Positions 1 to 64,000 of a stretch of DNA of 64,000 nt are shown one piece after another. Location of the stretch: contig CAVTNR010000008.1 in NCBI GenBank assembly GCA_963736115.1, positions 32,001 through 96,000 on the forward strand, in the 5' to 3' direction. Below the pieces are notes generated by a model. It was given only the letters and a program-made list of their open reading frames with translations, made no database searches and was not told the origin of the DNA. Each line of letters starts with the position of its first letter. Position 1 is the first letter of the stretch. Origin of the DNA: an uncultured bacterium. Its GTDB lineage: Bacteria > Zhuqueibacterota > QNDG01 > DTFT01. The translations under genes and the position numbers were made by a program.

Positions 1-251
1 CGGCGAAGGGCATACAGGGATTTCTCGGGGACAAGCTGAATATCGCGGAGGCGGGCATGCTGTCCGAGGACGTTGCCGGGCGACTGTCCGAAAGAGGCGT
101 CCGGCCGGAGACCATACAGGCGGTTTTCGCATGCCTTGACACCTGCGACATGAAGCGGTTTTCGCCCGAAACCGCCGCAGTGGACGAAATGAAGGCGTTT
201 TACAGCGAAGCGGAAAAAGCGGTGTCGAAACTGGAAAGGGAGCTGAAATGA
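1..251 (+). CDS. batD: BatD-family protein, C-terminal fragment (5' end outside window)
   Basis: Frame open from window start; C-terminal 'LDTCDMKRFSP' resembles BatD C-termini; overlaps the start of a BatE-like gene. Confidence 0.6.
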   Translation, partial: AKGIQGFLGDKLNIAEAGMLSEDVAGRLSERGVRPETIQAVFACLDTCDMKRFSPETAAVDEMKAFYSEAEKAVSKLERELK

Positions 252-1099
252 GAACCGTTTTCCGGACTCGGGCCGGCGGGCGGCTCCATGCTTTCCGGAG
301 CGTCCGGTCCGCTGTGATTTCCGTCGCGGTTGCGGCTGTTGCGGTCACGGTATTCGGAGCGTCCGCGGTTCAAGCGAGGGCCGACATCGCACAGGACGCT
401 TCCCTCGGGGGAGCGTTCCGTCAGGGGAATGCGCTTTACCAGGCCGGACAGTTCGACTCCGCGCTCGCCGCGTACGGGCAGGTCCTGGGTCAGGGTTTCG
501 AGAACGGGCCGTTGTATTTCAATATGGGCAATTGCGCCTACAAGCTCGGCCGCACCGGCACTGCGGTGCTGTACTATGAAAAGGCCCGACGTTTCATGCC
601 CTCCGACGAGGACTTGAAGGCCAATCTGCTGATGGCCAATCTCCGCGTGGTGGACAAGGTGGAGGCGCGGTCCGAATTTCTGCCCCTCCGGCTGTTCCGG
701 ATCGTGGTCCGCGGTCTTCCGGCTCCGGTCTGGGCGCTGATGACCATCGGCTTTTTCGGCCTGGCGATCGCCGGTGCCGTCCTTTTTCTCCTGTCCCGGA
801 GGCGGTTTCTGGCCGTGAACGGATATCGCGGCGCTGTGATGTTCGGCATTTTGTTCGTTGTTGCCGGACTGCTCTGGCTGGGCCGCGTCCTTTCCGACCG
901 GTCCACGGTCGAAGCCGTGATTCTCGCGGCCAAAGTGGACGTCATGAGCGCGCCGGGCGGGCAGGACAGCGTGGAGTCTTTCTCCCTGCACGAGGGCACC
1001 AAGGTGAGGCTGGACCGCGAATCCGGGGATTGGGTTGAAATCGTGCTTCCGGACGGCAAGGTGGGGTGGGTGATGAAAAGCAGTCTGGAAAAAATCTGA
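248..1099 (+). CDS. batE: BatE-like TPR + two TM + SH3 domain protein
   Basis: Signal peptide, TPR (LYFNMGNCAYKLG...AVLYYEKA), two TM helices, C-terminal SH3b (LHEGTKV...WVEIVLPDGKVGWV). Confidence 0.85.
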   Translation: MRTVFRTRAGGRLHAFRSVRSAVISVAVAAVAVTVFGASAVQARADIAQDASLGGAFRQGNALYQAGQFDSALAAYGQVLGQGFENGPLYFNMGNCAYKLGRTGTAVLYYEKARRFMPSDEDLKANLLMANLRVVDKVEARSEFLPLRLFRIVVRGLPAPVWALMTIGFFGLAIAGAVLFLLSRRRFLAVNGYRGAVMFGILFVVAGLLWLGRVLSDRSTVEAVILAAKVDVMSAPGGQDSVESFSLHEGTKVRLDRESGDWVEIVLPDGKVGWVMKSSLEKI

Positions 1100-1123
1100 G
1101 TTTAAAGTTCAAGGTATAAAGCG

Positions 1124-1154
1124 GTAGCCGCGGGCTTAATCCCGCGTTTTTTTT
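1124..1154 (+). terminator. GTAG-tagged hairpin / intrinsic terminator
   Basis: gtagc-cgcggg-cttaat-cccgcg followed by T8 just after batE. Confidence 0.6.
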
Positions 1155-1289
1155 GCTTCTGCGAGGAGGCCTCCCGTCTCTGCGGGAAATGAGTAATCTG
1201 TTTCTACTATGTCATCCGCCCATTCCGGATGGCCTGCCGATGATCAATCCAGGATTCCTCTCGTTGATCGTAATAATATTTATATAAAA

Positions 1290-4200
1290 TTATTTAATCC
1301 GCTTGATCCTCTTCTTTGTCTTTCCCTCGGATTCGGTCTTCATTTTAAATCGGTTTTTGCCTGCTGCGGTTTTTGATGTCTTTCGTCCGGTCATCTTGCG
1401 GGTTTTCATCTTTTTCGATTTTAAGGCGGTCTGTTTTTTCGGGGCGGGATGTTTCGGTTTATCGTCGGCCGGTCGCTTTGATTTCACGGAAGGTTTCATC
1501 TTCCCTGATGCGGGACGGTTTATGATCTTCCCCGCCGCTTCCAGCAGTTTCTCCGCCTGATACTCCGACCGGTTCATGGCCGCATCCAGGCCTCGTACGA
1601 TCCGAAACGCCCCGGAGAGGCGGGCCAGGGCCGCGGCTGTTCCGACAGACACGGCTTCCACGGCTTCCAATGTCAGCAGCCAGTCCGCCGTCTCCTCGAA
1701 CGCTTCTTTGTTGAACCAGTCGATGTCATGGAACCGGTTGATTCTCAGGAAATCCCGAACTGCGCCGTCTTCCAGCAGTGCGGACAGAAGGACGGATACG
1801 GATGCGCCGTATGTCCGGCCCGCCCAGTCCGAGAAGCGGACCAGCATTCTCAGTTCGGTGACGGACTTCCACGCGTCTTCTTCCGGTTCGCCCAGATCCC
1901 TGAGCATGCGTACCGCCACGTCTCCGAAACGCCAATCGTCCAGACCGGCCCGGCTCTTCTCCGGCCAGCGGGTCATATCCGTTATCTTTCCGAGCCTATG
2001 CAGCACAGCCCAGGCGAAAAGCATGGCCGGCCGCCTGGGGTCCGCGTCCAAAAATGACTGAACGCGCCGCCGGACCGCGGCAGTTACAGCCGTCCCCATT
2101 CCCGATCCCGGTCTTCTGAAGGACAGGCGGTTCCCCGCGGTGATCAGCGAGATCACGGTTTCCATCCGTAGTTCCGTTTCAGCCGAAACAGAGCCGGCGT
2201 CTCCGGCCGCGCCTGTTTTTCCCTTCCATCCGGAGAGAAACGCGCCGATTTTCGGCCGGAGTGAGGCGATCCAGGCCGGATCGGGCCGCGATCCCCTGCA
2301 GGCTAGAACCCGCTTCAAAACTCCGGCGTTCAGCAGCGCTTCGAGCGCCTCGATGACGGGCCGGATGAAGAGAAAGCGCATTTCCGACTCGATGTCGGCC
2401 ACGCCCCGGCCGTCCAGCAGGGCGGCCAGTTCCGCGTACGGCGAACCGCCGCCGTCCGAGACCTCCCGGAAATCCATGAACACGCGGCGTTCGTACGCGT
2501 GCAGGTCCACGCGCCACCCGTGCCGGTGGACGTCGGCGCAGCTGCGGATGTATTCCAGTCCTCCGACCGAATCCCGGTAAATACAGAAGCGGTCCGCATG
2601 GTCCGCAAGGCCCAGCCCCTCGGCCAGGGTCCTGCGCACGAGCCGTTTTCCATCCGCGGACGCGACGGAAACCGGGCAGGACTCCCGTATCCATCCGGAT
2701 GCGTGCTCGTATTTGTTGTGGACCAGAACCAGCGCCCGGTCGGGCCCGGACCGGTTGGTGTAGGCGAACACGTTTTCCGCTGCGCGGCCGTCCGGCCCGA
2801 CGCAGTCGTAGAGCAGAAAATGCTCCACGCCCGCGAACAGGCGCCGCCTGTGCAGAAGCGGGAATATCTCGCGCCTGTGCCGGCTGACCAGAGTTTCGTC
2901 CGGGGTCTCGTCCCAGTACGCCTTCCGGTACTCCATTCCGTACTTTTCGGAAAATCCCTCGATCTGGCCATGGCCGAACATGGGGAGCCCGGGTAAAGTG
3001 CACATCAGCGTGCAGATGCTGAAATACTTGTCGCCGTTTCCGAACTGATCGACGGCCGTGCGCTCGTCCGGGTTGTTCATAAAGTTCACGTATCGCTTCA
3101 GGATCTCCGGGTCGAACTCCAGCGTGCTCCGGATCGCGGCCCGGTACTTGGCGTTTTCCTCGTCCCGGAGCATGTTCATGAACGCGCTGTTGTACACCCG
3201 GTGCATGCCGAGCGTGCGCACGAAATACCCCTCCATCAGCCAGAACGCTTCGGCCAGCAGGAGCGTATCGGGCGCCTCCGCAGCCACGCGGTCAACCACC
3301 TGGCGCCAGAACTCTTCGGGCATGGCCGCGTCGAACTGCGCCTTCGGCATGCCGAAATCGGACCGGGACGGGATGGCCCCGCCCGTTCCGGGTTCCGGGA
3401 ACCACAGGCGGTGGAAATGCTTCTTCGCGAGCGTCATGGCCGCGTCGAAACGGATGATGGGGAACATCCGGGCGACGTGCAGTATGGCGCCGATCATCGC
3501 CTCGCGCACGTCCGGCCGCAGATAATCGAGCTGGGCGGTGTCGTTCCACGGCATGCTGGTGCCGTCGTTCCCGTGGTACACATAGCGGACCGATCCGGTC
3601 GCGCGGTCCACGCGCTTGAACACCACGGCCGCGTCGCTGCGGCTGTAGTAGTGGTCCTCCAGGTAGATGCCCGTGCGGCCGTCCTCGGAGAGATCCGGCC
3701 CGTCGAAGGAATAAGCGGGAAAGGGACTGTAGTCGAGGGAAACGAAACGTTCCGGGTGTTCCGTCATCCAGATCGAATCGATGCTCATGTGATTGGGCAC
3801 CAGGTCGCTGGCCATGCGGATGCCGCGCATCATCGCGCGGTTCCGCAGGTCCCAGAAGGCGGATTCGCCTCCCAAGTCGTCGGCGATCCGGTAATCGAAC
3901 AGCGAGTAGGCCGAGGCCAGGGCCTCCGGATTGCCGCAGAGCTGTTTGATCCGGCGCGAAGCCCGGCTGCGTTCCCACAGGCCGATGAGCCAGAGGCCGG
4001 TGAAACCCGCGGCCGCCAGGCGGTCGAGCTCCGAATCCGGAATCTGGTCGAGCCGGGTGAGAGTGGTCCCGGCCGCCCTGGAGATCTGGTCGAGCCAGAC
4101 ATAGGCGTTTTTCGCGATCAGCACGAGGCGCGGCATCCAGTCCCGGTCCGGGCTGTAATGCTCAACCTCCGGATTGAGCCCCGAGAAATCCGGGACCGAC

Positions 4201-5018
4201 GAGGGCCCTGGACCGGGGCCTCCGCCCAGGCCGAAAATGGCCGCCTTTTCCTCCTCCTGAAGAAAATCCAGGCCGCCCAGCAGGCGGACGAGGTATTCAC
4301 CGAGCAGGCTTCCCCAGTGCAGGCGGATGTATTCCAGCTGTCCGGCCAGGCTGTGGGGAACGGCGATCGCCGGACTCGCCAGGAGGTCCACCAGGTTCTG
4401 GTTGTAAGGGCCGAAGGGCGGGCGAGTCCCGAAATATCCGTTCAGGCCCGAGATGATTTCCGCATAGGCCGTCCGTTCCTGCAGACCGGCGTCGTCGAAC
4501 AGTTCGGAGTACGGGGAAAAAGCGGGGTTGACGTTGGCGAGCCACAGGAGGAGCATTTCCTCCAGCACGATCAGACGGTTTTCCGTATTCCCGGTTCGGC
4601 CGGCGAGCCATGCGTCCTGGGTCAGGCGGCCCCGGTACACGGACACGGTCGGGAACCGGTCCGCGAAAATCGCGAGCGCCTGGTCCACGGCTTCCCGGCC
4701 GAGCCTGGCGTCCAGCCAATCCGACGCTCCGGACAGGGCCGCGGCGTCCACGCGCTCCCGGTACAACTGAACCATGAAATGCAGGATCTCGTCGATCAGG
4801 CCCATGGCATTGATCTGGCCGGCCCGGACCGACCGTTCCGGATGCCGGACGAGGTCGCGTCGGCTGTTCATCTTTTCAGCGAATACGCGCGCCGCGTGGA
4901 AATTGGCGAATATCGCATTGCCGTTGAATGCGAACAGGGCGTCGTCAAACCCGTACTTGTCCCTGGATTCGCGGGAAATGTGGAATTCATATGGGAATTG
5001 AGAGCCGTGGAGTTGCAT
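1290..5018 (-). CDS. Large GH13 alpha-amylase-family glycoside hydrolase with Lys-rich C-terminal tail
   Basis: GH13 regions DLVPNH, IIRFDAAM (nucleophile), LLAEAFW (acid/base), FMNNPDE; start chosen at MQLHGSQF (ORF extends to 5183). Confidence 0.85.
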   Translation of the reverse strand: MQLHGSQFPYEFHISRESRDKYGFDDALFAFNGNAIFANFHAARVFAEKMNSRRDLVRHPERSVRAGQINAMGLIDEILHFMVQLYRERVDAAALSGASDWLDARLGREAVDQALAIFADRFPTVSVYRGRLTQDAWLAGRTGNTENRLIVLEEMLLLWLANVNPAFSPYSELFDDAGLQERTAYAEIISGLNGYFGTRPPFGPYNQNLVDLLASPAIAVPHSLAGQLEYIRLHWGSLLGEYLVRLLGGLDFLQEEEKAAIFGLGGGPGPGPSSVPDFSGLNPEVEHYSPDRDWMPRLVLIAKNAYVWLDQISRAAGTTLTRLDQIPDSELDRLAAAGFTGLWLIGLWERSRASRRIKQLCGNPEALASAYSLFDYRIADDLGGESAFWDLRNRAMMRGIRMASDLVPNHMSIDSIWMTEHPERFVSLDYSPFPAYSFDGPDLSEDGRTGIYLEDHYYSRSDAAVVFKRVDRATGSVRYVYHGNDGTSMPWNDTAQLDYLRPDVREAMIGAILHVARMFPIIRFDAAMTLAKKHFHRLWFPEPGTGGAIPSRSDFGMPKAQFDAAMPEEFWRQVVDRVAAEAPDTLLLAEAFWLMEGYFVRTLGMHRVYNSAFMNMLRDEENAKYRAAIRSTLEFDPEILKRYVNFMNNPDERTAVDQFGNGDKYFSICTLMCTLPGLPMFGHGQIEGFSEKYGMEYRKAYWDETPDETLVSRHRREIFPLLHRRRLFAGVEHFLLYDCVGPDGRAAENVFAYTNRSGPDRALVLVHNKYEHASGWIRESCPVSVASADGKRLVRRTLAEGLGLADHADRFCIYRDSVGGLEYIRSCADVHRHGWRVDLHAYERRVFMDFREVSDGGGSPYAELAALLDGRGVADIESEMRFLFIRPVIEALEALLNAGVLKRVLACRGSRPDPAWIASLRPKIGAFLSGWKGKTGAAGDAGSVSAETELRMETVISLITAGNRLSFRRPGSGMGTAVTAAVRRRVQSFLDADPRRPAMLFAWAVLHRLGKITDMTRWPEKSRAGLDDWRFGDVAVRMLRDLGEPEEDAWKSVTELRMLVRFSDWAGRTYGASVSVLLSALLEDGAVRDFLRINRFHDIDWFNKEAFEETADWLLTLEAVEAVSVGTAAALARLSGAFRIVRGLDAAMNRSEYQAEKLLEAAGKIINRPASGKMKPSVKSKRPADDKPKHPAPKKQTALKSKKMKTRKMTGRKTSKTAAGKNRFKMKTESEGKTKKRIKRIK

Positions 5019-5176
5019 GCGTTCACCCGGATGGTTGGAGGTTGCCCTTTGCCGTAAAATACGTTTTTTATCCATGACCCGCAAGGGGTCTTTGATCCGC
5101 AAGCGGTCATTCGTCCGTCGGGAGCGGACGGCAGGGGGCATAGCGCAAAGGGCATAGCAAGGGTGCATGTCCGCAC

Positions 5177-5205
5177 TTGACAATGCGGAAAAAAACAGTT
5201 ATACT
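5177..5205 (+). promoter_or_regulatory. sigma70-type promoter for DUF362 gene
   Basis: TTGACA-N17-TATACT about 65 bp upstream of ATG 5269. Confidence 0.7.
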
Positions 5206-5268
5206 TCAAAAATTTCTCCAATTTACGGCGAGAGCAAAGTCGCCTCCAACTTCAAGAGGGACTCCCGT

Positions 5269-6546
5269 ATGAAAACCTATGCCGTTCACGTAGGTAATTG
5301 CTCCCAGTACGATCCGGACCGCATCGAAGAGGCCCTTCTCAGGGGCCTTGAAAACGTCCGGCTCGAACGTCCCCTGACCGGCCGCATCGTCATCAAACCG
5401 AACATCGTCATGGCCCACCCCGTGATCGCGACCGAAGGCTATACGCGGCCCGAAGTCGTGGAAGCCGTTTTGCGTCTGATCGGACGCAGGGGCCGATCCG
5501 TCCGGTCCATCGACATCGTCGAGAAATCAGGCCTGGGCGTGACCACGGCCTCGATGTTCCGGTGGGCGGGGTACCGCAGCCTGACCCGGCGGTATCCGGT
5601 GAGGCTCCACGCCATGGAAGAGGGGAAAAAATCCGTCGTGGTTCTGAACCGGGGCCGGATCCACCGCCACGTGACCGTGGCCAGGCCGATGGCGGAACGG
5701 GATTTTCTGATCTCCGTTCCCAAGCTCAAGACCAATGTGCTGTCGCATGGCTATTCGGGCGCGCTGAAGCTGAACATCGGCGTGGTGGACGGCCAGGAGC
5801 GCATCGCCCACCACCACCGCGACCTTCCGGTGAAGATCGTCGACCTCCTCGAAGCCGCGAATCCCGACCTCATCGTCACGGACGGCATTCGGATGGCGTT
5901 CGGCGGAAATCAGATGACGCAGGCCGGGGGAGACGTCGGCGTAATCGTCGTGTCCACGAACGCCGTGGCGCACGACATGGTGTGCAGCCGTCTGCTCAAT
6001 GGCGACCCCTTCCGAGTCCCGCACATCCGAGAGGCCATGGACAGGGGATACGGCCCGACCTCCTTCGAACAGATCCGGATCACAGGCGACGCCCCGGTCC
6101 GGAAAGTGCGGGCCGTCACGCGGAAATACCACTCCGGATTCATGCCCGTGGAAAAATTTCCGTGCCCCTTCCGGATTGTTTCCGGGGAGCCGCTGTGCAT
6201 CGGCGGATGCCAGGGCATATTCCTGGACTGGCTGCACATGGTCAAGGACCGCCAGCCCGGACTGCTCAGGCGATTTCCACGGCTCACAGTCGTCATCGGA
6301 AAGACGGACCGGCGCATCGAGGCTGGACGGGTACTGCTGGTGGGGTCCTGCGCGGCTGCGTCTCCCGACATCCGGTCCGGGAAAATCGTGCGCATCAAGG
6401 GGTGCCCGCCGACCCACAAGCGCATTGTGTGGGACATGATGGTCCGGTACTTCCTCCTGGCTCCCCTTGTCCGGCCCTCGCTGATCATCGACGGGTTTGT
6501 GCTGTATCCGTTGAAGAAGCTCAAGGGGTGGCTGGTGAATCTTTAA
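5269..6546 (+). CDS. DUF362 family putative Fe-S protein
   Basis: IVIKPN, ISVPKLKT, GALKLNIG, ITDGI, NAVAHD motifs of DUF362; C-terminal Cys domain CIGGC..GSCA..GCPP; GAGGG RBS. Confidence 0.8.
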   Translation: MKTYAVHVGNCSQYDPDRIEEALLRGLENVRLERPLTGRIVIKPNIVMAHPVIATEGYTRPEVVEAVLRLIGRRGRSVRSIDIVEKSGLGVTTASMFRWAGYRSLTRRYPVRLHAMEEGKKSVVVLNRGRIHRHVTVARPMAERDFLISVPKLKTNVLSHGYSGALKLNIGVVDGQERIAHHHRDLPVKIVDLLEAANPDLIVTDGIRMAFGGNQMTQAGGDVGVIVVSTNAVAHDMVCSRLLNGDPFRVPHIREAMDRGYGPTSFEQIRITGDAPVRKVRAVTRKYHSGFMPVEKFPCPFRIVSGEPLCIGGCQGIFLDWLHMVKDRQPGLLRRFPRLTVVIGKTDRRIEAGRVLLVGSCAAASPDIRSGKIVRIKGCPPTHKRIVWDMMVRYFLLAPLVRPSLIIDGFVLYPLKKLKGWLVNL

Positions 6547-6548
6547 CA

Positions 6549-6654
6549 AGTTCATAGTTCATGGTTCATAGTTCATAGTCCTGGTAAAAAGCGGATTTCA
6601 TAGTGGACAAACTCCATCTTTTGCTATGAACCATGAACTATGAACTATGAACTT
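6549..6654. repeat. Inverted pair of heptamer (GTTCATA/G)n tracts
   Basis: (gttcatR)x4 at 6550-6578 and reverse-complement tract at 6624-6653. Confidence 0.9.
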
Positions 6655-6692
6655 CCAACTCCCGACCATGCAAGTCTAACTCGGACCTTCCC

Positions 6693-8279
6693 ATGATCCC
6701 CTCTCGCCCTATGCTCCAGTCCATCAACCCCGCCACGCTCGAAACCGTCGGGCAGGTGCAGGTCACGCCTCCGGAAGCGGTTGCGGAGGTCGTTGCCTCC
6801 GCGCAGGCCGCGTTCCCGGCCTGGCGGGACGCGGGCCTCAAAACCCGTATCGCGGTTCTGGAGAGGGCACGGCAGCTCATGCTCGAGCGTTCCGAGCGTT
6901 TCGCCCGGCTGATCACCGAGGAAATGGGCAGGCCTTTCGTGGAATCCATGGTCATGGAAATGGAGGCCAGCGTCGATCTGCTGGGGTATTACAGCCGCAA
7001 GGCTCCGGATTTCCTCAGGGACAGGCGCGTTCCCCTGCATAACATTTTTTTCAAGAGGCGTAAAAGTTATATCCATTTTTCTCCGCTGGGAGTGCTCGGC
7101 GTGATCGCGCCCTGGAACTGGCCCGTTCTCATCCCGCTTGGTTTCATCGCGCCGGGCCTGCTCGCGGGGAATGCCGTCATCCTCAAGCATTCCGACCTGA
7201 CGCCGCTGGTCGCGGAGGAGCTTCGGCGGTTGTTCCTGGACGCCGGGGTCCCGGAGGCGGTTTTCCGGACCGTGCATGGGGGCGGCGATGTCGGCGCCGC
7301 GCTTGTGGACGCGAAAACCGAGCGTATCTTCTTCACGGGCAGTACCGAAGTCGGCCAGAAGGTGATGGCGCACGCCGCGCGTTCCCTCAAGAAGGCGGTT
7401 TTGGAACTGGGTGGAAGCGATCCCGCCATCGTGTGCGACGACGCGGACATCGAAAACGCGTCCAGCGGCATTGTCTGGGGCGCTTTCACCAACTGCGGAC
7501 AGAACTGCAACAGCGTCGAACGCGTCATTGTGGACGCCTCCGTGGCCGGCCGCTTCATCGAGGCCGTGGTGGAGAAAACGAAGCGGCTGAGGCTGGGCAA
7601 CGGCATGGACCCGGGAACGGACGTCGGGCCCCTGGCTTCTGAGGCGCAGTTGAGGAAGACGGAGGACATTGTGCGCGCCGCGGAGAGCAGCGGCGGACGC
7701 GTGCTCTGCGGCGGCCGGCGGCCGGCGGGAACGACCGGGCACTTTTACGAGCCGACCGTGATTCAATGGAGCCGGACCGATCCGGCGCCGTCGGACGAGG
7801 AGCTGTTCGCGCCCGTCCTGTTCATCACCCCATCCATCGGCGACGGGGACGCCATCCATCTGGCCAATGCCTCGTGCTTCGGTCTGGCCGCATCGGTCTG
7901 GACGACGGACCGCGGACGGGGCGAGCGGATCGGCCGGGAGATCGAATCGGGCACGGTCATGATCAACGACGTTATCGTCTCGTTCGGCATCGCGGAGGCC
8001 GGGTGGACGGGCGTCAAGAAGAGCGGGGTCGGCTGGGTGCATGGTGAAAAAGGGCTGGACGAAATGGTGAACATCCAGTACGTGCACAGTGATCCGCAGC
8101 TGCGCATGCAGAAGTTCTGGTGGTTCCCCTATTCCGGACGCATGGTCCGGGGCATGAAGGCGGGCATGACGTTCCTGTTCGACCGGAACATGTTCCGTAA
8201 ACTGGCCGCACTTCCCGCGGTTCTGATCCATTTTACGGCGTACCTGGTCCGGAACAGCAGGCGGGAGGATAAACTATAA
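6693..8279 (+). CDS. Aldehyde dehydrogenase family protein
   Basis: SINPAT, IAPWNWP, FTGSTEVG, LELGGSDP, NCGQNC (catalytic Cys), EELFAPV. Confidence 0.92.
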   Translation: MIPSRPMLQSINPATLETVGQVQVTPPEAVAEVVASAQAAFPAWRDAGLKTRIAVLERARQLMLERSERFARLITEEMGRPFVESMVMEMEASVDLLGYYSRKAPDFLRDRRVPLHNIFFKRRKSYIHFSPLGVLGVIAPWNWPVLIPLGFIAPGLLAGNAVILKHSDLTPLVAEELRRLFLDAGVPEAVFRTVHGGGDVGAALVDAKTERIFFTGSTEVGQKVMAHAARSLKKAVLELGGSDPAIVCDDADIENASSGIVWGAFTNCGQNCNSVERVIVDASVAGRFIEAVVEKTKRLRLGNGMDPGTDVGPLASEAQLRKTEDIVRAAESSGGRVLCGGRRPAGTTGHFYEPTVIQWSRTDPAPSDEELFAPVLFITPSIGDGDAIHLANASCFGLAASVWTTDRGRGERIGREIESGTVMINDVIVSFGIAEAGWTGVKKSGVGWVHGEKGLDEMVNIQYVHSDPQLRMQKFWWFPYSGRMVRGMKAGMTFLFDRNMFRKLAALPAVLIHFTAYLVRNSRREDKL

Positions 8280-8304
8280 TAATGTTCATCGTTCTTGGTT
8301 CTTC

Positions 8305-8328
8305 GTAGCCCACGGCTTCAGCCGTGGG
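8305..8328 (+). repeat. GTAG-tagged REP-like palindrome
   Basis: GTAG-cccacggc-ttca-gccgtggg, the GTAG + hairpin REP layout. Confidence 0.6.
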
Positions 8329-8337
8329 TTAAAAAAT

Positions 8338-8496
8338 GTAGGTCCGAAATGGTCCCGCTTTGCGGGACCAAGGTATTGTATATTTTTTAATATATTGAAG
8401 GCCCGCTTCCTTTCGCGGGCCTTTCGGACAAATGATCGAAAACAGATGTCCGATAGCCTCGTCCCGCGGATGGGGGGCTCGGCATATCAGACCTAC
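8338..8496. repeat. Composite GTAG-tagged palindromic element (GTAGGTCCGAAAT family)
   Basis: Starts gtaggtccgaaatg, ends catatcagacctac; 8446-8496 shares both ends with 41995-42085. Confidence 0.7.
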
Positions 8497-8516
8497 TGAA
8501 AGATGGAGCTTCCGAT

Positions 8517-8873
8517 ATGAATTCTTCTTTGGAAGACATCAACCGCCGGCGCAAAAAGGCGCACTCCCGGCTTCTGGAGCTCGACTCCAAGGTTTACAAG
8601 GCCTTTCTCGACATGGAAAAGGCCGCGTACACCGACGGGGCACTGGCAAAGAAACACAAGGAACTGGTTGCCGTGGGCATATCCGTTGTCATGGATTGCG
8701 AGTCGTGCATGCAGTGGCACATTGAACAGGCGGCTGCCGCCGGAGCCGTGATGCGCGAAGTGCTCGAGGCAGTGGAAGTCGGCATTGAGATGGGAGGAGG
8801 CCGGGCGACCGTGTCCGCCCGCTTCGCGCTGGAGGTGATGGAGGAGGTCTTCAAAGGGGAATTGCCATCGTAG
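8517..8873 (+). CDS. Carboxymuconolactone decarboxylase / AhpD-like protein
   Basis: GAL..K.KEL.A.G.S + CESCMQWH (CxxC-x-x-x-H) AhpD core. Confidence 0.88.
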   Translation: MNSSLEDINRRRKKAHSRLLELDSKVYKAFLDMEKAAYTDGALAKKHKELVAVGISVVMDCESCMQWHIEQAAAAGAVMREVLEAVEVGIEMGGGRATVSARFALEVMEEVFKGELPS

Positions 8874-8912
8874 ATCCGGAATGGCCCCACCATTTTATTA
8901 CCTGCAAGGCGG

Positions 8913-9023
8913 TGTCATTCCGGAAATTTCTGCCGGAATGTCATCCCCTCAGTTTTCAGGCGGGATGTCATCCCCGAGTTCTTCTGTCGGGATGTCATCC
9001 CCGAGTTCTTCTGTCGGGGATCT
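8913..9023 (+). repeat. Tandem array of 4 palindromic 26-31 bp units (TGTCATCCCC...CGGGA)
   Basis: Units at 8913, 8939, 8966, 8993; last is full length tgtcatccccgagttcttctgtcggggatct. Confidence 0.95.
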
Positions 9024-9056
9024 GAGTGCTGTATTTCACAATCGGGAGGGATTGGA

Positions 9057-9347
9057 ATGCGGCAATACTGCGTTTACATTCTGGCCAGCAGGAAAGATGG
9101 GGTTCTTTACATTGGAGTGACGAATGATCTGATCAGGAGGGTTTTTGAGCATAAAAACAATCAGGTCGAAGGTTTTACTAAACGATACAATGTTCACAGG
9201 CTTGTGTATTTCGAGATGACCAGTGATGTGAATGCAGCCATTGGGAGAGAGAGGGCGCTGAAGAAATGGAACCGTGCCTGGAAAATTCGGTTGATCGAAA
9301 AAGTGAATCCGGAATGGAAGGATCTGTATCCTGAATTAATCCAATGA
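9057..9347 (+). CDS. Small stand-alone GIY-YIG nuclease (YhbQ/UPF0213-like)
   Basis: YCVYIL...LYIGVT.DL.RR..EH, FT.RY, RE..LK.W.R.WK..LI...NP.W.DL; GGGAGG RBS; AT-richer than neighbours. Confidence 0.92.
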   Translation: MRQYCVYILASRKDGVLYIGVTNDLIRRVFEHKNNQVEGFTKRYNVHRLVYFEMTSDVNAAIGRERALKKWNRAWKIRLIEKVNPEWKDLYPELIQ

Positions 9348-9364
9348 TGGATAAACTTTTATGA

Positions 9365-9395
9365 AGACCCCCGCCTGAAGAATGCGGGGGTGACA
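9365..9395 (-). repeat. Inverted copy of the palindromic unit immediately downstream of the GIY-YIG gene
   Basis: Reverse complement reads tgtcacccccgcattcttcaggcgggggtct. Confidence 0.9.
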
Positions 9396-9433
9396 GGTGT
9401 CGTTAAAGGGGGTGACAGAAGCATCAATGGGTG

Positions 9434-9734
9434 TGTCATCCCCTCAGTTTTCAGGCGGGATGTCATCCCCTCAGTTTTCAGGCGGGATGTCATCCCCGCA
9501 GTTTTAAGGCGGGAAGTCATCCCCTCAGTTTTCAGGCGGGAAGTCATCCCCTCAGTTTTCAGGCGGGAAGTCATCCCCTCAGTTTTCAGGCGGGATGTCA
9601 TCCCCGGATTCTTCAGGCAGGATGTCATCCCCGGATTCTTCAGGCAGGATGTCATCCCCGCAGTTTTAAGGCGGGATGTCATCCCCTCAGTTTTCAGGCA
9701 GGATGTCATCCCCGAGTTCTTCTGTCGGGGATCC
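9434..9734 (+). repeat. Tandem array of 11 palindromic units (ten 27 bp + terminal 31 bp)
   Basis: Units start at 9434, 9461, 9488, 9515, 9542, 9569, 9596, 9623, 9650, 9677, 9704; consensus TGTCATCCCCtcAGTTTTCAGGCGGGA. Confidence 0.97.
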
Positions 9735-9759
9735 GGGCCGGTCCGATGTATCAGGAAGG

Positions 9760-10641
9760 TCACGAAGAAATTCCGTTCATCCTCTCCAAGACCTTGTACA
9801 GCGCCTGTGTGCCGAGCCGGTCGTATCCCATTTCCATGGCCGCGCTGTAAAGCTGGTTCGCGAGCACGAGCCCCGGAAGAGCCAGGTTCATCCTGCGCGC
9901 CTCCTCGAGCGCAATGCCCATGTCCTTCACGAAGTGCCGGATGAAGAATCCGGGATCGAAATTTCCGGCCGTGATGCGGCGGCCGAGGTTGTTCAGGGAC
10001 CAGGACGCGGCCGCGCCTTTGCCGATCACGTCGATCACCGCGTCCGGCCCGAGGCCCGCTTTCACGGCGTACAGCAGGGACTCAACCGTGCCGACCATGG
10101 TGGAGGCGATGAGAATCTGATTGGACATTTTGGTGTGCTGGCCCTTGCCCGGTCCGCCCATGAGGCTGATTGTCTCGCCCATGATCTGAAAGAGAGGCAG
10201 TACGGATTCAAACGCCTCCCTGTCCCCGCCGGCCATGATCGCGAGCTTTCCGGTTCTCGCGCCGACATCGCCGCCGGACACGGGCGCGTCGAGCGCTGCG
10301 ACGCCCCTGGTCGCGGCTTCCTGGTGAATGCGTTCCGCGAGGGACGGCTTGGACGTGGTCATGTCCACCACGACACTGCCCTTTTTCGCGCCCGCCAGGA
10401 GTCCCCTTTCCCCGAGAAAAACCTTCTCCACGTCCGCGGGATACCCGACGATGGCGAAGGAAATGTCCGAGGCTTCCGAAACCGTTTGGGGGTCGTCGCA
10501 CCAGACCGCGCCTTTTTCAACGAGCGGATCGGCTTTGGACCGGGTTCGGTTGTGGACCCGCACCGGGTATCCCTTCTCCAGTATCCGTCCCGCCATGGAA
10601 AGACCCATGACGCCGGTGCCCACCCAGCCGACGGTTTTCAT
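9760..10641 (-). CDS. NAD(P)-dependent beta-hydroxyacid dehydrogenase (3-hydroxyisobutyrate / 2-hydroxy-3-oxopropionate reductase family)
   Basis: VGWVGTGVMG Rossmann motif, LDAPVSGG, GQHTKMSNQ, HFVKDMGIAL. Confidence 0.92.
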   Translation of the reverse strand: MKTVGWVGTGVMGLSMAGRILEKGYPVRVHNRTRSKADPLVEKGAVWCDDPQTVSEASDISFAIVGYPADVEKVFLGERGLLAGAKKGSVVVDMTTSKPSLAERIHQEAATRGVAALDAPVSGGDVGARTGKLAIMAGGDREAFESVLPLFQIMGETISLMGGPGKGQHTKMSNQILIASTMVGTVESLLYAVKAGLGPDAVIDVIGKGAAASWSLNNLGRRITAGNFDPGFFIRHFVKDMGIALEEARRMNLALPGLVLANQLYSAAMEMGYDRLGTQALYKVLERMNGISS

Positions 10642-12052
10642 TTTTCGCGGACTCCCTTCTTTTCGCGGGCCATGAGGATGAAATAAACCGGAAGGCCCAG
10701 GCAGACGATGCACAATCCCATGAGCGAATCCCTCGGATCCGAGATGAGTGTGTTCACCACGAAAGCGGCCGCAACCAGAATGAAAGCGGCGGGGACGACC
10801 GGATAGCCCCAGGTCCGCACGGGCCGGGCCGCGTCCGGACGCTTCCGCCTCAGGACGAACACCGCCGATGCGGTCAGGCCGTAGAAAATCCAGGCGGCGA
10901 ATATCACGTAGGTGAACAGCTGGTCAAACCGTCCGGACAGGGTCAGGACGGCAGGCCCAGACCGCCTGCACGAGTATGGACACATGCGGCGTGCGGAAAC
11001 GCGGGTGCACGTCCGCCAGGCGGCTGAAGAAGACGCCGTCCTTTGCCATGGCATAGGTGACACGCGGGCCCGAGAGCACCATGCCGTTCACGGTTCCGAA
11101 TGTCGAGACCAGAACGGCCGCGGATACGATGCCGCCGCCCGCGGGGCCCATGAATGACGGACGCCGCGTCCGCGGCGACCAGGCGGGACGCGGCGATGTC
11201 CCGGAGCGGAAGCGCGTACGCATAGGCCGCGTTGGCCGCGAGATAGAGCGCCAGAACGATGACGCTTCCCGCGGCCAGGGCCAGGGGCACGTTCTTTTTC
11301 GGATCGATCACCTCTCCGGCCATGTAGGTGGTGTTGTTCCAACCGTCGTAGGACCAGAGCGCGGCCACCATGGCGAGACCGAAGGCCTTGAACAGGTCCG
11401 CGCCTCCGACTTCGGGCCACAGAGGACGGAACACGCCTTGCGGGGGTTCGGCAAAAGCGAAAATGGCGATGATGAGACCGACGAGGGCGCCGACCTTCAG
11501 GAAGGTGAACACGTTCTGCACCCAGCCTCCGGCCTTGACTCCGACCGCGTTCACTGCCGAGAGCAGAAGAATGCAGGCGATGGCAACGAGCTTGACGCCG
11601 ATCTCAGGGATCGTCACACCCAGGGGATGAACGGACGCGTGATACGCGGTCTGCAGGCCTGAGGGGACGAAATAACCGACGTACATGGCGAATGCCACGG
11701 CCACGGCCGCGATGGATCCGGCCTTCACGACCAGGAACTCCGTCCACCCGAACAGGAAAGCCGGAAACCGGCCGAAGGCTTCGCGCAGGTAGGCGTACTG
11801 TCCGCCCGCGTCCGGAATCATGCCCCCGAGTTCGGCATAGGACAGGGCGCCGGCCCAGGACAGCAGGCCCGCGACGGTCCACACGAGAACAATGGCGAGA
11901 AAGCCGGGCAATTGACCGGCAATGGTGTTGGGAACGAGGAATATGCCGGACCCCACCACGGAGCCCACGAACACGGCCACCGTGGCCACGGGGCCCAGGG
12001 CGCGGAGTAGGGTGGGGGGAGGCGGATCGGGCCTACGACCGGGAGGGTTCAT
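10638..12052 (-). CDS. APC-family amino acid permease (two apparent frameshifts near 11155 and 10950)
   Basis: VGSVVGSGIF, YAELG...P.AGG.Y.YL, LWSYDGW, GPRVTYAMAKDG, RPVRTWGYP distributed over three frames. Confidence 0.85.
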
Positions 12053-12059
12053 GGCGTAT

Positions 12060-12088
12060 AATATAGGAACTCCGCGGGCATTTTACAA
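12060..12088 (-). promoter_or_regulatory. sigma70-type promoter, probably giving a leaderless permease mRNA
   Basis: TTGTAA-N17-TATATT ending 7 nt before ATG 12052; no SD. Confidence 0.55.
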
Positions 12089-12131
12089 GAGCGGACCTCC
12101 AGAAGGTCCCCAACCCTTCGGGAGGTCCGTC
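12088..12131. repeat. Palindromic element, inverted partner of 15778-15818
   Basis: agagcggacct...ccttcgggaggtccgtc; both ends identical to the reverse complement of 15778-15818. Confidence 0.8.
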
Positions 12132-12141
12132 AGTGTAAATG

Positions 12142-13194
12142 TTATTGTTTGAACCGCAGATAGATTCCGAGCCGCGCGGGCGCGGATCTTTCGTCCATGC
12201 ACGAGTAACCGGATTCCAGGACCGCCCCGCCGGCCAAAGATCTGGCGAACCCCAATCCGAAAGTCGGCACTCTTTCTTCGCGCAGGAAGGCGGCACGGAG
12301 TCCGCCTCTGAATTGGATGTGATAGCTTCTTGAAATAGGCGCCCTGTACTCGAATCCCACGTTGACCGCGGACGTGCGAAGGTAATTCCAGGAGTAATAA
12401 TCATCCCAGGAGTTGTAATCAAAATCGAACACAACCGCTTCCACCGCAAGCGTGAACCGCCGGACATCGGAGACGGCAGGGATGAGGGATGCTCCGATCC
12501 GGAACGCCGTGGGCGCATCCAGAAACGTGCCGTAATGCCGGCCGGAACCGGGGATATTACGAATCGGAACAGCCTCCTTGTTGGTCAGGGAAGCGCCGAG
12601 AATGAGGCCTTTCCCGGGACGAGTTGTTTTGGAAAGGTCCTTTTTCATGAGGAGAAGCCCGGCATCCCAGAAATACCCGTGAATCGGTGTCCCGAAATAT
12701 TCAGAGGATACGGCTTTCAGGGTGACGCCAAGTGCCATCCAGGATCCGAAATTCCGGCCGACAGTCACGGAAAAAGTCCAGTCGTTATACATGGGATGAT
12801 TGAACCAATTATCCCAATTCTTCAGATTCATCCTGAAGTAATGAACGCCGGCGGCAACGAATCCCAGTTTTGGAATTGGATGCCCGGTTTGGAACGAAAA
12901 ACGGGTGAGCGGATCCGATGTGATCCGGCCCGACACGGATGTTTCGAAGCGAGCCATCAGTCCCGCATGAGCCGGATTACCGCTCAACGACAACAGGCCG
13001 TTCGGGAGCGCGGATTGGGCGTCTCCCATGGCGTCTGACGGGCCGGAAGGGCCATAGATCAGGTACGGGGCCAACAGAACAAAGGAGGGTCCGGGCTCCG
13101 AGACTGAATCCCCCAGCAGGGGTGGCGAGACGGTCATCAGACTCACAGCAACCGGGAGAGTCCGGATGAAAAACAGGCGGCGGTTTCGCGACAT
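12142..13194 (-). CDS. PorV/PorQ-like (UPF0164) outer-membrane beta-barrel protein, paralog 1
   Basis: Signal peptide; AMGDAQSA...GNPAHAG resembles the UPF0164 AMG.A....NPAG motif; alternating beta-strand pattern, WDAGLL. Confidence 0.65.
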   Translation of the reverse strand: MSRNRRLFFIRTLPVAVSLMTVSPPLLGDSVSEPGPSFVLLAPYLIYGPSGPSDAMGDAQSALPNGLLSLSGNPAHAGLMARFETSVSGRITSDPLTRFSFQTGHPIPKLGFVAAGVHYFRMNLKNWDNWFNHPMYNDWTFSVTVGRNFGSWMALGVTLKAVSSEYFGTPIHGYFWDAGLLLMKKDLSKTTRPGKGLILGASLTNKEAVPIRNIPGSGRHYGTFLDAPTAFRIGASLIPAVSDVRRFTLAVEAVVFDFDYNSWDDYYSWNYLRTSAVNVGFEYRAPISRSYHIQFRGGLRAAFLREERVPTFGLGFARSLAGGAVLESGYSCMDERSAPARLGIYLRFKQ

Positions 13195-13318
13195 GGGACC
13201 TCCTCTTCCCGGGATGAAACAGGATCGTCCGGTTTTCCATATTCGTGGCGATCATTCTTTACCGATTGCAGCGCCAGAAAAAGCCTGGAAACCGGGGATT
13301 AGCCGGATCGCAGACAAA

Positions 13319-14316
13319 TTATCGCATGAACCGGAGGTACAGTCCGACCAGTCTGGAATAGGTTGTCTCATCTGCTATGGAACAACCCGCTTCAAATCGG
13401 TTGGCAAGGGAAAAAGCCAGGCCCAGGCTCAGATCGTTCCTTGAGGGGTTGTGCCGGATCCCGGCGCGGATAATGAGGTGTCTGGTGGATCGGATGCGCA
13501 CCCTGTCCTCCAATCCGTAATGGACGGACTTCCCGGCTTGCTCGGGCCGGACGATATCACAGGCAAAGGTCAACCGGTTGGTCTCCGTGACACGGGGATA
13601 AAAGAAAACCCGGTTCGGAGGACGGATGGAATACGATATCGCTGGGTCTCATAATCGTATTCGAATTCTATTTGCTTGATCATGAGATTCGCTTTGCTGA
13701 TTCCGATTTTCAGGCCGTCTTCCGGATTGCCCGTAGACGACCCGATACCGGGCATGAAAAGCAGACCCGCGTCACAGACTGTGCCCTGACCGTCGTCGAA
13801 ATAATCGTCGATCCAGATCCACTTGACCGCCGCGCCGACAGCAACCCACGGCCCGAACCGGCGGGCGAAAGTTGCCGAAAGAATGCGATTGTCCATTGAA
13901 TATGCAGAACACTCATACGAGTCATCTTCATACCAGTCGCCTCCAATATGAGTGAATCCAAGGGATAGAGCGCCGATCCGGGAGTTGTTGACTCCGGTCA
14001 GAATCGATAATACACCAAAGTCGTACCTCAGCATGACTTACACGGCAAGGAAAATTCAAACCTGACGAATCATGGCCGCATGGGCGGGGTTTGATGTCAA
14101 TGACATCAAACCATTCGGAACTGCGGTTTGAGCGTCTCCCATGGCGTTGGCGGGACCGACGATATCTATTTGTGAAGTGACGGGATAAGGGAGTGTCTCA
14201 GTCATTCCGGCGGAGTCTTTCGCGTGCAGCCGGGATTCCGGGAACCCGGAGTGAAAGGTATGGAATAATAACAGGAAAACAGTCATCCGGAACGGGTATC
14301 TATTTTGAATTGTCAT
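13319..14316 (-). pseudogene. PorV-like paralog 2, split into three frames
   Basis: AMGDAQTAVPNGLMSLTSNPAHAA (14056-14316), CDAGLL/GLKIG (13570-14034), GLEDR (13319-13573); may be sequencing error. Confidence 0.6.
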
Positions 14317-14385
14317 GTCCGTTATCCTTTCATGGATGGATATTTTCGATGGGAACCGGAGCCGTGGAGCCCCGGGCCACGGCGC

Positions 14386-15401
14386 TCACCGGTAGAGCCG
14401 CAGGTAAAGGCCGTGCCGGTCCGGCGTTAAGGATTCCTCCATCCATGAATACCCCGCTTCGCAACGGGTACTTTTACGCCTGGAGGACCAGAACAGTCCC
14501 AGGCCGGCGGTCATCTCGTTCCCGTATGACCGGGTCCGCACGCCGGTACGGACCGCGATTCCCGTCGATCCGCGGACACGTATTCTGTCTTCGGCTCCGA
14601 AATTATAGGACTCGTAATCATCTTTGGGATGCACGGCGTCAAAGGCGAGGGTCAGGCGGTTGGACGTCCGTTGCGACCGGTACGACGGAGAGGCCGACGC
14701 GGAGGACCGAGGGGAAATCAATGGAAGGGTAATAATCCCACAACTCATTGATCATATAATCCAACTCATTGTGCACACGACCCAAGCCTCCGATTGGCCA
14801 GACTGGCGCCTATTTTGAGGCCGTCTTCCCGTTTCCGTTTTCCCGTGCGGGACAGGATATTCGGAAGCATGAGGACTCCGGCGTCCCATGCCGCGCCACG
14901 TGTGTCTGCTCCGGGATCGTCGATCCAAATTCCTTTCAATGAAATTCCTGCGGCGATGCACCTTCCGAACATGCGGCCGTACGTGAGGGACGCTGACCAA
15001 TCATTGTAATATTGATGCAGGTCTCCGGACACTGTAAGGCCCAGGGCCAGACCGCCCAGACGGGGAACCCCATATCCGGTTCTCAGCATCAGCGTTCGAT
15101 CCAGGTCGTTCACCAACTGGCCGGCTGTACAAGCCTCGAGTCCACCGATCAAGGCCGCATGCGCCGGATTGCCGTCCAAGGTCATCAGACCGTAAGGGAC
15201 CGCGGCTTGCGCGTCGGCCATGGCTTCGGTCGGGCCTCCGATTCCCTCGGTCAGAAAATGGCCGATTGTCCAGCCGGTCTTGAATATTTTTGGCACATAT
15301 TCCGACTCCGTTCCGAAGAGCCGCCGGAAAGGCAGTGCTGTCAGGCAGAGGATGGCAGAGGAAAAGCAGTTGTTTACGGGGATGAAACGGGGTTCGAGCA
15401 T
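14386..15401 (-). pseudogene. PorV-like paralog 3, frameshifted near 14770
   Basis: GGAGG RBS + MLEPRF; AMADAQAAVPYGL..DGNPAHAA, WDAGVL; C-terminus EAGYSWMEE...GLYLR matches paralog 1. Confidence 0.6.
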
Positions 15402-15589
15402 GGCGCCCTCCTCTGGTGATGGATGGTTCCGGACACCGCAGTCCGTCCTCCGATCTGTCGGGGACGAACGGCGTAAACCTGAAGCGTGAAAGTCAGAACG
15501 CATCGGGTCCGTTACCAAAGGGCGCGGCAATCCTCCCCGCCTGGCGGCGTTATCGGATCGGAGAATACGGATTTGAAAGAAGGGCACAA

Positions 15590-15622
15590 AAAAGCCCAAT
15601 CCTTCAAAGGATCGGGTCCGGC
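15590..15622 (-). terminator. Intrinsic terminator within the 5' leader of the PorV-like cluster
   Basis: cccgatcc-tttgaa-ggattggg-c-tttttt on minus strand, about 190 nt upstream of ATG 15401. Confidence 0.6.
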
Positions 15623-15740
15623 GGGATTTCGTTCACGATTCGGCGCATCCCTTCCCTGAAGGGGCGGATGCGGATGACAGTGTCACCGGACCGTTAACGA
15701 AAAAGTATGAGGAACTCCTGATTGAGAAAGACGATGCAGT

Positions 15741-15769
15741 AATATAATATCGATATGCATACTTGTCAA
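15741..15769 (-). promoter_or_regulatory. sigma70 promoter for leader / PorV-like cluster
   Basis: TTGACA-N17-TATATT on minus strand. Confidence 0.7.
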
Positions 15770-15777
15770 GGAATAAA

Positions 15778-15818
15778 GACGGACCTCCCGAAGGCCCCAC
15801 CTCCGGAAGGTCCGCTCT
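15778..15818. repeat. Palindromic element, inverted partner of 12088-12131
   Basis: gacggacctcccgaagg...aggtccgctct. Confidence 0.8.
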
Positions 15819-15899
15819 GCCCGACCTAAAGCCTGATTTTTATCTATATCAAGCCCCGGAAAAAAATTCCCTGTAAAATCAAAATTTTTCTAAAAACAC

Positions 15900-15928
15900 T
15901 TGCTTTTTATTTTTAAACTATATATATT
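15900..15928 (+). promoter_or_regulatory. sigma70 promoter of cold-shock gene with about 220 nt 5' UTR
   Basis: TTGCTT-N17-TATATT in AT-rich tract; long UTR is typical of csp genes. Confidence 0.55.
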
Positions 15929-16153
15929 AATACCAACAAACACAACTGTACACCGTTGTTTTGCATGAGCGTCTGTAAGATCGGTTGAGCGGTCATCAAT
16001 TTGCACCGTATTACATCGTCAACAGAGTCAGCCCCATCGCAACACGGAAAGATCAGTGTCGCGATTTTTCATTTATAGGGGTCAGCGGGCAACCGGTTAC
16101 AGGATCGCCTCTGCCGAATGCAGAGAAAAGAACAAGTTGAAAGGAACAGGTCC

Positions 16154-16354
16154 ATGGAAAAGGGAACCGTTAAGTGGTTCAACCGGACCAAAGGCTATGG
16201 TTTCATCAAGCGCGCCGAGGGCGAGGACGTTTTCGTCCATTTTAAAGCCATCGTGGGCGACGGATTCAAGGAGCTCCATGAAGGAGACACCGTTGAATTC
16301 GACGTTGAAAAAGGCCCCAAGGGTCTCCAGGCCGCCAACGTGCGCGTAGTGTAA
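16154..16354 (+). CDS. cspA: Cold-shock protein (CspA family)
   Basis: [29 protein letters not shown]. Confidence 0.97.
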
Positions 16355-16373
16355 CGACTGCCCGCAAACTCCA

Positions 16374-16409
16374 TCCCGGTTCCGCGCAAGCGGGACCGGG
16401 ATTTTTTTT
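16374..16409 (+). terminator. Intrinsic terminator of csp gene
   Basis: atcccggttccgc-gcaa-gcgggaccgggat + T run. Confidence 0.85.
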
Positions 16410-16495
16410 GCCCATACAAAAATTCGACCCCGGGATCGGATTCCATGAAAAAAAACGGTAACCTTCTCTGAGAAGGTTACCGTTTTTTATAAGGT

Positions 16496-16641
16496 CGTCA
16501 TTGCGAGGAGCCCTGCCCAGGAACAAGTCCGGGGCAGGGCGACGCGGCAATCTCCCATTAAGCCGGATCAATATGGGATTGCTTCGCCCCGCCTTTTGGG
16601 CTTGACCCGGGCCTGATCAGTGGCGGGGCTCGCAAAGACAG
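16496..16641. repeat. CGTCATTGCGAG-type palindromic element
   Basis: cgtcattgcgag...gcggcaatctcc / gggattgcttcg...ctcgcaaagacag nested inverted arms. Confidence 0.7.
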
Positions 16642-16675
16642 AGTCACAACCCACTCGTAAACCGAGCTCCTGTAC

Positions 16676-17154
16676 TTATTCCTTCGATATCTCCTCCGCA
16701 AACCGCGAGATAGCGGCCTCATCGATATTCGACACCGACTTGTCCGTCTTGGCGATTTTCTTGACGATCGCTTTTGTGACAAAATTCATCTTCTCGAAAT
16801 TGAACCCGCCGCCGAACAACCCGACAGCCGAGGCCTTTTGACGGACGTCTTCCGGGAACACGGCGTCGAATTCCTTCCGCGCGTTTTCCCGGTTTCCATG
16901 CAGCTGATGAAAAGGCCGAACTTTTTCCCGAGCAGGACGTCCCGGTTGGCGTCGATGAACCTGCGGACCGTGCCCTGGATGCGGCCTGCGTGTATCGATC
17001 CGCCGATCACGATACGGTCATAGGAGGCGAGGTCCATGCGGGGCTTGTCCTTCAGGTTGAACCGGTGGACTTCGCCGTTCAGTTTTGCCGCGAGTTTTCC
17101 GGCGCATGTTTCGGCGCAACCGTGCGTGGACGCGAAGACGATGGCGGTTTTCAT
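16676..17154 (-). CDS. Flavodoxin (HemG-like, Flavodoxin_5), frameshifted near 16880
   Basis: FASTHGCAE FMN loop, YDRIVIGGSIHAG, GLFISCM; C-terminus FGGGFNFEKMNF in second frame. Confidence 0.8.
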
Positions 17155-17555
17155 CTTTCTGTCTCCTTCCCGGCAGACGAATCGGCCTGGGACCGCGATT
17201 GGACAAGGGCCGCTTCAACCGCGTTCATGATGACATTGCTGGTGTTCGTGGCGCCGGATACCGCGTCCACTGAAGTCGATTGCTTCTCCACGATCCGGGC
17301 CGGAATGACCGCGTCCGCCTTGTGGCCTTTCCATGCATCGCTTTCAAGGAGCTTGACCTGGGTGATATTCTGATCGCGGATGGTCACTTCAACAACGGCC
17401 TTGTTCGGCCCGGCTTTGGATTCGCCGCGGAAAACGCCGTCCGCCAGACGCGATCCGTCCACCGGGCCTCCGGTCACAACAGCGCTCTTGCATCCAAGCA
17501 TGAGAGTGGATAGGACGGACAGAACACACGCTGAAACGAGTATTTTACGGCCCAT
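17151..17555 (-). CDS. FMN-binding domain lipoprotein
   Basis: Lipobox LMLGC; DGVFRG; VDAVSGATNTS flavinylation motif. Confidence 0.88.
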   Translation of the reverse strand: MGRKILVSACVLSVLSTLMLGCKSAVVTGGPVDGSRLADGVFRGESKAGPNKAVVEVTIRDQNITQVKLLESDAWKGHKADAVIPARIVEKQSTSVDAVSGATNTSNVIMNAVEAALVQSRSQADSSAGKETER

Positions 17556-17652
17556 TTATGTGACTCCCTGTTTTTATTGAGTTTTATCAAGTCTCCTAAG
17601 ATAATACGAAATCAGGTTTTAAAGGTTACGCTGGAAGTATCAAAAAAAGAAC

Positions 17653-17707
17653 TTGACTCCAGGCAACTTTTTTACTTAATTACGGTAAACAAGTTTGTAA
17701 TGCAAAC
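17653..17707 (+). promoter_or_regulatory. Promoter and palindromic operator GTTTG-N5-CAAAC
   Basis: TTGACT at 17653; gtttgtaatgcaaac at 17693-17707 upstream of an operon that contains a wHTH regulator. Confidence 0.45.
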
Positions 17708-17744
17708 CAAAAATGATTGTCCGATACCAGTCAAGGAGAATGGC

Positions 17745-18342
17745 ATGAACACGCAACCGGACCTGAAAACCATCCGGCGCAGGGCCTATCTGGCCAACCA
17801 TGAGGATGGCCTCATCGAGATCGGGCTGGGAACGGTCTTTCTTCTGTTCGGTCTGATCCAATGGCTGGGCAGGCCACAACTGGGCGGTGTCTGCTGGATG
17901 CCGGCCCTGCTCATCGCGCCCATGAAGCGGATGATCACAGCGCCCAGAATCGGCACGGTCCGGTTCGGCGCCAGAGGGGAGCTTTTCACGGTCAAGCTGG
18001 CCCTCATCCTGTTCGTTCTGGCCGTGGTCGGTTTCATCATCGCGGTCTCTCTCCTGCATTCCGAAACACTCGATGCATGGACGCGCAGGTACTTCGCGAT
18101 CTGCCTTCGGCTTTTCACTTGCCCTGGTTCCGCTCGCCGGTGCGATCGGGCTCGGTGTCCGGCGATACTACGGATACGCGGTCCTCATGGTCGCGTGCTT
18201 TTCTCTGCTCAGCGTGTGGCGGGAGGGACTGGCCGCGGTTTTTCTCGTGATCGGAAGCGTTGTCACGTTCACGGGAATTTTTGTGCTGATCCGATTTCTG
18301 CGGAACAACCCGGTCCGCGAAACGGAGGAACCTCATGGCTGA
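17745..18342 (+). CDS. Hypothetical integral membrane protein (frameshift near 18100)
   Basis: GGAG RBS; EDGL.EI..G and IT.PR.G.V motifs, about 6 TM helices across two frames; overlaps downstream regulator start. Confidence 0.65.
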
Positions 18343-18652
18343 ACCCGTGAAGAAGGAAAGGCCGGTGAAAGGCGCGGAACTGGACCGTCTCATTCATGAA
18401 CCGAGCCGGTATCACATCATGGCCGTGCTGACCGTCGCGGCGAGCGCGGACTTTCTCTTCCTCGAGCGCCAGACGGGATTGACACGGGGAAACCTCTCGT
18501 CGCACCTGAGCAAGCTGGAAGCGGCTGGCTATATCCAGATCGACAAGGAATTCGCGGACAAAAAGCCGCATACCATGCTGGCATTGACCAAAGAGGGGAC
18601 GAAGGCCTTCGAGGAGTACCGTAAGCGGATGAAGGAGATGCTGGATGTGTGA
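18335..18652 (+). CDS. Winged-helix transcriptional regulator (HTH_34 / MarR-ArsR like)
   Basis: LDRLIHEP.R..IM..L, T.GNLSSHL.KLE.AGYI, KKP.T...LT..G. Confidence 0.9.
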   Translation: MAEPVKKERPVKGAELDRLIHEPSRYHIMAVLTVAASADFLFLERQTGLTRGNLSSHLSKLEAAGYIQIDKEFADKKPHTMLALTKEGTKAFEEYRKRMKEMLDV

Positions 18653-18677
18653 GGATGCGGATCCCGGCCGTCACGGT

Positions 18678-18896
18678 ATGCCGGGATCTGAAAGGATTTT
18701 GAGCCGCAGGCAGGCGGAACGTCTTTTCAATCGCGCGGCACCGGTTTTATCCGGGCTGGAACAGGATGCCGGTATATTGACGATACGGCTGGTTTTCGGG
18801 AATGGGCAGGTGCTGTGTCTCCATTACGACACCCGGACCCATCGGAAGAAATACGAGTGGACGAAGAGATCGTCCTGTTGCGTAACGTCAGGATAA
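18678..18896 (+). CDS. Hypothetical small protein
   Basis: Protein-like ORF continuing the operon and ending at a hairpin; no motif recognised. Confidence 0.35.
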   Translation: MPGSERILSRRQAERLFNRAAPVLSGLEQDAGILTIRLVFGNGQVLCLHYDTRTHRKKYEWTKRSSCCVTSG

Positions 18897-18898
18897 CG

Positions 18899-18932
18899 AA
18901 AGAAGGGAACTTCTTAAAAGGTCCCTTCTTTT
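18899..18932. terminator. Bidirectional terminator-like hairpin between convergent genes
   Basis: aaagaaggga...tcccttctttt. Confidence 0.55.
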
Positions 18933-18936
18933 AACG

Positions 18937-21654
18937 TTAATGCAGTGTCACTCCGAGATTCACGATCGGGGTGAACCCCAGCATGGGAATGTCGCGTGGA
19001 ACGGCCGGAACGACCTGGCCTTGCTGTGCGGCCCACCAATCGAATGAATAGTCACGATAGAGGACATTTTTCCGGTCGAAAATGTTCAACAGTGACATGC
19101 CGAATTCCCAGTTCAGCATGAGAAAATTATTGAACCGTCTGGTGATCTGAAAATCAACCCTTTGATACGATGGGAGCCGGGAACTGTTGATCAGACCCCT
19201 TTCAACGATAGAATGGTACTCGCCATACCATGCTGAGTATTCGGGTGTATAGGGTTTGCCGGACGCAAAGCAACCGCTAATCGAGAATCGGATCGATGCG
19301 AGTTCGAATGCCGCGACTCCCTTGAGTTCGTGCGTCCGGTCTTCATCTGCAGGCATGGGACCGCCCGAGTACCCGTCAAAAGAACTTAGGCGGGAATCCA
19401 GCGTGTATTCAGAACGGTTCAGACGGTAGGATATCCAGCCGGTGATAACTCCGTCCTTTTTTTGCGCTGTCCAGGAAAAACCCTTTGCCACGCCGGATCC
19501 TGGATAACCCCCAATCCGGTCTTGAGGCCAGAACTGCGGGTAGGACTTGCGATACCCTTCCATTGACAGGCCCCATACTTCCGTTTCGTATCGAATATCC
19601 AGGATCACATGCCTGTGAGCGTTCAACATATAGTACTCATCCATTGTTTCGAACCGCATCCAGTAGGCGAGATTCGGTCGCAGATACAGGGACAGGTAAT
19701 CTTCATTCCTTATAAACTGATGATATTCCCCGAAGGAGATGCCTGTTTTTAGCCGACTGTGGATGATGCCGTTGATCGATAGGCGCGGTTCGAGAAAGAA
19801 GTGACGCTCACTTCCCCAGCTTACCGGTTGGTACGAGGTGATGGAGTCCGTGCGGTATCCGGGGCCTCCGCGGTATCTAAATTCGGAGAATATCCCCCTT
19901 AAACCCAAATTTACGGAAAATAAGGGAGTGGGTGTCCAGCGGTTCTGAATGTAGGCGATTTTATTGATGACGCCATCGAGCGACTTTTGTTTCTCCTCGA
20001 CTAACTGATCCAGAATATTATAATTATATTCGCGCCACAGGACGTCGTTTTGCGTGAAGTTCAGTCCGTATTCGATATTGATTTTGTCGAAATGAAGTCG
20101 ATTGCCGAGCTTGAATGTCCATTCTTTCAGACGGTAGCGAGTCGCATGATTGCGCCACAGATACGAAATGGAATCCCCGTTCCGGGTGCCCCTCTCCTCA
20201 ATCCAATTGGGATGGAAGTCCGAATATGTCGCGGAGAAAGCTGATGTGTGCGAGAGATTCCACTCATGATGCCATTTTGCGGAAATGCCCCAATTCTTCA
20301 GTCGTTCCCAGCCACCGTTGAAATGATGGCCCGCTGAATCGTCGTAAACAGCAACGGTTCTGTCTTTCTCCTGCTTATAGTAAAAGGTGGATGAAAACCG
20401 GTCGAATGTGGAGCCTGAATAGGATATTCTAGCCGCGAAATCCGAGAATGAATACCTGCGCTTCGCAGGTGTGTCCACAGGGCGGTCGTTGATCCACATG
20501 CTGTAATTTGAGCGGTGGAGTCCCTTGACCATCAGAAAATCATCGATATCACCATAATATTTTCCGGTGATTATATTGTCATGCGATTTTCTTGCCCCAG
20601 TGAACAAGCGGAGTTTTTTCGTCAAGGGCCATTCCACAAAGGCGTTTGCGTGGAACGGGTCAGCGCCAATGCCGGCGTTGAATCGGCACTCCGGAACCGT
20701 ATTGCCGGTAAGTTCGATGATGCCGCCGGCCTGCTCCCCGTATGGGGCCGGATATCCGCCTTTCCAGACGGTCACTTTCTCGATCATGCGTGGATGCAGA
20801 GGTCCCAGCCATCCGTAGTACGTGCCCGTCTTGCGGATAGGGATGTCATCCAGGAGAAGGATGTTCTCATTATCCGTGCCGCCGTAGAAGCCGATTCTCG
20901 ACGCATGGTCGTAAGCAGCGCTGACTCCGGGTAGAAGCTGAAGCGAGCGGCCGAATGCGCCTGCCTCCGGAGAGGGGATGTAATCCAATTTCCGGGGAGA
21001 AAAGACGATTGCCTCTGTTCTGATGGAAAGTCCGGATTCCGCGAAACGTTCCGCTTCAACAAAAACGGATTCCGTTTCTATCGGTGTTTCGCGCATGGAA
21101 ATACGGAGTGAATCCCTGTCTGATAAGGATCGAAGCCGGATCTGCTCCGGGTGATACCCGATGTAGCTGACACGTATGGTGCAGGAGTCCGGATGGCTGT
21201 TCCGGAGAACGAAAGACCCGTCCGTGTCCGATGTCGTACCGGTGGCAGTCCCCTCCTGCACGATATTGGCGAAAGGCAGGCCGTTGCCGCTGGAAGCATC
21301 CACCACCCAGCCCCGTATCAGGCGTTCCGCGGTTCTGGCGTCATATAAAACGACGGGACCGGAGCGAATCCGCTTGAACGAGATTGAGAGGGGGGAAAGA
21401 ATGCGTTCCAGCGCCTGATCCAATGATAGGCACTCCAAGGAACAGGTGACGGTGCGGCCCTCGACCAGGTCGTCCTGGAATACGAACCCCATTCCGCTTT
21501 GGTCCGAAACGGCCTTCAACACATTCCGGAGCGGTTCCCGCTCGTAGTGTAGTGTCAGATTTCCGGGTTGCGGACTGGCGGGAAGTAGACTCCACGCAGG
21601 ATTATGCGCAAACAGCACCAGACTGATCACGAGCAGGCGGAAAAACCGGTTCAC
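18937..21654 (-). CDS. TonB-dependent receptor/transducer with STN and CarboxypepD_reg-like domains (copy 1)
   Basis: Signal peptide, STN (LRNVLKAVSDQSG..FVF), LPFANI..GT..GT.SD.DG.F, plug LQLLPGV, C-terminal RLPSYQR.D, N.FDR.N. Confidence 0.9.
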   Translation of the reverse strand: MNRFFRLLVISLVLFAHNPAWSLLPASPQPGNLTLHYEREPLRNVLKAVSDQSGMGFVFQDDLVEGRTVTCSLECLSLDQALERILSPLSISFKRIRSGPVVLYDARTAERLIRGWVVDASSGNGLPFANIVQEGTATGTTSDTDGSFVLRNSHPDSCTIRVSYIGYHPEQIRLRSLSDRDSLRISMRETPIETESVFVEAERFAESGLSIRTEAIVFSPRKLDYIPSPEAGAFGRSLQLLPGVSAAYDHASRIGFYGGTDNENILLLDDIPIRKTGTYYGWLGPLHPRMIEKVTVWKGGYPAPYGEQAGGIIELTGNTVPECRFNAGIGADPFHANAFVEWPLTKKLRLFTGARKSHDNIITGKYYGDIDDFLMVKGLHRSNYSMWINDRPVDTPAKRRYSFSDFAARISYSGSTFDRFSSTFYYKQEKDRTVAVYDDSAGHHFNGGWERLKNWGISAKWHHEWNLSHTSAFSATYSDFHPNWIEERGTRNGDSISYLWRNHATRYRLKEWTFKLGNRLHFDKINIEYGLNFTQNDVLWREYNYNILDQLVEEKQKSLDGVINKIAYIQNRWTPTPLFSVNLGLRGIFSEFRYRGGPGYRTDSITSYQPVSWGSERHFFLEPRLSINGIIHSRLKTGISFGEYHQFIRNEDYLSLYLRPNLAYWMRFETMDEYYMLNAHRHVILDIRYETEVWGLSMEGYRKSYPQFWPQDRIGGYPGSGVAKGFSWTAQKKDGVITGWISYRLNRSEYTLDSRLSSFDGYSGGPMPADEDRTHELKGVAAFELASIRFSISGCFASGKPYTPEYSAWYGEYHSIVERGLINSSRLPSYQRVDFQITRRFNNFLMLNWEFGMSLLNIFDRKNVLYRDYSFDWWAAQQGQVVPAVPRDIPMLGFTPIVNLGVTLH

Positions 21655-21723
21655 GAATGCCCTCCAAATTCATCTGTTGTTTTTTATCTTCCTGTCGAAC
21701 TGAACGCGGAGCCGAATGCGACC

Positions 21724-24456
21724 TCACCGGAGCGAAACCCCGACGCTCGCCATGGGCGTGAAGCCGAGCGACGGGATATCGATGATTGTAGGAGTCATCA
21801 GAACGCCGTCCTGCCAATTCGAGCTATCAAATTGATCGTCCCGGCAATAGACGTTTTCCCAGTCAAAAACATTCAGAATCGAGAGCCCTAGCAGCCAGTC
21901 CAAATGTAACCGGTTTTCAAATTTTTTCGTGATCCGTACATCCAGACGACGGTAGGCTGGAAGGCGAAGGGCGTTCAGAGGGCCGCTAATCTCATTGATG
22001 AACCAAGCCTTCTCCTCCCCAATCCACATATACTCTGGTGCTAATTCCGGAGTCATCGACTCCCGGACGGTATAGGGGATACCCGACGCAAGGACGCCGG
22101 TGACGGAAAGAAGGCATGAACCCAGGTGATGTTCCGAAACGGCCTTTATTTCATGCGGCCTGTCCAGGTAAGCCGGCACGATACGGCCTTCCGGTGAATC
22201 GTCCCGGAATACGGAACGGTTCATCCGATAGGAAATCCATCCGGTCCATGCGCCCGCTGTCTTCCGCGCGGTCCAATCAACACCCCGGGTCGATCCGCCC
22301 CGCCGAAGGGAAGGGCCGATTCCCGGGTAAGTCGTGTAACGGCCATCCAACCGGAGTTCGTATTGATCGGTCCGGTAGTGCAAATCCAGAACGAACGGCC
22401 GCGAGGCGATGAACATGCCGGGATCATTCATGGCGGACCATTGATCCGCCAGGGATGGGTAGGTGGATGGTTCATGTACAGGATATCTGCGGATGTATTG
22501 GTGGCAGGCGGCATAAGCCAGGCCGACGCTTAAATTTCCAGTAAATGAAATCCGGGCCGACAAACGGGGATCGATGCGGGTTCGAAAAGTCATTTCTTTT
22601 TGCGGGCCATCCTGTATTTGCCAGTCAACCATTGTCGACTCGATAACATAGCCAGTCAAACCGCTGCTAGACGCTCGAAATTGCGGTACAACTGCTCTTA
22701 ATCCAAGGATCAGATCCACCCCCCGGATCGGAGAGAAACGATCCTGAATAAAGGCGATATGGTTTCTAATCCGGGATCGATGGGAATAGGCGAATACGGG
22801 TTCGCCGTCGGGTGCAAGAAGAACAAGAGAGGGATCAAATGTTTTCACGGTTTCATGGAATTCGTGGACACGCAATTCATATCCGAAGTCCAGGGAAAAT
22901 GAATCCGAATCATATCGGTTGTTCAGTTGAATGCTCCGGTATTGTAAATTCTGGCCGTCCTGAGCACGAATGTCCTCGTAAGCGTTAGAGCTCCCGATTC
23001 GGAGTCCATACTCGACTCGAGAAACCGGGAAATAATCCAAGTAGGCCGCGGTCCATTTCGTCCGGAAGCGCGGATTCCACTTCTGTTCCCAGTTTCCTGA
23101 CAGTCCCGCGTTTTCGAGCTTTTCCCGGTATTTTCCAAAGTCCTGGTCGGCCGGGTCGTTTGTCCGGCAGTTATATCGATATTCCTCCTTTTTCAGGAAA
23201 AAGGTCAGACCCGCCCGGAGAGCTCCACCGGATGCGTAAGTGAATTTGCCTGCCACATCCTGGAAGTCATATTTTCGAACAGCATTGCCGTTCTCTTCAT
23301 TTACGACCCATGAGTAGGGGTTTGCGTTGTGAATCAGAAGGCGGTTGAAGATAGGCCGGTAATACGCGCCGGAGATGATGTCCGGGTGTGAACGACGTGC
23401 ACCGACAAATCCTTTGAGCCCTTTCGCGATCGGACATTCGATGAAGGCATTCGAACTGAACATGTCGATGCCCGCGCCTGCGTTGAACCGGTTCCCCGGG
23501 ACAGTGTTGCCCGTCAGTTCAACGATGCCGCCTGTCTGGTCCCCGTAAGGCGCCGGATACGCCGTTTTCCAGACAGTCGCCTTTTCGAACATCCTCGGGT
23601 GAAGGGGGCTTAAAAACCCGTAATAGGCGCCAGGCTGGTAAAGAGGTATACCGTCCAGGGAAACGAGCGTTTCCAGGTCCATACTTCCATCCAGATTCAA
23701 CACGGCTGCCTGATCCTGGGCCGCGTCGGCTCCAGGAAGCATCTGGAGCATCCGGCCGAACCCGCCGTCCGCGGAGGGGATGTAATCGAGCCGGCCTGGG
23801 AGAAAATCAATCCGGCCGGGATCAGTTGAAAACCGCAGGTCGGGAATCCGCTCCCCCTCCACTTCCACGGAAAGGGCCTCGATGGGTTGTTCCTGCATGG
23901 CGATCCGCAGGGAATCCGGCCAAACTCCGTCCTTCAGCCGGATCTGCTCCGGGTGATACCCGATGTAGCTGACGCGTATGGTGCACGAGTCCGGATGGCT
24001 GTTCCGGAGAACGAAGGACCCGTCCGTGTCCGATGTCGTACCGGTGGCAGTCCCTTCCTGCACGATGTTGGCGAAAGGCAATCCGTTGCCATTGGAAGCA
24101 TCCACGACCCAGCCTCGTATTAGGCGGTCCGCCGTTCTGGAGTCATATAGAACAACGGGTCCGGAGGGAATCCGTTTGAAAGAGATAGAAAGGGGAGAAA
24201 GAATGCGTTCCAGCGCATGATCCAAGGATAGATCATCAAAGGAACCAGTGACGGTCCGGCCCTCCACCAGGTCGTCCTGGAACACGAACCCCGCGCCGCT
24301 TTGGTCCGAAACGGTCTTCAAGACATTCCTGAGCGGTTCATCCTCGCAGCGCAGGGTGAGGACTTCACTTGCATCGGCTGAGAAGACGGGGGATGCTGCA
24401 GTGAAAGATATCCATGACAGGAGGTGGGCAAGAGACAGAAGGATCCGTTTTATCAT
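21724..24456 (-). CDS. TonB-dependent receptor/transducer with STN domain (copy 2)
   Basis: Same architecture as copy 1; near-identical N-terminal about 135 aa; AGGAG RBS. Confidence 0.9.
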   Translation of the reverse strand: MIKRILLSLAHLLSWISFTAASPVFSADASEVLTLRCEDEPLRNVLKTVSDQSGAGFVFQDDLVEGRTVTGSFDDLSLDHALERILSPLSISFKRIPSGPVVLYDSRTADRLIRGWVVDASNGNGLPFANIVQEGTATGTTSDTDGSFVLRNSHPDSCTIRVSYIGYHPEQIRLKDGVWPDSLRIAMQEQPIEALSVEVEGERIPDLRFSTDPGRIDFLPGRLDYIPSADGGFGRMLQMLPGADAAQDQAAVLNLDGSMDLETLVSLDGIPLYQPGAYYGFLSPLHPRMFEKATVWKTAYPAPYGDQTGGIVELTGNTVPGNRFNAGAGIDMFSSNAFIECPIAKGLKGFVGARRSHPDIISGAYYRPIFNRLLIHNANPYSWVVNEENGNAVRKYDFQDVAGKFTYASGGALRAGLTFFLKKEEYRYNCRTNDPADQDFGKYREKLENAGLSGNWEQKWNPRFRTKWTAAYLDYFPVSRVEYGLRIGSSNAYEDIRAQDGQNLQYRSIQLNNRYDSDSFSLDFGYELRVHEFHETVKTFDPSLVLLAPDGEPVFAYSHRSRIRNHIAFIQDRFSPIRGVDLILGLRAVVPQFRASSSGLTGYVIESTMVDWQIQDGPQKEMTFRTRIDPRLSARISFTGNLSVGLAYAACHQYIRRYPVHEPSTYPSLADQWSAMNDPGMFIASRPFVLDLHYRTDQYELRLDGRYTTYPGIGPSLRRGGSTRGVDWTARKTAGAWTGWISYRMNRSVFRDDSPEGRIVPAYLDRPHEIKAVSEHHLGSCLLSVTGVLASGIPYTVRESMTPELAPEYMWIGEEKAWFINEISGPLNALRLPAYRRLDVRITKKFENRLHLDWLLGLSILNVFDWENVYCRDDQFDSSNWQDGVLMTPTIIDIPSLGFTPMASVGVSLR

Positions 24457-24499
24457 GTTCATCTCCTGTTGATCGAACAATCCGGTTTATTCAGTGGGA

Positions 24500-25042
24500 T
24501 CAATAATACACCGGGTGGCTGATAAAATTTCCGCCCCAGACCACCCACAGAGAATCAGCATCGGATCGGGCAATGGATGGGGAAAGCGCGAAAGCCTGAC
24601 GTCCCCTGCAGCCCCAGCAGAACCGTGTCGGATCTCTCTCTGAGTTTGTGAAGGTCACATGCCACTCCCAATCCTCTTCAAGCGGCAGAGTCACTACCCC
24701 CGAGGCTGCCATTTCACCAGTCGAGTCGGCGATGAAGAACGACACTTCTATCTCTCCCGATGTACCGGTCGGGACGGTTGTGCTGTGCGGCACCACAAGA
24801 GCGGAGTCGGGCCTGAAATTCGCTCCGAAAAGGATAATCTGGCGGTGCAATTCTCTGAACGTGACAGTGAGCATGGACGCGCTCAACGGGGAAGAAAGCC
24901 TCGAAACCGCCATGATTCGGGATCGGGCGATGTCCGAAGGGGCCAGGGCCGCCTTTTTTCTCTCGCAGTATGGAAAAAGTGAAACGATACCGACCATGAT
25001 CGTGATGCGCGCGATACGATTCATCCAGAATGAGTGATACAT
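24500..25042 (-). CDS. Hypothetical exported / lipoprotein
   Basis: Hydrophobic N-terminus ending in Cys, CWGC motif; lies between fecR and the TBDRs. Confidence 0.55.
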   Translation of the reverse strand: MYHSFWMNRIARITIMVGIVSLFPYCERKKAALAPSDIARSRIMAVSRLSSPLSASMLTVTFRELHRQIILFGANFRPDSALVVPHSTTVPTGTSGEIEVSFFIADSTGEMAASGVVTLPLEEDWEWHVTFTNSERDPTRFCWGCRGRQAFALSPSIARSDADSLWVVWGGNFISHPVYY

Positions 25043-25046
25043 CGGA

Positions 25047-26066
25047 TCAGTCCTTTTGTATGACATACCGTCCATTCGTTTTAGTGAATGACGCGCCCAG
25101 ACTCAGACACAGCGAAGACAGCACGGTTTCAGCGGCCGGCTTGTCGAATTCGGCGGTCACGGTCCTGGAGGCCAGGTCCGCATCCTCGAGAATCACGGTC
25201 ACGTCCAATGTCCTTTTCAATTCGGCCAGGACCTCGGACACGGGCGCGCGGTCGAAAACCATCCGGCCTTCGAGCCAGCCGAGCATGCGGTCCGCGTCCA
25301 CCGATTCCGGCTCGGACACGCTGCCGTCCGGACAGGACCGGCTCATCCGGTTCCGCGTGAGAATCACGGTCCCGTTCCCGCTTCCGGAAGAAAAAGCCAC
25401 CCGGCCCTGCTGGACGACGAGCCGGGTGGCTCCCTCCCTGGCCCACACGTCAAAGCGCGTTCCCAGGACCGTGGTCTTCGCATCAGCCGTGGCCACGACG
25501 AACGGTTTGGAACCATGCGCCACATCGAAGAAGGCCTGGCCTGAAAGCGTCACTTTTCTTTCTTTACCCGTGAAACGGGCGGGGTACGAGAGCCGCGAGC
25601 CGCTGTTCAGGCGGATCCGCGAACCGTCCGACAGAACGACCTCGAGTCTCTGGCGGTTTGCGGATTCCAGAATCCGGACTGGGTCGCTGAAGGTCCTGGT
25701 TCGCAGGGCCCAAAAAGAAAACAGCGCCAGAACGGACAGTCCGAGGCATGCCCATGCGGCCCGGGTTCGGGGCGCCTGAAGGAAGGACAGCCAGGCCGGC
25801 CGGATCCCGACCGTCCGGGAGCGGACTGTGGCGGGAGCAGAGGCCAGGCCGAGTGATTGCTCCAGAACCCGCCATCCGGATTCAGCGTCCGGCGTCACCG
25901 GGAGTGAACCGGGCTCCGACAGCCGCCAGGCGGCCGTTATTTCCTCCATCCGCTTCCGGTTGTCCGGGGAGAGGGACAGCCATTCATCCAGAGCGGCGTT
26001 CTCCTCCGCTGATATCTCGCCGGACAACCGTTTCGCGCAGAGCGAAAAATAATCCCAATGTTTCAT
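25047..26066 (-). CDS. fecR: FecR-family anti-sigma factor
   Basis: N-terminal E...L.EW, single TM, LSDGSRI.LNSGS.L.YP, GQAFFDV, VLGTRFDV, C-terminal DUF4974-like region. Confidence 0.93.
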   Translation of the reverse strand: MKHWDYFSLCAKRLSGEISAEENAALDEWLSLSPDNRKRMEEITAAWRLSEPGSLPVTPDAESGWRVLEQSLGLASAPATVRSRTVGIRPAWLSFLQAPRTRAAWACLGLSVLALFSFWALRTRTFSDPVRILESANRQRLEVVLSDGSRIRLNSGSRLSYPARFTGKERKVTLSGQAFFDVAHGSKPFVVATADAKTTVLGTRFDVWAREGATRLVVQQGRVAFSSGSGNGTVILTRNRMSRSCPDGSVSEPESVDADRMLGWLEGRMVFDRAPVSEVLAELKRTLDVTVILEDADLASRTVTAEFDKPAAETVLSSLCLSLGASFTKTNGRYVIQKD

Positions 26067-26096
26067 TCAATGGTTCCTTCCATAGGGGTTCTCATA

Positions 26097-26128
26097 ATAG
26101 CATACGCCCGAAACGGGAAAAACCCTAT
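26097..26128 (-). promoter_or_regulatory. Candidate ECF-dependent promoter upstream of fecR
   Basis: ATAGGG-N15-GCGTATG resembles motifs found between ECF and fecR genes in Bacteroidota-like loci (inference). Confidence 0.35.
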
Positions 26129-26162
26129 CCGGCGGGAGAAGAAATTTATGGGGAAGGGGGAA

Positions 26163-26723
26163 TCAGAGGGAAAGCATACGGCGTAGATGTTCCAGCGCAC
26201 GGCTGACGCGGCTTTCGACCGTCTTGACGGACACGCCCAGGACCTCCGCGATTTCAGCGTATTTCAGGCCCTGGTGCCGGTTCAGGAGGAAGGTTTCACG
26301 AATTTCGTCGGGCAGGGAATCGATCGCGGACCGGATGTCCATACGCAGGTTCGCGTCGCCTTCAGGATTGTCACGTAGATGGTGAAGCGAATCCGGATTC
26401 GCGTGTAAAACACTTTCCCTGTCCGACTTTCGGTAGAGGTCGATGATCAGGCGGTGAACGATGCGGTATAGGTAGGCCTTGACGGATTTGTCCGGATCCA
26501 GAGTCCGTCGGTTCCGCCACAGACGCGTGAAAGCGTCCTGCAGGATATCCTTCACGGATTCCGCTGAATTCGTCCTGTACCAGGCGTAACGGAACAGGGG
26601 ATCGTGATATCGGAAATAGAGAACGCGGAACGCGTCCGCGTCGGAGTTTCGTACGGCGCGGACCAGGTCGGCATCCGAGTCAGTTGAGGAGGGATTCCCC
26701 CTCCCTGGGGTCCCTGCGGGCAT
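26163..26723 (-). CDS. ECF sigma-70 factor (FecI-like)
   Basis: AFRVLY.RY, D.LQDAF.RLW, AYLYRI, LP...RETFLL.R..GLKY.EIAEVLGVSVKTVE. Confidence 0.95.
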   Translation of the reverse strand: MPAGTPGRGNPSSTDSDADLVRAVRNSDADAFRVLYFRYHDPLFRYAWYRTNSAESVKDILQDAFTRLWRNRRTLDPDKSVKAYLYRIVHRLIIDLYRKSDRESVLHANPDSLHHLRDNPEGDANLRMDIRSAIDSLPDEIRETFLLNRHQGLKYAEIAEVLGVSVKTVESRVSRALEHLRRMLSL

Positions 26724-26731
26724 AGGAAACA

Positions 26732-26760
26732 AATTTAGGAATTATCGAAACGGATTACAA
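26732..26760 (-). promoter_or_regulatory. sigma70 promoter of ECF gene (near-leaderless)
   Basis: TTGTAA-N17-TAAATT ending 8 nt before ATG 26723. Confidence 0.5.
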
Positions 26761-26762
26761 GT

Positions 26763-26804
26763 AAAAAAAACTGCGACGCACCTGAGAGGTGGGTCGCAGT
26801 TTTT
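26763..26804. terminator. Bidirectional intrinsic terminator after Ehr operon
   Basis: A8-ctgcgac...gtcgcag-T5. Confidence 0.75.
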
Positions 26805-26875
26805 AAAAGACATGAGACCACCCCGGGGCCGAAGGTCGTGCAAACTGCAGCCTTGGAGTCGGTCAAATTAAAATG

Positions 26876-27668
26876 CTACCGTTTCTCCAGTTTCCCCAGA
26901 AGCCTCAGCAAACCGTCCAGAATCGTGATCGGGTGCGGGGGACATCCGGGCACGTACAGGTCCACAGGTACGAGGGGATCCGCGCCGCCGCAGACTTCCG
27001 GATGCCCCGCGTACAGCCCGCCGGAGATCGCGCATGCGCCCACCGCAATGACGAGCTTCGGGTCAGGCACGGCTTCGTAGGTGCTCAGCAGGGCAGTCGC
27101 GCATGCCGCGGCTCACGGGCCCGGTGATGAGCAGGCCGTCCGCGTGGCGGGGCGAGGCGACGATCTGTATGCCGAAACGGCCCAGGTCGAACACCACCGT
27201 GGTCAGCACGTTGATGTCCGCTTCGCACGCGTTGCATCCGCCAGCGCTGACCTGCCTGAGCTTGAGCGAGCGGCCGAACAGTTTCCGGATGCGTCCGCCG
27301 ACCGCGTCCGCCAGCCGGAGCGGGTCGCCGCTGAACATCAGGTCGGCCCTCGACCGGACTGCGAGCCGGTAATCGTTCGTGAAGCGGATCGCGCCGGACG
27401 GGCATGCGGCAACGCAGTCGCCGCAGAAAATGCACCGGCCCAGGTCGATGCGGATGCGGCCTTCGGGCGGTCCGTCTTTCCGGACCGATATGGCAGACGC
27501 CGGGCATGCAGCCGCGCAGGCTTGCGACCGGGCCGCGCATTTCCCGCCGCAGGCCGAGGGATCGACGGCCGGCAGGCCGCGGAGACGGTCCGGCAGTTCC
27601 GGGGGTTGCGCCGGGAAGAGAATGGTCCGGTGTTTCTGGCGCAGACGTGTTTTCAGTATATCCAGCAT
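26876..27668 (-). CDS. ehrS: Ehr small subunit: 2x[4Fe-4S] ferredoxin fused to NuoB-like domain (frameshift near 27090)
   Basis: CIFCGDC..ACP, SAGGCNACE, SPRHADGL, GACA, PGCPPHP. Confidence 0.85.
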
Positions 27669-27678
27669 GTCCTTTTTC

Positions 27679-29213
27679 CTAGAGGTCGTGACCGCAATAG
27701 GACAGGTTGAAGCTCTTGTTGCAGAGGGGAAAATCCGATACCGCCTGCCCACGCATGGCCATGGCCAGTCCGAACCAGTTGTGGAACGAGGGATCCACGA
27801 TCTTGTGAAAAACCACGGCGCCCCGCCGGCCGGTCATGACGACATGCGCGATCTCGCCCCGCCATCCCTCGACGAGAGACACGGCGAAGCGGCCCGCGGC
27901 CGGAGCCGCGGTTTCCACCGCGACCGGACCCTCGGGCAGGGCGTCCATCTGGCCGCGGATGAATTCGACGGATCGTTCGCATTCGATTCTGCGCACCAGG
28001 GCCCTTCCGAAGACGTCCCCGGTTTCGGAGGTCGCGACCGGGATGTGGGCGAAACCGGTATATGCCGACCGGAAAATCGGACCGCGCGTCGAGCCCCAGG
28101 CCGGAGGCCCGGGCCGCGGGCCCCACCATGCCCAGATCCGCGGCCGCGCGCCTCGAAAGGACACCCGTGTTCTCGAAGCGGCTGAGCACGGACGTGTTGC
28201 GGAACATCAGTTCCACGGCGCCGGTCAGGTCCGCGGCGATGCGATCGAGCCGGGTCAGAAAAGTCCGGATTCGGACCTCGTCCGCATCGAAACGCACGCC
28301 TCCGACTTCCACCAGGGTCCGGCCGAACCGGCTGCCGCACAGCAGGGCCGTCAGGTTGAGAAAGTCGCCGCGGATGCGGCCGCAATAGGAGGCTGTGGGA
28401 AGGAACCCGACGTCGCCCGCGAGCGCGCCGAGGTCTCCGGTGTGATTGGCCAGACGCTCGAGCTCCAGAGCGCGACGCCCCGCAGGGCGAGGCCGCGCGG
28501 CGGCGCCTGTGCGCCTGCGAGGGCCTCGTGGCAGATCGCCGCGGCCAGCGCGTGTCCGATCGTGGTGTCCCCGGCCGCGGTCTCGATCATGCGGAGCGCG
28601 GCGGATCGGGATTTCCGAGGAAGCGCGGCTTCCACGCCGCGGTGCTGATACCCCAGGCTGATCTCCAGGTGGTACACGTGCTCGCCGTGGCACTGGAAAC
28701 GGAAATGACCGGGCTCGATGACGCCCGCGTGCACGGGGCCGACCGCGACCTCGTGAATCTCTCCGCCGCCGAGGCGGTAGAAATCCATGGCGCCCCGGGC
28801 CCCGCGGCCGCGCCGGATTTCGGATCCGGCGCGGAACGGACCGGCTTCAGCCAGGGGTGGCCGGCCGGCTTGACGCCGGTCTGCTCGAAGATCTCGCGCT
28901 CGAACAGATGGGCCTGGGGGCATTCGGGCGTGAGCGAGGGGAAGGAGGCGCCGGCATCCGTCGCGAACGCGGACAGCCAGCCGGATTCGTCGAAAGCCAG
29001 AACCGCGAACAGCCTGGCGCGGACGCGGGAAGCGCTGCCGCCTGAGGATGTCTTCAGGCGGTCCGTCGGAACGCCGAAAAAAGCGCAGATGCGTCCGCCG
29101 CGGCCGATTCCGCCGATCATCGCGTTCCGGAACGCGGCCGGGCTCAGGACCGGAATGTCCTTCGCCGCGACTGCCAGCCCGTTCCGGAGCGGGAGCCCGG
29201 AAAGCGGTCTCAT
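27679..29213 (-). CDS. ehrL: Ehr large subunit (NuoC+NuoD/HycE-like) lacking NiFe ligands; several frameshifts
   Basis: AHLFEREI, VGPVHAGVIEPGHFRF, LGYQHRG, ELERLANH, EGWRGE, DPSFHNW, DFPLCNKSFNLSYCGHDL. Confidence 0.85.
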
Positions 29214-30759
29214 GGCGTCGGCCCCCCGGTCCACGCGGACCACGCGTCCGTTCCGGACGGAGCGCCTGTCACGATCGCGGCCGCGGCGGACAGGCCCTGC
29301 CTGAGGGGGCCGGGCATCCACAGGCCCAGGCCGGTGAGCAGGATCAGCATCACGGCGACGAGTATGGTTTCAACCGCCGCGGGCCGGGACGATCCGTGTT
29401 CTGAAACGGACCGCGGGCTCGCCTCCCCCCAGGCCATGCCGATGGCGTGATGCAGGGCGCCAATGAACACCACGGCGAGGCCGGACAGGAAGAGGACAAC
29501 GATCCAGGCCGGGGCCGCGGCCATGGCCGCTTTGAGAATCTGGAACTCGCTCATGAACAGCGCGAAGGGCACCGCGCCCGCGAGGCCCAGAACGGCCAGC
29601 AGGAGGCCCGATCCCCAGAGCGGCCCGCGTTTCAGGGAGCCGCCGAGCGCTTTCATCTCGTAACTGCCGGCATCCTGTCCGAGGCGGCCCGCGGAGAAGA
29701 AGGCCAGCGATTTGGCGATGGAATGGCCGAGCGTGTGGAACAGCGCGGCCGCGGCCCCGGCGCCGCCGATTCCGACTCCGAAGGCGACGACGCCCATGTG
29801 CTCGAGGCTCGAGTAGGCGAGGAAGCGCTTGACGTTTTTCTGGAACGGGATGAAGGCGGCCGCGACGCAGAATCGAGAGAAGGCCGAATCCCGCGAGCAG
29901 GTGCGCCGCCCAGCCGACGCGGCCGGTGGCGGCCTCGACGAGCGGCAGAATCCGCATCAGGCAGTACATGGCCGCGCTGAGCATGAATCCCGGAGAACAG
30001 CGCGGAAACCGGCGCCGGCGCCTGGCTGTGCGCGTCCGGCAGCCAGTTGTGCATGGGCGCGAGCCCGGCCTTGGTGCCGTAGCCGACGAGCAGAAAGAGA
30101 AAGCCCGCCTTGACCGGGCAGCGCGTCCATGGCCGAGGCGTTTTCGGACAGCTTCGTCCAGAGGAGCATCTCCATCGGCTCCAGGCCCAGGCGCTTGGCC
30201 GAGGAGGCCACCAGCAGGGTGCCCATGAACGCGAACGCCACGCCCACGGAGCAGACCATGAGATACTTCCACATGGCCTCGAGGGATTCGGGCGTCACGT
30301 GCACGCAGATCAGAAAGGCCGTGAGCAGAGTGGTGGCCTCGATGCCGACCCACATGACGCCGATGTTGTTCGAGAGCAGGACCAGGCTGAGCGCGGCGAG
30401 CGCGCCGCACCACAGGCCGCCGAATTGCCGGGCCCTGCCCCGGTCGAAGCCGTGCAGGGATTCCTCGACCTGAAATAGGACCGGCTGTAGACCGACGCGA
30501 ACAGCGCCACGGCCGACATGACGGCGAGGTGAAAGGCGGACAGGGCGTCGAGGAACAGCCATCCGGACGCGGCGAACAGCCGGCCGCCGGAGGCCGTGCC
30601 CCACACGAGGACGGCGGCGATCGCAGCATCCGCGACCGCCACGGCGAGCACCGTGCGGAAAATCCACTTTCCCGAGGGCATCAGGCGGCAGGCCAGACCC
30701 GCGGCCGCGGGAAGGAGAATCGGGAACCAGAGCAGGAGCGCGAAGGGCTGCACGTTCAT
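29210..30759 (-). CDS. hyfF: HyfF-like proton-translocating membrane subunit (frameshifted)
   Basis: [43 protein letters not shown]. Confidence 0.85.
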
Positions 30760-31406
30760 CCTTTCAGCGCGTTGAGCCGATCCGCGTCCAGGTGATCGAA
30801 CTCGCGGTTGATGTGGTACATGGCGATGCCCATGACGAACACGGCCACGAATGCGTCGAGCAGGATGCCCAGCTCCACGAGCGCCGGAATCTCGCCCACG
30901 GACGCGACGCCGAACGCGAATATCCCGTTCTCGAACACGATGTAGCCGAGCGTCTGGGTGAGCGCCTTCTTGCGGGCGGCCACCAGGAAGAGCCCGGTCA
31001 GCAAAGTCATCAGGGAGGCGGACACAATGAGCCGGCTCCCGGCTTCGGCCGCGCCGGTCAGCGGAAGCCGGCCGCCGATCCAGACCGACGCGCCGAACAG
31101 GGCGATTCCGACCAGCACCGACGGGATGGGCCCGACATAGGGCTCGATCTCGCGCTGGACGCCCGCGTCGCTCACCGCCCGGCGCAGGAGCAGGGGATAC
31201 ACCACGCCCTTGAGCAGGCCGCTCACAGCCGCGAGAATCCACACGCGGGGCGTGAGGCCGCCCCAGTTCACGGCCACGGAAAAGAGCCCCAACAGGACGC
31301 CCTGGAAGGCGACGATCCGTATGCAGGTCGACAGCAGACCGATGCCGAGCAGGGCCATGTCGGAGAGCACCAGGGCCATCAGGCCCAGTTCAATCGCTTC
31401 TTTCAC
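30756..31406 (-). CDS. hyfE: HyfE-like membrane subunit
   Basis: Q..GY..FENGI, ELGILLD, INREFD..D..RL..LKG. Confidence 0.9.
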   Translation of the reverse strand: MKEAIELGLMALVLSDMALLGIGLLSTCIRIVAFQGVLLGLFSVAVNWGGLTPRVWILAAVSGLLKGVVYPLLLRRAVSDAGVQREIEPYVGPIPSVLVGIALFGASVWIGGRLPLTGAAEAGSRLIVSASLMTLLTGLFLVAARKKALTQTLGYIVFENGIFAFGVASVGEIPALVELGILLDAFVAVFVMGIAMYHINREFDHLDADRLNALKG

Positions 31407-31409
31407 GCG

Positions 31410-32314
31410 TCACCCCAGTGAAAAGATCAGAGCCAGAGCGGACAGAGCCGCGGCCGCGGCCAGCAGCTGCGGCACCCGGACGAGCCGGAGCCGCGCGGTC
31501 ACGGATTCGACGATGCCGACGGCAACGGCCAGGACGGCCATGGCGGCCAGGCCCGCGGCCGTGTTCGCGGTCCAGGCCCAGTCCGGCCGCACCGGCAGGA
31601 ACAGGTTGACGATCAGCGAGCCCAGGCACCAGAATTTCACGGCCGCACCGGCCTGGATGAGGGCGAAGTCCGGGCCGCCGTGGTCGAGCACCATGACCTC
31701 GTGAATCATGGTCAGTTCGAGGTGGGTGTTCGGATCGTCGAACGGAATCCGCGAGTTTTCGCAGAGAAAGGCGATGAACAGGGCCACGGCCACGAGCGCG
31801 GTTTCCGGACGCTCCAGAGAGGCCGCGTTCAGAATGCCCGACAGGGAGAGCGCGCCGCTCTCGCGCGCGAGCGCGAGAAAGCCGAGCATCATCACCGGTT
31901 CGGTCAGGGCGGAGAAGAAAACTTCGCGGCTCGCGCCCATGCCCTCGAAGCTCGACCCGGTGTCGAGCGCGGCGAGCACGGTCAGGCCGCGCATGAGGCC
32001 GAACAGGCCGAGAAAGAGAATCGGGTCGCCGGGGAACGAGACCGCCGCGGGCCTGCCGCCGAAAGGCGCCAGGGTCAGAGCGGTCACCGCGGCCGCGGCC
32101 CCGATCACGGGTCCGGCGCGGAAAATCCAGGTGGTGGTCCGGGAGATAAACGGCGCCCTTGGCCAGGCCCTTGGCGATGTCGTAATAGACCTGGAGCAGG
32201 GGCTGGCCCCTGCGGCCCGCGAAGAACGCCTTGGTCCGGTTGACGATGCCCGCCAGCAGGGGGGACAGGACGAGGCCGATTGCGAATTGAATCCAGGGAA
32301 CGCCAGTTCTGCAT
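31410..32314 (-). CDS. hyfC: HyfC/HycD (NuoH-like) membrane subunit (frameshifted in 5' part)
   Basis: LAALDTGSSFEGMGASRE, ENSRIPFDDPNTHLELTMIHEVM. Confidence 0.85.
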
Positions 32315-32319
32315 GGCCG

Positions 32320-34323
32320 TCACCTCAGCATCCAGAGGAGAAGGGCCAGCAGTGTCAGCACCATGTAGGCGACGTACACCTGCAGGCGGCCTTCCTGTAT
32401 GGACCGTATCCGGGAGAACAGACGGGACACACCCGCGAGCAGGGGCCGGTACAGTCTCTCGCGGCTCATGTCCGGCGTCTCGGTTTCGAACCTGCGGCCC
32501 GCGGGAAAATAGCCCTCGGGCGGACGCACGTTCTTGCGCGTGCCGAGGAGAAAGCCGAACAGCTCGGTCGCGGGCTGGACGAACGAGGAGCCGGTGTACT
32601 GCATGCGGGCCGTGGCGGGTTCGTATCCGCAGCCCCAGGTGACGGATTTCCGGGCCGCAGGCCGGCCGCGGCGCAGGCGCAGAAGCGCGATGCCGCCGGC
32701 CGCGAGAACCAGAAAGCCGGAAACCGCCGCGATTTTCCATAGCCATTCTGAAATATCCGCTGTTTCCGTCAGAGGCACGGGGCCGAAGACCGCAGCCGCG
32801 GCCGGAATCACGGTACTGAACAGGGCGGCCCAGGCCAGGCCGCCCAGGACGCAGAATGCGGCCGGAATCGCCATGGGAACCGTCATCGAAGCCGGGGATT
32901 CAGTAGCGTCCGCGCCCGCGTCCGAGCGCGGCGAGCCGAGAAAGGAGACGCCGAAGGCTTTAATATAAACAATCAGGGAGAGCCCGAAGACGAGCGCGAG
33001 AACCGAGGCCGCGCCTGCCATGGAAACGGCCGTGGACGGGTCCGCTTCGGTCACACCCCGCCACAGTCCGGACAGCAGGAGGAATTCCCCGAAGAACCCG
33101 TTGAAAGGAGGCAGTCCGGAGGCGGCGAGGGATCCGGCGAGAAAGAACGCGGCCGTGAGCGGCATGCGGCGCGACAGGCCGCCGAGCCGATCCATCTCGC
33201 GCGTGGCCGCGGCCTTGACCGCGGATCCGGCCGCGAGAAACAGCGTTCCCTTGAATGCCGCGTGATTGACCGTGTGCACGAGCGCGGCCGCGAAACCGAG
33301 AAACGCCACGGACTGGAGGCCGGCGGCCCGGCCCACGGTCGCGACGCCGAGCGCCAGGCAGACGATGCCGACGTTCTCGATGCTGGAATAGGCGAGCAGG
33401 CGCTTGAGGTCGCGCTGGGCCAGGGCGAAGAGCACGCCGGTCAGCGCGGACACGGCGCCGACCGCGATCAGCGTCCATCCCCACCAGGCGTCCGGAACGC
33501 CGAGAAAACCGAGGGTCCGGATCAGCCCGTACAGCCCGGTCTTGATCATCACGCCGGACATCAGCGCGGAAACGTGGCTCGGCGCGGCAGGATGCGCGTC
33601 GGGCAGCCAGACGTGCAGGGGGACGAATCCCGCCTTGGCGCCGAAACCGATCAAGGCCAGGACAAAGGCGGCGGACGCGGCCGGACCCGCCAGACTGCCG
33701 CTGAACGCGGCGAAATCCGCCGTGCCCGCGGCGTTCGCGAAGGACAGGAACATCGGGATGAGAAAGGCGGTTCCGACGTGCGCGGCGACGAGATAGATGA
33801 ACGCGGCCCTGCGCACGCCTTCCTCCCGTGGTCGAAGGCGACCAGAAAGAAGGACGACAGCGCCATGGTCTCCCAGGCCAGCAGGAAGAAGAGGGCGTTG
33901 TCCGCGAGACAGACGCCGATCATGCCGCAGACCAGGGCGTTGAAGGGGAGCCAGGAGCGGCCCGCGCTGGCCGGGGTCATGGCCGCCGAGATAGTCCGGG
34001 CCGTACCAGGCGGACAATGCGCTGAGGACGACGATCGGGACGAGGAAAAACGCGGCGAGCGGATCCAGGTGAAAGGCGAAAGAACCGAACGGCATCGGCC
34101 ACGGCCAGGCCTTCCGGATCGGCGCCAGACCGGCGAGCACGCGGCAGGCCGGAATCAGCACCAGGACGGCCGCGATCACGACGCCCGCGGGACCGACGCG
34201 GCGGCCGAAGCCGCTGTCAGCGCGGAACAGCCGGGGCGCGATTCCGGAGGCCAGGAGAACGGCGAATGCGGCCAGAACGGGAATCATGCCGGTCCCCGAA
34301 ACGTCCATCCGTTCACGCGGCAT
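32320..34323 (-). CDS. hyfB: HyfB-like proton-translocating subunit (internal compensating frameshifts)
   Basis: KAGFVPLHVWLPDAHPAAPSHVSALMSGVMIK, KRLLAYSSIEN, NHAAFKG, WGCGY...TARMQYT. Confidence 0.9.
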   Translation of the reverse strand: MPRERMDVSGTGMIPVLAAFAVLLASGIAPRLFRADSGFGRRVGPAGVVIAAVLVLIPACRVLAGLAPIRKAWPWPMPFGSFAFHLDPLAAFFLVPIVVLSALSAWYGPDYLGGHDPGQRGPLLAPLQRPGLRHDRRLSRGQRPLLPAGLGDHGAVVLLSGRLRPREEGVRRAAFIYLVAAHVGTAFLIPMFLSFANAAGTADFAAFSGSLAGPAASAAFVLALIGFGAKAGFVPLHVWLPDAHPAAPSHVSALMSGVMIKTGLYGLIRTLGFLGVPDAWWGWTLIAVGAVSALTGVLFALAQRDLKRLLAYSSIENVGIVCLALGVATVGRAAGLQSVAFLGFAAALVHTVNHAAFKGTLFLAAGSAVKAAATREMDRLGGLSRRMPLTAAFFLAGSLAASGLPPFNGFFGEFLLLSGLWRGVTEADPSTAVSMAGAASVLALVFGLSLIVYIKAFGVSFLGSPRSDAGADATESPASMTVPMAIPAAFCVLGGLAWAALFSTVIPAAAAVFGPVPLTETADISEWLWKIAAVSGFLVLAAGGIALLRLRRGRPAARKSVTWGCGYEPATARMQYTGSSFVQPATELFGFLLGTRKNVRPPEGYFPAGRRFETETPDMSRERLYRPLLAGVSRLFSRIRSIQEGRLQVYVAYMVLTLLALLLWMLR

Positions 34324-35014
34324 CCTCCCCGTCCAGGGACGCGGGAAAGGCCTTTTCGAGTTTTTCCACTTCGGCCAGAATCGCGGCCTCGGACGGCCTT
34401 TCGCGGAGCATTTTTTTCATCTCCGGCTGATGCAGCAGAAAGGCGAGACGCGACAGGAGCCGGATGTGCTTCCGCACGGTCGGGCTGAGCAGAATGAAGA
34501 TGACGCTCACGGGCTTCTGGTCGATCGCGCTGAAATCGACCGGCTTTTTCAGAAAGACCAGGGCGATTTCGGGCCTGTCCACGGGCAGAACGATGGGCGT
34601 CCGCGGGTGGGGGATGGCGACGCCGTTCCCCATGGCCGTGGACCCGAGCGTCTCGCGCGCCAGCAGCATGCGGAACAGAAAATCCCGGTCCACGCCCTCC
34701 GGAAGCCGGATGCGCCGGACAGCCTCGGCCATGGCCGTTTCCATCGAATTGCCCGGCACGTCGTAGAAAATGCCGCCTGTCCGCAGGGCGCTGGCGACGG
34801 TCAGCCGGTCCCCGCCGGACGCGTTCCGGTCCGCGGCGAATTCCGGGGACACCGGCACGCCCGCGGCCGTGGCCCATTCCAGCAGTTCAGTCCGGTTGAA
34901 GCGCAGGCGGCCCTGGACGCGCATCGCCGGCAGTCCGCTCCCCTCAATCCATTTGCGGATTTTGGACTCCGTGACATTCAGCAGACGCGAGGCGTCTTTC
35001 AGATTCAGTTCCAT
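34313..35014 (-). CDS. Excisionase-type HTH + PTS EIIA (PtsN-like) regulator
   Basis: N-terminal HTH (V.E..I.KW..LPA..V....RFNR.ELLEW) + RE.LGSTAMG.GVAIPHPR phospho-His motif. Confidence 0.9.
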   Translation of the reverse strand: MELNLKDASRLLNVTESKIRKWIEGSGLPAMRVQGRLRFNRTELLEWATAAGVPVSPEFAADRNASGGDRLTVASALRTGGIFYDVPGNSMETAMAEAVRRIRLPEGVDRDFLFRMLLARETLGSTAMGNGVAIPHPRTPIVLPVDRPEIALVFLKKPVDFSAIDQKPVSVIFILLSPTVRKHIRLLSRLAFLLHQPEMKKMLRERPSEAAILAEVEKLEKAFPASLDGEDAA

Positions 35015-35398
35015 TCACGCATTCCATTGTTGACTGTTTTTTTTGTCCGCATGTACGGACGCTCCGATGCCATGCAGTCGCCGCCGCTCATAGAACGGCG
35101 GGATCCGGCCGGTTTCATCAGAAGATGCCGTTCCGAGGGATGGGTCGGGATGGCCCATACAGAGGGCCGCGGCTGCCGGTCGATAAAATAAGGAGGGGGC
35201 GTTCAGCGTCCCCTGAAGGGACGCCGCTGCATGCGTTGAAACACTCCATCGAGGTTCAAGCTCAAGAATAATGCCCCCGGAGACCGAACCGGGGGCGCCA
35301 TCCGTCTTCTCTATATGCACATTCCTCCGGTTCGTCGGGACCGACGATCCGACGGTCCGGGGAATCATCCGCAAAATGGGACCTTCAAAAGCCCGCGG

Positions 35399-35899
35399 TT
35401 AAAGGCCGGTCGCCGGGCCGCCTTCCGGCCAGTCTTCCTTGAGTCCGTTCATGCGGTCCGTCAGGTCCGCAAGCTCGTCGCGCAGGCTCTGAATTTCCCG
35501 GTCCGCGTCCTCCCGGTTCATGTACCCCGCGGATTCGCGCCGTAAAGCCTCCACTTCGACGTGCATCTGATCGACATTGGCCGTGTTGTTCTCGAGCTGA
35601 TCGGCCAGCGCGTCGATTTTCCTTTCCGTCGAATCGATGCGTTTCTCGATCATGTCGATGCGGCGGTCCAATTGCATCCACTCGTCTTTCCCGATCCCCC
35701 CGGCCGCGTCCCGGGCGGGCATCAATCCCGCCAGTTCCTCCCGGGTCACGTAATTGGTAAGTGTTTTTTTTGGAACCCGCTGAAGGACTTTCTCTTTCGT
35801 GGCGTATTCCACCTTGGCTGTCTTCGGCTTTGCGGCTTTTTTCACCTGCTTTTTCGCCTTGGGCCGGACAGCCGGTTTCTTCTTTGCGGCTTTAGCCAT
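35399..35899 (-). CDS. Hypothetical protein: Lys/Ala-rich N-terminus + coiled coil
   Basis: MAKAAKKKPAVRPKAKKQVKKAAKPK then heptad repeats; own TTGACT-N17-TATTTT promoter at 35948-35976. Confidence 0.7.
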   Translation of the reverse strand: MAKAAKKKPAVRPKAKKQVKKAAKPKTAKVEYATKEKVLQRVPKKTLTNYVTREELAGLMPARDAAGGIGKDEWMQLDRRIDMIEKRIDSTERKIDALADQLENNTANVDQMHVEVEALRRESAGYMNREDADREIQSLRDELADLTDRMNGLKEDWPEGGPATGL

Positions 35900-36198
35900 G
35901 AGTCGATCCCCCCGAAAATGGGTTGTTGGGTTGGAGAGGTTATTTCAAAAATAATGGAATTTTCGGAAAAAGTCAACAAGCTTTTTTCTAATCCTGCAAT
36001 TTTCATATGGTTTCAGCCGGGCGGGATGGAGCAGGTTACACGCCGGCGGGACTGCACGACGAGAAACGAGCGTATTATAACTGAAAATACTGAAATTGCA
36101 TATAACGATAAGACCTGAAAGGTCTTTCAGACCATTCAGGTCTTTTCGAAAATTTCAAGTCTTTTGGACACACCCGGGGTCAAATTTGGAAATCGACA

Positions 36199-38417
36199 TT
36201 ACTTCATTAAAATCATTTTCTTGGATAATGTTCTGCCTTTCGAATGAAGGCGGCATACGTAGACTCCGGACTGTAGTTCTTCCCCTGCATCACTTAATCC
36301 GTTCCATGTCCTGGCATGAAACCCTGCCGGCAGATCTACTGCGGACCAAAGTCCTCACCCGGCGTCCAAACGCGTTGAAAACCGTGACTTCGACAGGTCC
36401 GGCAGAAGCCAGGCTGAATCGGACGACGGTTGAGGAATTAAAGGGATTCGGGTAATTGGCGTATAATCCGAAGGATTCCGGCTCAAGTCCGGGAATGCCT
36501 GAATCCGGAAGAGAAGGATGCGATCTCCTCATCCATCCATTCGAACCGGGCCGCCAGCCAGTACTTCAGGTAATTCACTTCGTCGCTGTATGTGTGGAAG
36601 GATTCAAAAATTCTTGGAACCGGCCAGAATCCCTCTCCGCGCTCTCCGGGCCCGGGCCACATCCCGAAATTCCGGGCCTGGGCTTCGGTCAGCGTGTCCG
36701 CCATGGCGTCGACCAGCGCGAGCACGTTTTCCGTGGAGAGAACGGTTTTTCTCAGGGACTGCCAGCGGACGCGGATGCGGCTCCGAAAAGCCGGGTCCTC
36801 CAGCAGTTTTTTCCAGAAGAAGGGCGGCGGGCTGCCGTCCGCCATGGCCTGCGGATGAGAAGTCAGATTGTCTATCTGCCAGTCCCCGGGGCCTTCCGCT
36901 CCGTAATAATCCGCGTTGCCGATGCCCAGATCCGCGTCCCACACCGGGCCCGCGGCCAGCCTGCCGCCGCGGCTGTCCCTCTCCTTGGAAAAGAACGCGC
37001 TGAGCCTGTAGCCGTCCACGTTCTTGCCGATTTCGTTGAGAATGAAGTGGTCGGTGAATGCGTCCGCGTCGATGAAGCGGCCGTAACCGTTCACCGGGTC
37101 GGCCGCGTCCGGGCCGTTCATCATCGTTTCGAAATCGCGGATGAAGCCGCTGATGTAGGTTTTCTGCTCCGGACGGATGGCGTCGTCCGCGGGGTCGTGG
37201 TACTGATAGGAAATGCGCTGGAAGGCGCCCGGCCACGGCGGAACCGCGGACATGAAAAAATCATTTCCGGTTTTGTCGATCTTCACGATGTATCCGCCGG
37301 TGAGCGCGTCTCCTGAAATATCGTCCGCGTTCAATTCAGCGACTGCCACGCGGTTCCGGTCCCGCTTGATTTTTTCCATCAGCACGTACACGCCCCGGGG
37401 CCGGCCGTTCAGAACCAGCTCGCAGAACCGCGTGCGGCTGGCGTACCGGCCCATGCGGATGGAAAGCCGATACAGGAGCGCGTTCCGCATCAGGGAGCGG
37501 TCCACGTACGGGCCGTAGAGAACCCAGTCGTTCTCCCGTGGGAATCCGAGCAGGGGCACGTTCCGGCTCGTTCCGTCCGTGTTCCGGATCTCGAGATTGT
37601 AGGATTTTTTCGGATACCCGGCCGAGCTCTGGCCGCGGATCTCCATGCCCGCGGGCCCGGAATACGCGTTCGGCGGATCCGTGGACATGTTCCGTTCTCC
37701 CGGGCCGTGGTCGATGACGGACAGATCCACGGTCGTGCGCTGTTCCGGGCTCAGCACGCGGCCGCGGGTCCGGACGCAGACCAGGGGCAGGTTCGAGGAC
37801 ACCGGGGGAGGAAGCGTCGTGTCCAGTTCAAGGGAAACCCAGAGCAGGAAGTCCGGATCGCCCGGCGCCGCGTTGAAGCCCTGCAGGGCCAGGAGGTTCG
37901 TTCCGACGGCCAGATCCGGGACCACTGAGGTGATGTCGAATACGCGCGGTTCCGCGCTGGCCTCGTGGCCGGCCGTCGCCCTGGAGTTGAACCGGGCGTT
38001 CGGCGGCGCGTTCGCGTCCGCGATTCTCCGTCCGTTGATGAAGGCAATGAAACCGTCGTCGTAACGGATCTTGAGCGTCAGCGACTGCGACGCGGCGACC
38101 ATGGCCTCAGTGACGGTAAAGAGGGCGCGCATCATCGCAGTCCGGTCCGCGCCGAGCGCATCCGTTTTCATCGCGGCCCCGAGGTCCAGCCCGATCCACG
38201 GTCCATAGAGGCCGGAGTCGTCGTAACCCGCGCCCCCCAAAGCGGCCGTCCACGCGGCGTCGTCGAAAGCCGCATTCTGGCGCCACGCGGAATTCACGGT
38301 CGTGAGCGGCACGAGAATCCGTTTCGGGCCGTCTCCGGGGACGAGCGGAACGATTTGCGACCGTCCCGCGGAACCGAACAGGAGAAAGAGAGAGACGGTT
38401 CCGATAAGAATCCGCAT
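36199..38417 (-). CDS. CotH kinase-family protein with T9SS-type C-terminal sorting domain (two frameshifts in the CTD)
   Basis: IRGQSS..YPKKSY, DWVL, DRSLMRN, G.YVLMEKIKRD, GPVWDAD; CTD NYPNPFN...WNG..DAG..L.SGVY...KKMILMK. Confidence 0.85.
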
Positions 38418-38512
38418 GCACACTCCAGGGCTTGAGATCCGCCGCCGGCGCATCGGGGCGGGAACGCGGTCGAAGCTTCGTCCTCCGGCCGCTGGGGCGG
38501 TCAGTCGATCGG

Positions 38513-38581
38513 GCTGTCAGAAGCCCGCTTACCGTCTAAAATAGAATACCTGCAATTTGGTGAATGCGGGCTTCTGACAGC
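38513..38581. repeat. MITE-like element with 16-bp perfect inverted repeats
   Basis: gctgtcagaagcccgc ... gcgggcttctgacagc. Confidence 0.6.
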
Positions 38582-38751
38582 TCCGACGGGTCTGTTCCCC
38601 CGGCTTCGCCGGACCAAGCAATGAGATTTGTTCATTATTGAAGGCCCGCCTTTTATCTTCAATAATTCAAAAATATAATCGCTTGATCCCGCGAAGCGGG
38701 GCGGTGCCCTTCATCCCATTTTCCTTTAATCCCCAGCTTCTTACGGCAGAG

Positions 38752-40694
38752 TCATCTAGTCCGAACGATTTTTCGGGTCCGGACCGAACGGTCCGTTTTC
38801 AGGACGAGCAGGTACACGCCGGCCGGGAGGTCTCCGGCCGTGAACGAAACACTGCGGCCGCCTTCGGCCGCGGATCCGGAACGGAGCGTGCGGACCCTGC
38901 GACCCAGACAGTCGTACAGGATCAGCGAGACGGTGCCCGCTTCCGGGAGCGTCCAGGCGACCGATGCGGAGCCGGAACGGGATTTGGGTGGATGTCCATT
39001 CCCGGTTCCGCCGTCGATCCGGTCCCGCGGTGCGCGGACGGACGAGGCCGTGTCAGGCGCCGGCCAGGTTCTTCCCGTCCAGGTCCCAGGCTCCGTTCGG
39101 CGCGGGAGTCCCATGTGGCAGTAGCGCGATGACGGCCAGGTCCGCGGTCTTAGCGGCCTCGGATGCGTCGAAATCAAGCGTGCCGCACCGTGTCGTTCAC
39201 GGCGATCCAGGCAGCGCCGGACCCGGAGAGGGCGCCGTCCGCGGCATGCGGCCCTGAATCCCGCGCCACGGTCCCGGATCCGTCGTTCATGCGCCAGGCC
39301 GCGGCCAGGGCAGCGGAGAAGGGATGGGCGTCATCATCCGGCCCAAGTTACCTCCGGTTTCCACCGGCCGATACATCCACTCCCGCAGAACCGAATCCGG
39401 CAGGGCCGCGGACCAGACCCTCACCTCGCTGACTGTCGACGGCCGCGAAATCCGGACGGCCGGCCGCGGCGTCCTGTCCGATCGCGATTCCGGCTGTTCC
39501 GTCCACGCTTCCCACCGCGGACCAGTCCGCGGCCGCGGTGCGGATTCCGTCCTGCATCAGGACGAGGCGGCCGCCCCGGTCGAAAACCGCGGCGATGTGG
39601 TGCCAGCGTCCGTCCGCGATCACGGGCCCGGAGACATTCGTCCGGACGGAGCCGTCCGCCGCGTTCACCCGCCATTTGCCCTCGTCGATGAGGTCGATGG
39701 AGAATCCCCGGTTGCGGTCGGACGATCCGTCCTTGTTGGAAATCAGAACCGGCCGGCCCGACCACCCGTTCGTGCGCACGCAGCATTCGATCGTGAAACC
39801 GGCGTCCGCGCCGAAACGGAACGCGGGCCGGTCCGGCGCGGAGACAAAGCCGCTCCGGCCGTCCAGCCGTATCGCATATTCCGGAACTCGCAGGCTGTCC
39901 GTCTCCCAGCGGTGCGGGTTCTCCCGCGGCCGTGTGCCGCCGCCGGAGACGATGAAGAAGGTCCGCATCTCCTCGAGCGTGGACCCGCCGTGATGCGTGC
40001 CGAGCCCCCCGTGGTCCGTGAGCGCGATGACCATCCAGTCCTCATCCGCGTATCCCGGCCTGGAACGCATCGCGGCCAGCACTTCGCCGACACGGCCGTC
40101 CGCGGTTTCGATGGCGTTCCGGTAAGCCATGTTGTCCGGATCGAATCCGGACGCGTGGCCTTCGGCGTCGATGGCGCCGAGTTGGACGAAGAGAGCGGCG
40201 GGATCCCCGTGGACCAGCAGGTCCACCGCGCGGTCGACCGTTCGTTCATCGGACCAGTCCCCGGCAGAGACATCCGCGCCGTGGGGCATGGCGGTGTTCA
40301 GGTCCGGCCAGTAGACGAACCATCCGGACGAAAAATCCGGATGCGCGTCCTTCAGCCTCCGGAACAGCATGGGAAAGAGATCGAACCGGCTGTTTGAGAA
40401 GGTGTTGTCCGTGACCCCGTGTTTGCCGTTCCAGACTCCGGTGAACACGGAGGACCAGCAGGGGCCGCTTTTTGTCGGCGGCCGGGAGAGGGCCCACCAG
40501 GAGAAGGCGCTCCCTTCGGCCAGGCCGGACAGATGAGGCGTAGAGCATAACAGCAGGGCGTCGGGTCTGCACCCGTCCACGCCGAGGATGAGCAGGCGGG
40601 ACGCGGCCGCGGGCGCCGGCGACAGTGCGGCGGCAAGCAGAACGACCGCCACGCCGCGAATGCAGGCGGATCCGATTTTTCTGAACCGGTTCAT
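38752..40694 (-). CDS. Alkaline phosphatase/nucleotide pyrophosphatase superfamily + LamG + T9SS CTD (frameshifted in 3' third)
   Basis: GVDGCRPD, SGPCWSS..TG, D.EGH, TDHGG; LamG DGRWHHIA; CTD LYDCLGRRV...LPAGVYLL. Confidence 0.8.
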
Positions 40695-40700
40695 GCGTAC

Positions 40701-40729
40701 AAGATACGAACGGGACGGAACCGAATCAA
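40701..40729 (-). promoter_or_regulatory. sigma70 promoter, probably leaderless transcript
   Basis: TTGATT-N17-TATCTT ending 6 nt before ATG 40694. Confidence 0.55.
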
Positions 40730-40845
40730 GGAGGATCTGGCGAGCCGAAATGATTTTTCGCTTGTTTCGGTGCATAGAGTCACTTATTTTATACAAGTTC
40801 CGAGGGCATTCCGCGGTTCACCCAGGATGAGGCTTCCATCCGGCC

Positions 40846-41877
40846 ATGAACGGCCACGCGTACACCGACATCGACCTGTGCTCCGTCATTCCGGCCCTTT
40901 GCGAGGGGTCGGTATCGGAGCGTGACACCGCGGCTTTCGCGAGGGTCTGCGTGCGGCTTTCCATCGCGACCCTGATGTTCCTGCAGTCGAGGGGTTACCG
41001 GATCATGGATGAGGCGGGAGGCGGCCCGTCGGTTGAGGATACGGCCGCGGATGCGGTGGCGGATCTCTTCGAGCGGGACGCCGCAGGGGAATACGTCCGG
41101 TTCCGCCGTTATTTCAGCCCGCACCTTGAAAAGACCGCATCGAACGCCGAATGGCTCGTGCTGCTTCGGCGGCTGGTGACGCGGCGCGTTCAGCAGGCCC
41201 TGTCGCGCGTGTTCCGGGAACGCGATCCCGAGGGTGCCCGGATCCGCCGCGGCCTGAAAATCGCCGCGCTGAAACACGGCCGGTGGAAACTCGAAACCGC
41301 ATTCGGCAGGCAGTGGATCAGGCTCGATCACGGCATTGTCCGCCCGGGAACCGGCGGCCTTTCCCTGCTGCAGGACGGACACCTCTCCGCTTTGGCCTGC
41401 GGCCGTTTCAATCCCCGCGACACTCTGCCCGTGATCCTCGACAAGCTTTCCGATTTCCTGATCGAGCATCCTGAACTGACGGCCCGAATCGAACTGAACG
41501 ACGCGGTGCGGCTCGTGCGCGGTTACCGGAAGGGCGCGGAACGGGCCGATGTGCCGCCGCCCTCCGAATCGCCTCTGTCTCCGGACCTGATCCAGGCGAT
41601 CGAGTCCGGACGCGACAGCCTGTTCCTGAAAATCCAAAGGGATTACAGGGCCAAAGGGAAACTCGATGAGAAAGAAGCTGAGGCTTTCCGGCTGGCCCTT
41701 TCGGACATGGTGGAGGATGTGCTCGCGGGCGACCCGCTGGGGCCTTATTTCGAGTATCTCCGCGTCCGTTTAAAGGGTTTGGATGAAGAACGCTACCGGA
41801 CCCAACTCCGTACAAAATTTGAATATATGGCCAAATTGCTGAAGCGGAAAATTGAAAGAGCGGTTTCTATTTTCTGA
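40846..41877 (+). CDS. Hypothetical protein with ECF sigma region-2-like N-terminus (putative divergent sigma factor)
   Basis: AAFARVC, VEDTAADAVADLFE, WLVLLRRLV.RR echo sigma2 motifs; precedes a ZAS anti-sigma-like gene. Confidence 0.55.
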   Translation: MNGHAYTDIDLCSVIPALCEGSVSERDTAAFARVCVRLSIATLMFLQSRGYRIMDEAGGGPSVEDTAADAVADLFERDAAGEYVRFRRYFSPHLEKTASNAEWLVLLRRLVTRRVQQALSRVFRERDPEGARIRRGLKIAALKHGRWKLETAFGRQWIRLDHGIVRPGTGGLSLLQDGHLSALACGRFNPRDTLPVILDKLSDFLIEHPELTARIELNDAVRLVRGYRKGAERADVPPPSESPLSPDLIQAIESGRDSLFLKIQRDYRAKGKLDEKEAEAFRLALSDMVEDVLAGDPLGPYFEYLRVRLKGLDEERYRTQLRTKFEYMAKLLKRKIERAVSIF

Positions 41878-41994
41878 GGATTCGGGGAATGGGGGTATTA
41901 ATAAGATAGGAGTTCATAGAAAAAAATTTGTTGGAAAGCCGAATACATGGAGTTCACCCTTTAGGGTTTCATTGATAAAAGTGCCGATATAAAC

Positions 41995-42085
41995 ATGTCC
42001 GAAAGCCTCGCCTTCCCGCTTCGCGGGACCAATCGACAGATTCCCGCTATTGAAGGGCTTCGCGGGCTCGGCATTTCGGACCTAC
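41995..42085 (-). repeat. GTAGGTCCGAAAT-family palindromic element
   Basis: atgtccgaaagcctcg...ggctcggcatttcggacctac, homologous to 8446-8496. Confidence 0.75.
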
Positions 42086-42108
42086 AAGTACTCAATTGTT
42101 ATAATTCA

Positions 42109-42198
42109 GAATCCGGAACCTGGAACCCAGAACCTGGAACCCAGAACCCGAACGATCTCGACCATGAACTATGAACCATGAACTATGAACTATGAACT
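42109..42198 (+). repeat. Two adjacent heptamer tracts (GAACCTG/GAACCCA)n and (TATGAAC)n
   Basis: ggaacctggaacccagaacctggaacccagaacc then ccatgaactatgaaccatgaactatgaactatgaac. Confidence 0.85.
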
Positions 42199-43067
42199 TG
42201 CAGGAAATGTTAAACTGCCCAGATAAAAACCGTATCGAGCTCTTCCTGCTCGGCGGCGTGACCGACGCTGCCGAGGCCGCACGGATTCGCTCGCACCTTT
42301 CCGCGTGCCCGGCCTGCAGGCTGGCCGCGGAAGAGGCCGAAGCCTTTCACCGGGTGGCCGGATCCATTCCCTCCGAACAGATCGACCGGATGGTCCGCCG
42401 GGTGCTGTCCGGAGCCGCGGTCGGGCCGGCCGTCGCAGGACGCGTTCTCGAGCTCAAACCGATGGCCCTGCCGGGGCATTCTCCACGCCGCACGCTCCTC
42501 GCCGCGGATCACGGCCCGACTGGCCGTTTCGAGCCGGTACAGACCTATGCCAATGTCGAGGCTGACCTCGTCGCCAGGCTCCTCAGGGACAATGCGTCCC
42601 GGGAACTGTCGCTCTATCTGGTCGAATCCGGGGGAGAGCCGGCCGCGAACCGCGTTCTCGAGATCGAGGGCCAGGAGGAACAATACGCCGCGGACGAGAC
42701 CGGCCGCGTGGAGCTTCAGGGTTTGTCCGAAGATGAACTGAAGGGGCGGACCCTCCGCATCCGCTCCTCCATCGCGTTTTTCGATCTGGCGCCGGTGCAG
42801 GATCTCCGCGAGCGCATCCGTTTTGAAGGTCATTACGCGCTGCGGAACGCGGAATTCGACGAAATCCGCATTGAGACCGAGGAGGCGGAGGGCCGCACAC
42901 TCACGCGCATCCGGATTGAAAAGATACGCGGAGCCGGGGCGACGGCTGTCGTGGGCGTGAGTGTTTCGAGGCGCGGCGACTCTCCGCTGACCTCGCCCGT
43001 GGTGCGGGGCGCGGCTGTGTTCGAAGAGCTGGACCCGGAGCGGATCCTGAAGATCCGGATTTACTGA
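42192..43067 (+). CDS. Soluble zinc-finger (zf-HC2/ZAS) anti-sigma-like protein
   Basis: NCPD...F..G......IRSHLSACPAC (HxxxCxxC); no TM; beta-rich C-terminal domains; alternative start 42207. Confidence 0.75.
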   Translation: MNLQEMLNCPDKNRIELFLLGGVTDAAEAARIRSHLSACPACRLAAEEAEAFHRVAGSIPSEQIDRMVRRVLSGAAVGPAVAGRVLELKPMALPGHSPRRTLLAADHGPTGRFEPVQTYANVEADLVARLLRDNASRELSLYLVESGGEPAANRVLEIEGQEEQYAADETGRVELQGLSEDELKGRTLRIRSSIAFFDLAPVQDLRERIRFEGHYALRNAEFDEIRIETEEAEGRTLTRIRIEKIRGAGATAVVGVSVSRRGDSPLTSPVVRGAAVFEELDPERILKIRIY

Positions 43068-43120
43068 ACGGTTCCGGCCGACCGGCATCCGGAACCGGGG
43101 CCCGGGGAAACCATGAACGC

Positions 43121-45427
43121 ATGAAAACCATCGAACTCGAACAGGCGCGCTGCCGCCTGGCGGAACGCCTGGCCGGACCCGCTTCCGGCCATGAAAAACT
43201 GACGTTCATCGTCCGCTTTTTCAGGGCCGCCTCCCCGCAATTCAGCGTGGACGCCCTCCGATCGTACCATCTGGAGTTCTCCTCCCCCTTTTTGAAAACA
43301 GCTTCGGCCGCGGCGCTCGCCAACCGGCCTCCCGGATTTCTGCTGAACACGCTCGAATTGGTCCGCGTGTACCGCGAGCGGTTCGCGGACGACACCGCGG
43401 CCGACGATCTCGATCGCGCGGAGCGCGCCTGCCGGCTGGCTTTGCTGGAGACAGCCGTCGTGCTCGGCGAATGGGGGCCGGCCCGCGAATCGCTCGAAGC
43501 CCTGTCCGGCGAACGCCTGCCTGCGGAACCCGCGGACACGGAGGGTTCAGCGTCGCATTATCCCCTTGAAGCCTGCGGGAAACTGGCCGCGAGTCTGATC
43601 GGGCCCTGTCCCGCTGCGGCCGGCATTGTGCAATCCGTCGCGGACCGCTGGTCTTCGGAATTCGGGGGACAGACCGGGGACCGGCTGTGGCTTCTGTTCG
43701 CGCAGAAGGCGGATGAGAACGGGCCGGCGCATTCGGAGCCGGACTGCGGCTTCCTGATCGCGGCCGGACTCCGGACACGGGTCCGGCTCCACCCCGACGC
43801 AGCGGACGATACGATACGGCTGAACAACGACTGGGTGTCCCGATCGGAGCCGTTCCACAGGCTCATCCGGGACGCTTTGACCTCCATGCGGCCCATACTG
43901 GCGAAAACCGGGTATGCGGCGCCTTCGGATCAGCACGGCCACTTTCTGTTCGCCCTGTCCGAAAGGGAGGCGGCGTTTTACGGCAGGTCCCTGGAAGCGC
44001 CCCTGGCCCTTCTGGCCGCGGGCGGGCTGGTGAACGGTTACTACGGCCGGCCGCTCGTCCTGTTCCCAAATAGTACGGCCGTGACCGGCGGCGTGGACGG
44101 AGAAGGCCGCATTCTGCCCGTGGACAAGGACGGGTTGAAGGCCAAGCTTCATGCGGCTTTTTTCTCGCCCCTCAGACGCGTCGTGGTGCCGTGGCCGAAT
44201 CTCCAGGAAGCCGTTTCCGTCATCGAGAAGCTCCGGATTTCCCATCCGAACCGCAGACTCGATCTGCAGAGCGCGGATACGCTCGAAGCGCTCTGGAACG
44301 ACCGCAATGTCGCTGAGGCCGGACGAGTCACGACAGCGGTCAGGCTGACCGCGGGCCTGAGGCGGAACCGGAATCGGATCGCCTGGTCCGCGGCCTGGGC
44401 CGGCATTCTGCTCACCAGCGCCCTTCTGCTTCTGCCCCTGCTATGGCGGGACAGGAATCCCGCCTCGATCGACGTTTCCGGATCGGTGCTCGTGGCGAGG
44501 AGCGCGGGAGGCCGGGAATTATGGAAGTACGATTTCGGTGTCCCGCTGACGCGAAACCGTTATGCGGATCCTTCTCTCCGGGTTCGCGTTACGGATGCGG
44601 ACGGCGACGGCAGGCGGGAGGTGCTGTTCGGAGTCTATGAATCGACCGATCTGGGCGCGCTGAATGGATCGATTTTCCTTTTCAGCGCGGATGGGGATGT
44701 CCGTCTCCGCCTGAAAACGGGGCGGGCCATGAAATTCGGCGGTGCGCTCTACGAGGACCATTACCGCGTGGCGTTCGCGGACGCGGTCGATCTGGACGGG
44801 GACGGAGTGAAGGAGATTGTGTCGATTTCCTTCCATTATCCCGATTATCCCTGCTGCGTGAACGTCTGGAGCCTGTCCGGGGAGAAGCTGGGCGAGTACT
44901 GGCATTCCGGACAGCTGGAAAAGGCTGAGTACATTGACGCGGACGGGGACGGGGTCCGGGAACTGTTCCTGGCCGGTCAGAACAATGAATACCGCTGTGC
45001 CGTACTGGCCGTTCTCAAACCGCCCCGTCTGACCGGGGCCTCGCCCCAGACCCCGGCCGGCCATTACCGGGCGGAAGGGCTCGAAACAGGCGGGGAGATG
45101 CAGTATGTCCGTTTTCCGAAGAGCGTCCTAAGTGAACTGGCCTTGAACCGGGACACGGCTCTACATGCGGAGGAAAACAACGGACGAATCCGCGTGGGTC
45201 TGGCGAATCCGGCCGCATCGGCCGGCGGCACGCAATCTCATTTTATCTATTACGTTTTCGATCCGCGGTTCCGCCTTCTCGACGTGGACGTCGGGGACTG
45301 TTATTTCAGCAGGGTGTTTGAACTCAGGGGAAGGCCCCTGACCGATTCGGAACTGTCCAGGCCCGTCCTCCGTTTTGACGGGAAAGGATGGTCGCAAATT
45401 GAACAGGTTCGGGCCGGGTTGGAATAA
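43121..45427 (+). CDS. Membrane protein: cytoplasmic Lon (S16)-like protease domain + TM + FG-GAP/VCBS beta-propeller
   Basis: GRSL..PLAL, AVTG.V...G.ILPV...GLKAK..AA, VVVP..N align with Lon C-domain; TM after RRNRNR; three D.DGDG..E repeats. Confidence 0.75.
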   Translation: MKTIELEQARCRLAERLAGPASGHEKLTFIVRFFRAASPQFSVDALRSYHLEFSSPFLKTASAAALANRPPGFLLNTLELVRVYRERFADDTAADDLDRAERACRLALLETAVVLGEWGPARESLEALSGERLPAEPADTEGSASHYPLEACGKLAASLIGPCPAAAGIVQSVADRWSSEFGGQTGDRLWLLFAQKADENGPAHSEPDCGFLIAAGLRTRVRLHPDAADDTIRLNNDWVSRSEPFHRLIRDALTSMRPILAKTGYAAPSDQHGHFLFALSEREAAFYGRSLEAPLALLAAGGLVNGYYGRPLVLFPNSTAVTGGVDGEGRILPVDKDGLKAKLHAAFFSPLRRVVVPWPNLQEAVSVIEKLRISHPNRRLDLQSADTLEALWNDRNVAEAGRVTTAVRLTAGLRRNRNRIAWSAAWAGILLTSALLLLPLLWRDRNPASIDVSGSVLVARSAGGRELWKYDFGVPLTRNRYADPSLRVRVTDADGDGRREVLFGVYESTDLGALNGSIFLFSADGDVRLRLKTGRAMKFGGALYEDHYRVAFADAVDLDGDGVKEIVSISFHYPDYPCCVNVWSLSGEKLGEYWHSGQLEKAEYIDADGDGVRELFLAGQNNEYRCAVLAVLKPPRLTGASPQTPAGHYRAEGLETGGEMQYVRFPKSVLSELALNRDTALHAEENNGRIRVGLANPAASAGGTQSHFIYYVFDPRFRLLDVDVGDCYFSRVFELRGRPLTDSELSRPVLRFDGKGWSQIEQVRAGLE

Positions 45428-45459
45428 CCGGTTCCCATCCGGACTGCGGCACGGACCCG

Positions 45460-45482
45460 GGGCCCTTGAGGGCCTTTTTTTA
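45460..45482 (+). terminator. Intrinsic terminator closing the three-gene module
   Basis: ggccc-ttga-gggcc + T6. Confidence 0.65.
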
Positions 45483-45733
45483 TTGGATTTTCTGCGGCAA
45501 GCCGGGATGTTGCTATGTAAAGGTATCGGCGGGAGCAATCATACGGTCAATCAGGTTGACAAAGCCGAATGTCCATTTACCGGAATTTGAATTTTCACCC
45601 CCCCGGGCCCCCTCCCTTGCACCAGGGAGGGGGCGGGCCGGGGGATGCGGAATCGAAAAGCAGATCCGGCCATCCGGCCAGGAAAGGGGACAGGGAGCCG
45701 GCTGAGCCGGTCGGAGGCCGCCCCGGATCCCGG

Positions 45734-46024
45734 ATGATGCATTTCGAGATGGAACTGCCGGGTGTGCTCAACTGGAAATTCAGCACACTCGATGAGGCCG
45801 TGAGCCGGACCCTTCGGCTGATGATCCGGTCGGTGCCGGTCGCGAGGATTTACAACCTGAATGAGGACGGTGAAAGGGAGGGAATTTCCCTGTGGCTGGA
45901 AAAATGCGGTGTCGCGTGCCCGTCCTGCCTCGAGGATGAAGCCGTGGTCTTGATGTCCGGCATACCGGAGCAGTACGATGAACTGGCGGTGTGCCGGAAA
46001 TGCCAGTGCTCGTTTAAATTATAG
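45734..46024 (+). CDS. Small hypothetical zinc-ribbon protein
   Basis: CPSC...CRKC; followed by a terminator. Confidence 0.55.
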   Translation: MMHFEMELPGVLNWKFSTLDEAVSRTLRLMIRSVPVARIYNLNEDGEREGISLWLEKCGVACPSCLEDEAVVLMSGIPEQYDELAVCRKCQCSFKL

Positions 46025-46061
46025 GATCCGTGTAACCTGCCAAGCCTCCTTGTCCTCTGTC

Positions 46062-46094
46062 AAAGGCGGGTTCCTTCGGGGACCCGCCTTTTTT
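46062..46094. terminator. Intrinsic terminator
   Basis: aaaggcgggttcc-ttcg-gggacccgcctttttt. Confidence 0.8.
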
Positions 46095-46212
46095 ATGATC
46101 GCAATCGGAATCACTGATCGCCCGGGATTTTTATCCCGGGCATAGTCGAAAGAAAAAACTCCCGCGGGTTTTTCATGCCCGCGGGAGTTTTTCGCGATAA
46201 CGCAAAAAGGGG

Positions 46213-47055
46213 TCAGCCCTTGACGCTTCCGAGCGTCAGCCCGGAAATGAGCCAGCGGCTGAGAAAGAGGAAAAGCAGAACCACGGGGATGGACACCACG
46301 ACCGCGCCGGCCGAATACAGGCCCCAGGCCACCTCCATGTTCGACTGGAACATCTTGAGGCCCAGGGGAAGGGTGAACAGCTTCTGGTCCTGAATGATGA
46401 CCGCGGCCACGAGATATTCCGACCAGGCCGCCATGAACGAGAATAGGGCGTTGATGACCAGGGCCGGCGCGGCGAGGGGAAGGACGATTCTCCAGAACAC
46501 GCCCACGCGGGAGCATCCGTCGATGATGGCGGCCTCTTCCAGGCTGACGGGAATGGTGTCATAGAAGCCCTTCATCTGCCAGATGGTGAACGGCAGGGCC
46601 GTGGCGGAGTAGGCGATGATCAAACCCAGGTAATTGTCGTAGGCGCGGACTTTGATCAGCAGAATGAAGAGGGGGAGGAGAAGCATGGTCGCCGGGAACA
46701 TCTGCGTGGTGAGAATGGCGATCATGGAGCCGTTGCGGCCCCTGAACCGGAACCGGGAGAACGCGTACCCCGCTGTGGCGGCCAGGCCCGCGCCGATCAC
46801 GGTGACCACCGCCGAGACCTGCACGCTGTTCCACAGCCAGCGCAGGAAGGGCTCCTGCGTGAACAGCCGGACATAGGTGTCGAGCGTCGCGCCGTCCGGA
46901 ATGATGGCGAGCGACTTGGAAAGCAGGCGGTCGCCCGGACGGAGGGATACGGAGATCACCTGGAGAACCGGCCAGACGGCGAACGCCGTGATGAGCAGCA
47001 GGTAGAAGTGGCTTAGAATCTGACCGGTCCGGGAAAGGTCTCGGGGTTTTTTCAT
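46213..47055 (-). CDS. malG: Sugar ABC transporter permease (MalG-like)
   Basis: QMFP..MLL.PL, KGFYDTIP.SLEEAA.IDG (EAA loop), GLTLGSVKG. Confidence 0.9.
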   Translation of the reverse strand: MKKPRDLSRTGQILSHFYLLLITAFAVWPVLQVISVSLRPGDRLLSKSLAIIPDGATLDTYVRLFTQEPFLRWLWNSVQVSAVVTVIGAGLAATAGYAFSRFRFRGRNGSMIAILTTQMFPATMLLLPLFILLIKVRAYDNYLGLIIAYSATALPFTIWQMKGFYDTIPVSLEEAAIIDGCSRVGVFWRIVLPLAAPALVINALFSFMAAWSEYLVAAVIIQDQKLFTLPLGLKMFQSNMEVAWGLYSAGAVVVSIPVVLLFLFLSRWLISGLTLGSVKG

Positions 47056-47120
47056 CTTGTTGCTCGTTTGATATTCATGAACCACTTTTCTAAATACGGC
47101 AATCCGAAACCGCTTTCTTG

Positions 47121-47203
47121 AGTTCATAGTTCATGGTTCATCGTTCATAGTCGAAGGAAGCTTGGATTTTTTTCTATGGACCATGAACTATGAACTATGA
47201 ACT
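47121..47203. repeat. Inverted pair of heptamer (GTTCATA)n tracts
   Basis: agttcatagttcatggttcatcgttcatag ... ctatggaccatgaactatgaactatgaact; same family as 6549-6654. Confidence 0.9.
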
Positions 47204-48093
47204 TAATACACAGACTCCGCCGCTTTCGTCCGGGTGATGAACTTCCAGCTGAACGCCAGCAGAATGACGAAAATCACCATGGAGAACGCGGCCGCGTACC
47301 CGATGCGGAAATACGTGAACGCGCTCTTGTACACCCACGACACCAGGATGTGGGTCTTGTCCGACGGCTCGCCGCCGTTCGACACGAGCCACACCACGTT
47401 GAAATTGTTGAAGGTCCAGATGACGCCCAGCGTGATGGCCGGGACCATGACGGGCTTGAGCAGGGGGATGGTGATGTTGCGCAGGCGGCTCCACCACGAG
47501 GCGCCGTCCATGTCCGCCGCCTCGTACAGCTCGTCGGGAATGCTCTGCAGGGCGCCGAGCGCCACGATCATCATGAACGGGAAACCGAGCCAGATGTTGG
47601 TGACCAGGCAGGCGGCGAATGCCCCCCATTCCGACGTCAGCCAGGGCACTGAAATCCCGAACAGCCGCGTCAGCGTCAGGTTCACGGCGCCGTACTCGGC
47701 GTTGAACATGCCGCGCCAGGTCAGGGCCGTGATGTACTGGGGCACGGCCCAGGGCAGGATGAGGAGGGTCCGGTACACCGACTTGCCCTTGATGTTCTTG
47801 TTCAGAACGAGAGCCAGAGACACGCCGATGAGAACGTGAAAGAAGACGTTGATCACGGTCCAGAGCACGTTTTTGAAGAGGATATAGCCGAAGGTCCGGT
47901 CGGACAGCACCTGAAGGTAGTTCTGCGGGCCGATGAGGCGCCAGTCCCTGAAGTGCGTGAGGCTCATGTTGGAGAAGGAGACCACGACATTGAAGACGAA
48001 CGGGTACACGACCATCAGGGACATGACGAAGAAGGATGGAAGGATGAAGGCTGCGGCGAGGCCGTTCGACTGACCCGGTGCGTTGCGGCTCAT
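47203..48093 (-). CDS. malF: Sugar ABC transporter permease (MalF-like)
   Basis: LILPWAVP, NIWLGFPFMM, LQSIP.ELYEAA.MDGA, FNNFNV. Confidence 0.9.
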   Translation of the reverse strand: MSRNAPGQSNGLAAAFILPSFFVMSLMVVYPFVFNVVVSFSNMSLTHFRDWRLIGPQNYLQVLSDRTFGYILFKNVLWTVINVFFHVLIGVSLALVLNKNIKGKSVYRTLLILPWAVPQYITALTWRGMFNAEYGAVNLTLTRLFGISVPWLTSEWGAFAACLVTNIWLGFPFMMIVALGALQSIPDELYEAADMDGASWWSRLRNITIPLLKPVMVPAITLGVIWTFNNFNVVWLVSNGGEPSDKTHILVSWVYKSAFTYFRIGYAAAFSMVIFVILLAFSWKFITRTKAAESVY

Positions 48094-48096
48094 GCG

Positions 48097-49377
48097 TCAC
48101 TCCCGGTTTTCACGGATGAGCTTCTCGGCCAGGGCCTGCATGTCGGCTGCGGCGCGCTCGGGGCTGAGGGCGCCCCGAAAAATGGCCTGATAGCCCGGCC
48201 GCATCGCGTCCCAGATCCACCGCATCTCCGTGACCGGCGGCATCAGCCGGCCGACCCGCATCTGGTCCAGCGACGCCGCGGCGAGCGGATCGCCGCTGAC
48301 GACGGGGCTGTCGAAACCGTCCCTGCGCGACGGCAGGGAGACGGAGAGCCGGGTGAAATCGAGTTGAACGGCCGTGGAAGTGAGGTACCGCATCAACGAC
48401 AGCGCGATCTCGCGCTTCTCGCCCTTCGCGTTGACGTTCAACGAATACCCGAGGGGCGAGACCATGGGCGCGGGCCACAGGCCCGTCTCGTCGATTTTCG
48501 GGATGCGGGCGATGCCGATGTCGATGCCGTTCTCGATATAGGTGCCCCACGACCAGGACCCGTTGATGATCATGGCCGCAAGACCGTCCTTGAACAGGGC
48601 GTTGGCGATCTCATAGTCGCATTCCGCGGGGATGATTTTATGCGTGTGCCCGAGCTCCCAGATGAACCGGCAGGCCCTGACCATGGCGGGGGTGTCGAGG
48701 GTGGGGCGGTTGCCGTCGTCGATGATCCAGCCGCCGAACCCGCCGATGAACGGGATCGCGAAGAACGGCTCGGTGTAATTCCAGACCAGCGCGTACCGGT
48801 CCGGTTTGCCGTCTCCGTCAAGATCTTTTGTCAGTTTTTTGCCGACCCGGATGAGCTCCGACATGGTTTCGGGCGGTCTGGAGATGAGCTTTTTATTGTA
48901 CACGAGGCAGAGGTGGTTGCCGACGCGGTCCGCGATCTGATAGAGATGCCCGTCCATTCGGGTATTGGCGGTAAAAGGCTCGGTCAGGAAACTGTCCAGA
49001 AAAGAGGTCTGAAAGAAGGGCTCGAGCGGCTGGATGACCTTCATTTCATGGAAAGGACCGATGTTGTCGCTCGCGCCCCAGAACAGCTCCGGGCCGGATC
49101 CGCCCAGGGCCGAGATGATGAAATTCGTGCGCGCCGTCTCGTTCTGGTAGTACAGCTCCCCGAATTCCCAGCCGGGGTGCCGCTTCCCGAATTCGGCCAG
49201 GTGCCTGCGGAGGAGGTCCGCCTCGACCGGCCGCATGGAATGCCAGACGAGGATGCGATGAGGATCACGCCCGGCGCAGCCGGGCAGGAGAAAGGCCGTC
49301 AGCGTCAGAACCGCGCACGCGGTTATCCCGAAGATCAGGAGCGGGCGTCGGAGGATGTACCGGTCAGCCGTCGTCAT
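48097..49377 (-). CDS. Maltose/maltodextrin-type solute-binding lipoprotein (MalE-like)
   Basis: Lipobox LPGC; GPEL...SD..G, LVYNKKL, AAMIING.W, MP...EM..IW. Confidence 0.85.
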   Translation of the reverse strand: MTTADRYILRRPLLIFGITACAVLTLTAFLLPGCAGRDPHRILVWHSMRPVEADLLRRHLAEFGKRHPGWEFGELYYQNETARTNFIISALGGSGPELFWGASDNIGPFHEMKVIQPLEPFFQTSFLDSFLTEPFTANTRMDGHLYQIADRVGNHLCLVYNKKLISRPPETMSELIRVGKKLTKDLDGDGKPDRYALVWNYTEPFFAIPFIGGFGGWIIDDGNRPTLDTPAMVRACRFIWELGHTHKIIPAECDYEIANALFKDGLAAMIINGSWSWGTYIENGIDIGIARIPKIDETGLWPAPMVSPLGYSLNVNAKGEKREIALSLMRYLTSTAVQLDFTRLSVSLPSRRDGFDSPVVSGDPLAAASLDQMRVGRLMPPVTEMRWIWDAMRPGYQAIFRGALSPERAAADMQALAEKLIRENRE

Positions 49378-49389
49378 GGCGGAAGTCCG

Positions 49390-49806
49390 TCAGATGTTCT
49401 TTCCCGTAGAGGTCATCACCAGCTTGCCGTGCTTGACGCCCTTGGCGCTGAGCAGGGAGTCGGCGATTTTTTTAAGCGTAGCGGCCCGGCCCCGCACGGC
49501 CAGGACTTCGAGGCAGTGGTGTTCGTCGAGGTGAATGTGCATGGCCGAGAGGATCTGGCCGTGCCAGCGGTGCTGGAGCGAGGTGAGTTTTTCGGTGAGT
49601 TCGTGCTGGTGGTGGTCGAAAACAAGCGTTATGGTGCCGACTGTTTCCTCCCGCTCGTCCTTCCATTCCTCCTGCACGAGCCGGTCGCGCACCAGGTCCC
49701 GGACCGCCTCGGAGCGGTTCGCGTACCCGTGGGTTTCCAAAAAGCCGTCGAACCGTTCCAGAAGCCTGGTATCCATGGAGATGCCGAAACGGATGAGTTC
49801 CGCCAT
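49390..49806 (-). CDS. nikR: Nickel-responsive regulator NikR
   Basis: RFGISM ribbon-helix-helix, NRSEA.RDL.R, H.HLD..HCLEV nickel site, GVKHGKL. Confidence 0.95.
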   Translation of the reverse strand: MAELIRFGISMDTRLLERFDGFLETHGYANRSEAVRDLVRDRLVQEEWKDEREETVGTITLVFDHHQHELTEKLTSLQHRWHGQILSAMHIHLDEHHCLEVLAVRGRAATLKKIADSLLSAKGVKHGKLVMTSTGKNI

Positions 49807-49902
49807 GCGTCTGCCCCGCTGATCAAAGGTTTCCGGACAGTGACCCGGTTCTTTCCAATATAAAAGAAAAGCCGAAAAAATCAAGCGGTCCTCTGTTTCT
49901 TC

Positions 49903-49964
49903 TTGACATCGGGGAGGCGGATTCTTATATTGTCAGTAGCACGATAACTTGAAACGTAACACGA
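49903..49964 (+). promoter_or_regulatory. sigma70 promoter plus candidate NikR operator
   Basis: TTGACA-N17-TATATT (49903-49931) followed by direct repeats GTAGCACGA (49936) / GTAACACGA (49956). Confidence 0.6.
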
Positions 49965-50008
49965 CAAGTGTCAAAAATTAAAAAACGTATCCTGCTTAAG
50001 GAGTGCCC

Positions 50009-51847
50009 ATGCGTCCGATCCCCTTTTTTCTGGTCATGCTGGTCCCGGCCCTCGCCGCCGCCTCGGAGAGCCCGTCCGACTCCGCCTCCATCCGTTACCG
50101 GATGGATCCCGTGGTGGTCACGGCGACGAAAATGCCAACGGTTTCCCGGGATCTCGCCTCCAGCGTGAGCGTGATTTCGGCCGCGGACCTGGAGGCCCTG
50201 CCGACGTCCGCGGTTTTCGACGCGGTGCAGACCCGTATCCCGGGCCTGTACACGACGGAATGGGGGGTGATGGGTTTCGGCGCGGCCGGGAGCGCGGCCG
50301 GCAAGATCTCCATGCGGGGCGTCGGCGGCGGCGCCAATTCATGCGTCCTGATTCTCAGGGACGGCAGGCCCGATTTCATGGGTTTGATGGGATGCACGAT
50401 CGCGGATGAGTTCTCCACGGACGGCGTGGAGCGGCTCGAAGTGGTCCGGGGCCCCGGGTCCTTCCTATACGGCACCAATGCCATCGGCGGCGTGATCAAT
50501 ATCATTCCGTGGCGGATGAAAAAAGGCGGCTTTGACACGAAACTGACCGCAGGCGCCGGCTCGTTCGACTCCCGTACAGCGTCTCTCCGGCATGGCGGAA
50601 AGATCGGTTCCTTTGATTACGCCGTGACTGCCGCCAATCGGGGAACCGGCGGGCATCGGGAGGACGCAGACTCGGATTACCGCGCCGGTCATTACACGGT
50701 CCATCTGGGCTGGCAGGCCGGAGCCCGGACGGACCTGGAGTTCAACGGCAACATCGCAGACATCCGGGTCATGGATCCCGGCACGGTCGCGAACCCGACT
50801 CCCGACCACTGGTATGACATACTCCGGAGCGGCGGAAACGTCAATCTGATTCACCGGAGCCGGTTCGGAGAAACGAACGTCAAACTTCACGCCAACTTCG
50901 GCAACCATGTTTTTTACGACGGATGGAAGTCCGATGACCGGACCTCGGGAATCATGGTCTATCAGAACCTCAATCCCTGGAAGGGGAACACCGCCACCGT
51001 GGGCTTCGACTGGAAGGAATACGGCGGAGACGCCGAAGATGCCACGTCTGACTATGGGAAAATATTCATCACTGAATACGCGCCGTACGTGCATATCCAG
51101 CAGATGCTGCTGTCGCGTTTCATCGTCTCCGGCGGCGTGCGGCTGGAAAATCATGAATTGTACGGCTCGGAAATCCTGCCCAAGGCCGGCCTGGTGTTTC
51201 ATCCCTTCGAACGTACGGCTCTTCGCCTGTCCGCCTCCAAGGGATTCCGCAGTCCCTCCATCCGCGAGCTCTATTTCTGGATGCCGGCCAATGCCGAGCT
51301 CACCCCGGACCGGTTATGGAGCACTGAAGCCGGCCTGTCCCAGCGGATCGGGTCCGCGATGACGGTGGACGCGACCGTGTACCGTGCCGAGGGCTCCAAT
51401 CTCATCCAGCAGCAGTCCCCGCCGCCCAGGTGGGTGAATACGGGCGAATACACGCACCAGGGTGTCGAGTTGGCGTGGAACTGGACGCCGGTTCCGGCAC
51501 TGGAAACCGGCGCCACGTGGTCCGAGAACGACCTGAGCGAAAAAGCGTTCAATTCCCCGGGCCGGAAAATCACCGCTTTCGTGCGGGCCTCGGTCGGACC
51601 GGTCGCCCTGTCCGCGGACCTGCTGTCCGTGGCGGACTGGAAGGGCCTGACCACGGTGAACCGGAAGGACGTGTACCCGGACATGAAGGATTACACCGTT
51701 CTCAACCTGTCCGCCGGAACGGCCGCCTGGAAGGGAATCGCCCTGAAACTGCAGGTCCGGAACGCGCTGGATGAGTCTTTCGAGGCCATGTACGGATACC
51801 CGATGCCCGGACGGAACTGGATGGCTGAAGTTGAATATTCCCTTTAG
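50009..51847 (+). CDS. TonB-dependent receptor (BtuB/CirA-like), putative metal/cofactor uptake
   Basis: AAGGAG RBS; TonB box DPVVVTAT, ERLEVVRGPGS.LYG.NA.GGVINII, C-terminal GYPMPGRN..EYSL. Confidence 0.92.
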   Translation: MRPIPFFLVMLVPALAAASESPSDSASIRYRMDPVVVTATKMPTVSRDLASSVSVISAADLEALPTSAVFDAVQTRIPGLYTTEWGVMGFGAAGSAAGKISMRGVGGGANSCVLILRDGRPDFMGLMGCTIADEFSTDGVERLEVVRGPGSFLYGTNAIGGVINIIPWRMKKGGFDTKLTAGAGSFDSRTASLRHGGKIGSFDYAVTAANRGTGGHREDADSDYRAGHYTVHLGWQAGARTDLEFNGNIADIRVMDPGTVANPTPDHWYDILRSGGNVNLIHRSRFGETNVKLHANFGNHVFYDGWKSDDRTSGIMVYQNLNPWKGNTATVGFDWKEYGGDAEDATSDYGKIFITEYAPYVHIQQMLLSRFIVSGGVRLENHELYGSEILPKAGLVFHPFERTALRLSASKGFRSPSIRELYFWMPANAELTPDRLWSTEAGLSQRIGSAMTVDATVYRAEGSNLIQQQSPPPRWVNTGEYTHQGVELAWNWTPVPALETGATWSENDLSEKAFNSPGRKITAFVRASVGPVALSADLLSVADWKGLTTVNRKDVYPDMKDYTVLNLSAGTAAWKGIALKLQVRNALDESFEAMYGYPMPGRNWMAEVEYSL

Positions 51848-51859
51848 GACGCGGTCCTC

Positions 51860-52381
51860 ATGAACGTCCGCACCCGGACAATCACCCTCAGCGCGATGTT
51901 CATCGCGCTGGGGGTTCTGTTTCCGCTTCTGTTTCACGTGACCGGACTGGGCGCCGTGTTCCTGCCCATGTTCTGGCCCGTGGCCGCGGCCGGATTTTTC
52001 CTGCCCCCGTTTTTATGTGTCCTGGTTGGGGTTGTCACGCCGGGGCTGTCCTTTCTGCTGACCGGCATGCCCCCGCCGCCCGTTCTGCAGATCATGGCGC
52101 TTGAACTCGCGGTGCTGGCCGTGACGATCAGCCTGGCGCACAGCAAGGCCGGAATGCCGGTTTTCGGCGCCCTACTGCTGGGTCTCGTGACCTCGCGTAT
52201 CGTTCTGTTCGCGGCCGCGGGATCGCTGGGGTCTTTTCTCGGCATACCCCCGAGGTTCGCTTCCTTCGCCTATGTCGCCAAGGGACTGCCGGGGATCATC
52301 GCCATGCTCGTACTCGTGCCCCTTCTGGTCGGCCGGTTGAAGCGGGAGCCCGTTTTCATATGGAGAAAGAAACATGCCTGA
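51860..52381 (+). CDS. ECF transporter S component
   Basis: A.FIALGV.FP..FH, FLPM..PV, SF.LTGMPP, ELA; about 6 TM. Confidence 0.8.
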   Translation: MNVRTRTITLSAMFIALGVLFPLLFHVTGLGAVFLPMFWPVAAAGFFLPPFLCVLVGVVTPGLSFLLTGMPPPPVLQIMALELAVLAVTISLAHSKAGMPVFGALLLGLVTSRIVLFAAAGSLGSFLGIPPRFASFAYVAKGLPGIIAMLVLVPLLVGRLKREPVFIWRKKHA

Positions 52382-52973
52382 ATCCATCCGTGAATATTTC
52401 AACCGCATTGCCCCCGAATGGGACGGTATGGCGCCGAAAGAGCCCAGGCTGAAGGAATACCTGCTCCGGTTCGGCATCTCTGAAGGAGACCGGGTGCTCG
52501 ACGCGGGAGCTGGAACCGGGGTCAGCACGGCATTGGTCCGTGAGTGCGCGGGCCGATCCGGTTTCGTCGTGGCCCAGGATATGGCCGAGGCCATGCTTCA
52601 CGGATCGAAAACACGTCTGTCCGGGGAAGGCGCCGCCTGCGTCGGTTCTGACGCTCAGGATCTGCCTTTCCGGAACGGGGTCTTTGATAAAATTTTGTGC
52701 TTTTCCGCTTTTCCGCATTTCGCGGATCAGAAGAAGGCGCTGGCCGAAATGAGGCGTGTCCTGAAAAGGGGGGGGAAGGCGCTCGTCCTGCACACTTCTT
52801 CGCACCGCGGTCTGAACGCCTTTCACGCTGCGCTCGACGCGCCGGTGCGTCACGACGTGCTTCCATCCCCTGAGGATCTTCGCGCCCTGTTCGAGGAGAC
52901 GGGCTTTGACGTACTTCGCGCGGATGAGTCGGATTCATTGTACTGGGTGGAGGCGATCAAAACACATCAATAA
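52374..52973 (+). CDS. Class I SAM-dependent methyltransferase
   Basis: YFN..A..WD, VLDAGAGTG, LPF....FD, AFPHF, RVLK.GG. Confidence 0.88.
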   Translation: MPESIREYFNRIAPEWDGMAPKEPRLKEYLLRFGISEGDRVLDAGAGTGVSTALVRECAGRSGFVVAQDMAEAMLHGSKTRLSGEGAACVGSDAQDLPFRNGVFDKILCFSAFPHFADQKKALAEMRRVLKRGGKALVLHTSSHRGLNAFHAALDAPVRHDVLPSPEDLRALFEETGFDVLRADESDSLYWVEAIKTHQ

Positions 52974-53094
52974 TATCATTGAAGCTCCTCGAATCTTGAA
53001 ATCAGAATTATAAAATTACAAAAAGACAATAAATAACGCAAGTCATTGTAATTTCTTAAGATAAATTATTCCCCCGATATTCCCCCCTTTTCCC

Positions 53095-53123
53095 TTGATT
53101 TTAAATGGTTTTAATGTTATCAT
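53095..53123 (+). promoter_or_regulatory. sigma70 promoter of hsp20-lon
   Basis: TTGATT-N17-TATCAT in AT-rich intergenic region. Confidence 0.5.
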
Positions 53124-53168
53124 ACAGATAGACAAATGGATGATTTTTCCCTATTTGGAGGCTTTGGA

Positions 53169-53624
53169 ATGTCCCAGGCCAAATCGTCCAAAAGCCGGGG
53201 ATTGGACCTGCTCGGCCCTATCGAGGAGGAGCTGGACTTCTTCTTTTCGCGGTTTTTCGGCTCTCCGTATCCCACCATTTACCGCAAGGAACTTTCCTGG
53301 CGGCCGCTTACGGATTTCTACGAAACGGATCTGGAATACGTGCTCCTGATGGAGCTGGCCCAGGTCAAGCCGGAGGACGTTTCCATCCAGCTTCAGGAGG
53401 GGATTCTGGCCGTGCGCGGAATGCGCAAAACATCGCCCCCGCGCGAAAGAAGACGATACCACAAGATGGAAATCAATTACGGCCCCTTCGAGCAGAAAGT
53501 GGCGGTTCCGGAGCCGGTCGACATGGATAAACTGTCCGCCTCATACCATGACGGATTTCTCGAAATCCGCATACCCAAAAAACGGCCGGACACCGGTCCG
53601 CGCATCGACATACAGGTGGAATAG
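53169..53624 (+). CDS. Hsp20/alpha-crystallin small heat-shock protein
   Basis: W.P.TD.YET, E..YG.F, A.Y.DG.LEI..PK. Confidence 0.93.
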   Translation: MSQAKSSKSRGLDLLGPIEEELDFFFSRFFGSPYPTIYRKELSWRPLTDFYETDLEYVLLMELAQVKPEDVSIQLQEGILAVRGMRKTSPPRERRRYHKMEINYGPFEQKVAVPEPVDMDKLSASYHDGFLEIRIPKKRPDTGPRIDIQVE

Positions 53625-53631
53625 AAAACCG

Positions 53632-56019
53632 ATGAACGATCCGAATCCAGGCATTCCCCATCATCCGGGCGAGTTCGGGGAAATGCCCGAAATCCCGCAG
53701 GAACTCCCCATTCTCCCGATGACCAATGTTCTCGTTTTTCCCTACGTGGTCGCGCCCCTCGTCATCTCGGACGAGCGCCGCATCGCCGTGGTCAACGAGG
53801 CGTTGTCCGACCGCAAGATGGTCGGCCTGTTCGCCGTCCGGACGAAGACGGACGGCGACGCCGAACCGGACAGCCTGAAATTGTACGACGTCGGCACCGC
53901 GGTGTTCATCCTGAAAATGTTCCGTTATCCGGACGGCACCATGGGGCTCATGGTGCAGGGCCTCTCGCGCATCCGGCTGGAGAGCATCACCAAGGCGGAG
54001 CCCTTTCTCAAGGGCCGGATCCGGCCCATCCCCGAGGCCGCCGCGGATACGGTCAAGATCAAGGCCCTGACGCGCGAGGTCACCGAAATTTTCCAGCAGA
54101 TCGTCTCCCTGTCCGCCTTTCTGCCTGACGAGCTCGGCCAGGCGATCACCAACGTGGACAACCCGGGCCGCCTGGCGGACCTGGTCGTTTCGAACCTCAA
54201 GCTGGACATCGCTGAACGCCAGGCCATACTCGAAACCCTGGCCGTGGAAAACCGCCTGATCCGCCTGCTGACCCTGCTCAACCGCGAGCTGGAGCTCCTG
54301 AAGCTCGGGAACAAGATCCAGTCCGAGGTTAAAAACAAGATCGAGGACAGTCAGAAGGAATACTACCTCCGCGAGCAGATGAAGGCGATCCAGAAGGAGC
54401 TCGGGGACAAGGACGAGCGGACCGCCGAGATCGAGGAGCTGAAGAGCCGCATCGAAAAGGCCGCGATGCCCAAAGAGGCGCGCGAGGCGGCGGAGAAGGA
54501 GCTGGACCGGCTCTCCAAGATGCCGCCCCAGGCCGCGGAGTACACCGTCTCTCGCACCTATCTCGACTGGCTGATCACCCTGCCCTGGAGCGCCGGCACC
54601 GAGGACAACATAGACATCGTCAAGGCCAAGGCCATCCTCGATGACGACCATTACGATCTGACGGACGTGAAGGACCGCATCCTCGAGTTTCTCTCCGTGC
54701 GCAAGCTGAAGAGCACGTCCAAGGGACCCATCCTCTGCTTCGTCGGCCCGCCGGGCGTGGGCAAGACGTCGCTCGGGCGGTCCATCGCAGCGGCCATGGG
54801 GCGCAAATTCGTCCGCTACTCTCTCGGCGGCATGCACGACGAGGCGGAGATCCGGGGTCACCGGAGAACCTACATCGGGTCCCTGCCGGGCCGGATCGTT
54901 CAGGGCGTCCGCAAGGCGGGTTCGAACAACCCCGTTTTCATGCTCGACGAGATCGACAAGGTCGGCACCGACTTCCGGGGCGACCCCGCCTCGGCCCTGC
55001 TCGAGGTGCTCGACCCGGAGCAGAACAACACGTTCTCGGACCACTATCTCGAAGTGCCCTTCGACCTGTCGAAGGTGATGTTCATTACCACGGCGAACGT
55101 GCTCGACACCATCCCGCGGCCCCTGCTGGACCGCATGGAAGTGCTGCGCCTGCCGGGTTACATTCTCGACGAGAAGATCCAGATCGCGAAGAAATACCTC
55201 ATCCCCCGCCAGATCGAGGAGAACGGGCTGAAGCGGGGCCAGATCCGATTCGACGACGCAGCGGTGCGGCGCATCATCGAGCACTACACGCGCGAGGCCG
55301 GCCTCCGCAACCTCGAGCGCGAGATCGGCACCTGCTGCCGCAAAGTGGCCCGTCTCGTCGCGGAGGGGAAGGAGAAGCGCGTCCGGATCACGCCGGAGAA
55401 GGCGGCCGAATTCCTCGGCCCGCGCAAGTTCTTCTCCGAGGCCGCCCAGCGCACGGACGAGGTCGGCGTGGCCACGGGTCTGGCCTGGACGGCAGTCGGG
55501 GGCGAGATCCTCTTCGTCGAGGCCACGGCCATGACCGGCGGAAAAGGCCTGGTGCTCACCGGACAGCTCGGTGACGTGATGAAGGAGTCCGCCCAGGCCG
55601 CGCTGTCGTACATCCGGTCGAACACCGCCCGGTACGGCATTCCGGACGACTTTTTCGCGGCCCGGGACATCCACATCCACATTCCAGAAGGCGCCACGCC
55701 CAAGGACGGGCCGTCCGCGGGCGTCACGCTGGCCACGGCGCTGGTGTCCCTGCTGGTGAACAAGCCGGTGAAGCACGACGTGGCCATGACGGGCGAGATC
55801 ACGCTCCGCGGGAAGGTGCTGGCCGTGGGCGGCATCAAGGAAAAGGTGCTCGCGGCCCAGCGGTCCGGCATTACCCATGTGATCCTGCCGAAGCTCAATG
55901 AAAAGGACCTTGTGGAGATACCGGAGCACATCCGGAAGCGAATGACGTTTCATTTCGCGGAGTGGCTGGACGACGTGCTGGCGTTGACCCTTGTGGATAA
56001 AAAGAAGAAAAAGAAATAG
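53632..56019 (+). CDS. lon: ATP-dependent protease La
   Basis: LON N-domain, GPPGVGKTS Walker A, LDEIDK, PKDGPSAG and GGIKEK catalytic dyad. Confidence 0.98.
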   Translation: MNDPNPGIPHHPGEFGEMPEIPQELPILPMTNVLVFPYVVAPLVISDERRIAVVNEALSDRKMVGLFAVRTKTDGDAEPDSLKLYDVGTAVFILKMFRYPDGTMGLMVQGLSRIRLESITKAEPFLKGRIRPIPEAAADTVKIKALTREVTEIFQQIVSLSAFLPDELGQAITNVDNPGRLADLVVSNLKLDIAERQAILETLAVENRLIRLLTLLNRELELLKLGNKIQSEVKNKIEDSQKEYYLREQMKAIQKELGDKDERTAEIEELKSRIEKAAMPKEAREAAEKELDRLSKMPPQAAEYTVSRTYLDWLITLPWSAGTEDNIDIVKAKAILDDDHYDLTDVKDRILEFLSVRKLKSTSKGPILCFVGPPGVGKTSLGRSIAAAMGRKFVRYSLGGMHDEAEIRGHRRTYIGSLPGRIVQGVRKAGSNNPVFMLDEIDKVGTDFRGDPASALLEVLDPEQNNTFSDHYLEVPFDLSKVMFITTANVLDTIPRPLLDRMEVLRLPGYILDEKIQIAKKYLIPRQIEENGLKRGQIRFDDAAVRRIIEHYTREAGLRNLEREIGTCCRKVARLVAEGKEKRVRITPEKAAEFLGPRKFFSEAAQRTDEVGVATGLAWTAVGGEILFVEATAMTGGKGLVLTGQLGDVMKESAQAALSYIRSNTARYGIPDDFFAARDIHIHIPEGATPKDGPSAGVTLATALVSLLVNKPVKHDVAMTGEITLRGKVLAVGGIKEKVLAAQRSGITHVILPKLNEKDLVEIPEHIRKRMTFHFAEWLDDVLALTLVDKKKKKK

Positions 56020-56089
56020 AACGCGGATTGAGCGGGCCTCCGGCGCGGATACAGATTAGTGAATAGGGTAATGCCTTCATTTTAACCAA

Positions 56090-56120
56090 TGTCATCCCCG
56101 CGTTTTTTTAGCGGGGATCC
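56090..56120 (+). repeat. Solo copy of the TGTCATCCCC palindrome
   Basis: tgtcatccccgc-gttttttta-gcggggatcc (31 bp). Confidence 0.9.
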
Positions 56121-56194
56121 AGAGGAAGCGCGGAGAGGCCGGAGCCGCCAGGCATCGCTCAGTCGCAATAGGATCCCTGAAAACGGACAACCCC

Positions 56195-57718
56195 ATGAAA
56201 GACTTCCTCCAGTCTCTCGGCATCGGCTCCCTGAACAGCGGGGGCTATGACGGGGAATGGATTCAGAACCCGGGCGGTCCTGCGCTCGACTCCGTGTCTC
56301 CGGTCGACGGGAATTCCATCGCGGTCGTGACCACCGTATCCGGAGAGCGCTGTGACGCGCTCATCGGCAGATCCCGCGAAGCCTTTTTGAAATGGCGGGA
56401 CTGGCCGGCTCCGAAACGGGGCGACGTCGTCCGTCAGATCGGCAACGCGTTCCGGCAGCACAAGAAAGAACTGGGCGCGCTCGTTTCGTGGGAGATGGGG
56501 AAGATCCTCCCCGAGGGCGAGGGCGAGATACAGGAAGTCATCGACATCGCCGATTTCGCGTGCGGGCTGTCGAGGCAGTTCCACGGCCGCGTGATGCCCA
56601 GCGAGCGTCCGGACCACAAGATGATCGAATCCTGGCACCCGTTCGGCCCCGTCGGCGTGATCACCGCCTTCAACTTCCCGGCAGCGGTGTGGGGGTGGAA
56701 CGCCATGATCGCGCTGGTCTGCGGGGACACAGTGGTCTGGAAGCCTTCCAGTCAGACGCCGCTCACCGCAATTGCCTCCATGCGCATCGCCCACCGGGTG
56801 CTCCGGGAGAACGGATGCCCGTCCGGTGTGCTGTGCCTCGCCGTCGGCGGGGGCGAGGCTGTCGGAAGCCGCATCGCGTGCGATTCACGACTACCGCTCG
56901 TCAGCTTCACCGGCAGTACGGCCCAGGGCCGCACGGTCGCGGAAACCGTCGCGAAACGTCTCGGCCGAACCCTTCTCGAACTCGGCGGCAACAACGCCGT
57001 GATCGTCTCGGAGCATGCCGACCTGGAAATGTCCGTGCGCACCGTCCTCTTCGGAGCCGTCGGTACCGCGGGGCAGAGGTGCACCACCACGCGGCGCCTG
57101 ATCGTCCACAAGTCCGTCTACGACGAAACGGTCCGGCGTGTCGTCCGGGCGTACGGAAAGATCCGGATCGGTAATCCGCTTGACCCAGGCGTGCTCATGG
57201 GCCCGCTGATCAACAGCGCGGCAGTGGACGAGATGACGGCCGCGTTGGAGCAGGTCCGGGCCGCGGGTGGAAGCGTCCTCTGCGGCGGGGAAAGGCTCAG
57301 GGACATGCCGTCGGACCTGTACGTGACGCCGGCCGTGGTTGAGGCCCGGAACGAATGGCCGATCGTCCAGGCCGAGACCTTCGCCCCGATACTCTATGTC
57401 CTGAAGGCCGGGAGCATCGAAGAGGCGATCGCGCTCCAGAACGCCGTGCCCCAGGGCCTGTCTTCCTCGCTCTTCACCTCGGACCTGGCCGAGGCTGAGC
57501 TTTTCCTCTCCGGCCGGGGGAGCGACTGCGGCATCGCGAACGTGAACGCGGGCACGTCCGGCGCCGAAATCGGCGGCGCGTTCGGAGGGGAGAAGGAGAC
57601 GGGCGGCGGCAGGGAATCCGGGTCCGACGCGTGGAAGCAGTACATGCGGCGGCAGACCTCGGTGGTCAACTGGTCGAAGGACCTGCCCCTCGCGCAGGGA
57701 ATCAAGTTCGGGGACTGA
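56195..57718 (+). CDS. ALDH7/antiquitin-like aldehyde dehydrogenase (piperideine-6-carboxylate dehydrogenase-like)
   Basis: PAPKRG, ITAFNFP, LELGGNNA, GTAGQRCT, GTSGAEIGGAFGGEKETGGGRESGSDAWK. Confidence 0.93.
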   Translation: MKDFLQSLGIGSLNSGGYDGEWIQNPGGPALDSVSPVDGNSIAVVTTVSGERCDALIGRSREAFLKWRDWPAPKRGDVVRQIGNAFRQHKKELGALVSWEMGKILPEGEGEIQEVIDIADFACGLSRQFHGRVMPSERPDHKMIESWHPFGPVGVITAFNFPAAVWGWNAMIALVCGDTVVWKPSSQTPLTAIASMRIAHRVLRENGCPSGVLCLAVGGGEAVGSRIACDSRLPLVSFTGSTAQGRTVAETVAKRLGRTLLELGGNNAVIVSEHADLEMSVRTVLFGAVGTAGQRCTTTRRLIVHKSVYDETVRRVVRAYGKIRIGNPLDPGVLMGPLINSAAVDEMTAALEQVRAAGGSVLCGGERLRDMPSDLYVTPAVVEARNEWPIVQAETFAPILYVLKAGSIEEAIALQNAVPQGLSSSLFTSDLAEAELFLSGRGSDCGIANVNAGTSGAEIGGAFGGEKETGGGRESGSDAWKQYMRRQTSVVNWSKDLPLAQGIKFGD

Positions 57719-58056
57719 GGCATCTGCCGGGATGGTACACGGACCTTCGGCGGATTTGACGGGATTTGCACGGATTAAAAACTGGAAATAAAAATGGTCA
57801 TGGATTCTTAGTTTGAACTCCGCGCGGAGGATCCCGCCTCCGCGCCTGCGGGGATAAAATAAGCCGTACGTCAATATGAACCTTTGCTCGAAAAATCAAA
57901 TCCGCCTTTCCAGCCGTCATTGCGGCCGTCTCGTCCGCAGACTGCTTTTCACGCGATGGGTCCGCGGGTTCAAGTGAGAGCCGTCCTCCGTTCCAGCCGC
58001 CGGGCCCGGATCGTCCGGGCCGGCTTCCGCTGCTTGACTTCAATCCGGAGGACGTC

Positions 58057-59368
58057 ATGACCAAGAAACGCATCCTCATCCTGGGCGCCGCAGGGAGGGA
58101 TTTCCACAATTTCAACGTCGTCTTTCGCGACGACGCGTCCGTCGAAGTCGTTGCCTTCACGGCAACCCAGATCCCCCGTATCGACGGCCGGGTGTACCCG
58201 CAAGAACTCGCGGGGCCCCTGTATCCGAAGGGCATCCCCATCCGGTCGGAAAACGATCTGGTGCCGCTGATCCGCGAACTTGCCGTGGACGAGGCGGTTT
58301 TCGCGTACAGCGACGTGTCGCATGAAACCGTCATGCACAAGGCGAGTGTCGTGGTGGGCGCGGGAGCGGCTTTCACTCTGCTCGGCGGCAACCGCACCAT
58401 GCTCCGCTCGAAAAAACCGGTGGTCGCGGTGTGCGCGGTGCGCACGGGATCCGGCAAGAGCCAGACCACGCGCCGGGTCAGCGAAATCCTCAAGGCCAGG
58501 GGCCGGCGCGTCGTGGTTATCCGGCACCCCATGCCGTACGGTGATTTGGTGAAACAACGGGTCCAGCGTTTCGCCGAGGTCGCCGACCTGGACCGGCACG
58601 ACTGCACCATCGAGGAGCGGGAGGAGTACGAGCCGCACATCGACATGGGCAATGTGGTGTACGCGGGCGTTGATTACGGGGACATTCTCCGCGAAGCCGA
58701 GAAAGAGGCCGACGTCATCCTCTGGGACGGCGGCAACAACGACACGTCGTTCTATAAACCCGATCTGCTCATCACGGTCGTCGATCCGCACCGGGCCGGG
58801 CATGAAGTTTCCTACCATCCGGGCGAGATCAACCTGCGCACCGCGGACGTGGTCGTCATCAACAAGATGGACACGGCACCGGCCGAGGGGGTCGAGACGG
58901 TGCGCCGGAACATACGGTCCGCCAATCCCGGGCGCGACGGTCATCGAGGCCGCCTCGCCTCTCACCGTGGAGCGGCCCGAGGCGATCAAGGGCAAGCGCG
59001 TGCTCGTGATCGAGGACGGCCCCACGCTGACCCACGGCGAAATGCCGTACGGCGCGGGCGTGATCGCGGCGAAGCAGTTCGGCGCGGCTGAAATCGTCGA
59101 CCCCCGCCCCTGGGCCGCGGGCCTCATCCGGGAAGTGTACGAGAAGTATCCCAAAATAGGGATCCTGCTTCCGGCCATGGGTTACGGGGAGGAGCAGATC
59201 CGCGACCTGGAGGCCACGGTGGCCGCGGCGCAGTGCGACTCGGTCGTGATCGGCACGCCGATCGATCTGACGCGCGTTATGCGTATCGACAAGCCGTCGG
59301 CGCGAGTGCGCTACCGGCTTCAGGAGATCGGGACGCCGACGCTCGATCAGGTGCTGGTGAAGTTTTAA
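58057..59368 (+). CDS. cyclic 2,3-diphosphoglycerate synthetase-like P-loop protein (arginine synthetase-like); frameshift near 58930
   Basis: GAAGRDFHNFN, RTGSGKSQT, RHPMPYG, IEEREEYE, WDGGNND, EDGPTLTHG, LPAMGY. Confidence 0.85.
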
Positions 59369-59439
59369 CATATAGGAACGGGCCGCTGAAGCAACCTGTC
59401 CGTTCATTTAGTCCGGTTATTGAATTTTATAAGGGGTGG

Positions 59440-59590
59440 TGTCATCCCCGATTTCTTTTATCGGGGATCCAGGGGGGATATTTTCCTTAAATCCTGCGAC
59501 GGGCATGATGGTTTTGCGGGTGTGTCATCGTACCCTCTATGAGATACCGGTGATTTTCCGGATTCCCGCCAGAAGAATGCGGGAATGACA
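59440..59590. repeat. Inverted doublet of the TGTCAT palindrome (REPIN-like)
   Basis: Forward unit 59440-59470 and reverse unit 59560-59590, both 31 bp. Confidence 0.9.
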
Positions 59591-59623
59591 TTGGTTATAC
59601 TTCGAGGTTAATCCGGGACTCGC

Positions 59624-60052
59624 ATGGCTGAACAGACCCTCGTGAACATCAAGCCGGACGCGGTCGGCAGACGGCTGACGGGCGAGATCATCCGCCGCAT
59701 CGAGGCCGCCGGATACCGGATCACGGCCATGCGCATGCTCCGCCTCTCGGCGGAGCATGCGGCCGCGTTCTACGAGGAGCACCGCGGCCGGCCCTATTTC
59801 GAGCGCCTGATCGGACTCATGACATCCGGCGCCTGCGTCCCGATGGTTGTGGAAGGGGAGGGCGTCATCCGCGGCATGCGCAGGCTCATCGGCGACACGG
59901 ACCCCGAAAAAGCCGAAGAAGGGACCATACGCCGGGATTTCGCAACCAGCGTGACTGTGAACTGCGTGCACGCCTCGGACGGGCCCGATTCCGCATCGCG
60001 GGAGATCGCATTTTTTTTCAACCATGAGATGGAAGAAGCCGGGCCGGAGTGA
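59624..60052 (+). CDS. ndk: Nucleoside-diphosphate kinase
   Basis: TL..IKPDAV, FY.EH, GTIR.DF, N.VHASD (phospho-His). Confidence 0.96.
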   Translation: MAEQTLVNIKPDAVGRRLTGEIIRRIEAAGYRITAMRMLRLSAEHAAAFYEEHRGRPYFERLIGLMTSGACVPMVVEGEGVIRGMRRLIGDTDPEKAEEGTIRRDFATSVTVNCVHASDGPDSASREIAFFFNHEMEEAGPE

Positions 60053-60120
60053 TTGACCGCCGGGAAACGAAACGGACCGCGTCCGCATCCATTTGAACGA
60101 ACCACAGGAGACCCCCATCC

Positions 60121-61389
60121 ATGTCCCTTGAAGCGGACGCCCTGAAGTACCACGCCGAGCCGAAGCCCGGCAAGCTGGAAGTCGTATCGACCAAGCCCTG
60201 CGAGACCCAGGCCGACCTGTCCCTCGCGTACACGCCGGGCGTGGCCGTTCCGTGCCTGGAAATCGAGAAGAACCCGGCCGACGCGTTCCGGTACACCAAC
60301 CGGGGCAATCTCGTGGCCGTGATTTCCAACGGCACGGCCGTGCTCGGACTCGGCGACATCGGCGCGCTCGCGGGAAAGCCGGTCATGGAGGGCAAAGCCG
60401 TCCTGTTCAAGCGTTTCGCGGGCATCGACGTTTTTGACCTGGAGATCGACACGCGCGACCCGGAACTGGTCATCCAAACCGTGAAACTGCTCGAGCCGAC
60501 TTTCGGCGGCATCAATCTCGAGGACATCAAGGCCCCGGAATGCTTCGTCATCGAGGAGCGGCTCAAGGCCGAGATGAAGATACCGGTTTTCCACGACGAC
60601 CAGCACGGCACCGCGATCATCGCCGGCGCGGCGCTTCTGAATGCGCTGGAAATCGCAGGAAAGTCCCCGGCCGACGCGGCCGTGACGTTCAGCGGCTCGG
60701 GCGCGTCCGGCATCGCGGTGGCCAACATGTTCATCCGGCTGGGCGTGAAGCGGGAGCGCATCCTGTTCACGGACAGCAAGGGCGTGGTGTTCAAGGGCCG
60801 GACCGAGGGAATGAACAAATACAAGGCCGCCTTCAGCCGGGACACGCGGAAGCGCACGCTCGCGGAGGCCATGGAGGGCGCGGATGTGTTTGTGGGCGTT
60901 TCCGCGGCCGGTCTGGTGACGCCGGACATGGTCCGCTCCATGAATCGCAATCCCGTGGTCTTCGCCCTGGCCAACCCGGACCCGGAAATCCGGTATACGG
61001 AAGCCAAAGCGGCCAGGCCGGACGTGATCGTGGCCACGGGACGGTCCGACACTCCCAACCAGGTGAACAACGTACTCGGATTCCCGTTCATCTTCAGGGG
61101 CGCGCTGGACGTCCGGGCCACGGCCATCAACGAGGAAATGAAGGTCGCGGCGGTCCGCGCACTCGCGGCTTTGGCGAGGGAGCCCGTCCCTGAGTTGGTC
61201 TCCAAGGCTTACGGGGGGAGTCGGTTCTCGTTCGGACCCGACTACCTGATCCCGAAACCGTTCGATCCGCGCGTGCTTGTATGGGAGGCGTCCGCGGTCG
61301 CGGAAGCGGCCATGCGTTCCGGCGTGGCGCAGATCCCGGTGGACATGCAGGAATACCGAAAACGGCTGGGGAAGATGATCGGGGAGTAA
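60121..61389 (+). CDS. NAD(P)-dependent malic enzyme (MaeB-type, without PTA domain)
   Basis: [55 protein letters not shown]. Confidence 0.95.
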
Positions 61390-61548
61390 GCGCATAGCGC
61401 ATAGCGCAGAGGGCACAGCGCAAAGGGCAAAGCGGAGTGTCGCCGTGAGTGGGCTTTGCCGGGGCGATCGCCCCTGAAGGGCCTTCGTGCGGTCATTCTG
61501 CGAGCCCGGAACCAAGAATCCGGAACTCGTAACCCGGAGCCCGGAGCG
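61390..61548 (+). repeat. Heptamer tracts (GCGCATA/GGGCAAA)n and (CCGGAAC/CCGGAGC)n
   Basis: gcgcatagcgcatagcgcagagggcacagcgcaaagggcaaagcgg; a related tract lies at 5131-5165. Confidence 0.7.
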
Positions 61549-61592
61549 AATCGCGCGGCTATGATCGATACGCTTGATTCCCATCCCGCCCT

Positions 61593-61623
61593 GGATTCCC
61601 GCTGAAAGATCGCGGGAATGACA
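61593..61623 (-). repeat. Solo copy of the TGTCAT palindrome
   Basis: Reverse complement tgtcattcccgcgatctttcagcgggaatcc (31 bp). Confidence 0.9.
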
Positions 61624-61683
61624 CCACCCCGGGACCCGGGATGCGAAACTTCTGTTTGCATGAACCACGAACCCAGAGCGGCA

Positions 61684-62964
61684 ATGATCTTCGAATATCT
61701 ATACAACAATAACACGCTTTCCGTGAAGGTGGACGACTGCCGCGTGGCGGGCGTGCTGTCTCCGGCCTCGGTGTCCGCGGGAGACGCCCGGTCGATACTC
61801 CGCGAGGCGCTGAAGCATCCCGCAGGCGCCCCCGCGCTGACCGATTTCCTGTCCGGTTCGCTGAACCCGCTGTGCATCGTCAATGACGCGTCCAGGCCCT
61901 CGCCCGTCCCGGCCGTGCTGGGCGCCGCGCCGGAGATTGCCGGGCATCCGAATATGCGGTTTCTCGTCGCGACCGGAACGCATCCGGCGCCGGATGAAGC
62001 CGGGCTGGCCGCGATTTTCGGCCCCCACCTGGACGAAGTCCGCGGCCGCATACGGATTCACGACTGCCGGAAGGACGATGAACTGATCCATATCGGCCGA
62101 ACTCCGGCCGGCACGGAGGTCCGGATCAACCGCGCTGTCGCGGAAGCGGACCGCCTGATCGTGATCGGCGCGGTTGAGCCGCATTATTTCGCGGGTTTCA
62201 CGGGCGGCCGCAAATCCTTTCTGCCGGGATGCGCGGCCTATTCCACGGTCGAGCAGAACCACAGGTTCGCTTTGGATCCGGGTTCGGCCGTACTGGCGCT
62301 GGAGGGGAATCCGGTGCACGAGGACATGGAGGCCGCGGCCGCCCTGATTCCCGGGGAGCGCGTTTTCTCCATACAGGCCGTTTTTGACGGCGAGGACCGC
62401 ATCTGCGCGGCTGAGGCCGGAAGCCTGAGTGCGTCTTTCCGACGCGCCGTCCGAACCGCCGAAACCGTATACGGCGTGCCGGTCCCAGGCCATGCCCCTG
62501 CGGGCATCGTGGTCGCAGTCGTTTCCCCGCCTCTGGACGCGGATCTCTACCAGGCGCACAAGGCGCTCGAAAACGCGAAAGCCGCGCTCCGGCCGGGCGG
62601 CGTCTTCATCCTGGTCGCTTCCTGCAAGAACGGCCTCGGAAACGACGCCTTCGTCCGCCTGCTCCGGTCAGGGAAAGATCCTGAGTCCGTGATCGAAGCG
62701 GTCCGGAAGGAATACAGGCTCGGACATCACAAGTCCGCCAAAATCGCCGAATTCGCGGGCCATTCGCGGCTCTGGGCCGTGACGCGCCTCGATCCCGGCG
62801 TTCTCGAATCGATTTTCATCCGCCCCTTCGGTGATCTGCAGGCCGCGCTCGACGCGGCGTTCCGCGGAGAACCCGAGACTCGGGCGCTGTTCGTCCGATC
62901 GGCGGGGACGGTGGTTCCGGTCTTACGGAACGCCGATCCCGGCGGCCGCCGGGCCGAATATTAA
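61684..62964 (+). CDS. larA: Nickel-pincer-dependent lactate racemase superfamily protein (LarA homolog)
   Basis: ND.SRP, VATGTH, PHYFAGFTGGRKS.LPG, EQNH, GNPVHEDM, DLYQA.KA. Confidence 0.9.
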   Translation: MIFEYLYNNNTLSVKVDDCRVAGVLSPASVSAGDARSILREALKHPAGAPALTDFLSGSLNPLCIVNDASRPSPVPAVLGAAPEIAGHPNMRFLVATGTHPAPDEAGLAAIFGPHLDEVRGRIRIHDCRKDDELIHIGRTPAGTEVRINRAVAEADRLIVIGAVEPHYFAGFTGGRKSFLPGCAAYSTVEQNHRFALDPGSAVLALEGNPVHEDMEAAAALIPGERVFSIQAVFDGEDRICAAEAGSLSASFRRAVRTAETVYGVPVPGHAPAGIVVAVVSPPLDADLYQAHKALENAKAALRPGGVFILVASCKNGLGNDAFVRLLRSGKDPESVIEAVRKEYRLGHHKSAKIAEFAGHSRLWAVTRLDPGVLESIFIRPFGDLQAALDAAFRGEPETRALFVRSAGTVVPVLRNADPGGRRAEY

Positions 62965-62977
62965 TCCGGGGAAGTTC

Positions 62978-64000
62978 ATGAAAATTCTCATCAACAACTG
63001 CGGCAGTTCGTCCGTGAAATTCCAGCTTCTGGACATGTCGAACGAGACGCTGCTCGCCAAGGGACTGATCGAGCGCATCGGATCGAGCGATGCCATCATC
63101 CATTACCAGGGCGGAGACGCCCCGAAACTCCGTGAAGTCCGCGAGGTGCTCGACCACGAGGACGCCATGGAGATCGTGCTTCACCTGCTGATGCACCCCC
63201 AGAACGGCGTGATCCGCAGGCGCGAGGAGATCGTCGGCATCGGGCACCGGGTGGTCCACGGCGGGGAGGCTTTCGTCGATTCGGTCCGCATCGACGAACC
63301 CGTCAGGGCGGCCATCGAGAAGTGCATCCAGTTCGCGCCCCTGCACAATCCGGCCAATCTCAAGGGTATTCAGGCCTGCGAACGCCTGCTGGCCGGCGTG
63401 CCCCAGGTCGCGGTGTTCGACACGGCTTTCCACCACAGCATCCCGCCGCAAGCCTATATTTATGGTCTCCCCTACGCCCTTTACAAGAAGCACGGCATCC
63501 GTCGCTACGGCTTTCATGGCACGTCGCACCGGTACGTGGCGTCCCAGGCCGCCGAGATTCTGGGAAAACCCTCAGAGGCCGTGAACGTGATCACCTGCCA
63601 CCTCGGGAACGGAGCCAGCATCACAGCGGTCCAGGGCGGAAAATCCGTGGATACATCCATGGGCTTCACGCCCCTGGAGGGTCTGATCATGGGCACCCGG
63701 TGCGGAGACATCGATCCCGCGATCATTCCCTACCTGATGGAGCGGGAGAATCTCACGCCCAAGCAGATCGACACCCTGCTCAACAAGAATTCGGGCATGC
63801 TCGGCCTGACGGGAACGTCGAACGACATGCGTGAAATCCTCGCGGATGCGGCGGCCGGCAGCGAACAGCACAAGCTGGCCATCGATGTGTACTGTTACCG
63901 GGTCCGGAAGTATGTGGGCGCCTACCTGGCGGTGCTGGGGCGCATTGATGCCGTCGTGTTCACCGGCGGTGTAGGAGAGAACGCGGCGCCGATTCGTGCG
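62978..64000 (+). CDS. ackA: Acetate kinase (runs off window end)
   Basis: Own translation (not in ORF track): MKILINNCGSSSVKFQL, GHRVVHGG, APLHNPAN, VFDTAFH, YGFHGTSH, CHLGNGAS, TSMGFTPLEG, FTGGVGEN. Confidence 0.96.
   Translation, partial: MKILINNCGSSSVKFQLLDMSNETLLAKGLIERIGSSDAIIHYQGGDAPKLREVREVLDHEDAMEIVLHLLMHPQNGVIRRREEIVGIGHRVVHGGEAFVDSVRIDEPVRAAIEKCIQFAPLHNPANLKGIQACERLLAGVPQVAVFDTAFHHSIPPQAYIYGLPYALYKKHGIRRYGFHGTSHRYVASQAAEILGKPSEAVNVITCHLGNGASITAVQGGKSVDTSMGFTPLEGLIMGTRCGDIDPAIIPYLMERENLTPKQIDTLLNKNSGMLGLTGTSNDMREILADAAAGSEQHKLAIDVYCYRVRKYVGAYLAVLGRIDAVVFTGGVGENAAPIRA

Follow-up and report, generated by a model that had tools for sequence, protein, structure and literature searches.

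A 96-aa GIY-YIG nuclease gene set among arrays of a short tagged hairpin raises the question of whether nuclease and repeat form one system and, if so, which one. The locus lies in a window of 64,000 nucleotides of DNA from an uncultured bacterium, which was analysed as a whole; the earlier note on this DNA had proposed a REP/RAYT-like system with a non-RAYT enzyme that cuts the hairpins and drives their spread. The locus is most probably an Ssn/SRM cassette of the kind described by Chenal et al. (Nat Commun 2025; PMC11893778), carrying by homology that family's mechanism of cutting ssDNA, and this high confidence covers the identity and the cutting mechanism, not the biological role. Since the locus matches a system published in 2025, a known pairing has been rediscovered rather than a new one found; the novelty implied by the earlier note does not hold, and the locus does not qualify as a new class, tagged hairpins having already been paired with a GIY-YIG nuclease in print. 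The main value of the analysis is in this respect negative, while the known range of the Ssn/SRM system grows by an uncultured lineage and by a variant of the hairpin whose loop has 9 nt.

The gene, ssn, occupies 9057..9347 on the + strand, and a GGAGG ribosome-binding site read directly from the sequence (9045..9049, + strand) lies 7 nt before its ATG. The product is a single-domain GIY-YIG nuclease of the Ssn family, in which Pfam PF01541 (GIY-YIG) matches residues 3-77 at E=4e-15 and no other domain or family is detected; the earlier note, too, had read it as a stand-alone gene. A profile search of the product against NCBIfam gave nothing above the cut-offs, TIGR01453 reaching 17.7 bits against a cut-off of 56. 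By BLASTP the product aligns without gaps over 93 aa to a 94-aa ORF of N. gonorrhoeae (L080:598-882), with 53% identity, 80% positives and E=6e-39; this ORF stands in for N. meningitidis SsnA, its orthology being taken from its length, its flanking NTS repeats and its residues Y6, Y17 and E64, which are as reported in PMC11893778. Y7, Y18 and E65 of the window protein align without gaps to Y6, Y17 and E64 of SsnA and are invariant in an alignment of 34 homologues, window protein included, all 27 invariant positions of which are kept. A protein has been counted as Ssn when its match to Neisseria SsnA has E<1e-10 and covers more than 75% of the length, and CDD cd10448 (GIY-YIG_unchar_3) defines the family (PMC11893778); with E=6e-39 and 93 of 94 residues aligned to the gonococcal stand-in, the window protein falls within this homology limit. 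The window holds one copy of ssn only, the next tblastn match having E=0.076. The UPF0213 or BH0048-type small GIY-YIG proteins are likewise stand-alone domains of about 100 aa, and one of them (PDB 1zg2) is the nearest solved structure by sequence, but the similarity is marginal (E=0.007) and they are therefore regarded as a different subfamily. The gene is indeed AT-richer than its surroundings, with 43.6% GC against 61% for the window. Recent transfer was considered as the cause and rejected: in 79/79 homologous loci the gene has a lower GC than its flanks, and its GC follows that of the host (r=0.86), which makes low GC a property of the family. No sigma-70-like promoter was found in 8200-10000, and no Rfam family or tRNA anywhere in the 64-kb window.

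According to PMC11893778, four Ssn homologues cut ssDNA just upstream of hairpins; the 94-aa SsnA nucleases bind a GTC-tagged hairpin as ssDNA only and cut a few nucleotides upstream of it, the C after the palindrome is the most important for binding, and the SsnA mutants Y6A, Y17A and E64A lose cutting. The window protein resembles these enzymes in size (about 95 aa), in consisting of a single GIY-YIG domain and in its catalytic residues, and the locus resembles the published ones in its GTC-tagged 8-bp hairpin followed by C, its inverted flanking hairpins and its extra intergenic hairpins. It differs in the host, an uncultured and possibly KSB1-like bacterium, in the long flanking 27-bp arrays of degenerate units, and in the hairpin itself, which has a 9-nt T-rich loop and a ATCCCCGA or ACCCCCGC stem, whereas the published one has ATTCCCGC with a 4-nt loop. 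As to the host, candidate division KSB1 supplies the sole informative names among the matches of the Lon protease, the best of them at 76% identity. By homology to the four tested homologues, the ssn product would recognise its hairpin (a GTC tag, the 8-bp stem ATYCCCGN/NCGGGRAT, then C) solely in single-stranded DNA and would hydrolyse the hairpin-bearing strand at a point some few nucleotides to the 5' side of the tag. The expected effect in the cell would be the cutting of hairpin-bearing ssDNA, for example of incoming or replicating strands. Judged by title and abstract, the Ssn family is treated in the literature by PMC11893778 alone, in the main text of which the word "tandem" does not occur. 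The literature search returned no paper joining GIY-YIG with "repetitive extragenic palindromic"; among the matches listed for GIY-YIG with REPIN and RAYT nothing was relevant, nor was any other relevant paper among those listed for GIY-YIG with inverted repeats, insertion sequence, hairpin or multicopy.

The gene is bracketed by two hairpins of inverted orientation, which together delimit an IS-like unit at 8993-9395. The left inverted end (8993..9023, + strand) is the last unit of the upstream array and forms a complete hairpin, TGTC-ATCCCCGA-loop9-TCGGGGAT-CT, with an 8-bp stem and -7.4 kcal/mol when 8991-9026 is folded as DNA. The right inverted end (9363..9395, - strand; also given as 9370-9395) is a complete SRM hairpin that matches the published pattern, TGTC-ACCCCCGC-loop9-GCGGGGGT-CT; it folds with an 8-bp stem at -9.9 kcal/mol (z=-4.95), and inverted repeats I1-I8 all have it as one of their arms. 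On the bottom strand, 22 nt 5' of this hairpin, lies a half-site (9405..9418, - strand) made of the tag and the C-rich left arm without the right arm (TGTCACCCCC at 9416), and perfect stem lengths along this minus-strand run are 2 and then 8. By Tandem Repeats Finder and in-register reading, 4 units repeated every 26-27 nt form an upstream array at 8912..9023 (+ strand), and 11 units repeated every 27 nt form a downstream one at 9434..9734 (+ strand), the program itself returning 3.4 copies of period 27 at 8927-9018 and 10.4 copies of that period, with 92% matches, at 9434-9713. The bracketing units and the unit counts given in the earlier note were confirmed.

The same note had called these arrays of a palindromic repeat; arrays they are, but not of full palindromes, because in each of the two the complete hairpin occurs only as the last unit. 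The downstream array consists of ten degenerate units, with tag, left arm, loop and weakened right arm, followed by one complete hairpin at its 3' end (9704..9734, + strand; -7.4 kcal/mol). Perfect stem lengths run 7, 5, 5, 8 along the upstream array and 5, 5, 4, 4, 4, 5, 4, 4, 5, 4, 8 along the downstream one. Three internal array units, folded as DNA, proved poor hairpins at -1.3 to -4.1 kcal/mol, against stems of 8-9 bp and -7.4 to -9.9 kcal/mol for the seven complete units of the window. The C after the palindrome is also missing from the internal units, which therefore may not be substrates of Ssn.

Four further complete units lie outside the cassette region, all of them between ORFs, so the same hairpin is dispersed in the window as had been claimed. 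Two are solo SRM hairpins that match the published pattern, one between the Lon protease and aldehyde dehydrogenase genes (56090..56122, + strand; -8.9 kcal/mol, z=-4.74) and one between the malic-enzyme-like and LarA-like genes (61591..61623, - strand; -9.0 kcal/mol, z=-3.97). The other two form a gene-less doublet upstream of ndk (59440..59590), with units at 59440-59472 (+) and 59558-59590 (-) about 85 bp apart, in a layout similar to that of a REPIN. This doublet has only the end hairpins in common with the gene cassette. An origin of the doublets as deleted gene cassettes was rejected, as their spacers do not resemble the gene convincingly. If up to 2 mismatches are allowed, the window holds 22 copies of the 14-mer GGGATGTCATCCCC against 0.99 expected and 5 in the richest shuffle, and the published SRM pattern has 4 sites, whereas first-order Markov simulations average 0.57 and never exceed 3. 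Three units (8993-9023, 9704-9734 and 59440-59472) miss the published pattern, yet fold as tagged hairpins of 8-9 bp; no exact NTS is present in the window.

Enrichment of the repeats beside this clade of nucleases across genomes had been set as the check on the pairing, and it was found across a set of 79 homologous loci that come from many phyla. The density of the tag GTCAYYCC is 5.8-5.9 per kb up to 200 bp from the gene, against about 0.2 per kb beyond 1 kb, an enrichment of about 27-fold; the tag lies no more than 500 bp from the gene in 65/79 loci, which span at least 17 phyla, and on both sides in 46/79, while 14/79 are without it within 500 bp. The published SRM pattern has a density of 2.27 per kb near the gene and 0.10 per kb far from it, and is present within 300 bp in 57/79 loci (72%) and on both sides in 28/79 (35%). 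These rates are close to the published association with SRM, which counts 71% of loci with any match and 42% with matches on both sides (PMC11893778). By the strict published pattern, the end hairpins lie on opposite strands in 24/79 loci, as they do in the window. Of 96 gene-flanking units, 85 keep a perfect stem of 5 bp or more, and compensatory changes occur at 5/8 stem pairs (35 cells against 3.6 in shuffles, a value reached by 0/500 shuffles); the set used for covariation was chosen beforehand for at least 6/8 pairs, which biases its 99% pairing figure. Read at the level of sequence, this pattern indicates that the hairpin is under selection.

The polarity of the arrays is likewise general. 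In 26/34 runs of tags the complete hairpin is at the 3'-most unit only and in 0/34 at the 5' end only; the incomplete units therefore stack on the side on which Ssn cuts. This arrangement, with incomplete units 5' of a complete hairpin, is seen in many phyla, Neisseria included. This polarity is a regularity that may add something to what is published on the system. The nearest relative of the window locus, L001, is the best match among the genome contigs searched (83% protein identity). It comes from an independent assembly with flanks about 90% identical and has arrays of this kind at the corresponding position, which indicates that the arrays are not an assembly artefact. In L001 the ssn gene has an in-frame stop and R73L, so that its function appears from the sequence to be lost while the repeats are kept.

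How the repeats multiply is a separate question, on which three facts bear: paralogous copies share exactly the gene and two hairpins, no target-site duplication accompanies them, and incomplete units pile up only 5' of complete ones. It is possible, though doubtful, that ssn and its two inverted hairpins form an active selfish transposon of about 350-400 bp that moves itself, with Ssn acting like a transposase and with the solo hairpins, doublets and arrays as its non-autonomous copies and footprints; this corresponds to the stronger claim of the earlier note. In its favour, paralogues within genomes (L011/L027, L045, L035) have in common only a stretch of 355-419 bp, consisting of hairpin, gene and inverted hairpin, and the tag-to-tag length of the cassette stays at 343-519 bp in 37 loci. 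Doublets keep one left-type and one right-type hairpin (one in the window, three in L001), the lesions of the L001 gene are as in decaying elements, many homologues are found on very short contigs, in the manner of multicopy DNA, and the pile-up of incomplete units on the cut side of the complete hairpin is in keeping with such activity.

Against such movement, target-site duplications of 2-8 nt at offsets of 0-6 nt were no more frequent than in permuted flanks, and no target is conserved beyond a Y at -1/-2. The empty site that the earlier note had hoped to compare in relatives was not found: both the window and its sole close relative, L001, have the site occupied, so no cassette has moved there since the two diverged. 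Most pairs of paralogues are only 67-86% identical (one pair 95%), and few can therefore be recent copies. The tree of 80 proteins and 95 columns has 5 well-supported branches and is too poorly resolved to show transfer, its phylum labels requiring 24 changes, where 16 is the minimum and shuffled labels average 29.1. The cassette resembles IS200/IS605 elements in small size, in the lack of target-site duplication and in subterminal hairpins recognised as ssDNA (for Ssn, by homology). IS200/IS605 elements have both end hairpins on the same strand, however, whereas those of the window lie on opposite strands as an inverted pair; a HUH transposase is lacking, and the unit, at 343-519 bp, is much smaller. 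The action of GIY-YIG nucleases on DNA is hydrolytic, and neither a HUH-type covalent intermediate nor any strand-joining chemistry is known for this class of enzymes. Of the earlier proposal that the nuclease cuts the hairpins and drives their spread, the first half holds, in that the nuclease clade belongs with these hairpins and acts on them, as the association in 65/79 loci and the cutting by four homologues show; for the second half, neither a target-site duplication nor an unoccupied site in L001 was found, so that the proposal is supported in part. The spread of repeats by the nuclease had been raised in the Discussion of PMC11893778, which likens Ssn/SRM to REP/RAYT, IS200/IS605 and BIMEs; here as in that paper it is an unproven idea.

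A role in the service of the host is a comparable and equally tentative reading, in which the nuclease would restrict ssDNA by cutting transforming, conjugative or ssDNA-phage strands that carry hairpins and would tune recombination near the marked genes, as has been shown for N. meningitidis. In that species, knockout of ssnA raised transformation with NTS-bearing DNA 5-fold, an effect that was gone with a mutated NTS (PMC11893778). The intact ssn of the window, with its good ribosome-binding site and every invariant position kept, would suit such a role. The apparent loss of gene function in L001 with retention of the repeats speaks against it, and the GC of the gene, below that of the flanks at every locus, fits a travelling element equally well.

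To return to the Ssn/SRM cassette, it would be a very small selfish or semi-domesticated element, with the arrays, solo hairpins and doublets as its by-products. An unlikely extension is that the hairpin-ssn-inverted hairpin unit (343-519 bp) is an autonomous element that works through a hydrolytic ssDNA nuclease and host repair and leaves the arrays as footprints. Incomplete units of tag and left arm would then be added singly at the cut site, 5' of the complete hairpin, and the array period would track hairpin size, 18-22 nt for 4-nt loops and 27 nt for the 9-nt loop here. In a variant of this extension, the left arms of the array would pair in turn with the single right arm and produce a ladder of cut sites. 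If true, such an element would be among the smallest protein-coding mobile elements. If the polarity reflects enzyme action, array growth is directly testable in a laboratory host.

A free-standing GIY-YIG homing endonuclease beside unrelated terminator-like hairpins or assembly-made repeats is highly improbable. GIY-YIG is a classic homing-endonuclease fold, and a simple terminator scan gave 5 sites in 8200-10000 against 1.8 expected; these matches are array junction palindromes followed by T-rich loops, however, not separate terminators. A homing endonuclease of this class would join a separate DNA-binding domain to the nuclease, while the ssn product has only 96 aa, a single domain and no DNA-binding domain; furthermore, phage homologues are only 34-36% identical, the window has no Rfam family match, and the arrays recur in the independent assembly of L001.

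With REP/RAYT, REPINs and BIMEs the locus shares a single-copy nuclease gene flanked by inverted tagged hairpins that are also dispersed, intergenic solo hairpins and inverted doublets, and an enzyme acting on the hairpin in single-stranded DNA (for Ssn, by homology); the enzyme here is a hydrolytic GIY-YIG nuclease rather than a Y1 (HUH) transposase, and the tag is GTC, whereas that of REPs is GTAG. That the hairpins are classical REPs served by a Y1 (HUH) transposase elsewhere, with the GIY-YIG gene a bystander, is scarcely credible: short tagged intergenic hairpins and inverted copies around the gene do recall RAYTs, but 54 ORF translations of the window (ORFs of at least 90 aa in non-overlapping frames) gave no match to any transposase family, the tag accompanies the GIY-YIG gene across phyla, and direct cutting by a GIY-YIG protein has been demonstrated (PMC11893778). 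Finally, the window repeats have the same palindrome core as the Neisseria dRS3 repeats (ATTCCC-N8-GGGAAT), differing in their ATCCCC or ACCCCC variants and longer loop, and the N. gonorrhoeae locus presents the gene, complete hairpins and an upstream half-site.

The gene ssn, a 96-aa ORF on the plus strand (9057-9347), encodes a GIY-YIG domain (Pfam PF01541, E=4e-15, residues 3-77), the sole Pfam match of its product in the profile search, and a ribosome-binding-type GGAGG lies 7 nt 5' of its ATG. By Pfam, genes for an aldehyde dehydrogenase (6693-8279) and a CMD-family protein (8517-8873) stand upstream, and a 3-hydroxyisobutyrate-dehydrogenase-like gene on the minus strand (9760-10713) stands downstream. 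Two plus-strand arrays were found around ssn. Tandem Repeats Finder placed the upstream one at 8927-9018 (27 bp, 3.4 copies) and the downstream one at 9434-9713 (27 bp, 10.4 copies, 92% matches); read in register, they span 8912-9023 with 4 units and 9434-9734 with 11 units. An inverted unit (9363-9395, minus strand) sits just past the ssn stop codon, and a single half-site, i.e. a tag and left arm without the right arm, precedes this hairpin by 22 nt on the bottom strand. Further complete units occur between ORFs at 56090-56122 and 59440-59472 on the plus strand and at 59558-59590 and 61591-61623 on the minus strand. The arrangement described in the earlier note, a stand-alone 96-aa GIY-YIG gene between arrays of 4 and 11 units with an inverted unit and dispersed copies, was thus borne out by Pfam, Tandem Repeats Finder and the complete units. 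A complete unit consists of TGTC, an 8-bp stem, a T-rich loop of 7-9 nt, then CC or CT, in which the left arm ATCCCCGA, ACCCCCGC, ATCCCCGC or ATTCCCGC pairs with its complement; the seven complete units have DNA folding energies of -7.4 to -9.9 kcal/mol. With at most 2 mismatches allowed, the unit-junction 14-mer occurs 22 times where 0.99 occurrences were expected. Of the internal array units, three were folded; they reached only -1.3 to -4.1 kcal/mol, with a z-score of about zero in two, and have perfect stems of only 4-5 bp. Each array is accordingly a stack of degenerate units closing 3' with one complete hairpin. The 27-bp arrays of the earlier note are therefore real, but their internal units are poor hairpins.

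Among 8000 candidates scored, at least 7999 were significant homologues of the nuclease, and the protein family, judged by such matches, is very large. Leaving aside the window's own entry, the closest homologues among the matches listed show 65-76% identity, and the named ones span many phyla, with many on very short contigs. A scan of one genome per species yielded at least 591 relatives, from which 79 loci were kept with 3-kb flanks; the source genome is outside this set, and the best match among those listed is L001, from a close relative, at 83% identity. Enrichment of repeats beside GIY-YIG genes across genomes, as proposed in the earlier note, was found in these loci: the 8-mer GTCAYYCC has a density of 5.8-5.9 per kb up to 200 bp from the gene, versus about 0.2 per kb beyond 1 kb. 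The 8-mer lies within 500 bp in 65/79 loci, on both sides in 46, and was absent from that distance in 14. Typically, a plus-strand unit stands about 40 nt 5' of the start codon and a minus-strand one 30-60 nt past the stop. Perfect stems of at least 5 bp were seen in 85 of 96 gene-flanking units, mostly 8 bp directly after GTC and followed by CC. Furthermore, compensatory double changes were observed at five of the eight stem pairs in 60 units with a 4-nt loop, amounting to 35 compensatory cells versus 3.6 in shuffles, a value attained in none of the 500 shuffles; since only units with at least 6/8 pairs had been selected for this set, its 99% pairing figure is biased.

A nuclease paired with hairpins was described by Chenal et al. 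(Nat Commun 2025; PMC11893778), in whose main text the NTS repeat of Neisseria is defined together with a degenerate 'Ssn-related motif' (SRM), the latter near 71% of ssnA homologues and on both sides in 42%. According to that text, the 94-aa SsnA binds the hairpin in ssDNA only and makes its cut a few nucleotides 5' of it, cutting is abolished by Y6A, Y17A and E64A, three other homologues behave in the same way, and SsnA lowers transformation of N. meningitidis by NTS-bearing DNA (PMC11893778). The published SRM pattern has 4 matches in the window, where simulated sequences gave 0.57 on average and 3 at most; in the 79 loci it matched within 300 bp in 57 and on both sides in 28, close to the published rates. 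Methylotenera, Nitrosomonas and Bradyrhizobium, SRM-defining genera in PMC11893778, are also among these loci. A tblastn search of a plasmid collection returned a 2.17-Mb N. gonorrhoeae record with a 94-aa ORF that carries Y6, Y17 and E64 and has NTS repeats around it. The window protein aligns with this ORF ungapped across 93 aa, with 53% identity and 80% positives (E=6e-39), its Y7, Y18 and E65 matching the catalytic residues Y6, Y17 and E64, and all three are invariant across 34 homologues. NCBIfam gave no model above cut-off for the window protein, and among solved structures the closest in sequence is 1zg2 (E=0.007). On sequence grounds, the window locus is another Ssn/SRM system; the pairing, which the earlier note had claimed and which both the tags within 500 bp and the published match uphold, is a rediscovery of one already published in 2025 (PMC11893778). 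Several entries of the plasmid collection measure 1.7-4.9 Mb, two of them 2.17-Mb records from N. gonorrhoeae (one being NZ_CP119140.1); such entries look like chromosomes mislabelled as plasmids, so that 'plasmid' matches for ssn are not evidence of plasmid carriage.

The arrays display a polarity. Runs of tags 12-40 nt apart number 3 in the window locus and 31 in the 79 loci, and a hairpin was counted as complete when its stem was perfect over 7 bp or more. The complete hairpin occupies the 3'-most unit only in 26 of the 34 runs and the 5'-most unit only in none; three runs have no complete hairpin and five are mixed, one of them being two such arrays end to end. In the upstream units a pyrimidine-rich spacer is followed by GTC and an exact copy of the 8-nt left arm, and the period is 18-22 nt where the hairpin loop is 4-5 nt and 27 nt in the window and L001, where the loop is 9 nt; one such half-site adjoins ssnA in N. 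gonorrhoeae. Because the complete hairpin is 3'-most in most runs, incomplete units pile up on the side where the enzyme is published to cut (PMC11893778). The word 'tandem' is absent from the main text of that paper, its supplementary PDFs aside, and the polarity may be a new regularity. The arrays may be left over from cutting with subsequent repair or slippage, or else they could be ladders of left arms pairing in turn with the single right arm. Array polarity is the sole lead worth a bench test.

The cassette of hairpin, ssn and inverted hairpin may also be a travelling unit whose nuclease amplifies the repeats; in the Discussion of Chenal et al., NTS-ssnA-NTS is already likened to insertion sequences, IS200/IS605, REPs and BIMEs (PMC11893778). 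Paralogous copies within genomes (loci L011/L027, L045 and L035) have in common only 355-419 bp, namely hairpin, gene and inverted hairpin, with perfect inverted ends of 29 nt in L045, and the tag-to-tag length in 37 loci is 343-519 bp. Left-type and right-type hairpins also occur as pairs with no gene between them, at window 59440-59590 and three times in L001, but the spacers of these doublets have no recognizable derivation from the gene. Moreover, a search for target-site duplications found none, most paralogues are old, sharing 67-86% identity, against 95% in the single pair L037/L054, and the nuclease protein tree is too poorly resolved to bear on transfer. The AT-richness of ssn (43.6% GC versus 61% in the window) was rejected as a sign of recent arrival, since ssn GC lies below the flanks in 79/79 loci, by 11.7 points on average, yet tracks host GC (r=0.86), and is a family property.

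The empty site sought in a relative proved to be occupied in L001, which carries the cassette at the same site with flanking genes 87-91% identical to those of the window. In L001 the arrays have been rearranged to form a higher-order repeat of 188 bp (2503-3655) beside the cassette; it contains three modules that lack the gene, each with a forward hairpin, a spacer of about 65 bp and an inverted hairpin. The repeats thus turn over fast while the cassette stays put. The CMD-family gene and its upstream spacer (window 8280-8911) are absent at L001 2469-2500, and the aldehyde dehydrogenase gene leads almost straight into the repeat array. In the L001 ssn (3001-3291), codon 48 is an in-frame TGA and Arg73, invariant elsewhere, is replaced by Leu (R73L); this copy is probably either a pseudogene or affected by a sequencing error, though the surrounding hairpin arrays persist. 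Unless the sequence is in error, these changes suggest that the nuclease is dispensable in L001.

Other readings fared poorly: none of 54 translated ORFs from the window matched a transposase family, searches of the window for Rfam families and tRNAs found none, phage homologues of the nuclease are only 34-36% identical, and terminator-like matches in the region turned out to be array junction palindromes. A candidate degenerate tagged hairpin (TGTCACTCCGA ... TCGGGGTGA) at 18945-18975 lies not between genes but within the coding sequence of a large CarboxypepD_reg/Plug-domain ORF, at its 3' end. The Lon protease ORF (53548-56019) is 823 aa at its longest, and its best homologues, of about 795-800 aa, align over 96-97% of it; translation probably begins downstream of the first ATG. 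For this uncultured host, candidate division KSB1 supplies the sole informative names among the Lon matches (best 76% identity). A second, unrelated repeat family was seen between a DUF362 gene and the aldehyde dehydrogenase gene, where a heptamer array of AGTTCAT (4-5 copies, 6549-6579) and the inverse array of ATGAACT (6624-6653) make a long inverted repeat; the ATGAACT array recurs at 42164-42198, adjoining a GAACCTGGAACCCA repeat at 42107-42153.

Follow-up and report, generated by a model that had tools for sequence, protein, structure and literature searches.

Does the three-gene locus at positions 40846-45427 of the window (the whole 64,000-nucleotide stretch of DNA that was analysed) encode a signalling cascade in which a membrane receptor itself destroys an anti-sigma factor? 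A preliminary description of this locus had proposed that a Lon-type protein, g3, cuts an anti-sigma-like protein, g2, and thereby frees a sigma-like protein, g1. This reading is supported by the present analysis, in which the cleavage itself is argued by analogy, and g1-g2-g3 appears to be a three-gene signalling switch of a new kind, built on a membrane receptor that has its own cytoplasmic Lon-type protease. The locus is laid out as follows:

40846-41877, + strand: g1, ORF of 343 aa, sigma-like protein
41878-42191, + strand: g1-g2 spacer, unusually long, with tandem heptads inside
42192-43067, + strand: g2, ORF of 291 aa, soluble ZAS anti-sigma-like protein
43121-45427, + strand: g3, ORF of 768 aa, predicted single-pass membrane receptor-protease
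45459-45483, + strand: terminator-like hairpin with T-run 3′ of g3, operon end (hairpin scan)

The three same-strand genes and the closing terminator of the preliminary description were found again, with the reservation that the hairpin (45459-45476) carries weight by its position alone, because the scan gave seven hairpin/T-run sites in the region versus 6.6 expected. At 314 bp, the g1-g2 spacer is longer than the roughly 30-100 bp of more distant genomes, and it contains 6.9 copies of CAGAACC at 42107-42153 and five copies of ATGAACT at 42164-42198. A second genome of this genus likewise has a long spacer, and GGAAC-type heptads upstream of g2 were also seen within the genus. At many loci, TTGnnn/TATATT boxes of the housekeeping type precede g1, and no ECF-type motif common to the regions upstream of g1 was found across loci; a sign of g1 autoregulation is therefore absent.

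The protease assignment rests on the following parts of g3:

43121-43663, + strand: all-helical N-terminal domain, residues 1-181 (AF2 model, pLDDT 93.8)
43664-44335, + strand: Lon (S16) proteolytic fold, residues about 182-405 (VIA, Foldseek, and profile search)
43988-43990, + strand: S290, putative catalytic residue
44084-44086, + strand: T322, putative catalytic residue
44144-44146, + strand: K342, putative catalytic residue
44378-44446, + strand: single TM helix, residues about 420-442 (hydropathy scan)
44459-45424, + strand: FG-GAP beta-propeller, residues about 447-768, proposed sensor (Pfam, PDB profile)

Judged from its AF2 model (pLDDT 93.8, pTM 0.92), g3 carries a complete Lon proteolytic fold. 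VIA aligned it with solved Lon domains at Z 19-21 and rmsd 2.2-2.7 Å over 176-190 residues, including B. subtilis LonBA (Z 20.3, rmsd 2.2 over 176 residues) and E. coli Lon (Z 19.1), and Foldseek matched it to Lon with an E value of about 1e-8 and a TMt of 0.82. The family profile of g3 found A. fulgidus Lon (E 2e-7) and E. coli Lon (E 1e-3) in the PDB; Pfam Lon_C was matched by 13 of 62 family members at E<=0.01, with g3 itself below the cut-off (13.7 vs 21.1 bits). This family comprised 551 cluster representatives at E<=1e-3, and many of the 150 listed were about 750-800 aa long. The motif-by-motif likeness previously noted between g3 and the true LonA of the window (53548-56019; Pfam Lon_C E 1.8e-91) was borne out by BLASTP (E 2e-4, 26% identity over 125 residues), which paired GLKAK, the K342 motif, with GIKEK, and also AVTG with AMTG and VVVP with VILP; in g3 the motifs GRSL, AVTG, GLKAK, and RRVVVP lie at residues 288, 320, 338, and 352. 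The claimed lack of an AAA ATPase also held, as neither a Walker A motif nor an AAA Pfam match was found in g3. With LonA, LonB, and Lon-like LonC, g3 shares the proteolytic fold and the Ser-Lys dyad plus Thr, but it has neither the AAA+ module nor the N-terminal substrate-binding domain of canonical Lon, and it is fused to a TM helix and a propeller predicted to lie outside. The helical domain preceding the protease has a conserved S-Y-x-x-E near residue 48, with Y49 nearly invariant, and matched generic alpha-solenoids only (Z<=8.4); it is possibly the docking site for g2.

The spacing of the dyad is longer than in Lon, 52 residues in g3 (S290-K342) versus 43 in LonA (S723-K766), exactly the counts given before. 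Because this spacing is unlike that of Lon, and because protease-inactive Lon-fold domains exist, of which RadA and ComM match g3 at Z 16-18, it is conceivable that the Lon-like domain spares g2 and acts as a pseudo-protease scaffold, in self-processing, or in membrane protein quality control, leaving g1 and g2 to redox or zinc regulation through the ZAS motif. However, S290 and K342 were invariant and T322 nearly so in 62 full-length relatives, and S290 and K342 were conserved at no less than 90% across 149 diverged relatives, which a scaffold would not need. Together with the gene linkage described below, this makes such a role for g3 very improbable.

Where the protease and the sensor lie was read from the sequence. 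The motif RRNRNR at residue 414 stands just before the sole hydrophobic segment of g3, five K/R fall in the 15 residues that precede this segment versus two on its C-terminal side, and g3 lacks an N-terminal signal peptide. These features suggest that the protease is cytoplasmic and the propeller extracytoplasmic, as first proposed. The propeller carries three D-x-D-G-D-G-x-x-E repeats (residues 492, 557, and 606) and was matched by Pfam FG-GAP_3 (27.6 bits, cut-off 26.9) and, in the PDB profile search, by the YesW PL11 propeller (E 3.3e-10). Membrane-anchored Lon domains have a precedent in B. subtilis YlbL/DdcP, a single-pass membrane protein whose ATPase-less Lon_C domain eliminates one particular regulatory protein. 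In YlbL/DdcP, however, the PDZ and Lon domains are turned to the outside and act on a membrane checkpoint protein, whereas the g3 protease would be cytoplasmic and is encoded beside a sigma/anti-sigma-like pair.

The candidate substrate, g2, begins with a zf-HC2 domain, which a variable linker with an invariant LAA at its end joins to a C-terminal domain that ends in K-I-x-I-Y. Two of its sites matter for the argument:

42294-42317, + strand: ZAS motif H35-x3-C39-x2-C42, zinc-binding, invariant in 21 of 21 aligned g2 proteins
42498-42506, + strand: L103-A104-A105, proposed cleavage site and C-degron (alignment)

Pfam zf-HC2 matched g2 with an E value of 1.1e-5 (25.9 bits, cut-off 22.2), the PDB profile search gave RsiW (E 0.0099), M. 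tuberculosis chain 3hug_B (0.012), and ChrR (0.22), and the hydropathy scan found no hydrophobic segment; the view of g2 as a TM-less HxxxCxxC anti-sigma-like protein is upheld. Some ZAS proteins sense redox, for example RsrA, which speaks for regulation of g1/g2 apart from g3. The LAA motif, in contrast, points to the protease. It was invariant in all 21 Lon-coupled g2 proteins aligned and present in six of the seven metagenome triads, but missing at the aligned position in all ten ZAS relatives that have no g3 partner; these ten are also without the C-terminal extension of g2, its final ~90 residues. In one divergent triad, L134, both a strict HxxxCxxC and the LAA are missing.

A survey of co-occurrence found g1-g2-g3 in unchanged order and on one strand at all 17 loci that had at least 2.3 kb of upstream DNA, in several families of the phylum, and g2 was found in 19 of 19 loci with any upstream DNA. 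Because this strict gene linkage, the protease-specific LAA, and the C-terminal extension of g2 would otherwise be hard to explain, we infer a g2-g3 relationship. The survey of metagenomes yielded 80 g1 loci, five of them with full triads and two more with a full g2 before the contig end. Among the 68 loci with at least 600 bp downstream, a ZAS gene adjoined g1 in 64. In ten metagenome loci, plus one probable case, the gene beside g1 encoded a single fused ZAS-TM-propeller protein, 472-495 aa long, that shares homology with g3 over the TM and propeller part (E 1e-30 to 1e-54); g1 therefore occupies the sigma position of classical sigma/membrane-anti-sigma pairs. Other g1 relatives pair with REC-DUF4388 proteins.

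The module is spread patchily; within the phylum it was found in 32 of 167 genomes and in 22 of 100 genera, and its flanking genes are conserved within one genus and no further. Such a distribution, together with a weak PADLOC match to CARF_LON (E 0.009) and the reported growth arrest of E. coli by CalpS, would suit a conflict or defence system, in which the propeller senses phage attack or envelope damage and freed g1 starts growth arrest or a protective programme, a role also proposed for CalpL-CalpT-CalpS. The surroundings argue otherwise: within about 5 kb of the module in the window, no CRISPR or defence genes were found, the flanks being CotH, a phosphodiesterase with a LamG domain, and a sugar ABC transporter, and PADLOC gave nothing besides CARF_LON. 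As the partners of g1 relatives, membrane anti-sigma and REC-DUF4388 proteins, are ordinary signalling inputs, a defence function is improbable.

The weakest link of the scheme is the sigma identity of g1. Its AF2 model (pLDDT 77, pTM 0.44) shows, at about residues 5-126, a helical domain of sigma-2-like fold, followed by a helix/beta-hairpin region and a C-terminal four-helix bundle, with a conserved motif F-R-x-R-D-P-E-G-A-K/R at about residues 123-132. Ten VIA matches covering the first domain were sigma domain-2 chains, represented by ShbA, BldN, sigma-32, SigI6, SigB, SigC, R. sphaeroides SigE, WhiG, and CnrH, at Z 5.2-7.0, a level below that deemed safe for helical proteins in the notes of VIA-align. 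The C-terminal half matched generic helical bundles, with no sigma-4-like match by VIA. All sequence tests for sigma-70 regions were negative: no family matched g1 in Pfam, NCBIfam, or PADLOC; no sigma family was among the 25 listed of the 76 families matched by 80 g1 members at E<=1; a PF04542 search of the genome found eight sigma genes but not g1; comparison by hhalign with the sigma factors of this genome gave a probability of 0.3; and PDB profile searches found no sigma factor. Hence the region-2-like character ascribed to g1 stands at the level of the modelled fold only, and not in sequence.

Given these negative tests, its helix/beta-hairpin middle part, its C-terminal part with generic helical-bundle matches, and its length of 343 aa versus 189-218 aa for the genome's ECF-type sigmas, g1 could be another effector of the same proteolytic switch, a non-sigma DNA-binding regulator or a growth-arresting protein kept inactive by the ZAS protein. 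We consider this unlikely, since ZAS domains are known sigma binders, g1 holds the place of the sigma gene beside membrane ZAS anti-sigma genes, ten of the matches over residues ~5-126 are sigma domain-2 chains, and weak Atlas leads pointed to Sigma70_r2 and r4 clusters (scores 0.85 and 0.84).

No published description of the g1-g2-g3 architecture was found, consistent with the earlier statement that it was not known as a described system. The nearest parallel is CalpL-CalpT-CalpS of type III CRISPR (see also PMC11417357), which likewise combines a Ser protease with an AAA-less Lon fold, a substrate resembling an anti-sigma, and a sigma-like factor. CalpL is reported to cut CalpT within 202-LAAA, between A204 and A205, and the cut exposes an LAA degron needed for CalpS release; the linker of g2 also bears LAA. 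The sensor of CalpL is a cytoplasmic SAVED domain that binds cA4, whereas that of g3 would be a TM helix with an external FG-GAP propeller, and g1-g2-g3 has no CRISPR context within about 5 kb. In role, g1 and g2 would correspond to CalpS and CalpT. CalpL (7qda_A) aligned with g3 at Z 11.1 (rmsd 2.6 Å, 138 residues) versus about 20 for canonical Lon. Because this kinship is distant, the module is an analogue of CalpL-CalpT-CalpS and not a member. TPR-CHAT (Craspase)/Csx30/CASP-sigma of type III-E CRISPR also unites a protease, an anti-sigma-like protein, and a sigma factor, but its protease is caspase-like, RNA-guided, and cytoplasmic, with no membrane sensor.

Regulated intramembrane proteolysis of anti-sigmas (RseA/DegS/RseP/ClpXP, RsiW, FecR, RsgI) offers the other comparison: there, as proposed for g1-g2-g3, a signal from outside the cytoplasm leads to anti-sigma proteolysis and so to release of the sigma factor, the last step involves a C-terminal xAA degron (reported as VAA in RseA), and g1 relatives also occur beside a classical ZAS-TM-sensor anti-sigma bearing the same propeller. 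In g1-g2-g3, however, the anti-sigma-like protein is soluble, the protease is carried by the membrane protein itself, and the module has no S2P-type or DegS-type protease. A single cut in the cytoplasm would take the place of those at site 1 and site 2.

The logic of a protease cutting an anti-sigma is strengthened by the fused ZAS-TM-propeller partners and by the protease-linked LAA that matches the CalpT site, and we put the probability that the module is a self-contained transmembrane proteolytic switch at roughly 55%. At rest, the ZAS domain of g2 would hold g1, while the C-terminal domain of g2 would be docked on the cytoplasmic part of g3. A presumed signal at the propeller would switch the protease on, probably through an altered oligomeric state, and g3 would cut the linker of g2 directly after Leu-Ala-Ala, a site proposed by analogy with CalpT. 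The LAA C-terminus thus exposed may be a degron read by ClpXP-type proteases; clpX and clpP lie side by side in the host genome, which also encodes a tmRNA tag ending in ...YAMAA. Removal of the ZAS fragment would then release g1, which may bind RNA polymerase and change transcription.

The preliminary description had claimed three co-oriented genes closed by a terminator, and this layout was recovered: the three open reading frames, hereafter the triad, all lie on the + strand and are followed by a hairpin with a T-run, as listed below.

40846-41877, + strand: g1, the sigma-like gene, open reading frame of 343 aa
42192-43067, + strand: g2, the ZAS anti-sigma-like gene, open reading frame of 291 aa
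43121-45427, + strand: g3, the membrane Lon-protease/propeller gene, open reading frame of 768 aa
45459-45476, 3' of g3: GC-rich hairpin followed by a T-run, terminator-like

Every motif statement of that description was likewise reproduced in the sequence. Since the number of terminator-like sites in the scanned region equaled the chance expectation, only its position lends the hairpin weight. Rfam found nothing above gathering score over 40300-46200; sub-gathering matches to His_leader (30.5 bits; gathering 49) and ncr1175 (29.5 bits; gathering 60) at 46032-46196, 3' of a strong hairpin (46062-46091), are probably due to chance. The g1-g2 spacer (42107-42198) carries two tandem heptad arrays immediately 5' of g2, CAGAACC (6.9 copies) and ATGAACT (5 copies), the latter extending into the g2 start codon. 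Heptads of the GGAAC/GTAAC type occupy the matching position, 5' of g2, in a genome of the same genus, and the g1-g2 spacers of more distant genomes are short and heptad-free. The GGAAC of these heptads resembles an ECF promoter's -35 element. The triad's neighbors, to a distance of about 5 kb in both directions, are genes for CotH, a LamG-containing phosphodiesterase and a sugar ABC transporter. Elsewhere in the window, about 28000-34000 has a G+C of 0.68-0.70, against 0.53-0.66 in the remainder, and an AT skew of +0.17 to +0.29 that is also well above the remainder.

The preliminary description further proposed that the g3 product holds a Lon protease domain lacking an AAA ATPase. Direct family scans of g3 were weak: Pfam's only assignments were FG-GAP_3 and Lon_C, the latter weak (E 0.046; 13.7 bits, under the 21.1 gathering cut-off), while PADLOC CARF_LON and NCBIfam LonB were matched at E 0.009 and 0.0017, respectively. 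Relatives of g3 were then counted as sequence clusters at 50% identity. Exhaustive HMMER with g3 residues 1-419 retrieved 551 cluster representatives at E ≤ 1e-3 (138 at E ≤ 1e-10), against only 9 relatives by word-indexed search, so that the protease-domain family comprises at least 551 clusters; many of the 150 relatives listed are about 750-800 aa long. Among 62 full-length relatives, 13 matched Lon_C at E ≤ 0.01 and 28 matched FG-GAP_3. The family profile, when searched against the PDB, hit the Lon proteases of A. fulgidus (E 2e-7), M. jannaschii (E 4e-6) and E. coli (E 1e-3) and the Lon-like TTC1975 (E 1.4e-3). Residues 1-419 were modeled with AlphaFold2 from 149 sequences (pLDDT 93.8, pTM 0.92), giving a helical part (residues 1-181) followed by an alpha/beta domain. 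Foldseek matched this model to Lon proteolytic domains at E of about 1e-8 with TMt up to 0.82 (6x27_G), and VIA-align superposed it on LonA, LonB and LONP1 domains with Z of 19-21 and rmsd of 2.2-2.7 Å over 176-190 residues, for instance 8dvh_B (Z 20.3, 2.2 Å, 176 residues) and E. coli Lon 1rr9 (Z 19.1). Other Lon-fold proteins followed, namely RadA/ComM (Z 16-18), MtaLonC (17.5) and BrxL (17.2). CalpL (7qda_A) reached only Z 11.1 in the wide VIA search, against about 20 for canonical Lon, and no CalpL structure was among the 50 best matches of the Foldseek-based VIA comparison. The N-terminal helical domain yielded generic alpha-solenoid matches only (Z ≤ 8.4). These data established the proposed Lon fold of g3.

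The proposed retention of the catalytic Ser and Lys held as well. S290, G329 and K342 were invariant, and T322 nearly so, in the alignment of the 62 full-length relatives, and S290 and K342 were each conserved at 90% or more in 149 sequences. BLASTP against LonA, the window's own true Lon (53548-56019), placed AVTG of g3 on AMTG and GLKAK on GIKEK; Ser and Lys stand 52 residues apart in g3 and 43 apart in LonA, as had been stated. K722 of E. coli Lon is, we assume, the second Lys of KEK. Thus, g3 carries a putative Ser-Lys catalytic dyad plus the Thr of A-x-T-G. Neither a Walker A motif (G-x4-G-K-[ST]) nor an AAA Pfam match was found in g3, confirming that it lacks the AAA ATPase, whereas LonA has Walker A at residue 400, Lon_C at E 1.8e-91, and both AAA and substrate-binding domains. 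Two g3 relatives, P0040 (453 aa) and P0045 (449 aa), stop shortly past the protease domain and have no propeller; the N-terminal helical domain of P0040 showed a sub-threshold CARD match (E 1.7e-4; 21.9 bits versus a 23.9 cut-off).

A single hydrophobic segment, at about residues 420-442, divides g3. K/R number five in the preceding 15 residues and two after the segment, and no N-terminal signal peptide was found. Because of this charge bias, the positive-inside rule predicts a cytoplasmic protease and an external propeller, in line with the topology first proposed. The propeller scored 27.6 bits for FG-GAP_3 (cut-off 26.9) and contains three D-x-D-G-D-G motifs of the calcium-binding type; its profile was closest to the propeller of the YesW PL11 rhamnogalacturonan lyase (E 3.3e-10), mainly via the calcium-binding-type repeats. 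In another g3 relative, P0151, a lectin-like Laminin_G_3 domain takes the place of the propeller. As a guess, a ligand of g3 from the envelope or of carbohydrate nature would suit this likeness and the lectin-like domain.

The co-occurrence of the triad in other genomes was borne out by a neighborhood survey. Relatives of g3 at E ≤ 1e-10 occurred in 32 of 167 genomes and 22 of 100 genera of the window's phylum, the 32 of 167 including one genome (G158) that is flagged as unpublished and was left out of all else. A pattern scan of genome contigs with a narrowed family alignment found 14 loci. Twenty loci were taken, and their ORFs were searched with HMMs from the g1, g2 and g3 alignments. Every one of the 17 loci that reach far enough upstream showed the order g1-g2-g3 on the same strand, with mostly short spacers, and g2 was found in all 19 with any upstream DNA, the remaining locus ending at the g3 start. 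No neighbor beyond the triad was conserved outside one genus.

The g2 product was matched by Pfam zf-HC2 at 25.9 bits (cut-off 22.2), and a 21-sequence g2 profile searched against the PDB met the anti-sigma factors RsiW (E 0.0099), 3hug_B (E 0.012) and ChrR (E 0.22). The HxxxCxxC residues H35, C39 and C42 were invariant in all 21 sequences, most of which end in K-I-x-I-Y. The reading of g2 as an HxxxCxxC anti-sigma-like protein was thereby upheld, and judged from its sequence g2 is a soluble ZAS protein. Furthermore, a second motif, L103-A104-A105 (LAA), closes a variable linker rich in gaps. It was found without exception in the 21 Lon-coupled g2 proteins and recurred at this position in 6 of 7 g2 proteins from metagenome triads. 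In ten medium-sized ZAS relatives with no g3 partner, this position reads otherwise in every case, LAA occurs anywhere in the sequence in only one, and the C-terminal extension formed by the last ~90 residues of g2 is missing. These alignments mark LAA as a protease-linked motif.

The place of LAA recalls CalpT, the anti-sigma-like substrate of CalpL. CalpL is reported to cut CalpT within 202-LAAA, separating A204 from A205 and creating an LAA end that serves as a degron; the substitution A204D blocks release of the sigma-like CalpS, and the authors liken the LAA end to the VAA end of cleaved RseA (10.1101/2024.05.08.593097). In the host genome (G000), clpX (600 bits) and clpP are adjacent, and outside the window its contig C8, which holds the window, carries one further feature of interest here:

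G000:C8:164513-164872, complement: tmRNA gene, tag peptide GNNYSYAMAA

A cut of g2 after A105 would expose a new end, ...TLLAA, that would resemble the host's own tagging signal, since the tmRNA tag ends in a similar way (GNNYSYAMAA). By analogy with CalpT, we infer, specifically, a putative cut after A105 that would leave such a degron-like end.

Relatives of g1 were also found with other partners. Scanning metagenomes with the g1 alignment gave 80 loci, 12 of which stop directly after g1, leaving 68 usable; a ZAS-type gene lay immediately downstream of g1 in 64 of these. The 64 comprised five with the full triad, two with a full g2 followed by the contig end, 10 (plus one probable) with a single fused gene, 32 that lack g3 and have a shorter, soluble ZAS gene, and 14 too short to classify. 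The fused proteins (472-495 aa) have HxxxCxxC at residues 29-45 and, at about 102-121, a single membrane helix; their C-terminal part matches the g3 model, from just ahead of the g3 membrane helix through to the g3 C-terminus, at E 1e-30 to 1e-54, with FG-GAP matches in those of L133 and L139. The fused form has the layout of a textbook membrane anti-sigma factor beside a sigma gene and carries the triad's sensor; in place of the fused form's covalent ZAS-sensor link, the triad has a sensor that bears a protease, plus a ZAS protein that is soluble. Fused ZAS-TM-propeller genes are found at loci L127, L132, L133, L136, L139, L140, L142, L147 and L150, and in three of these nine fused proteins LAA lies within the membrane helix (residues 122-138) and is not conserved.

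Two arrangements lay downstream of the ZAS gene in the short-ZAS loci examined: a pair of REC-DUF4388 proteins plus a ~160-aa protein, or a membrane protein with HEAT repeats. Examples of the former, with which about 30 further metagenome loci are grouped, are L096:6763-10429 and L103:6954-10537, where the REC-DUF4388 proteins are ~600-950 aa and ~400 aa long and the ~160-aa protein belongs to no Pfam family. The REC-DUF4388 loci give this sigma-like family a second input module, one that is apparently undescribed. The HEAT-repeat protein (~410 aa, with an N-terminal hydrophobic segment; L073:6899-8137 and L110:7204-8433) is a third partner type for g1/ZAS loci.

The sigma-like nature of g1 itself, as first proposed, stood in part, with a tentative fold match and no sequence match. 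g1 matched no Pfam, NCBIfam or PADLOC family; Pfam run on 10 g1 members was negative for sigma families, and for 80 members no sigma family was among the 25 families listed. A PF04542 scan of the host genome did not pick up g1, three PDB profile searches with g1 were negative for sigma factors, and hhalign against the host's sigma factors (five of ECF type, eight in total) gave a probability of 0.3, a weak negative given the small template alignments. In the Atlas, g1 falls into unnamed clusters of 253, 113 and 58 members, and leads to Sigma70_r2/r4 clusters were weak. The AlphaFold2 model of g1, built from 10 sequences, was of medium quality (pLDDT 77, pTM 0.44); Foldseek returned nothing for it at E ≤ 1e-3, with sigma-70 chains scattered at E of about 1. 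In the wide VIA search, residues ~5-126 aligned with ten sigma domain 2 structures, each from a different sigma factor. The Z scores, 5.2-7.0, lie below the aligner's own safe level for helical proteins; the BldN match had an rmsd of 2.7 Å over 78 residues. Residues 241-343 met generic helical bundles only (Z ≤ 7.8), and no sigma-4 domain was among the matches listed. g1 thus appears sigma-like by fold and by position only, and its relatives probably form a new sigma-like family. No conserved ECF-type promoter was seen by eye in 18 regions upstream of g1. An ECF-type sigma gene, one of the eight host sigma genes, is located ~14 kb upstream of the triad (window 26418-26621, - strand; G000:C8:58418-58621; 192-aa open frame, Sigma70_r2 E 8.3e-17).

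Lon domains work as oligomers. CalpL is reportedly activated when cA4 induces filament formation or oligomerization (10.1101/2024.05.08.593097; PMC11417357). On these two grounds only, we suggest that oligomerization would activate the g3 protease. CalpLTS, the CalpL-CalpT-CalpS system, has a SAVED sensor for cyclic oligoadenylate fused to Lon and is associated with type III CRISPR-Cas, whereas g3 lacks SAVED and has a membrane helix and a propeller, and the triad has no CRISPR genes within ~5 kb; the g3 protease domain is also nearer to canonical Lon than to CalpL. RIP cascades employ site-1 and site-2 proteases, of which the triad has neither. In its proposed mode of action the triad would resemble CalpLTS, and in its outcome RIP cascades; it belongs to neither. 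No description of a receptor-Lon/ZAS/sigma-like architecture emerged from full-text literature searches. The ECF reclassification paper (PMC7826278) has none of the words 'Lon', 'FG-GAP', 'propeller' or 'protease' in its main text, and its supplements may list such neighborhoods. Modules of protease, anti-sigma and sigma factor are already known; what is new in the triad is the input and the topology.

We put at somewhat under one half (about 0.45) the probability that the triad founds a so far undescribed and widespread class of one-component receptor-proteases spanning the membrane, in which an extracytoplasmic sensor would directly control a cytoplasmic AAA-less Lon domain, this domain would cut a soluble ZAS protein at a built-in LAA degron site, and the cut would free a member of an unrecognized sigma-like family that sigma-70 models miss and that is also wired to membrane anti-sigmas and REC-DUF4388 proteins. 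If so, partner switching and multi-protease RIP would be joined by a third transmembrane route to sigma-type factors, in which the receptor is itself the protease and a single cytoplasmic cut suffices. The logic of CalpL, that is, a Lon-type cut, an LAA degron and sigma release, would then be a general signaling design and not a CRISPR speciality, and the compactness of three genes with a predicted cut site would make the triad attractive as an engineerable sensor-to-transcription device. Moreover, a large sigma-like family would have been missed by sigma-70 models, and its recognition would open up the regulons of several poorly studied phyla.
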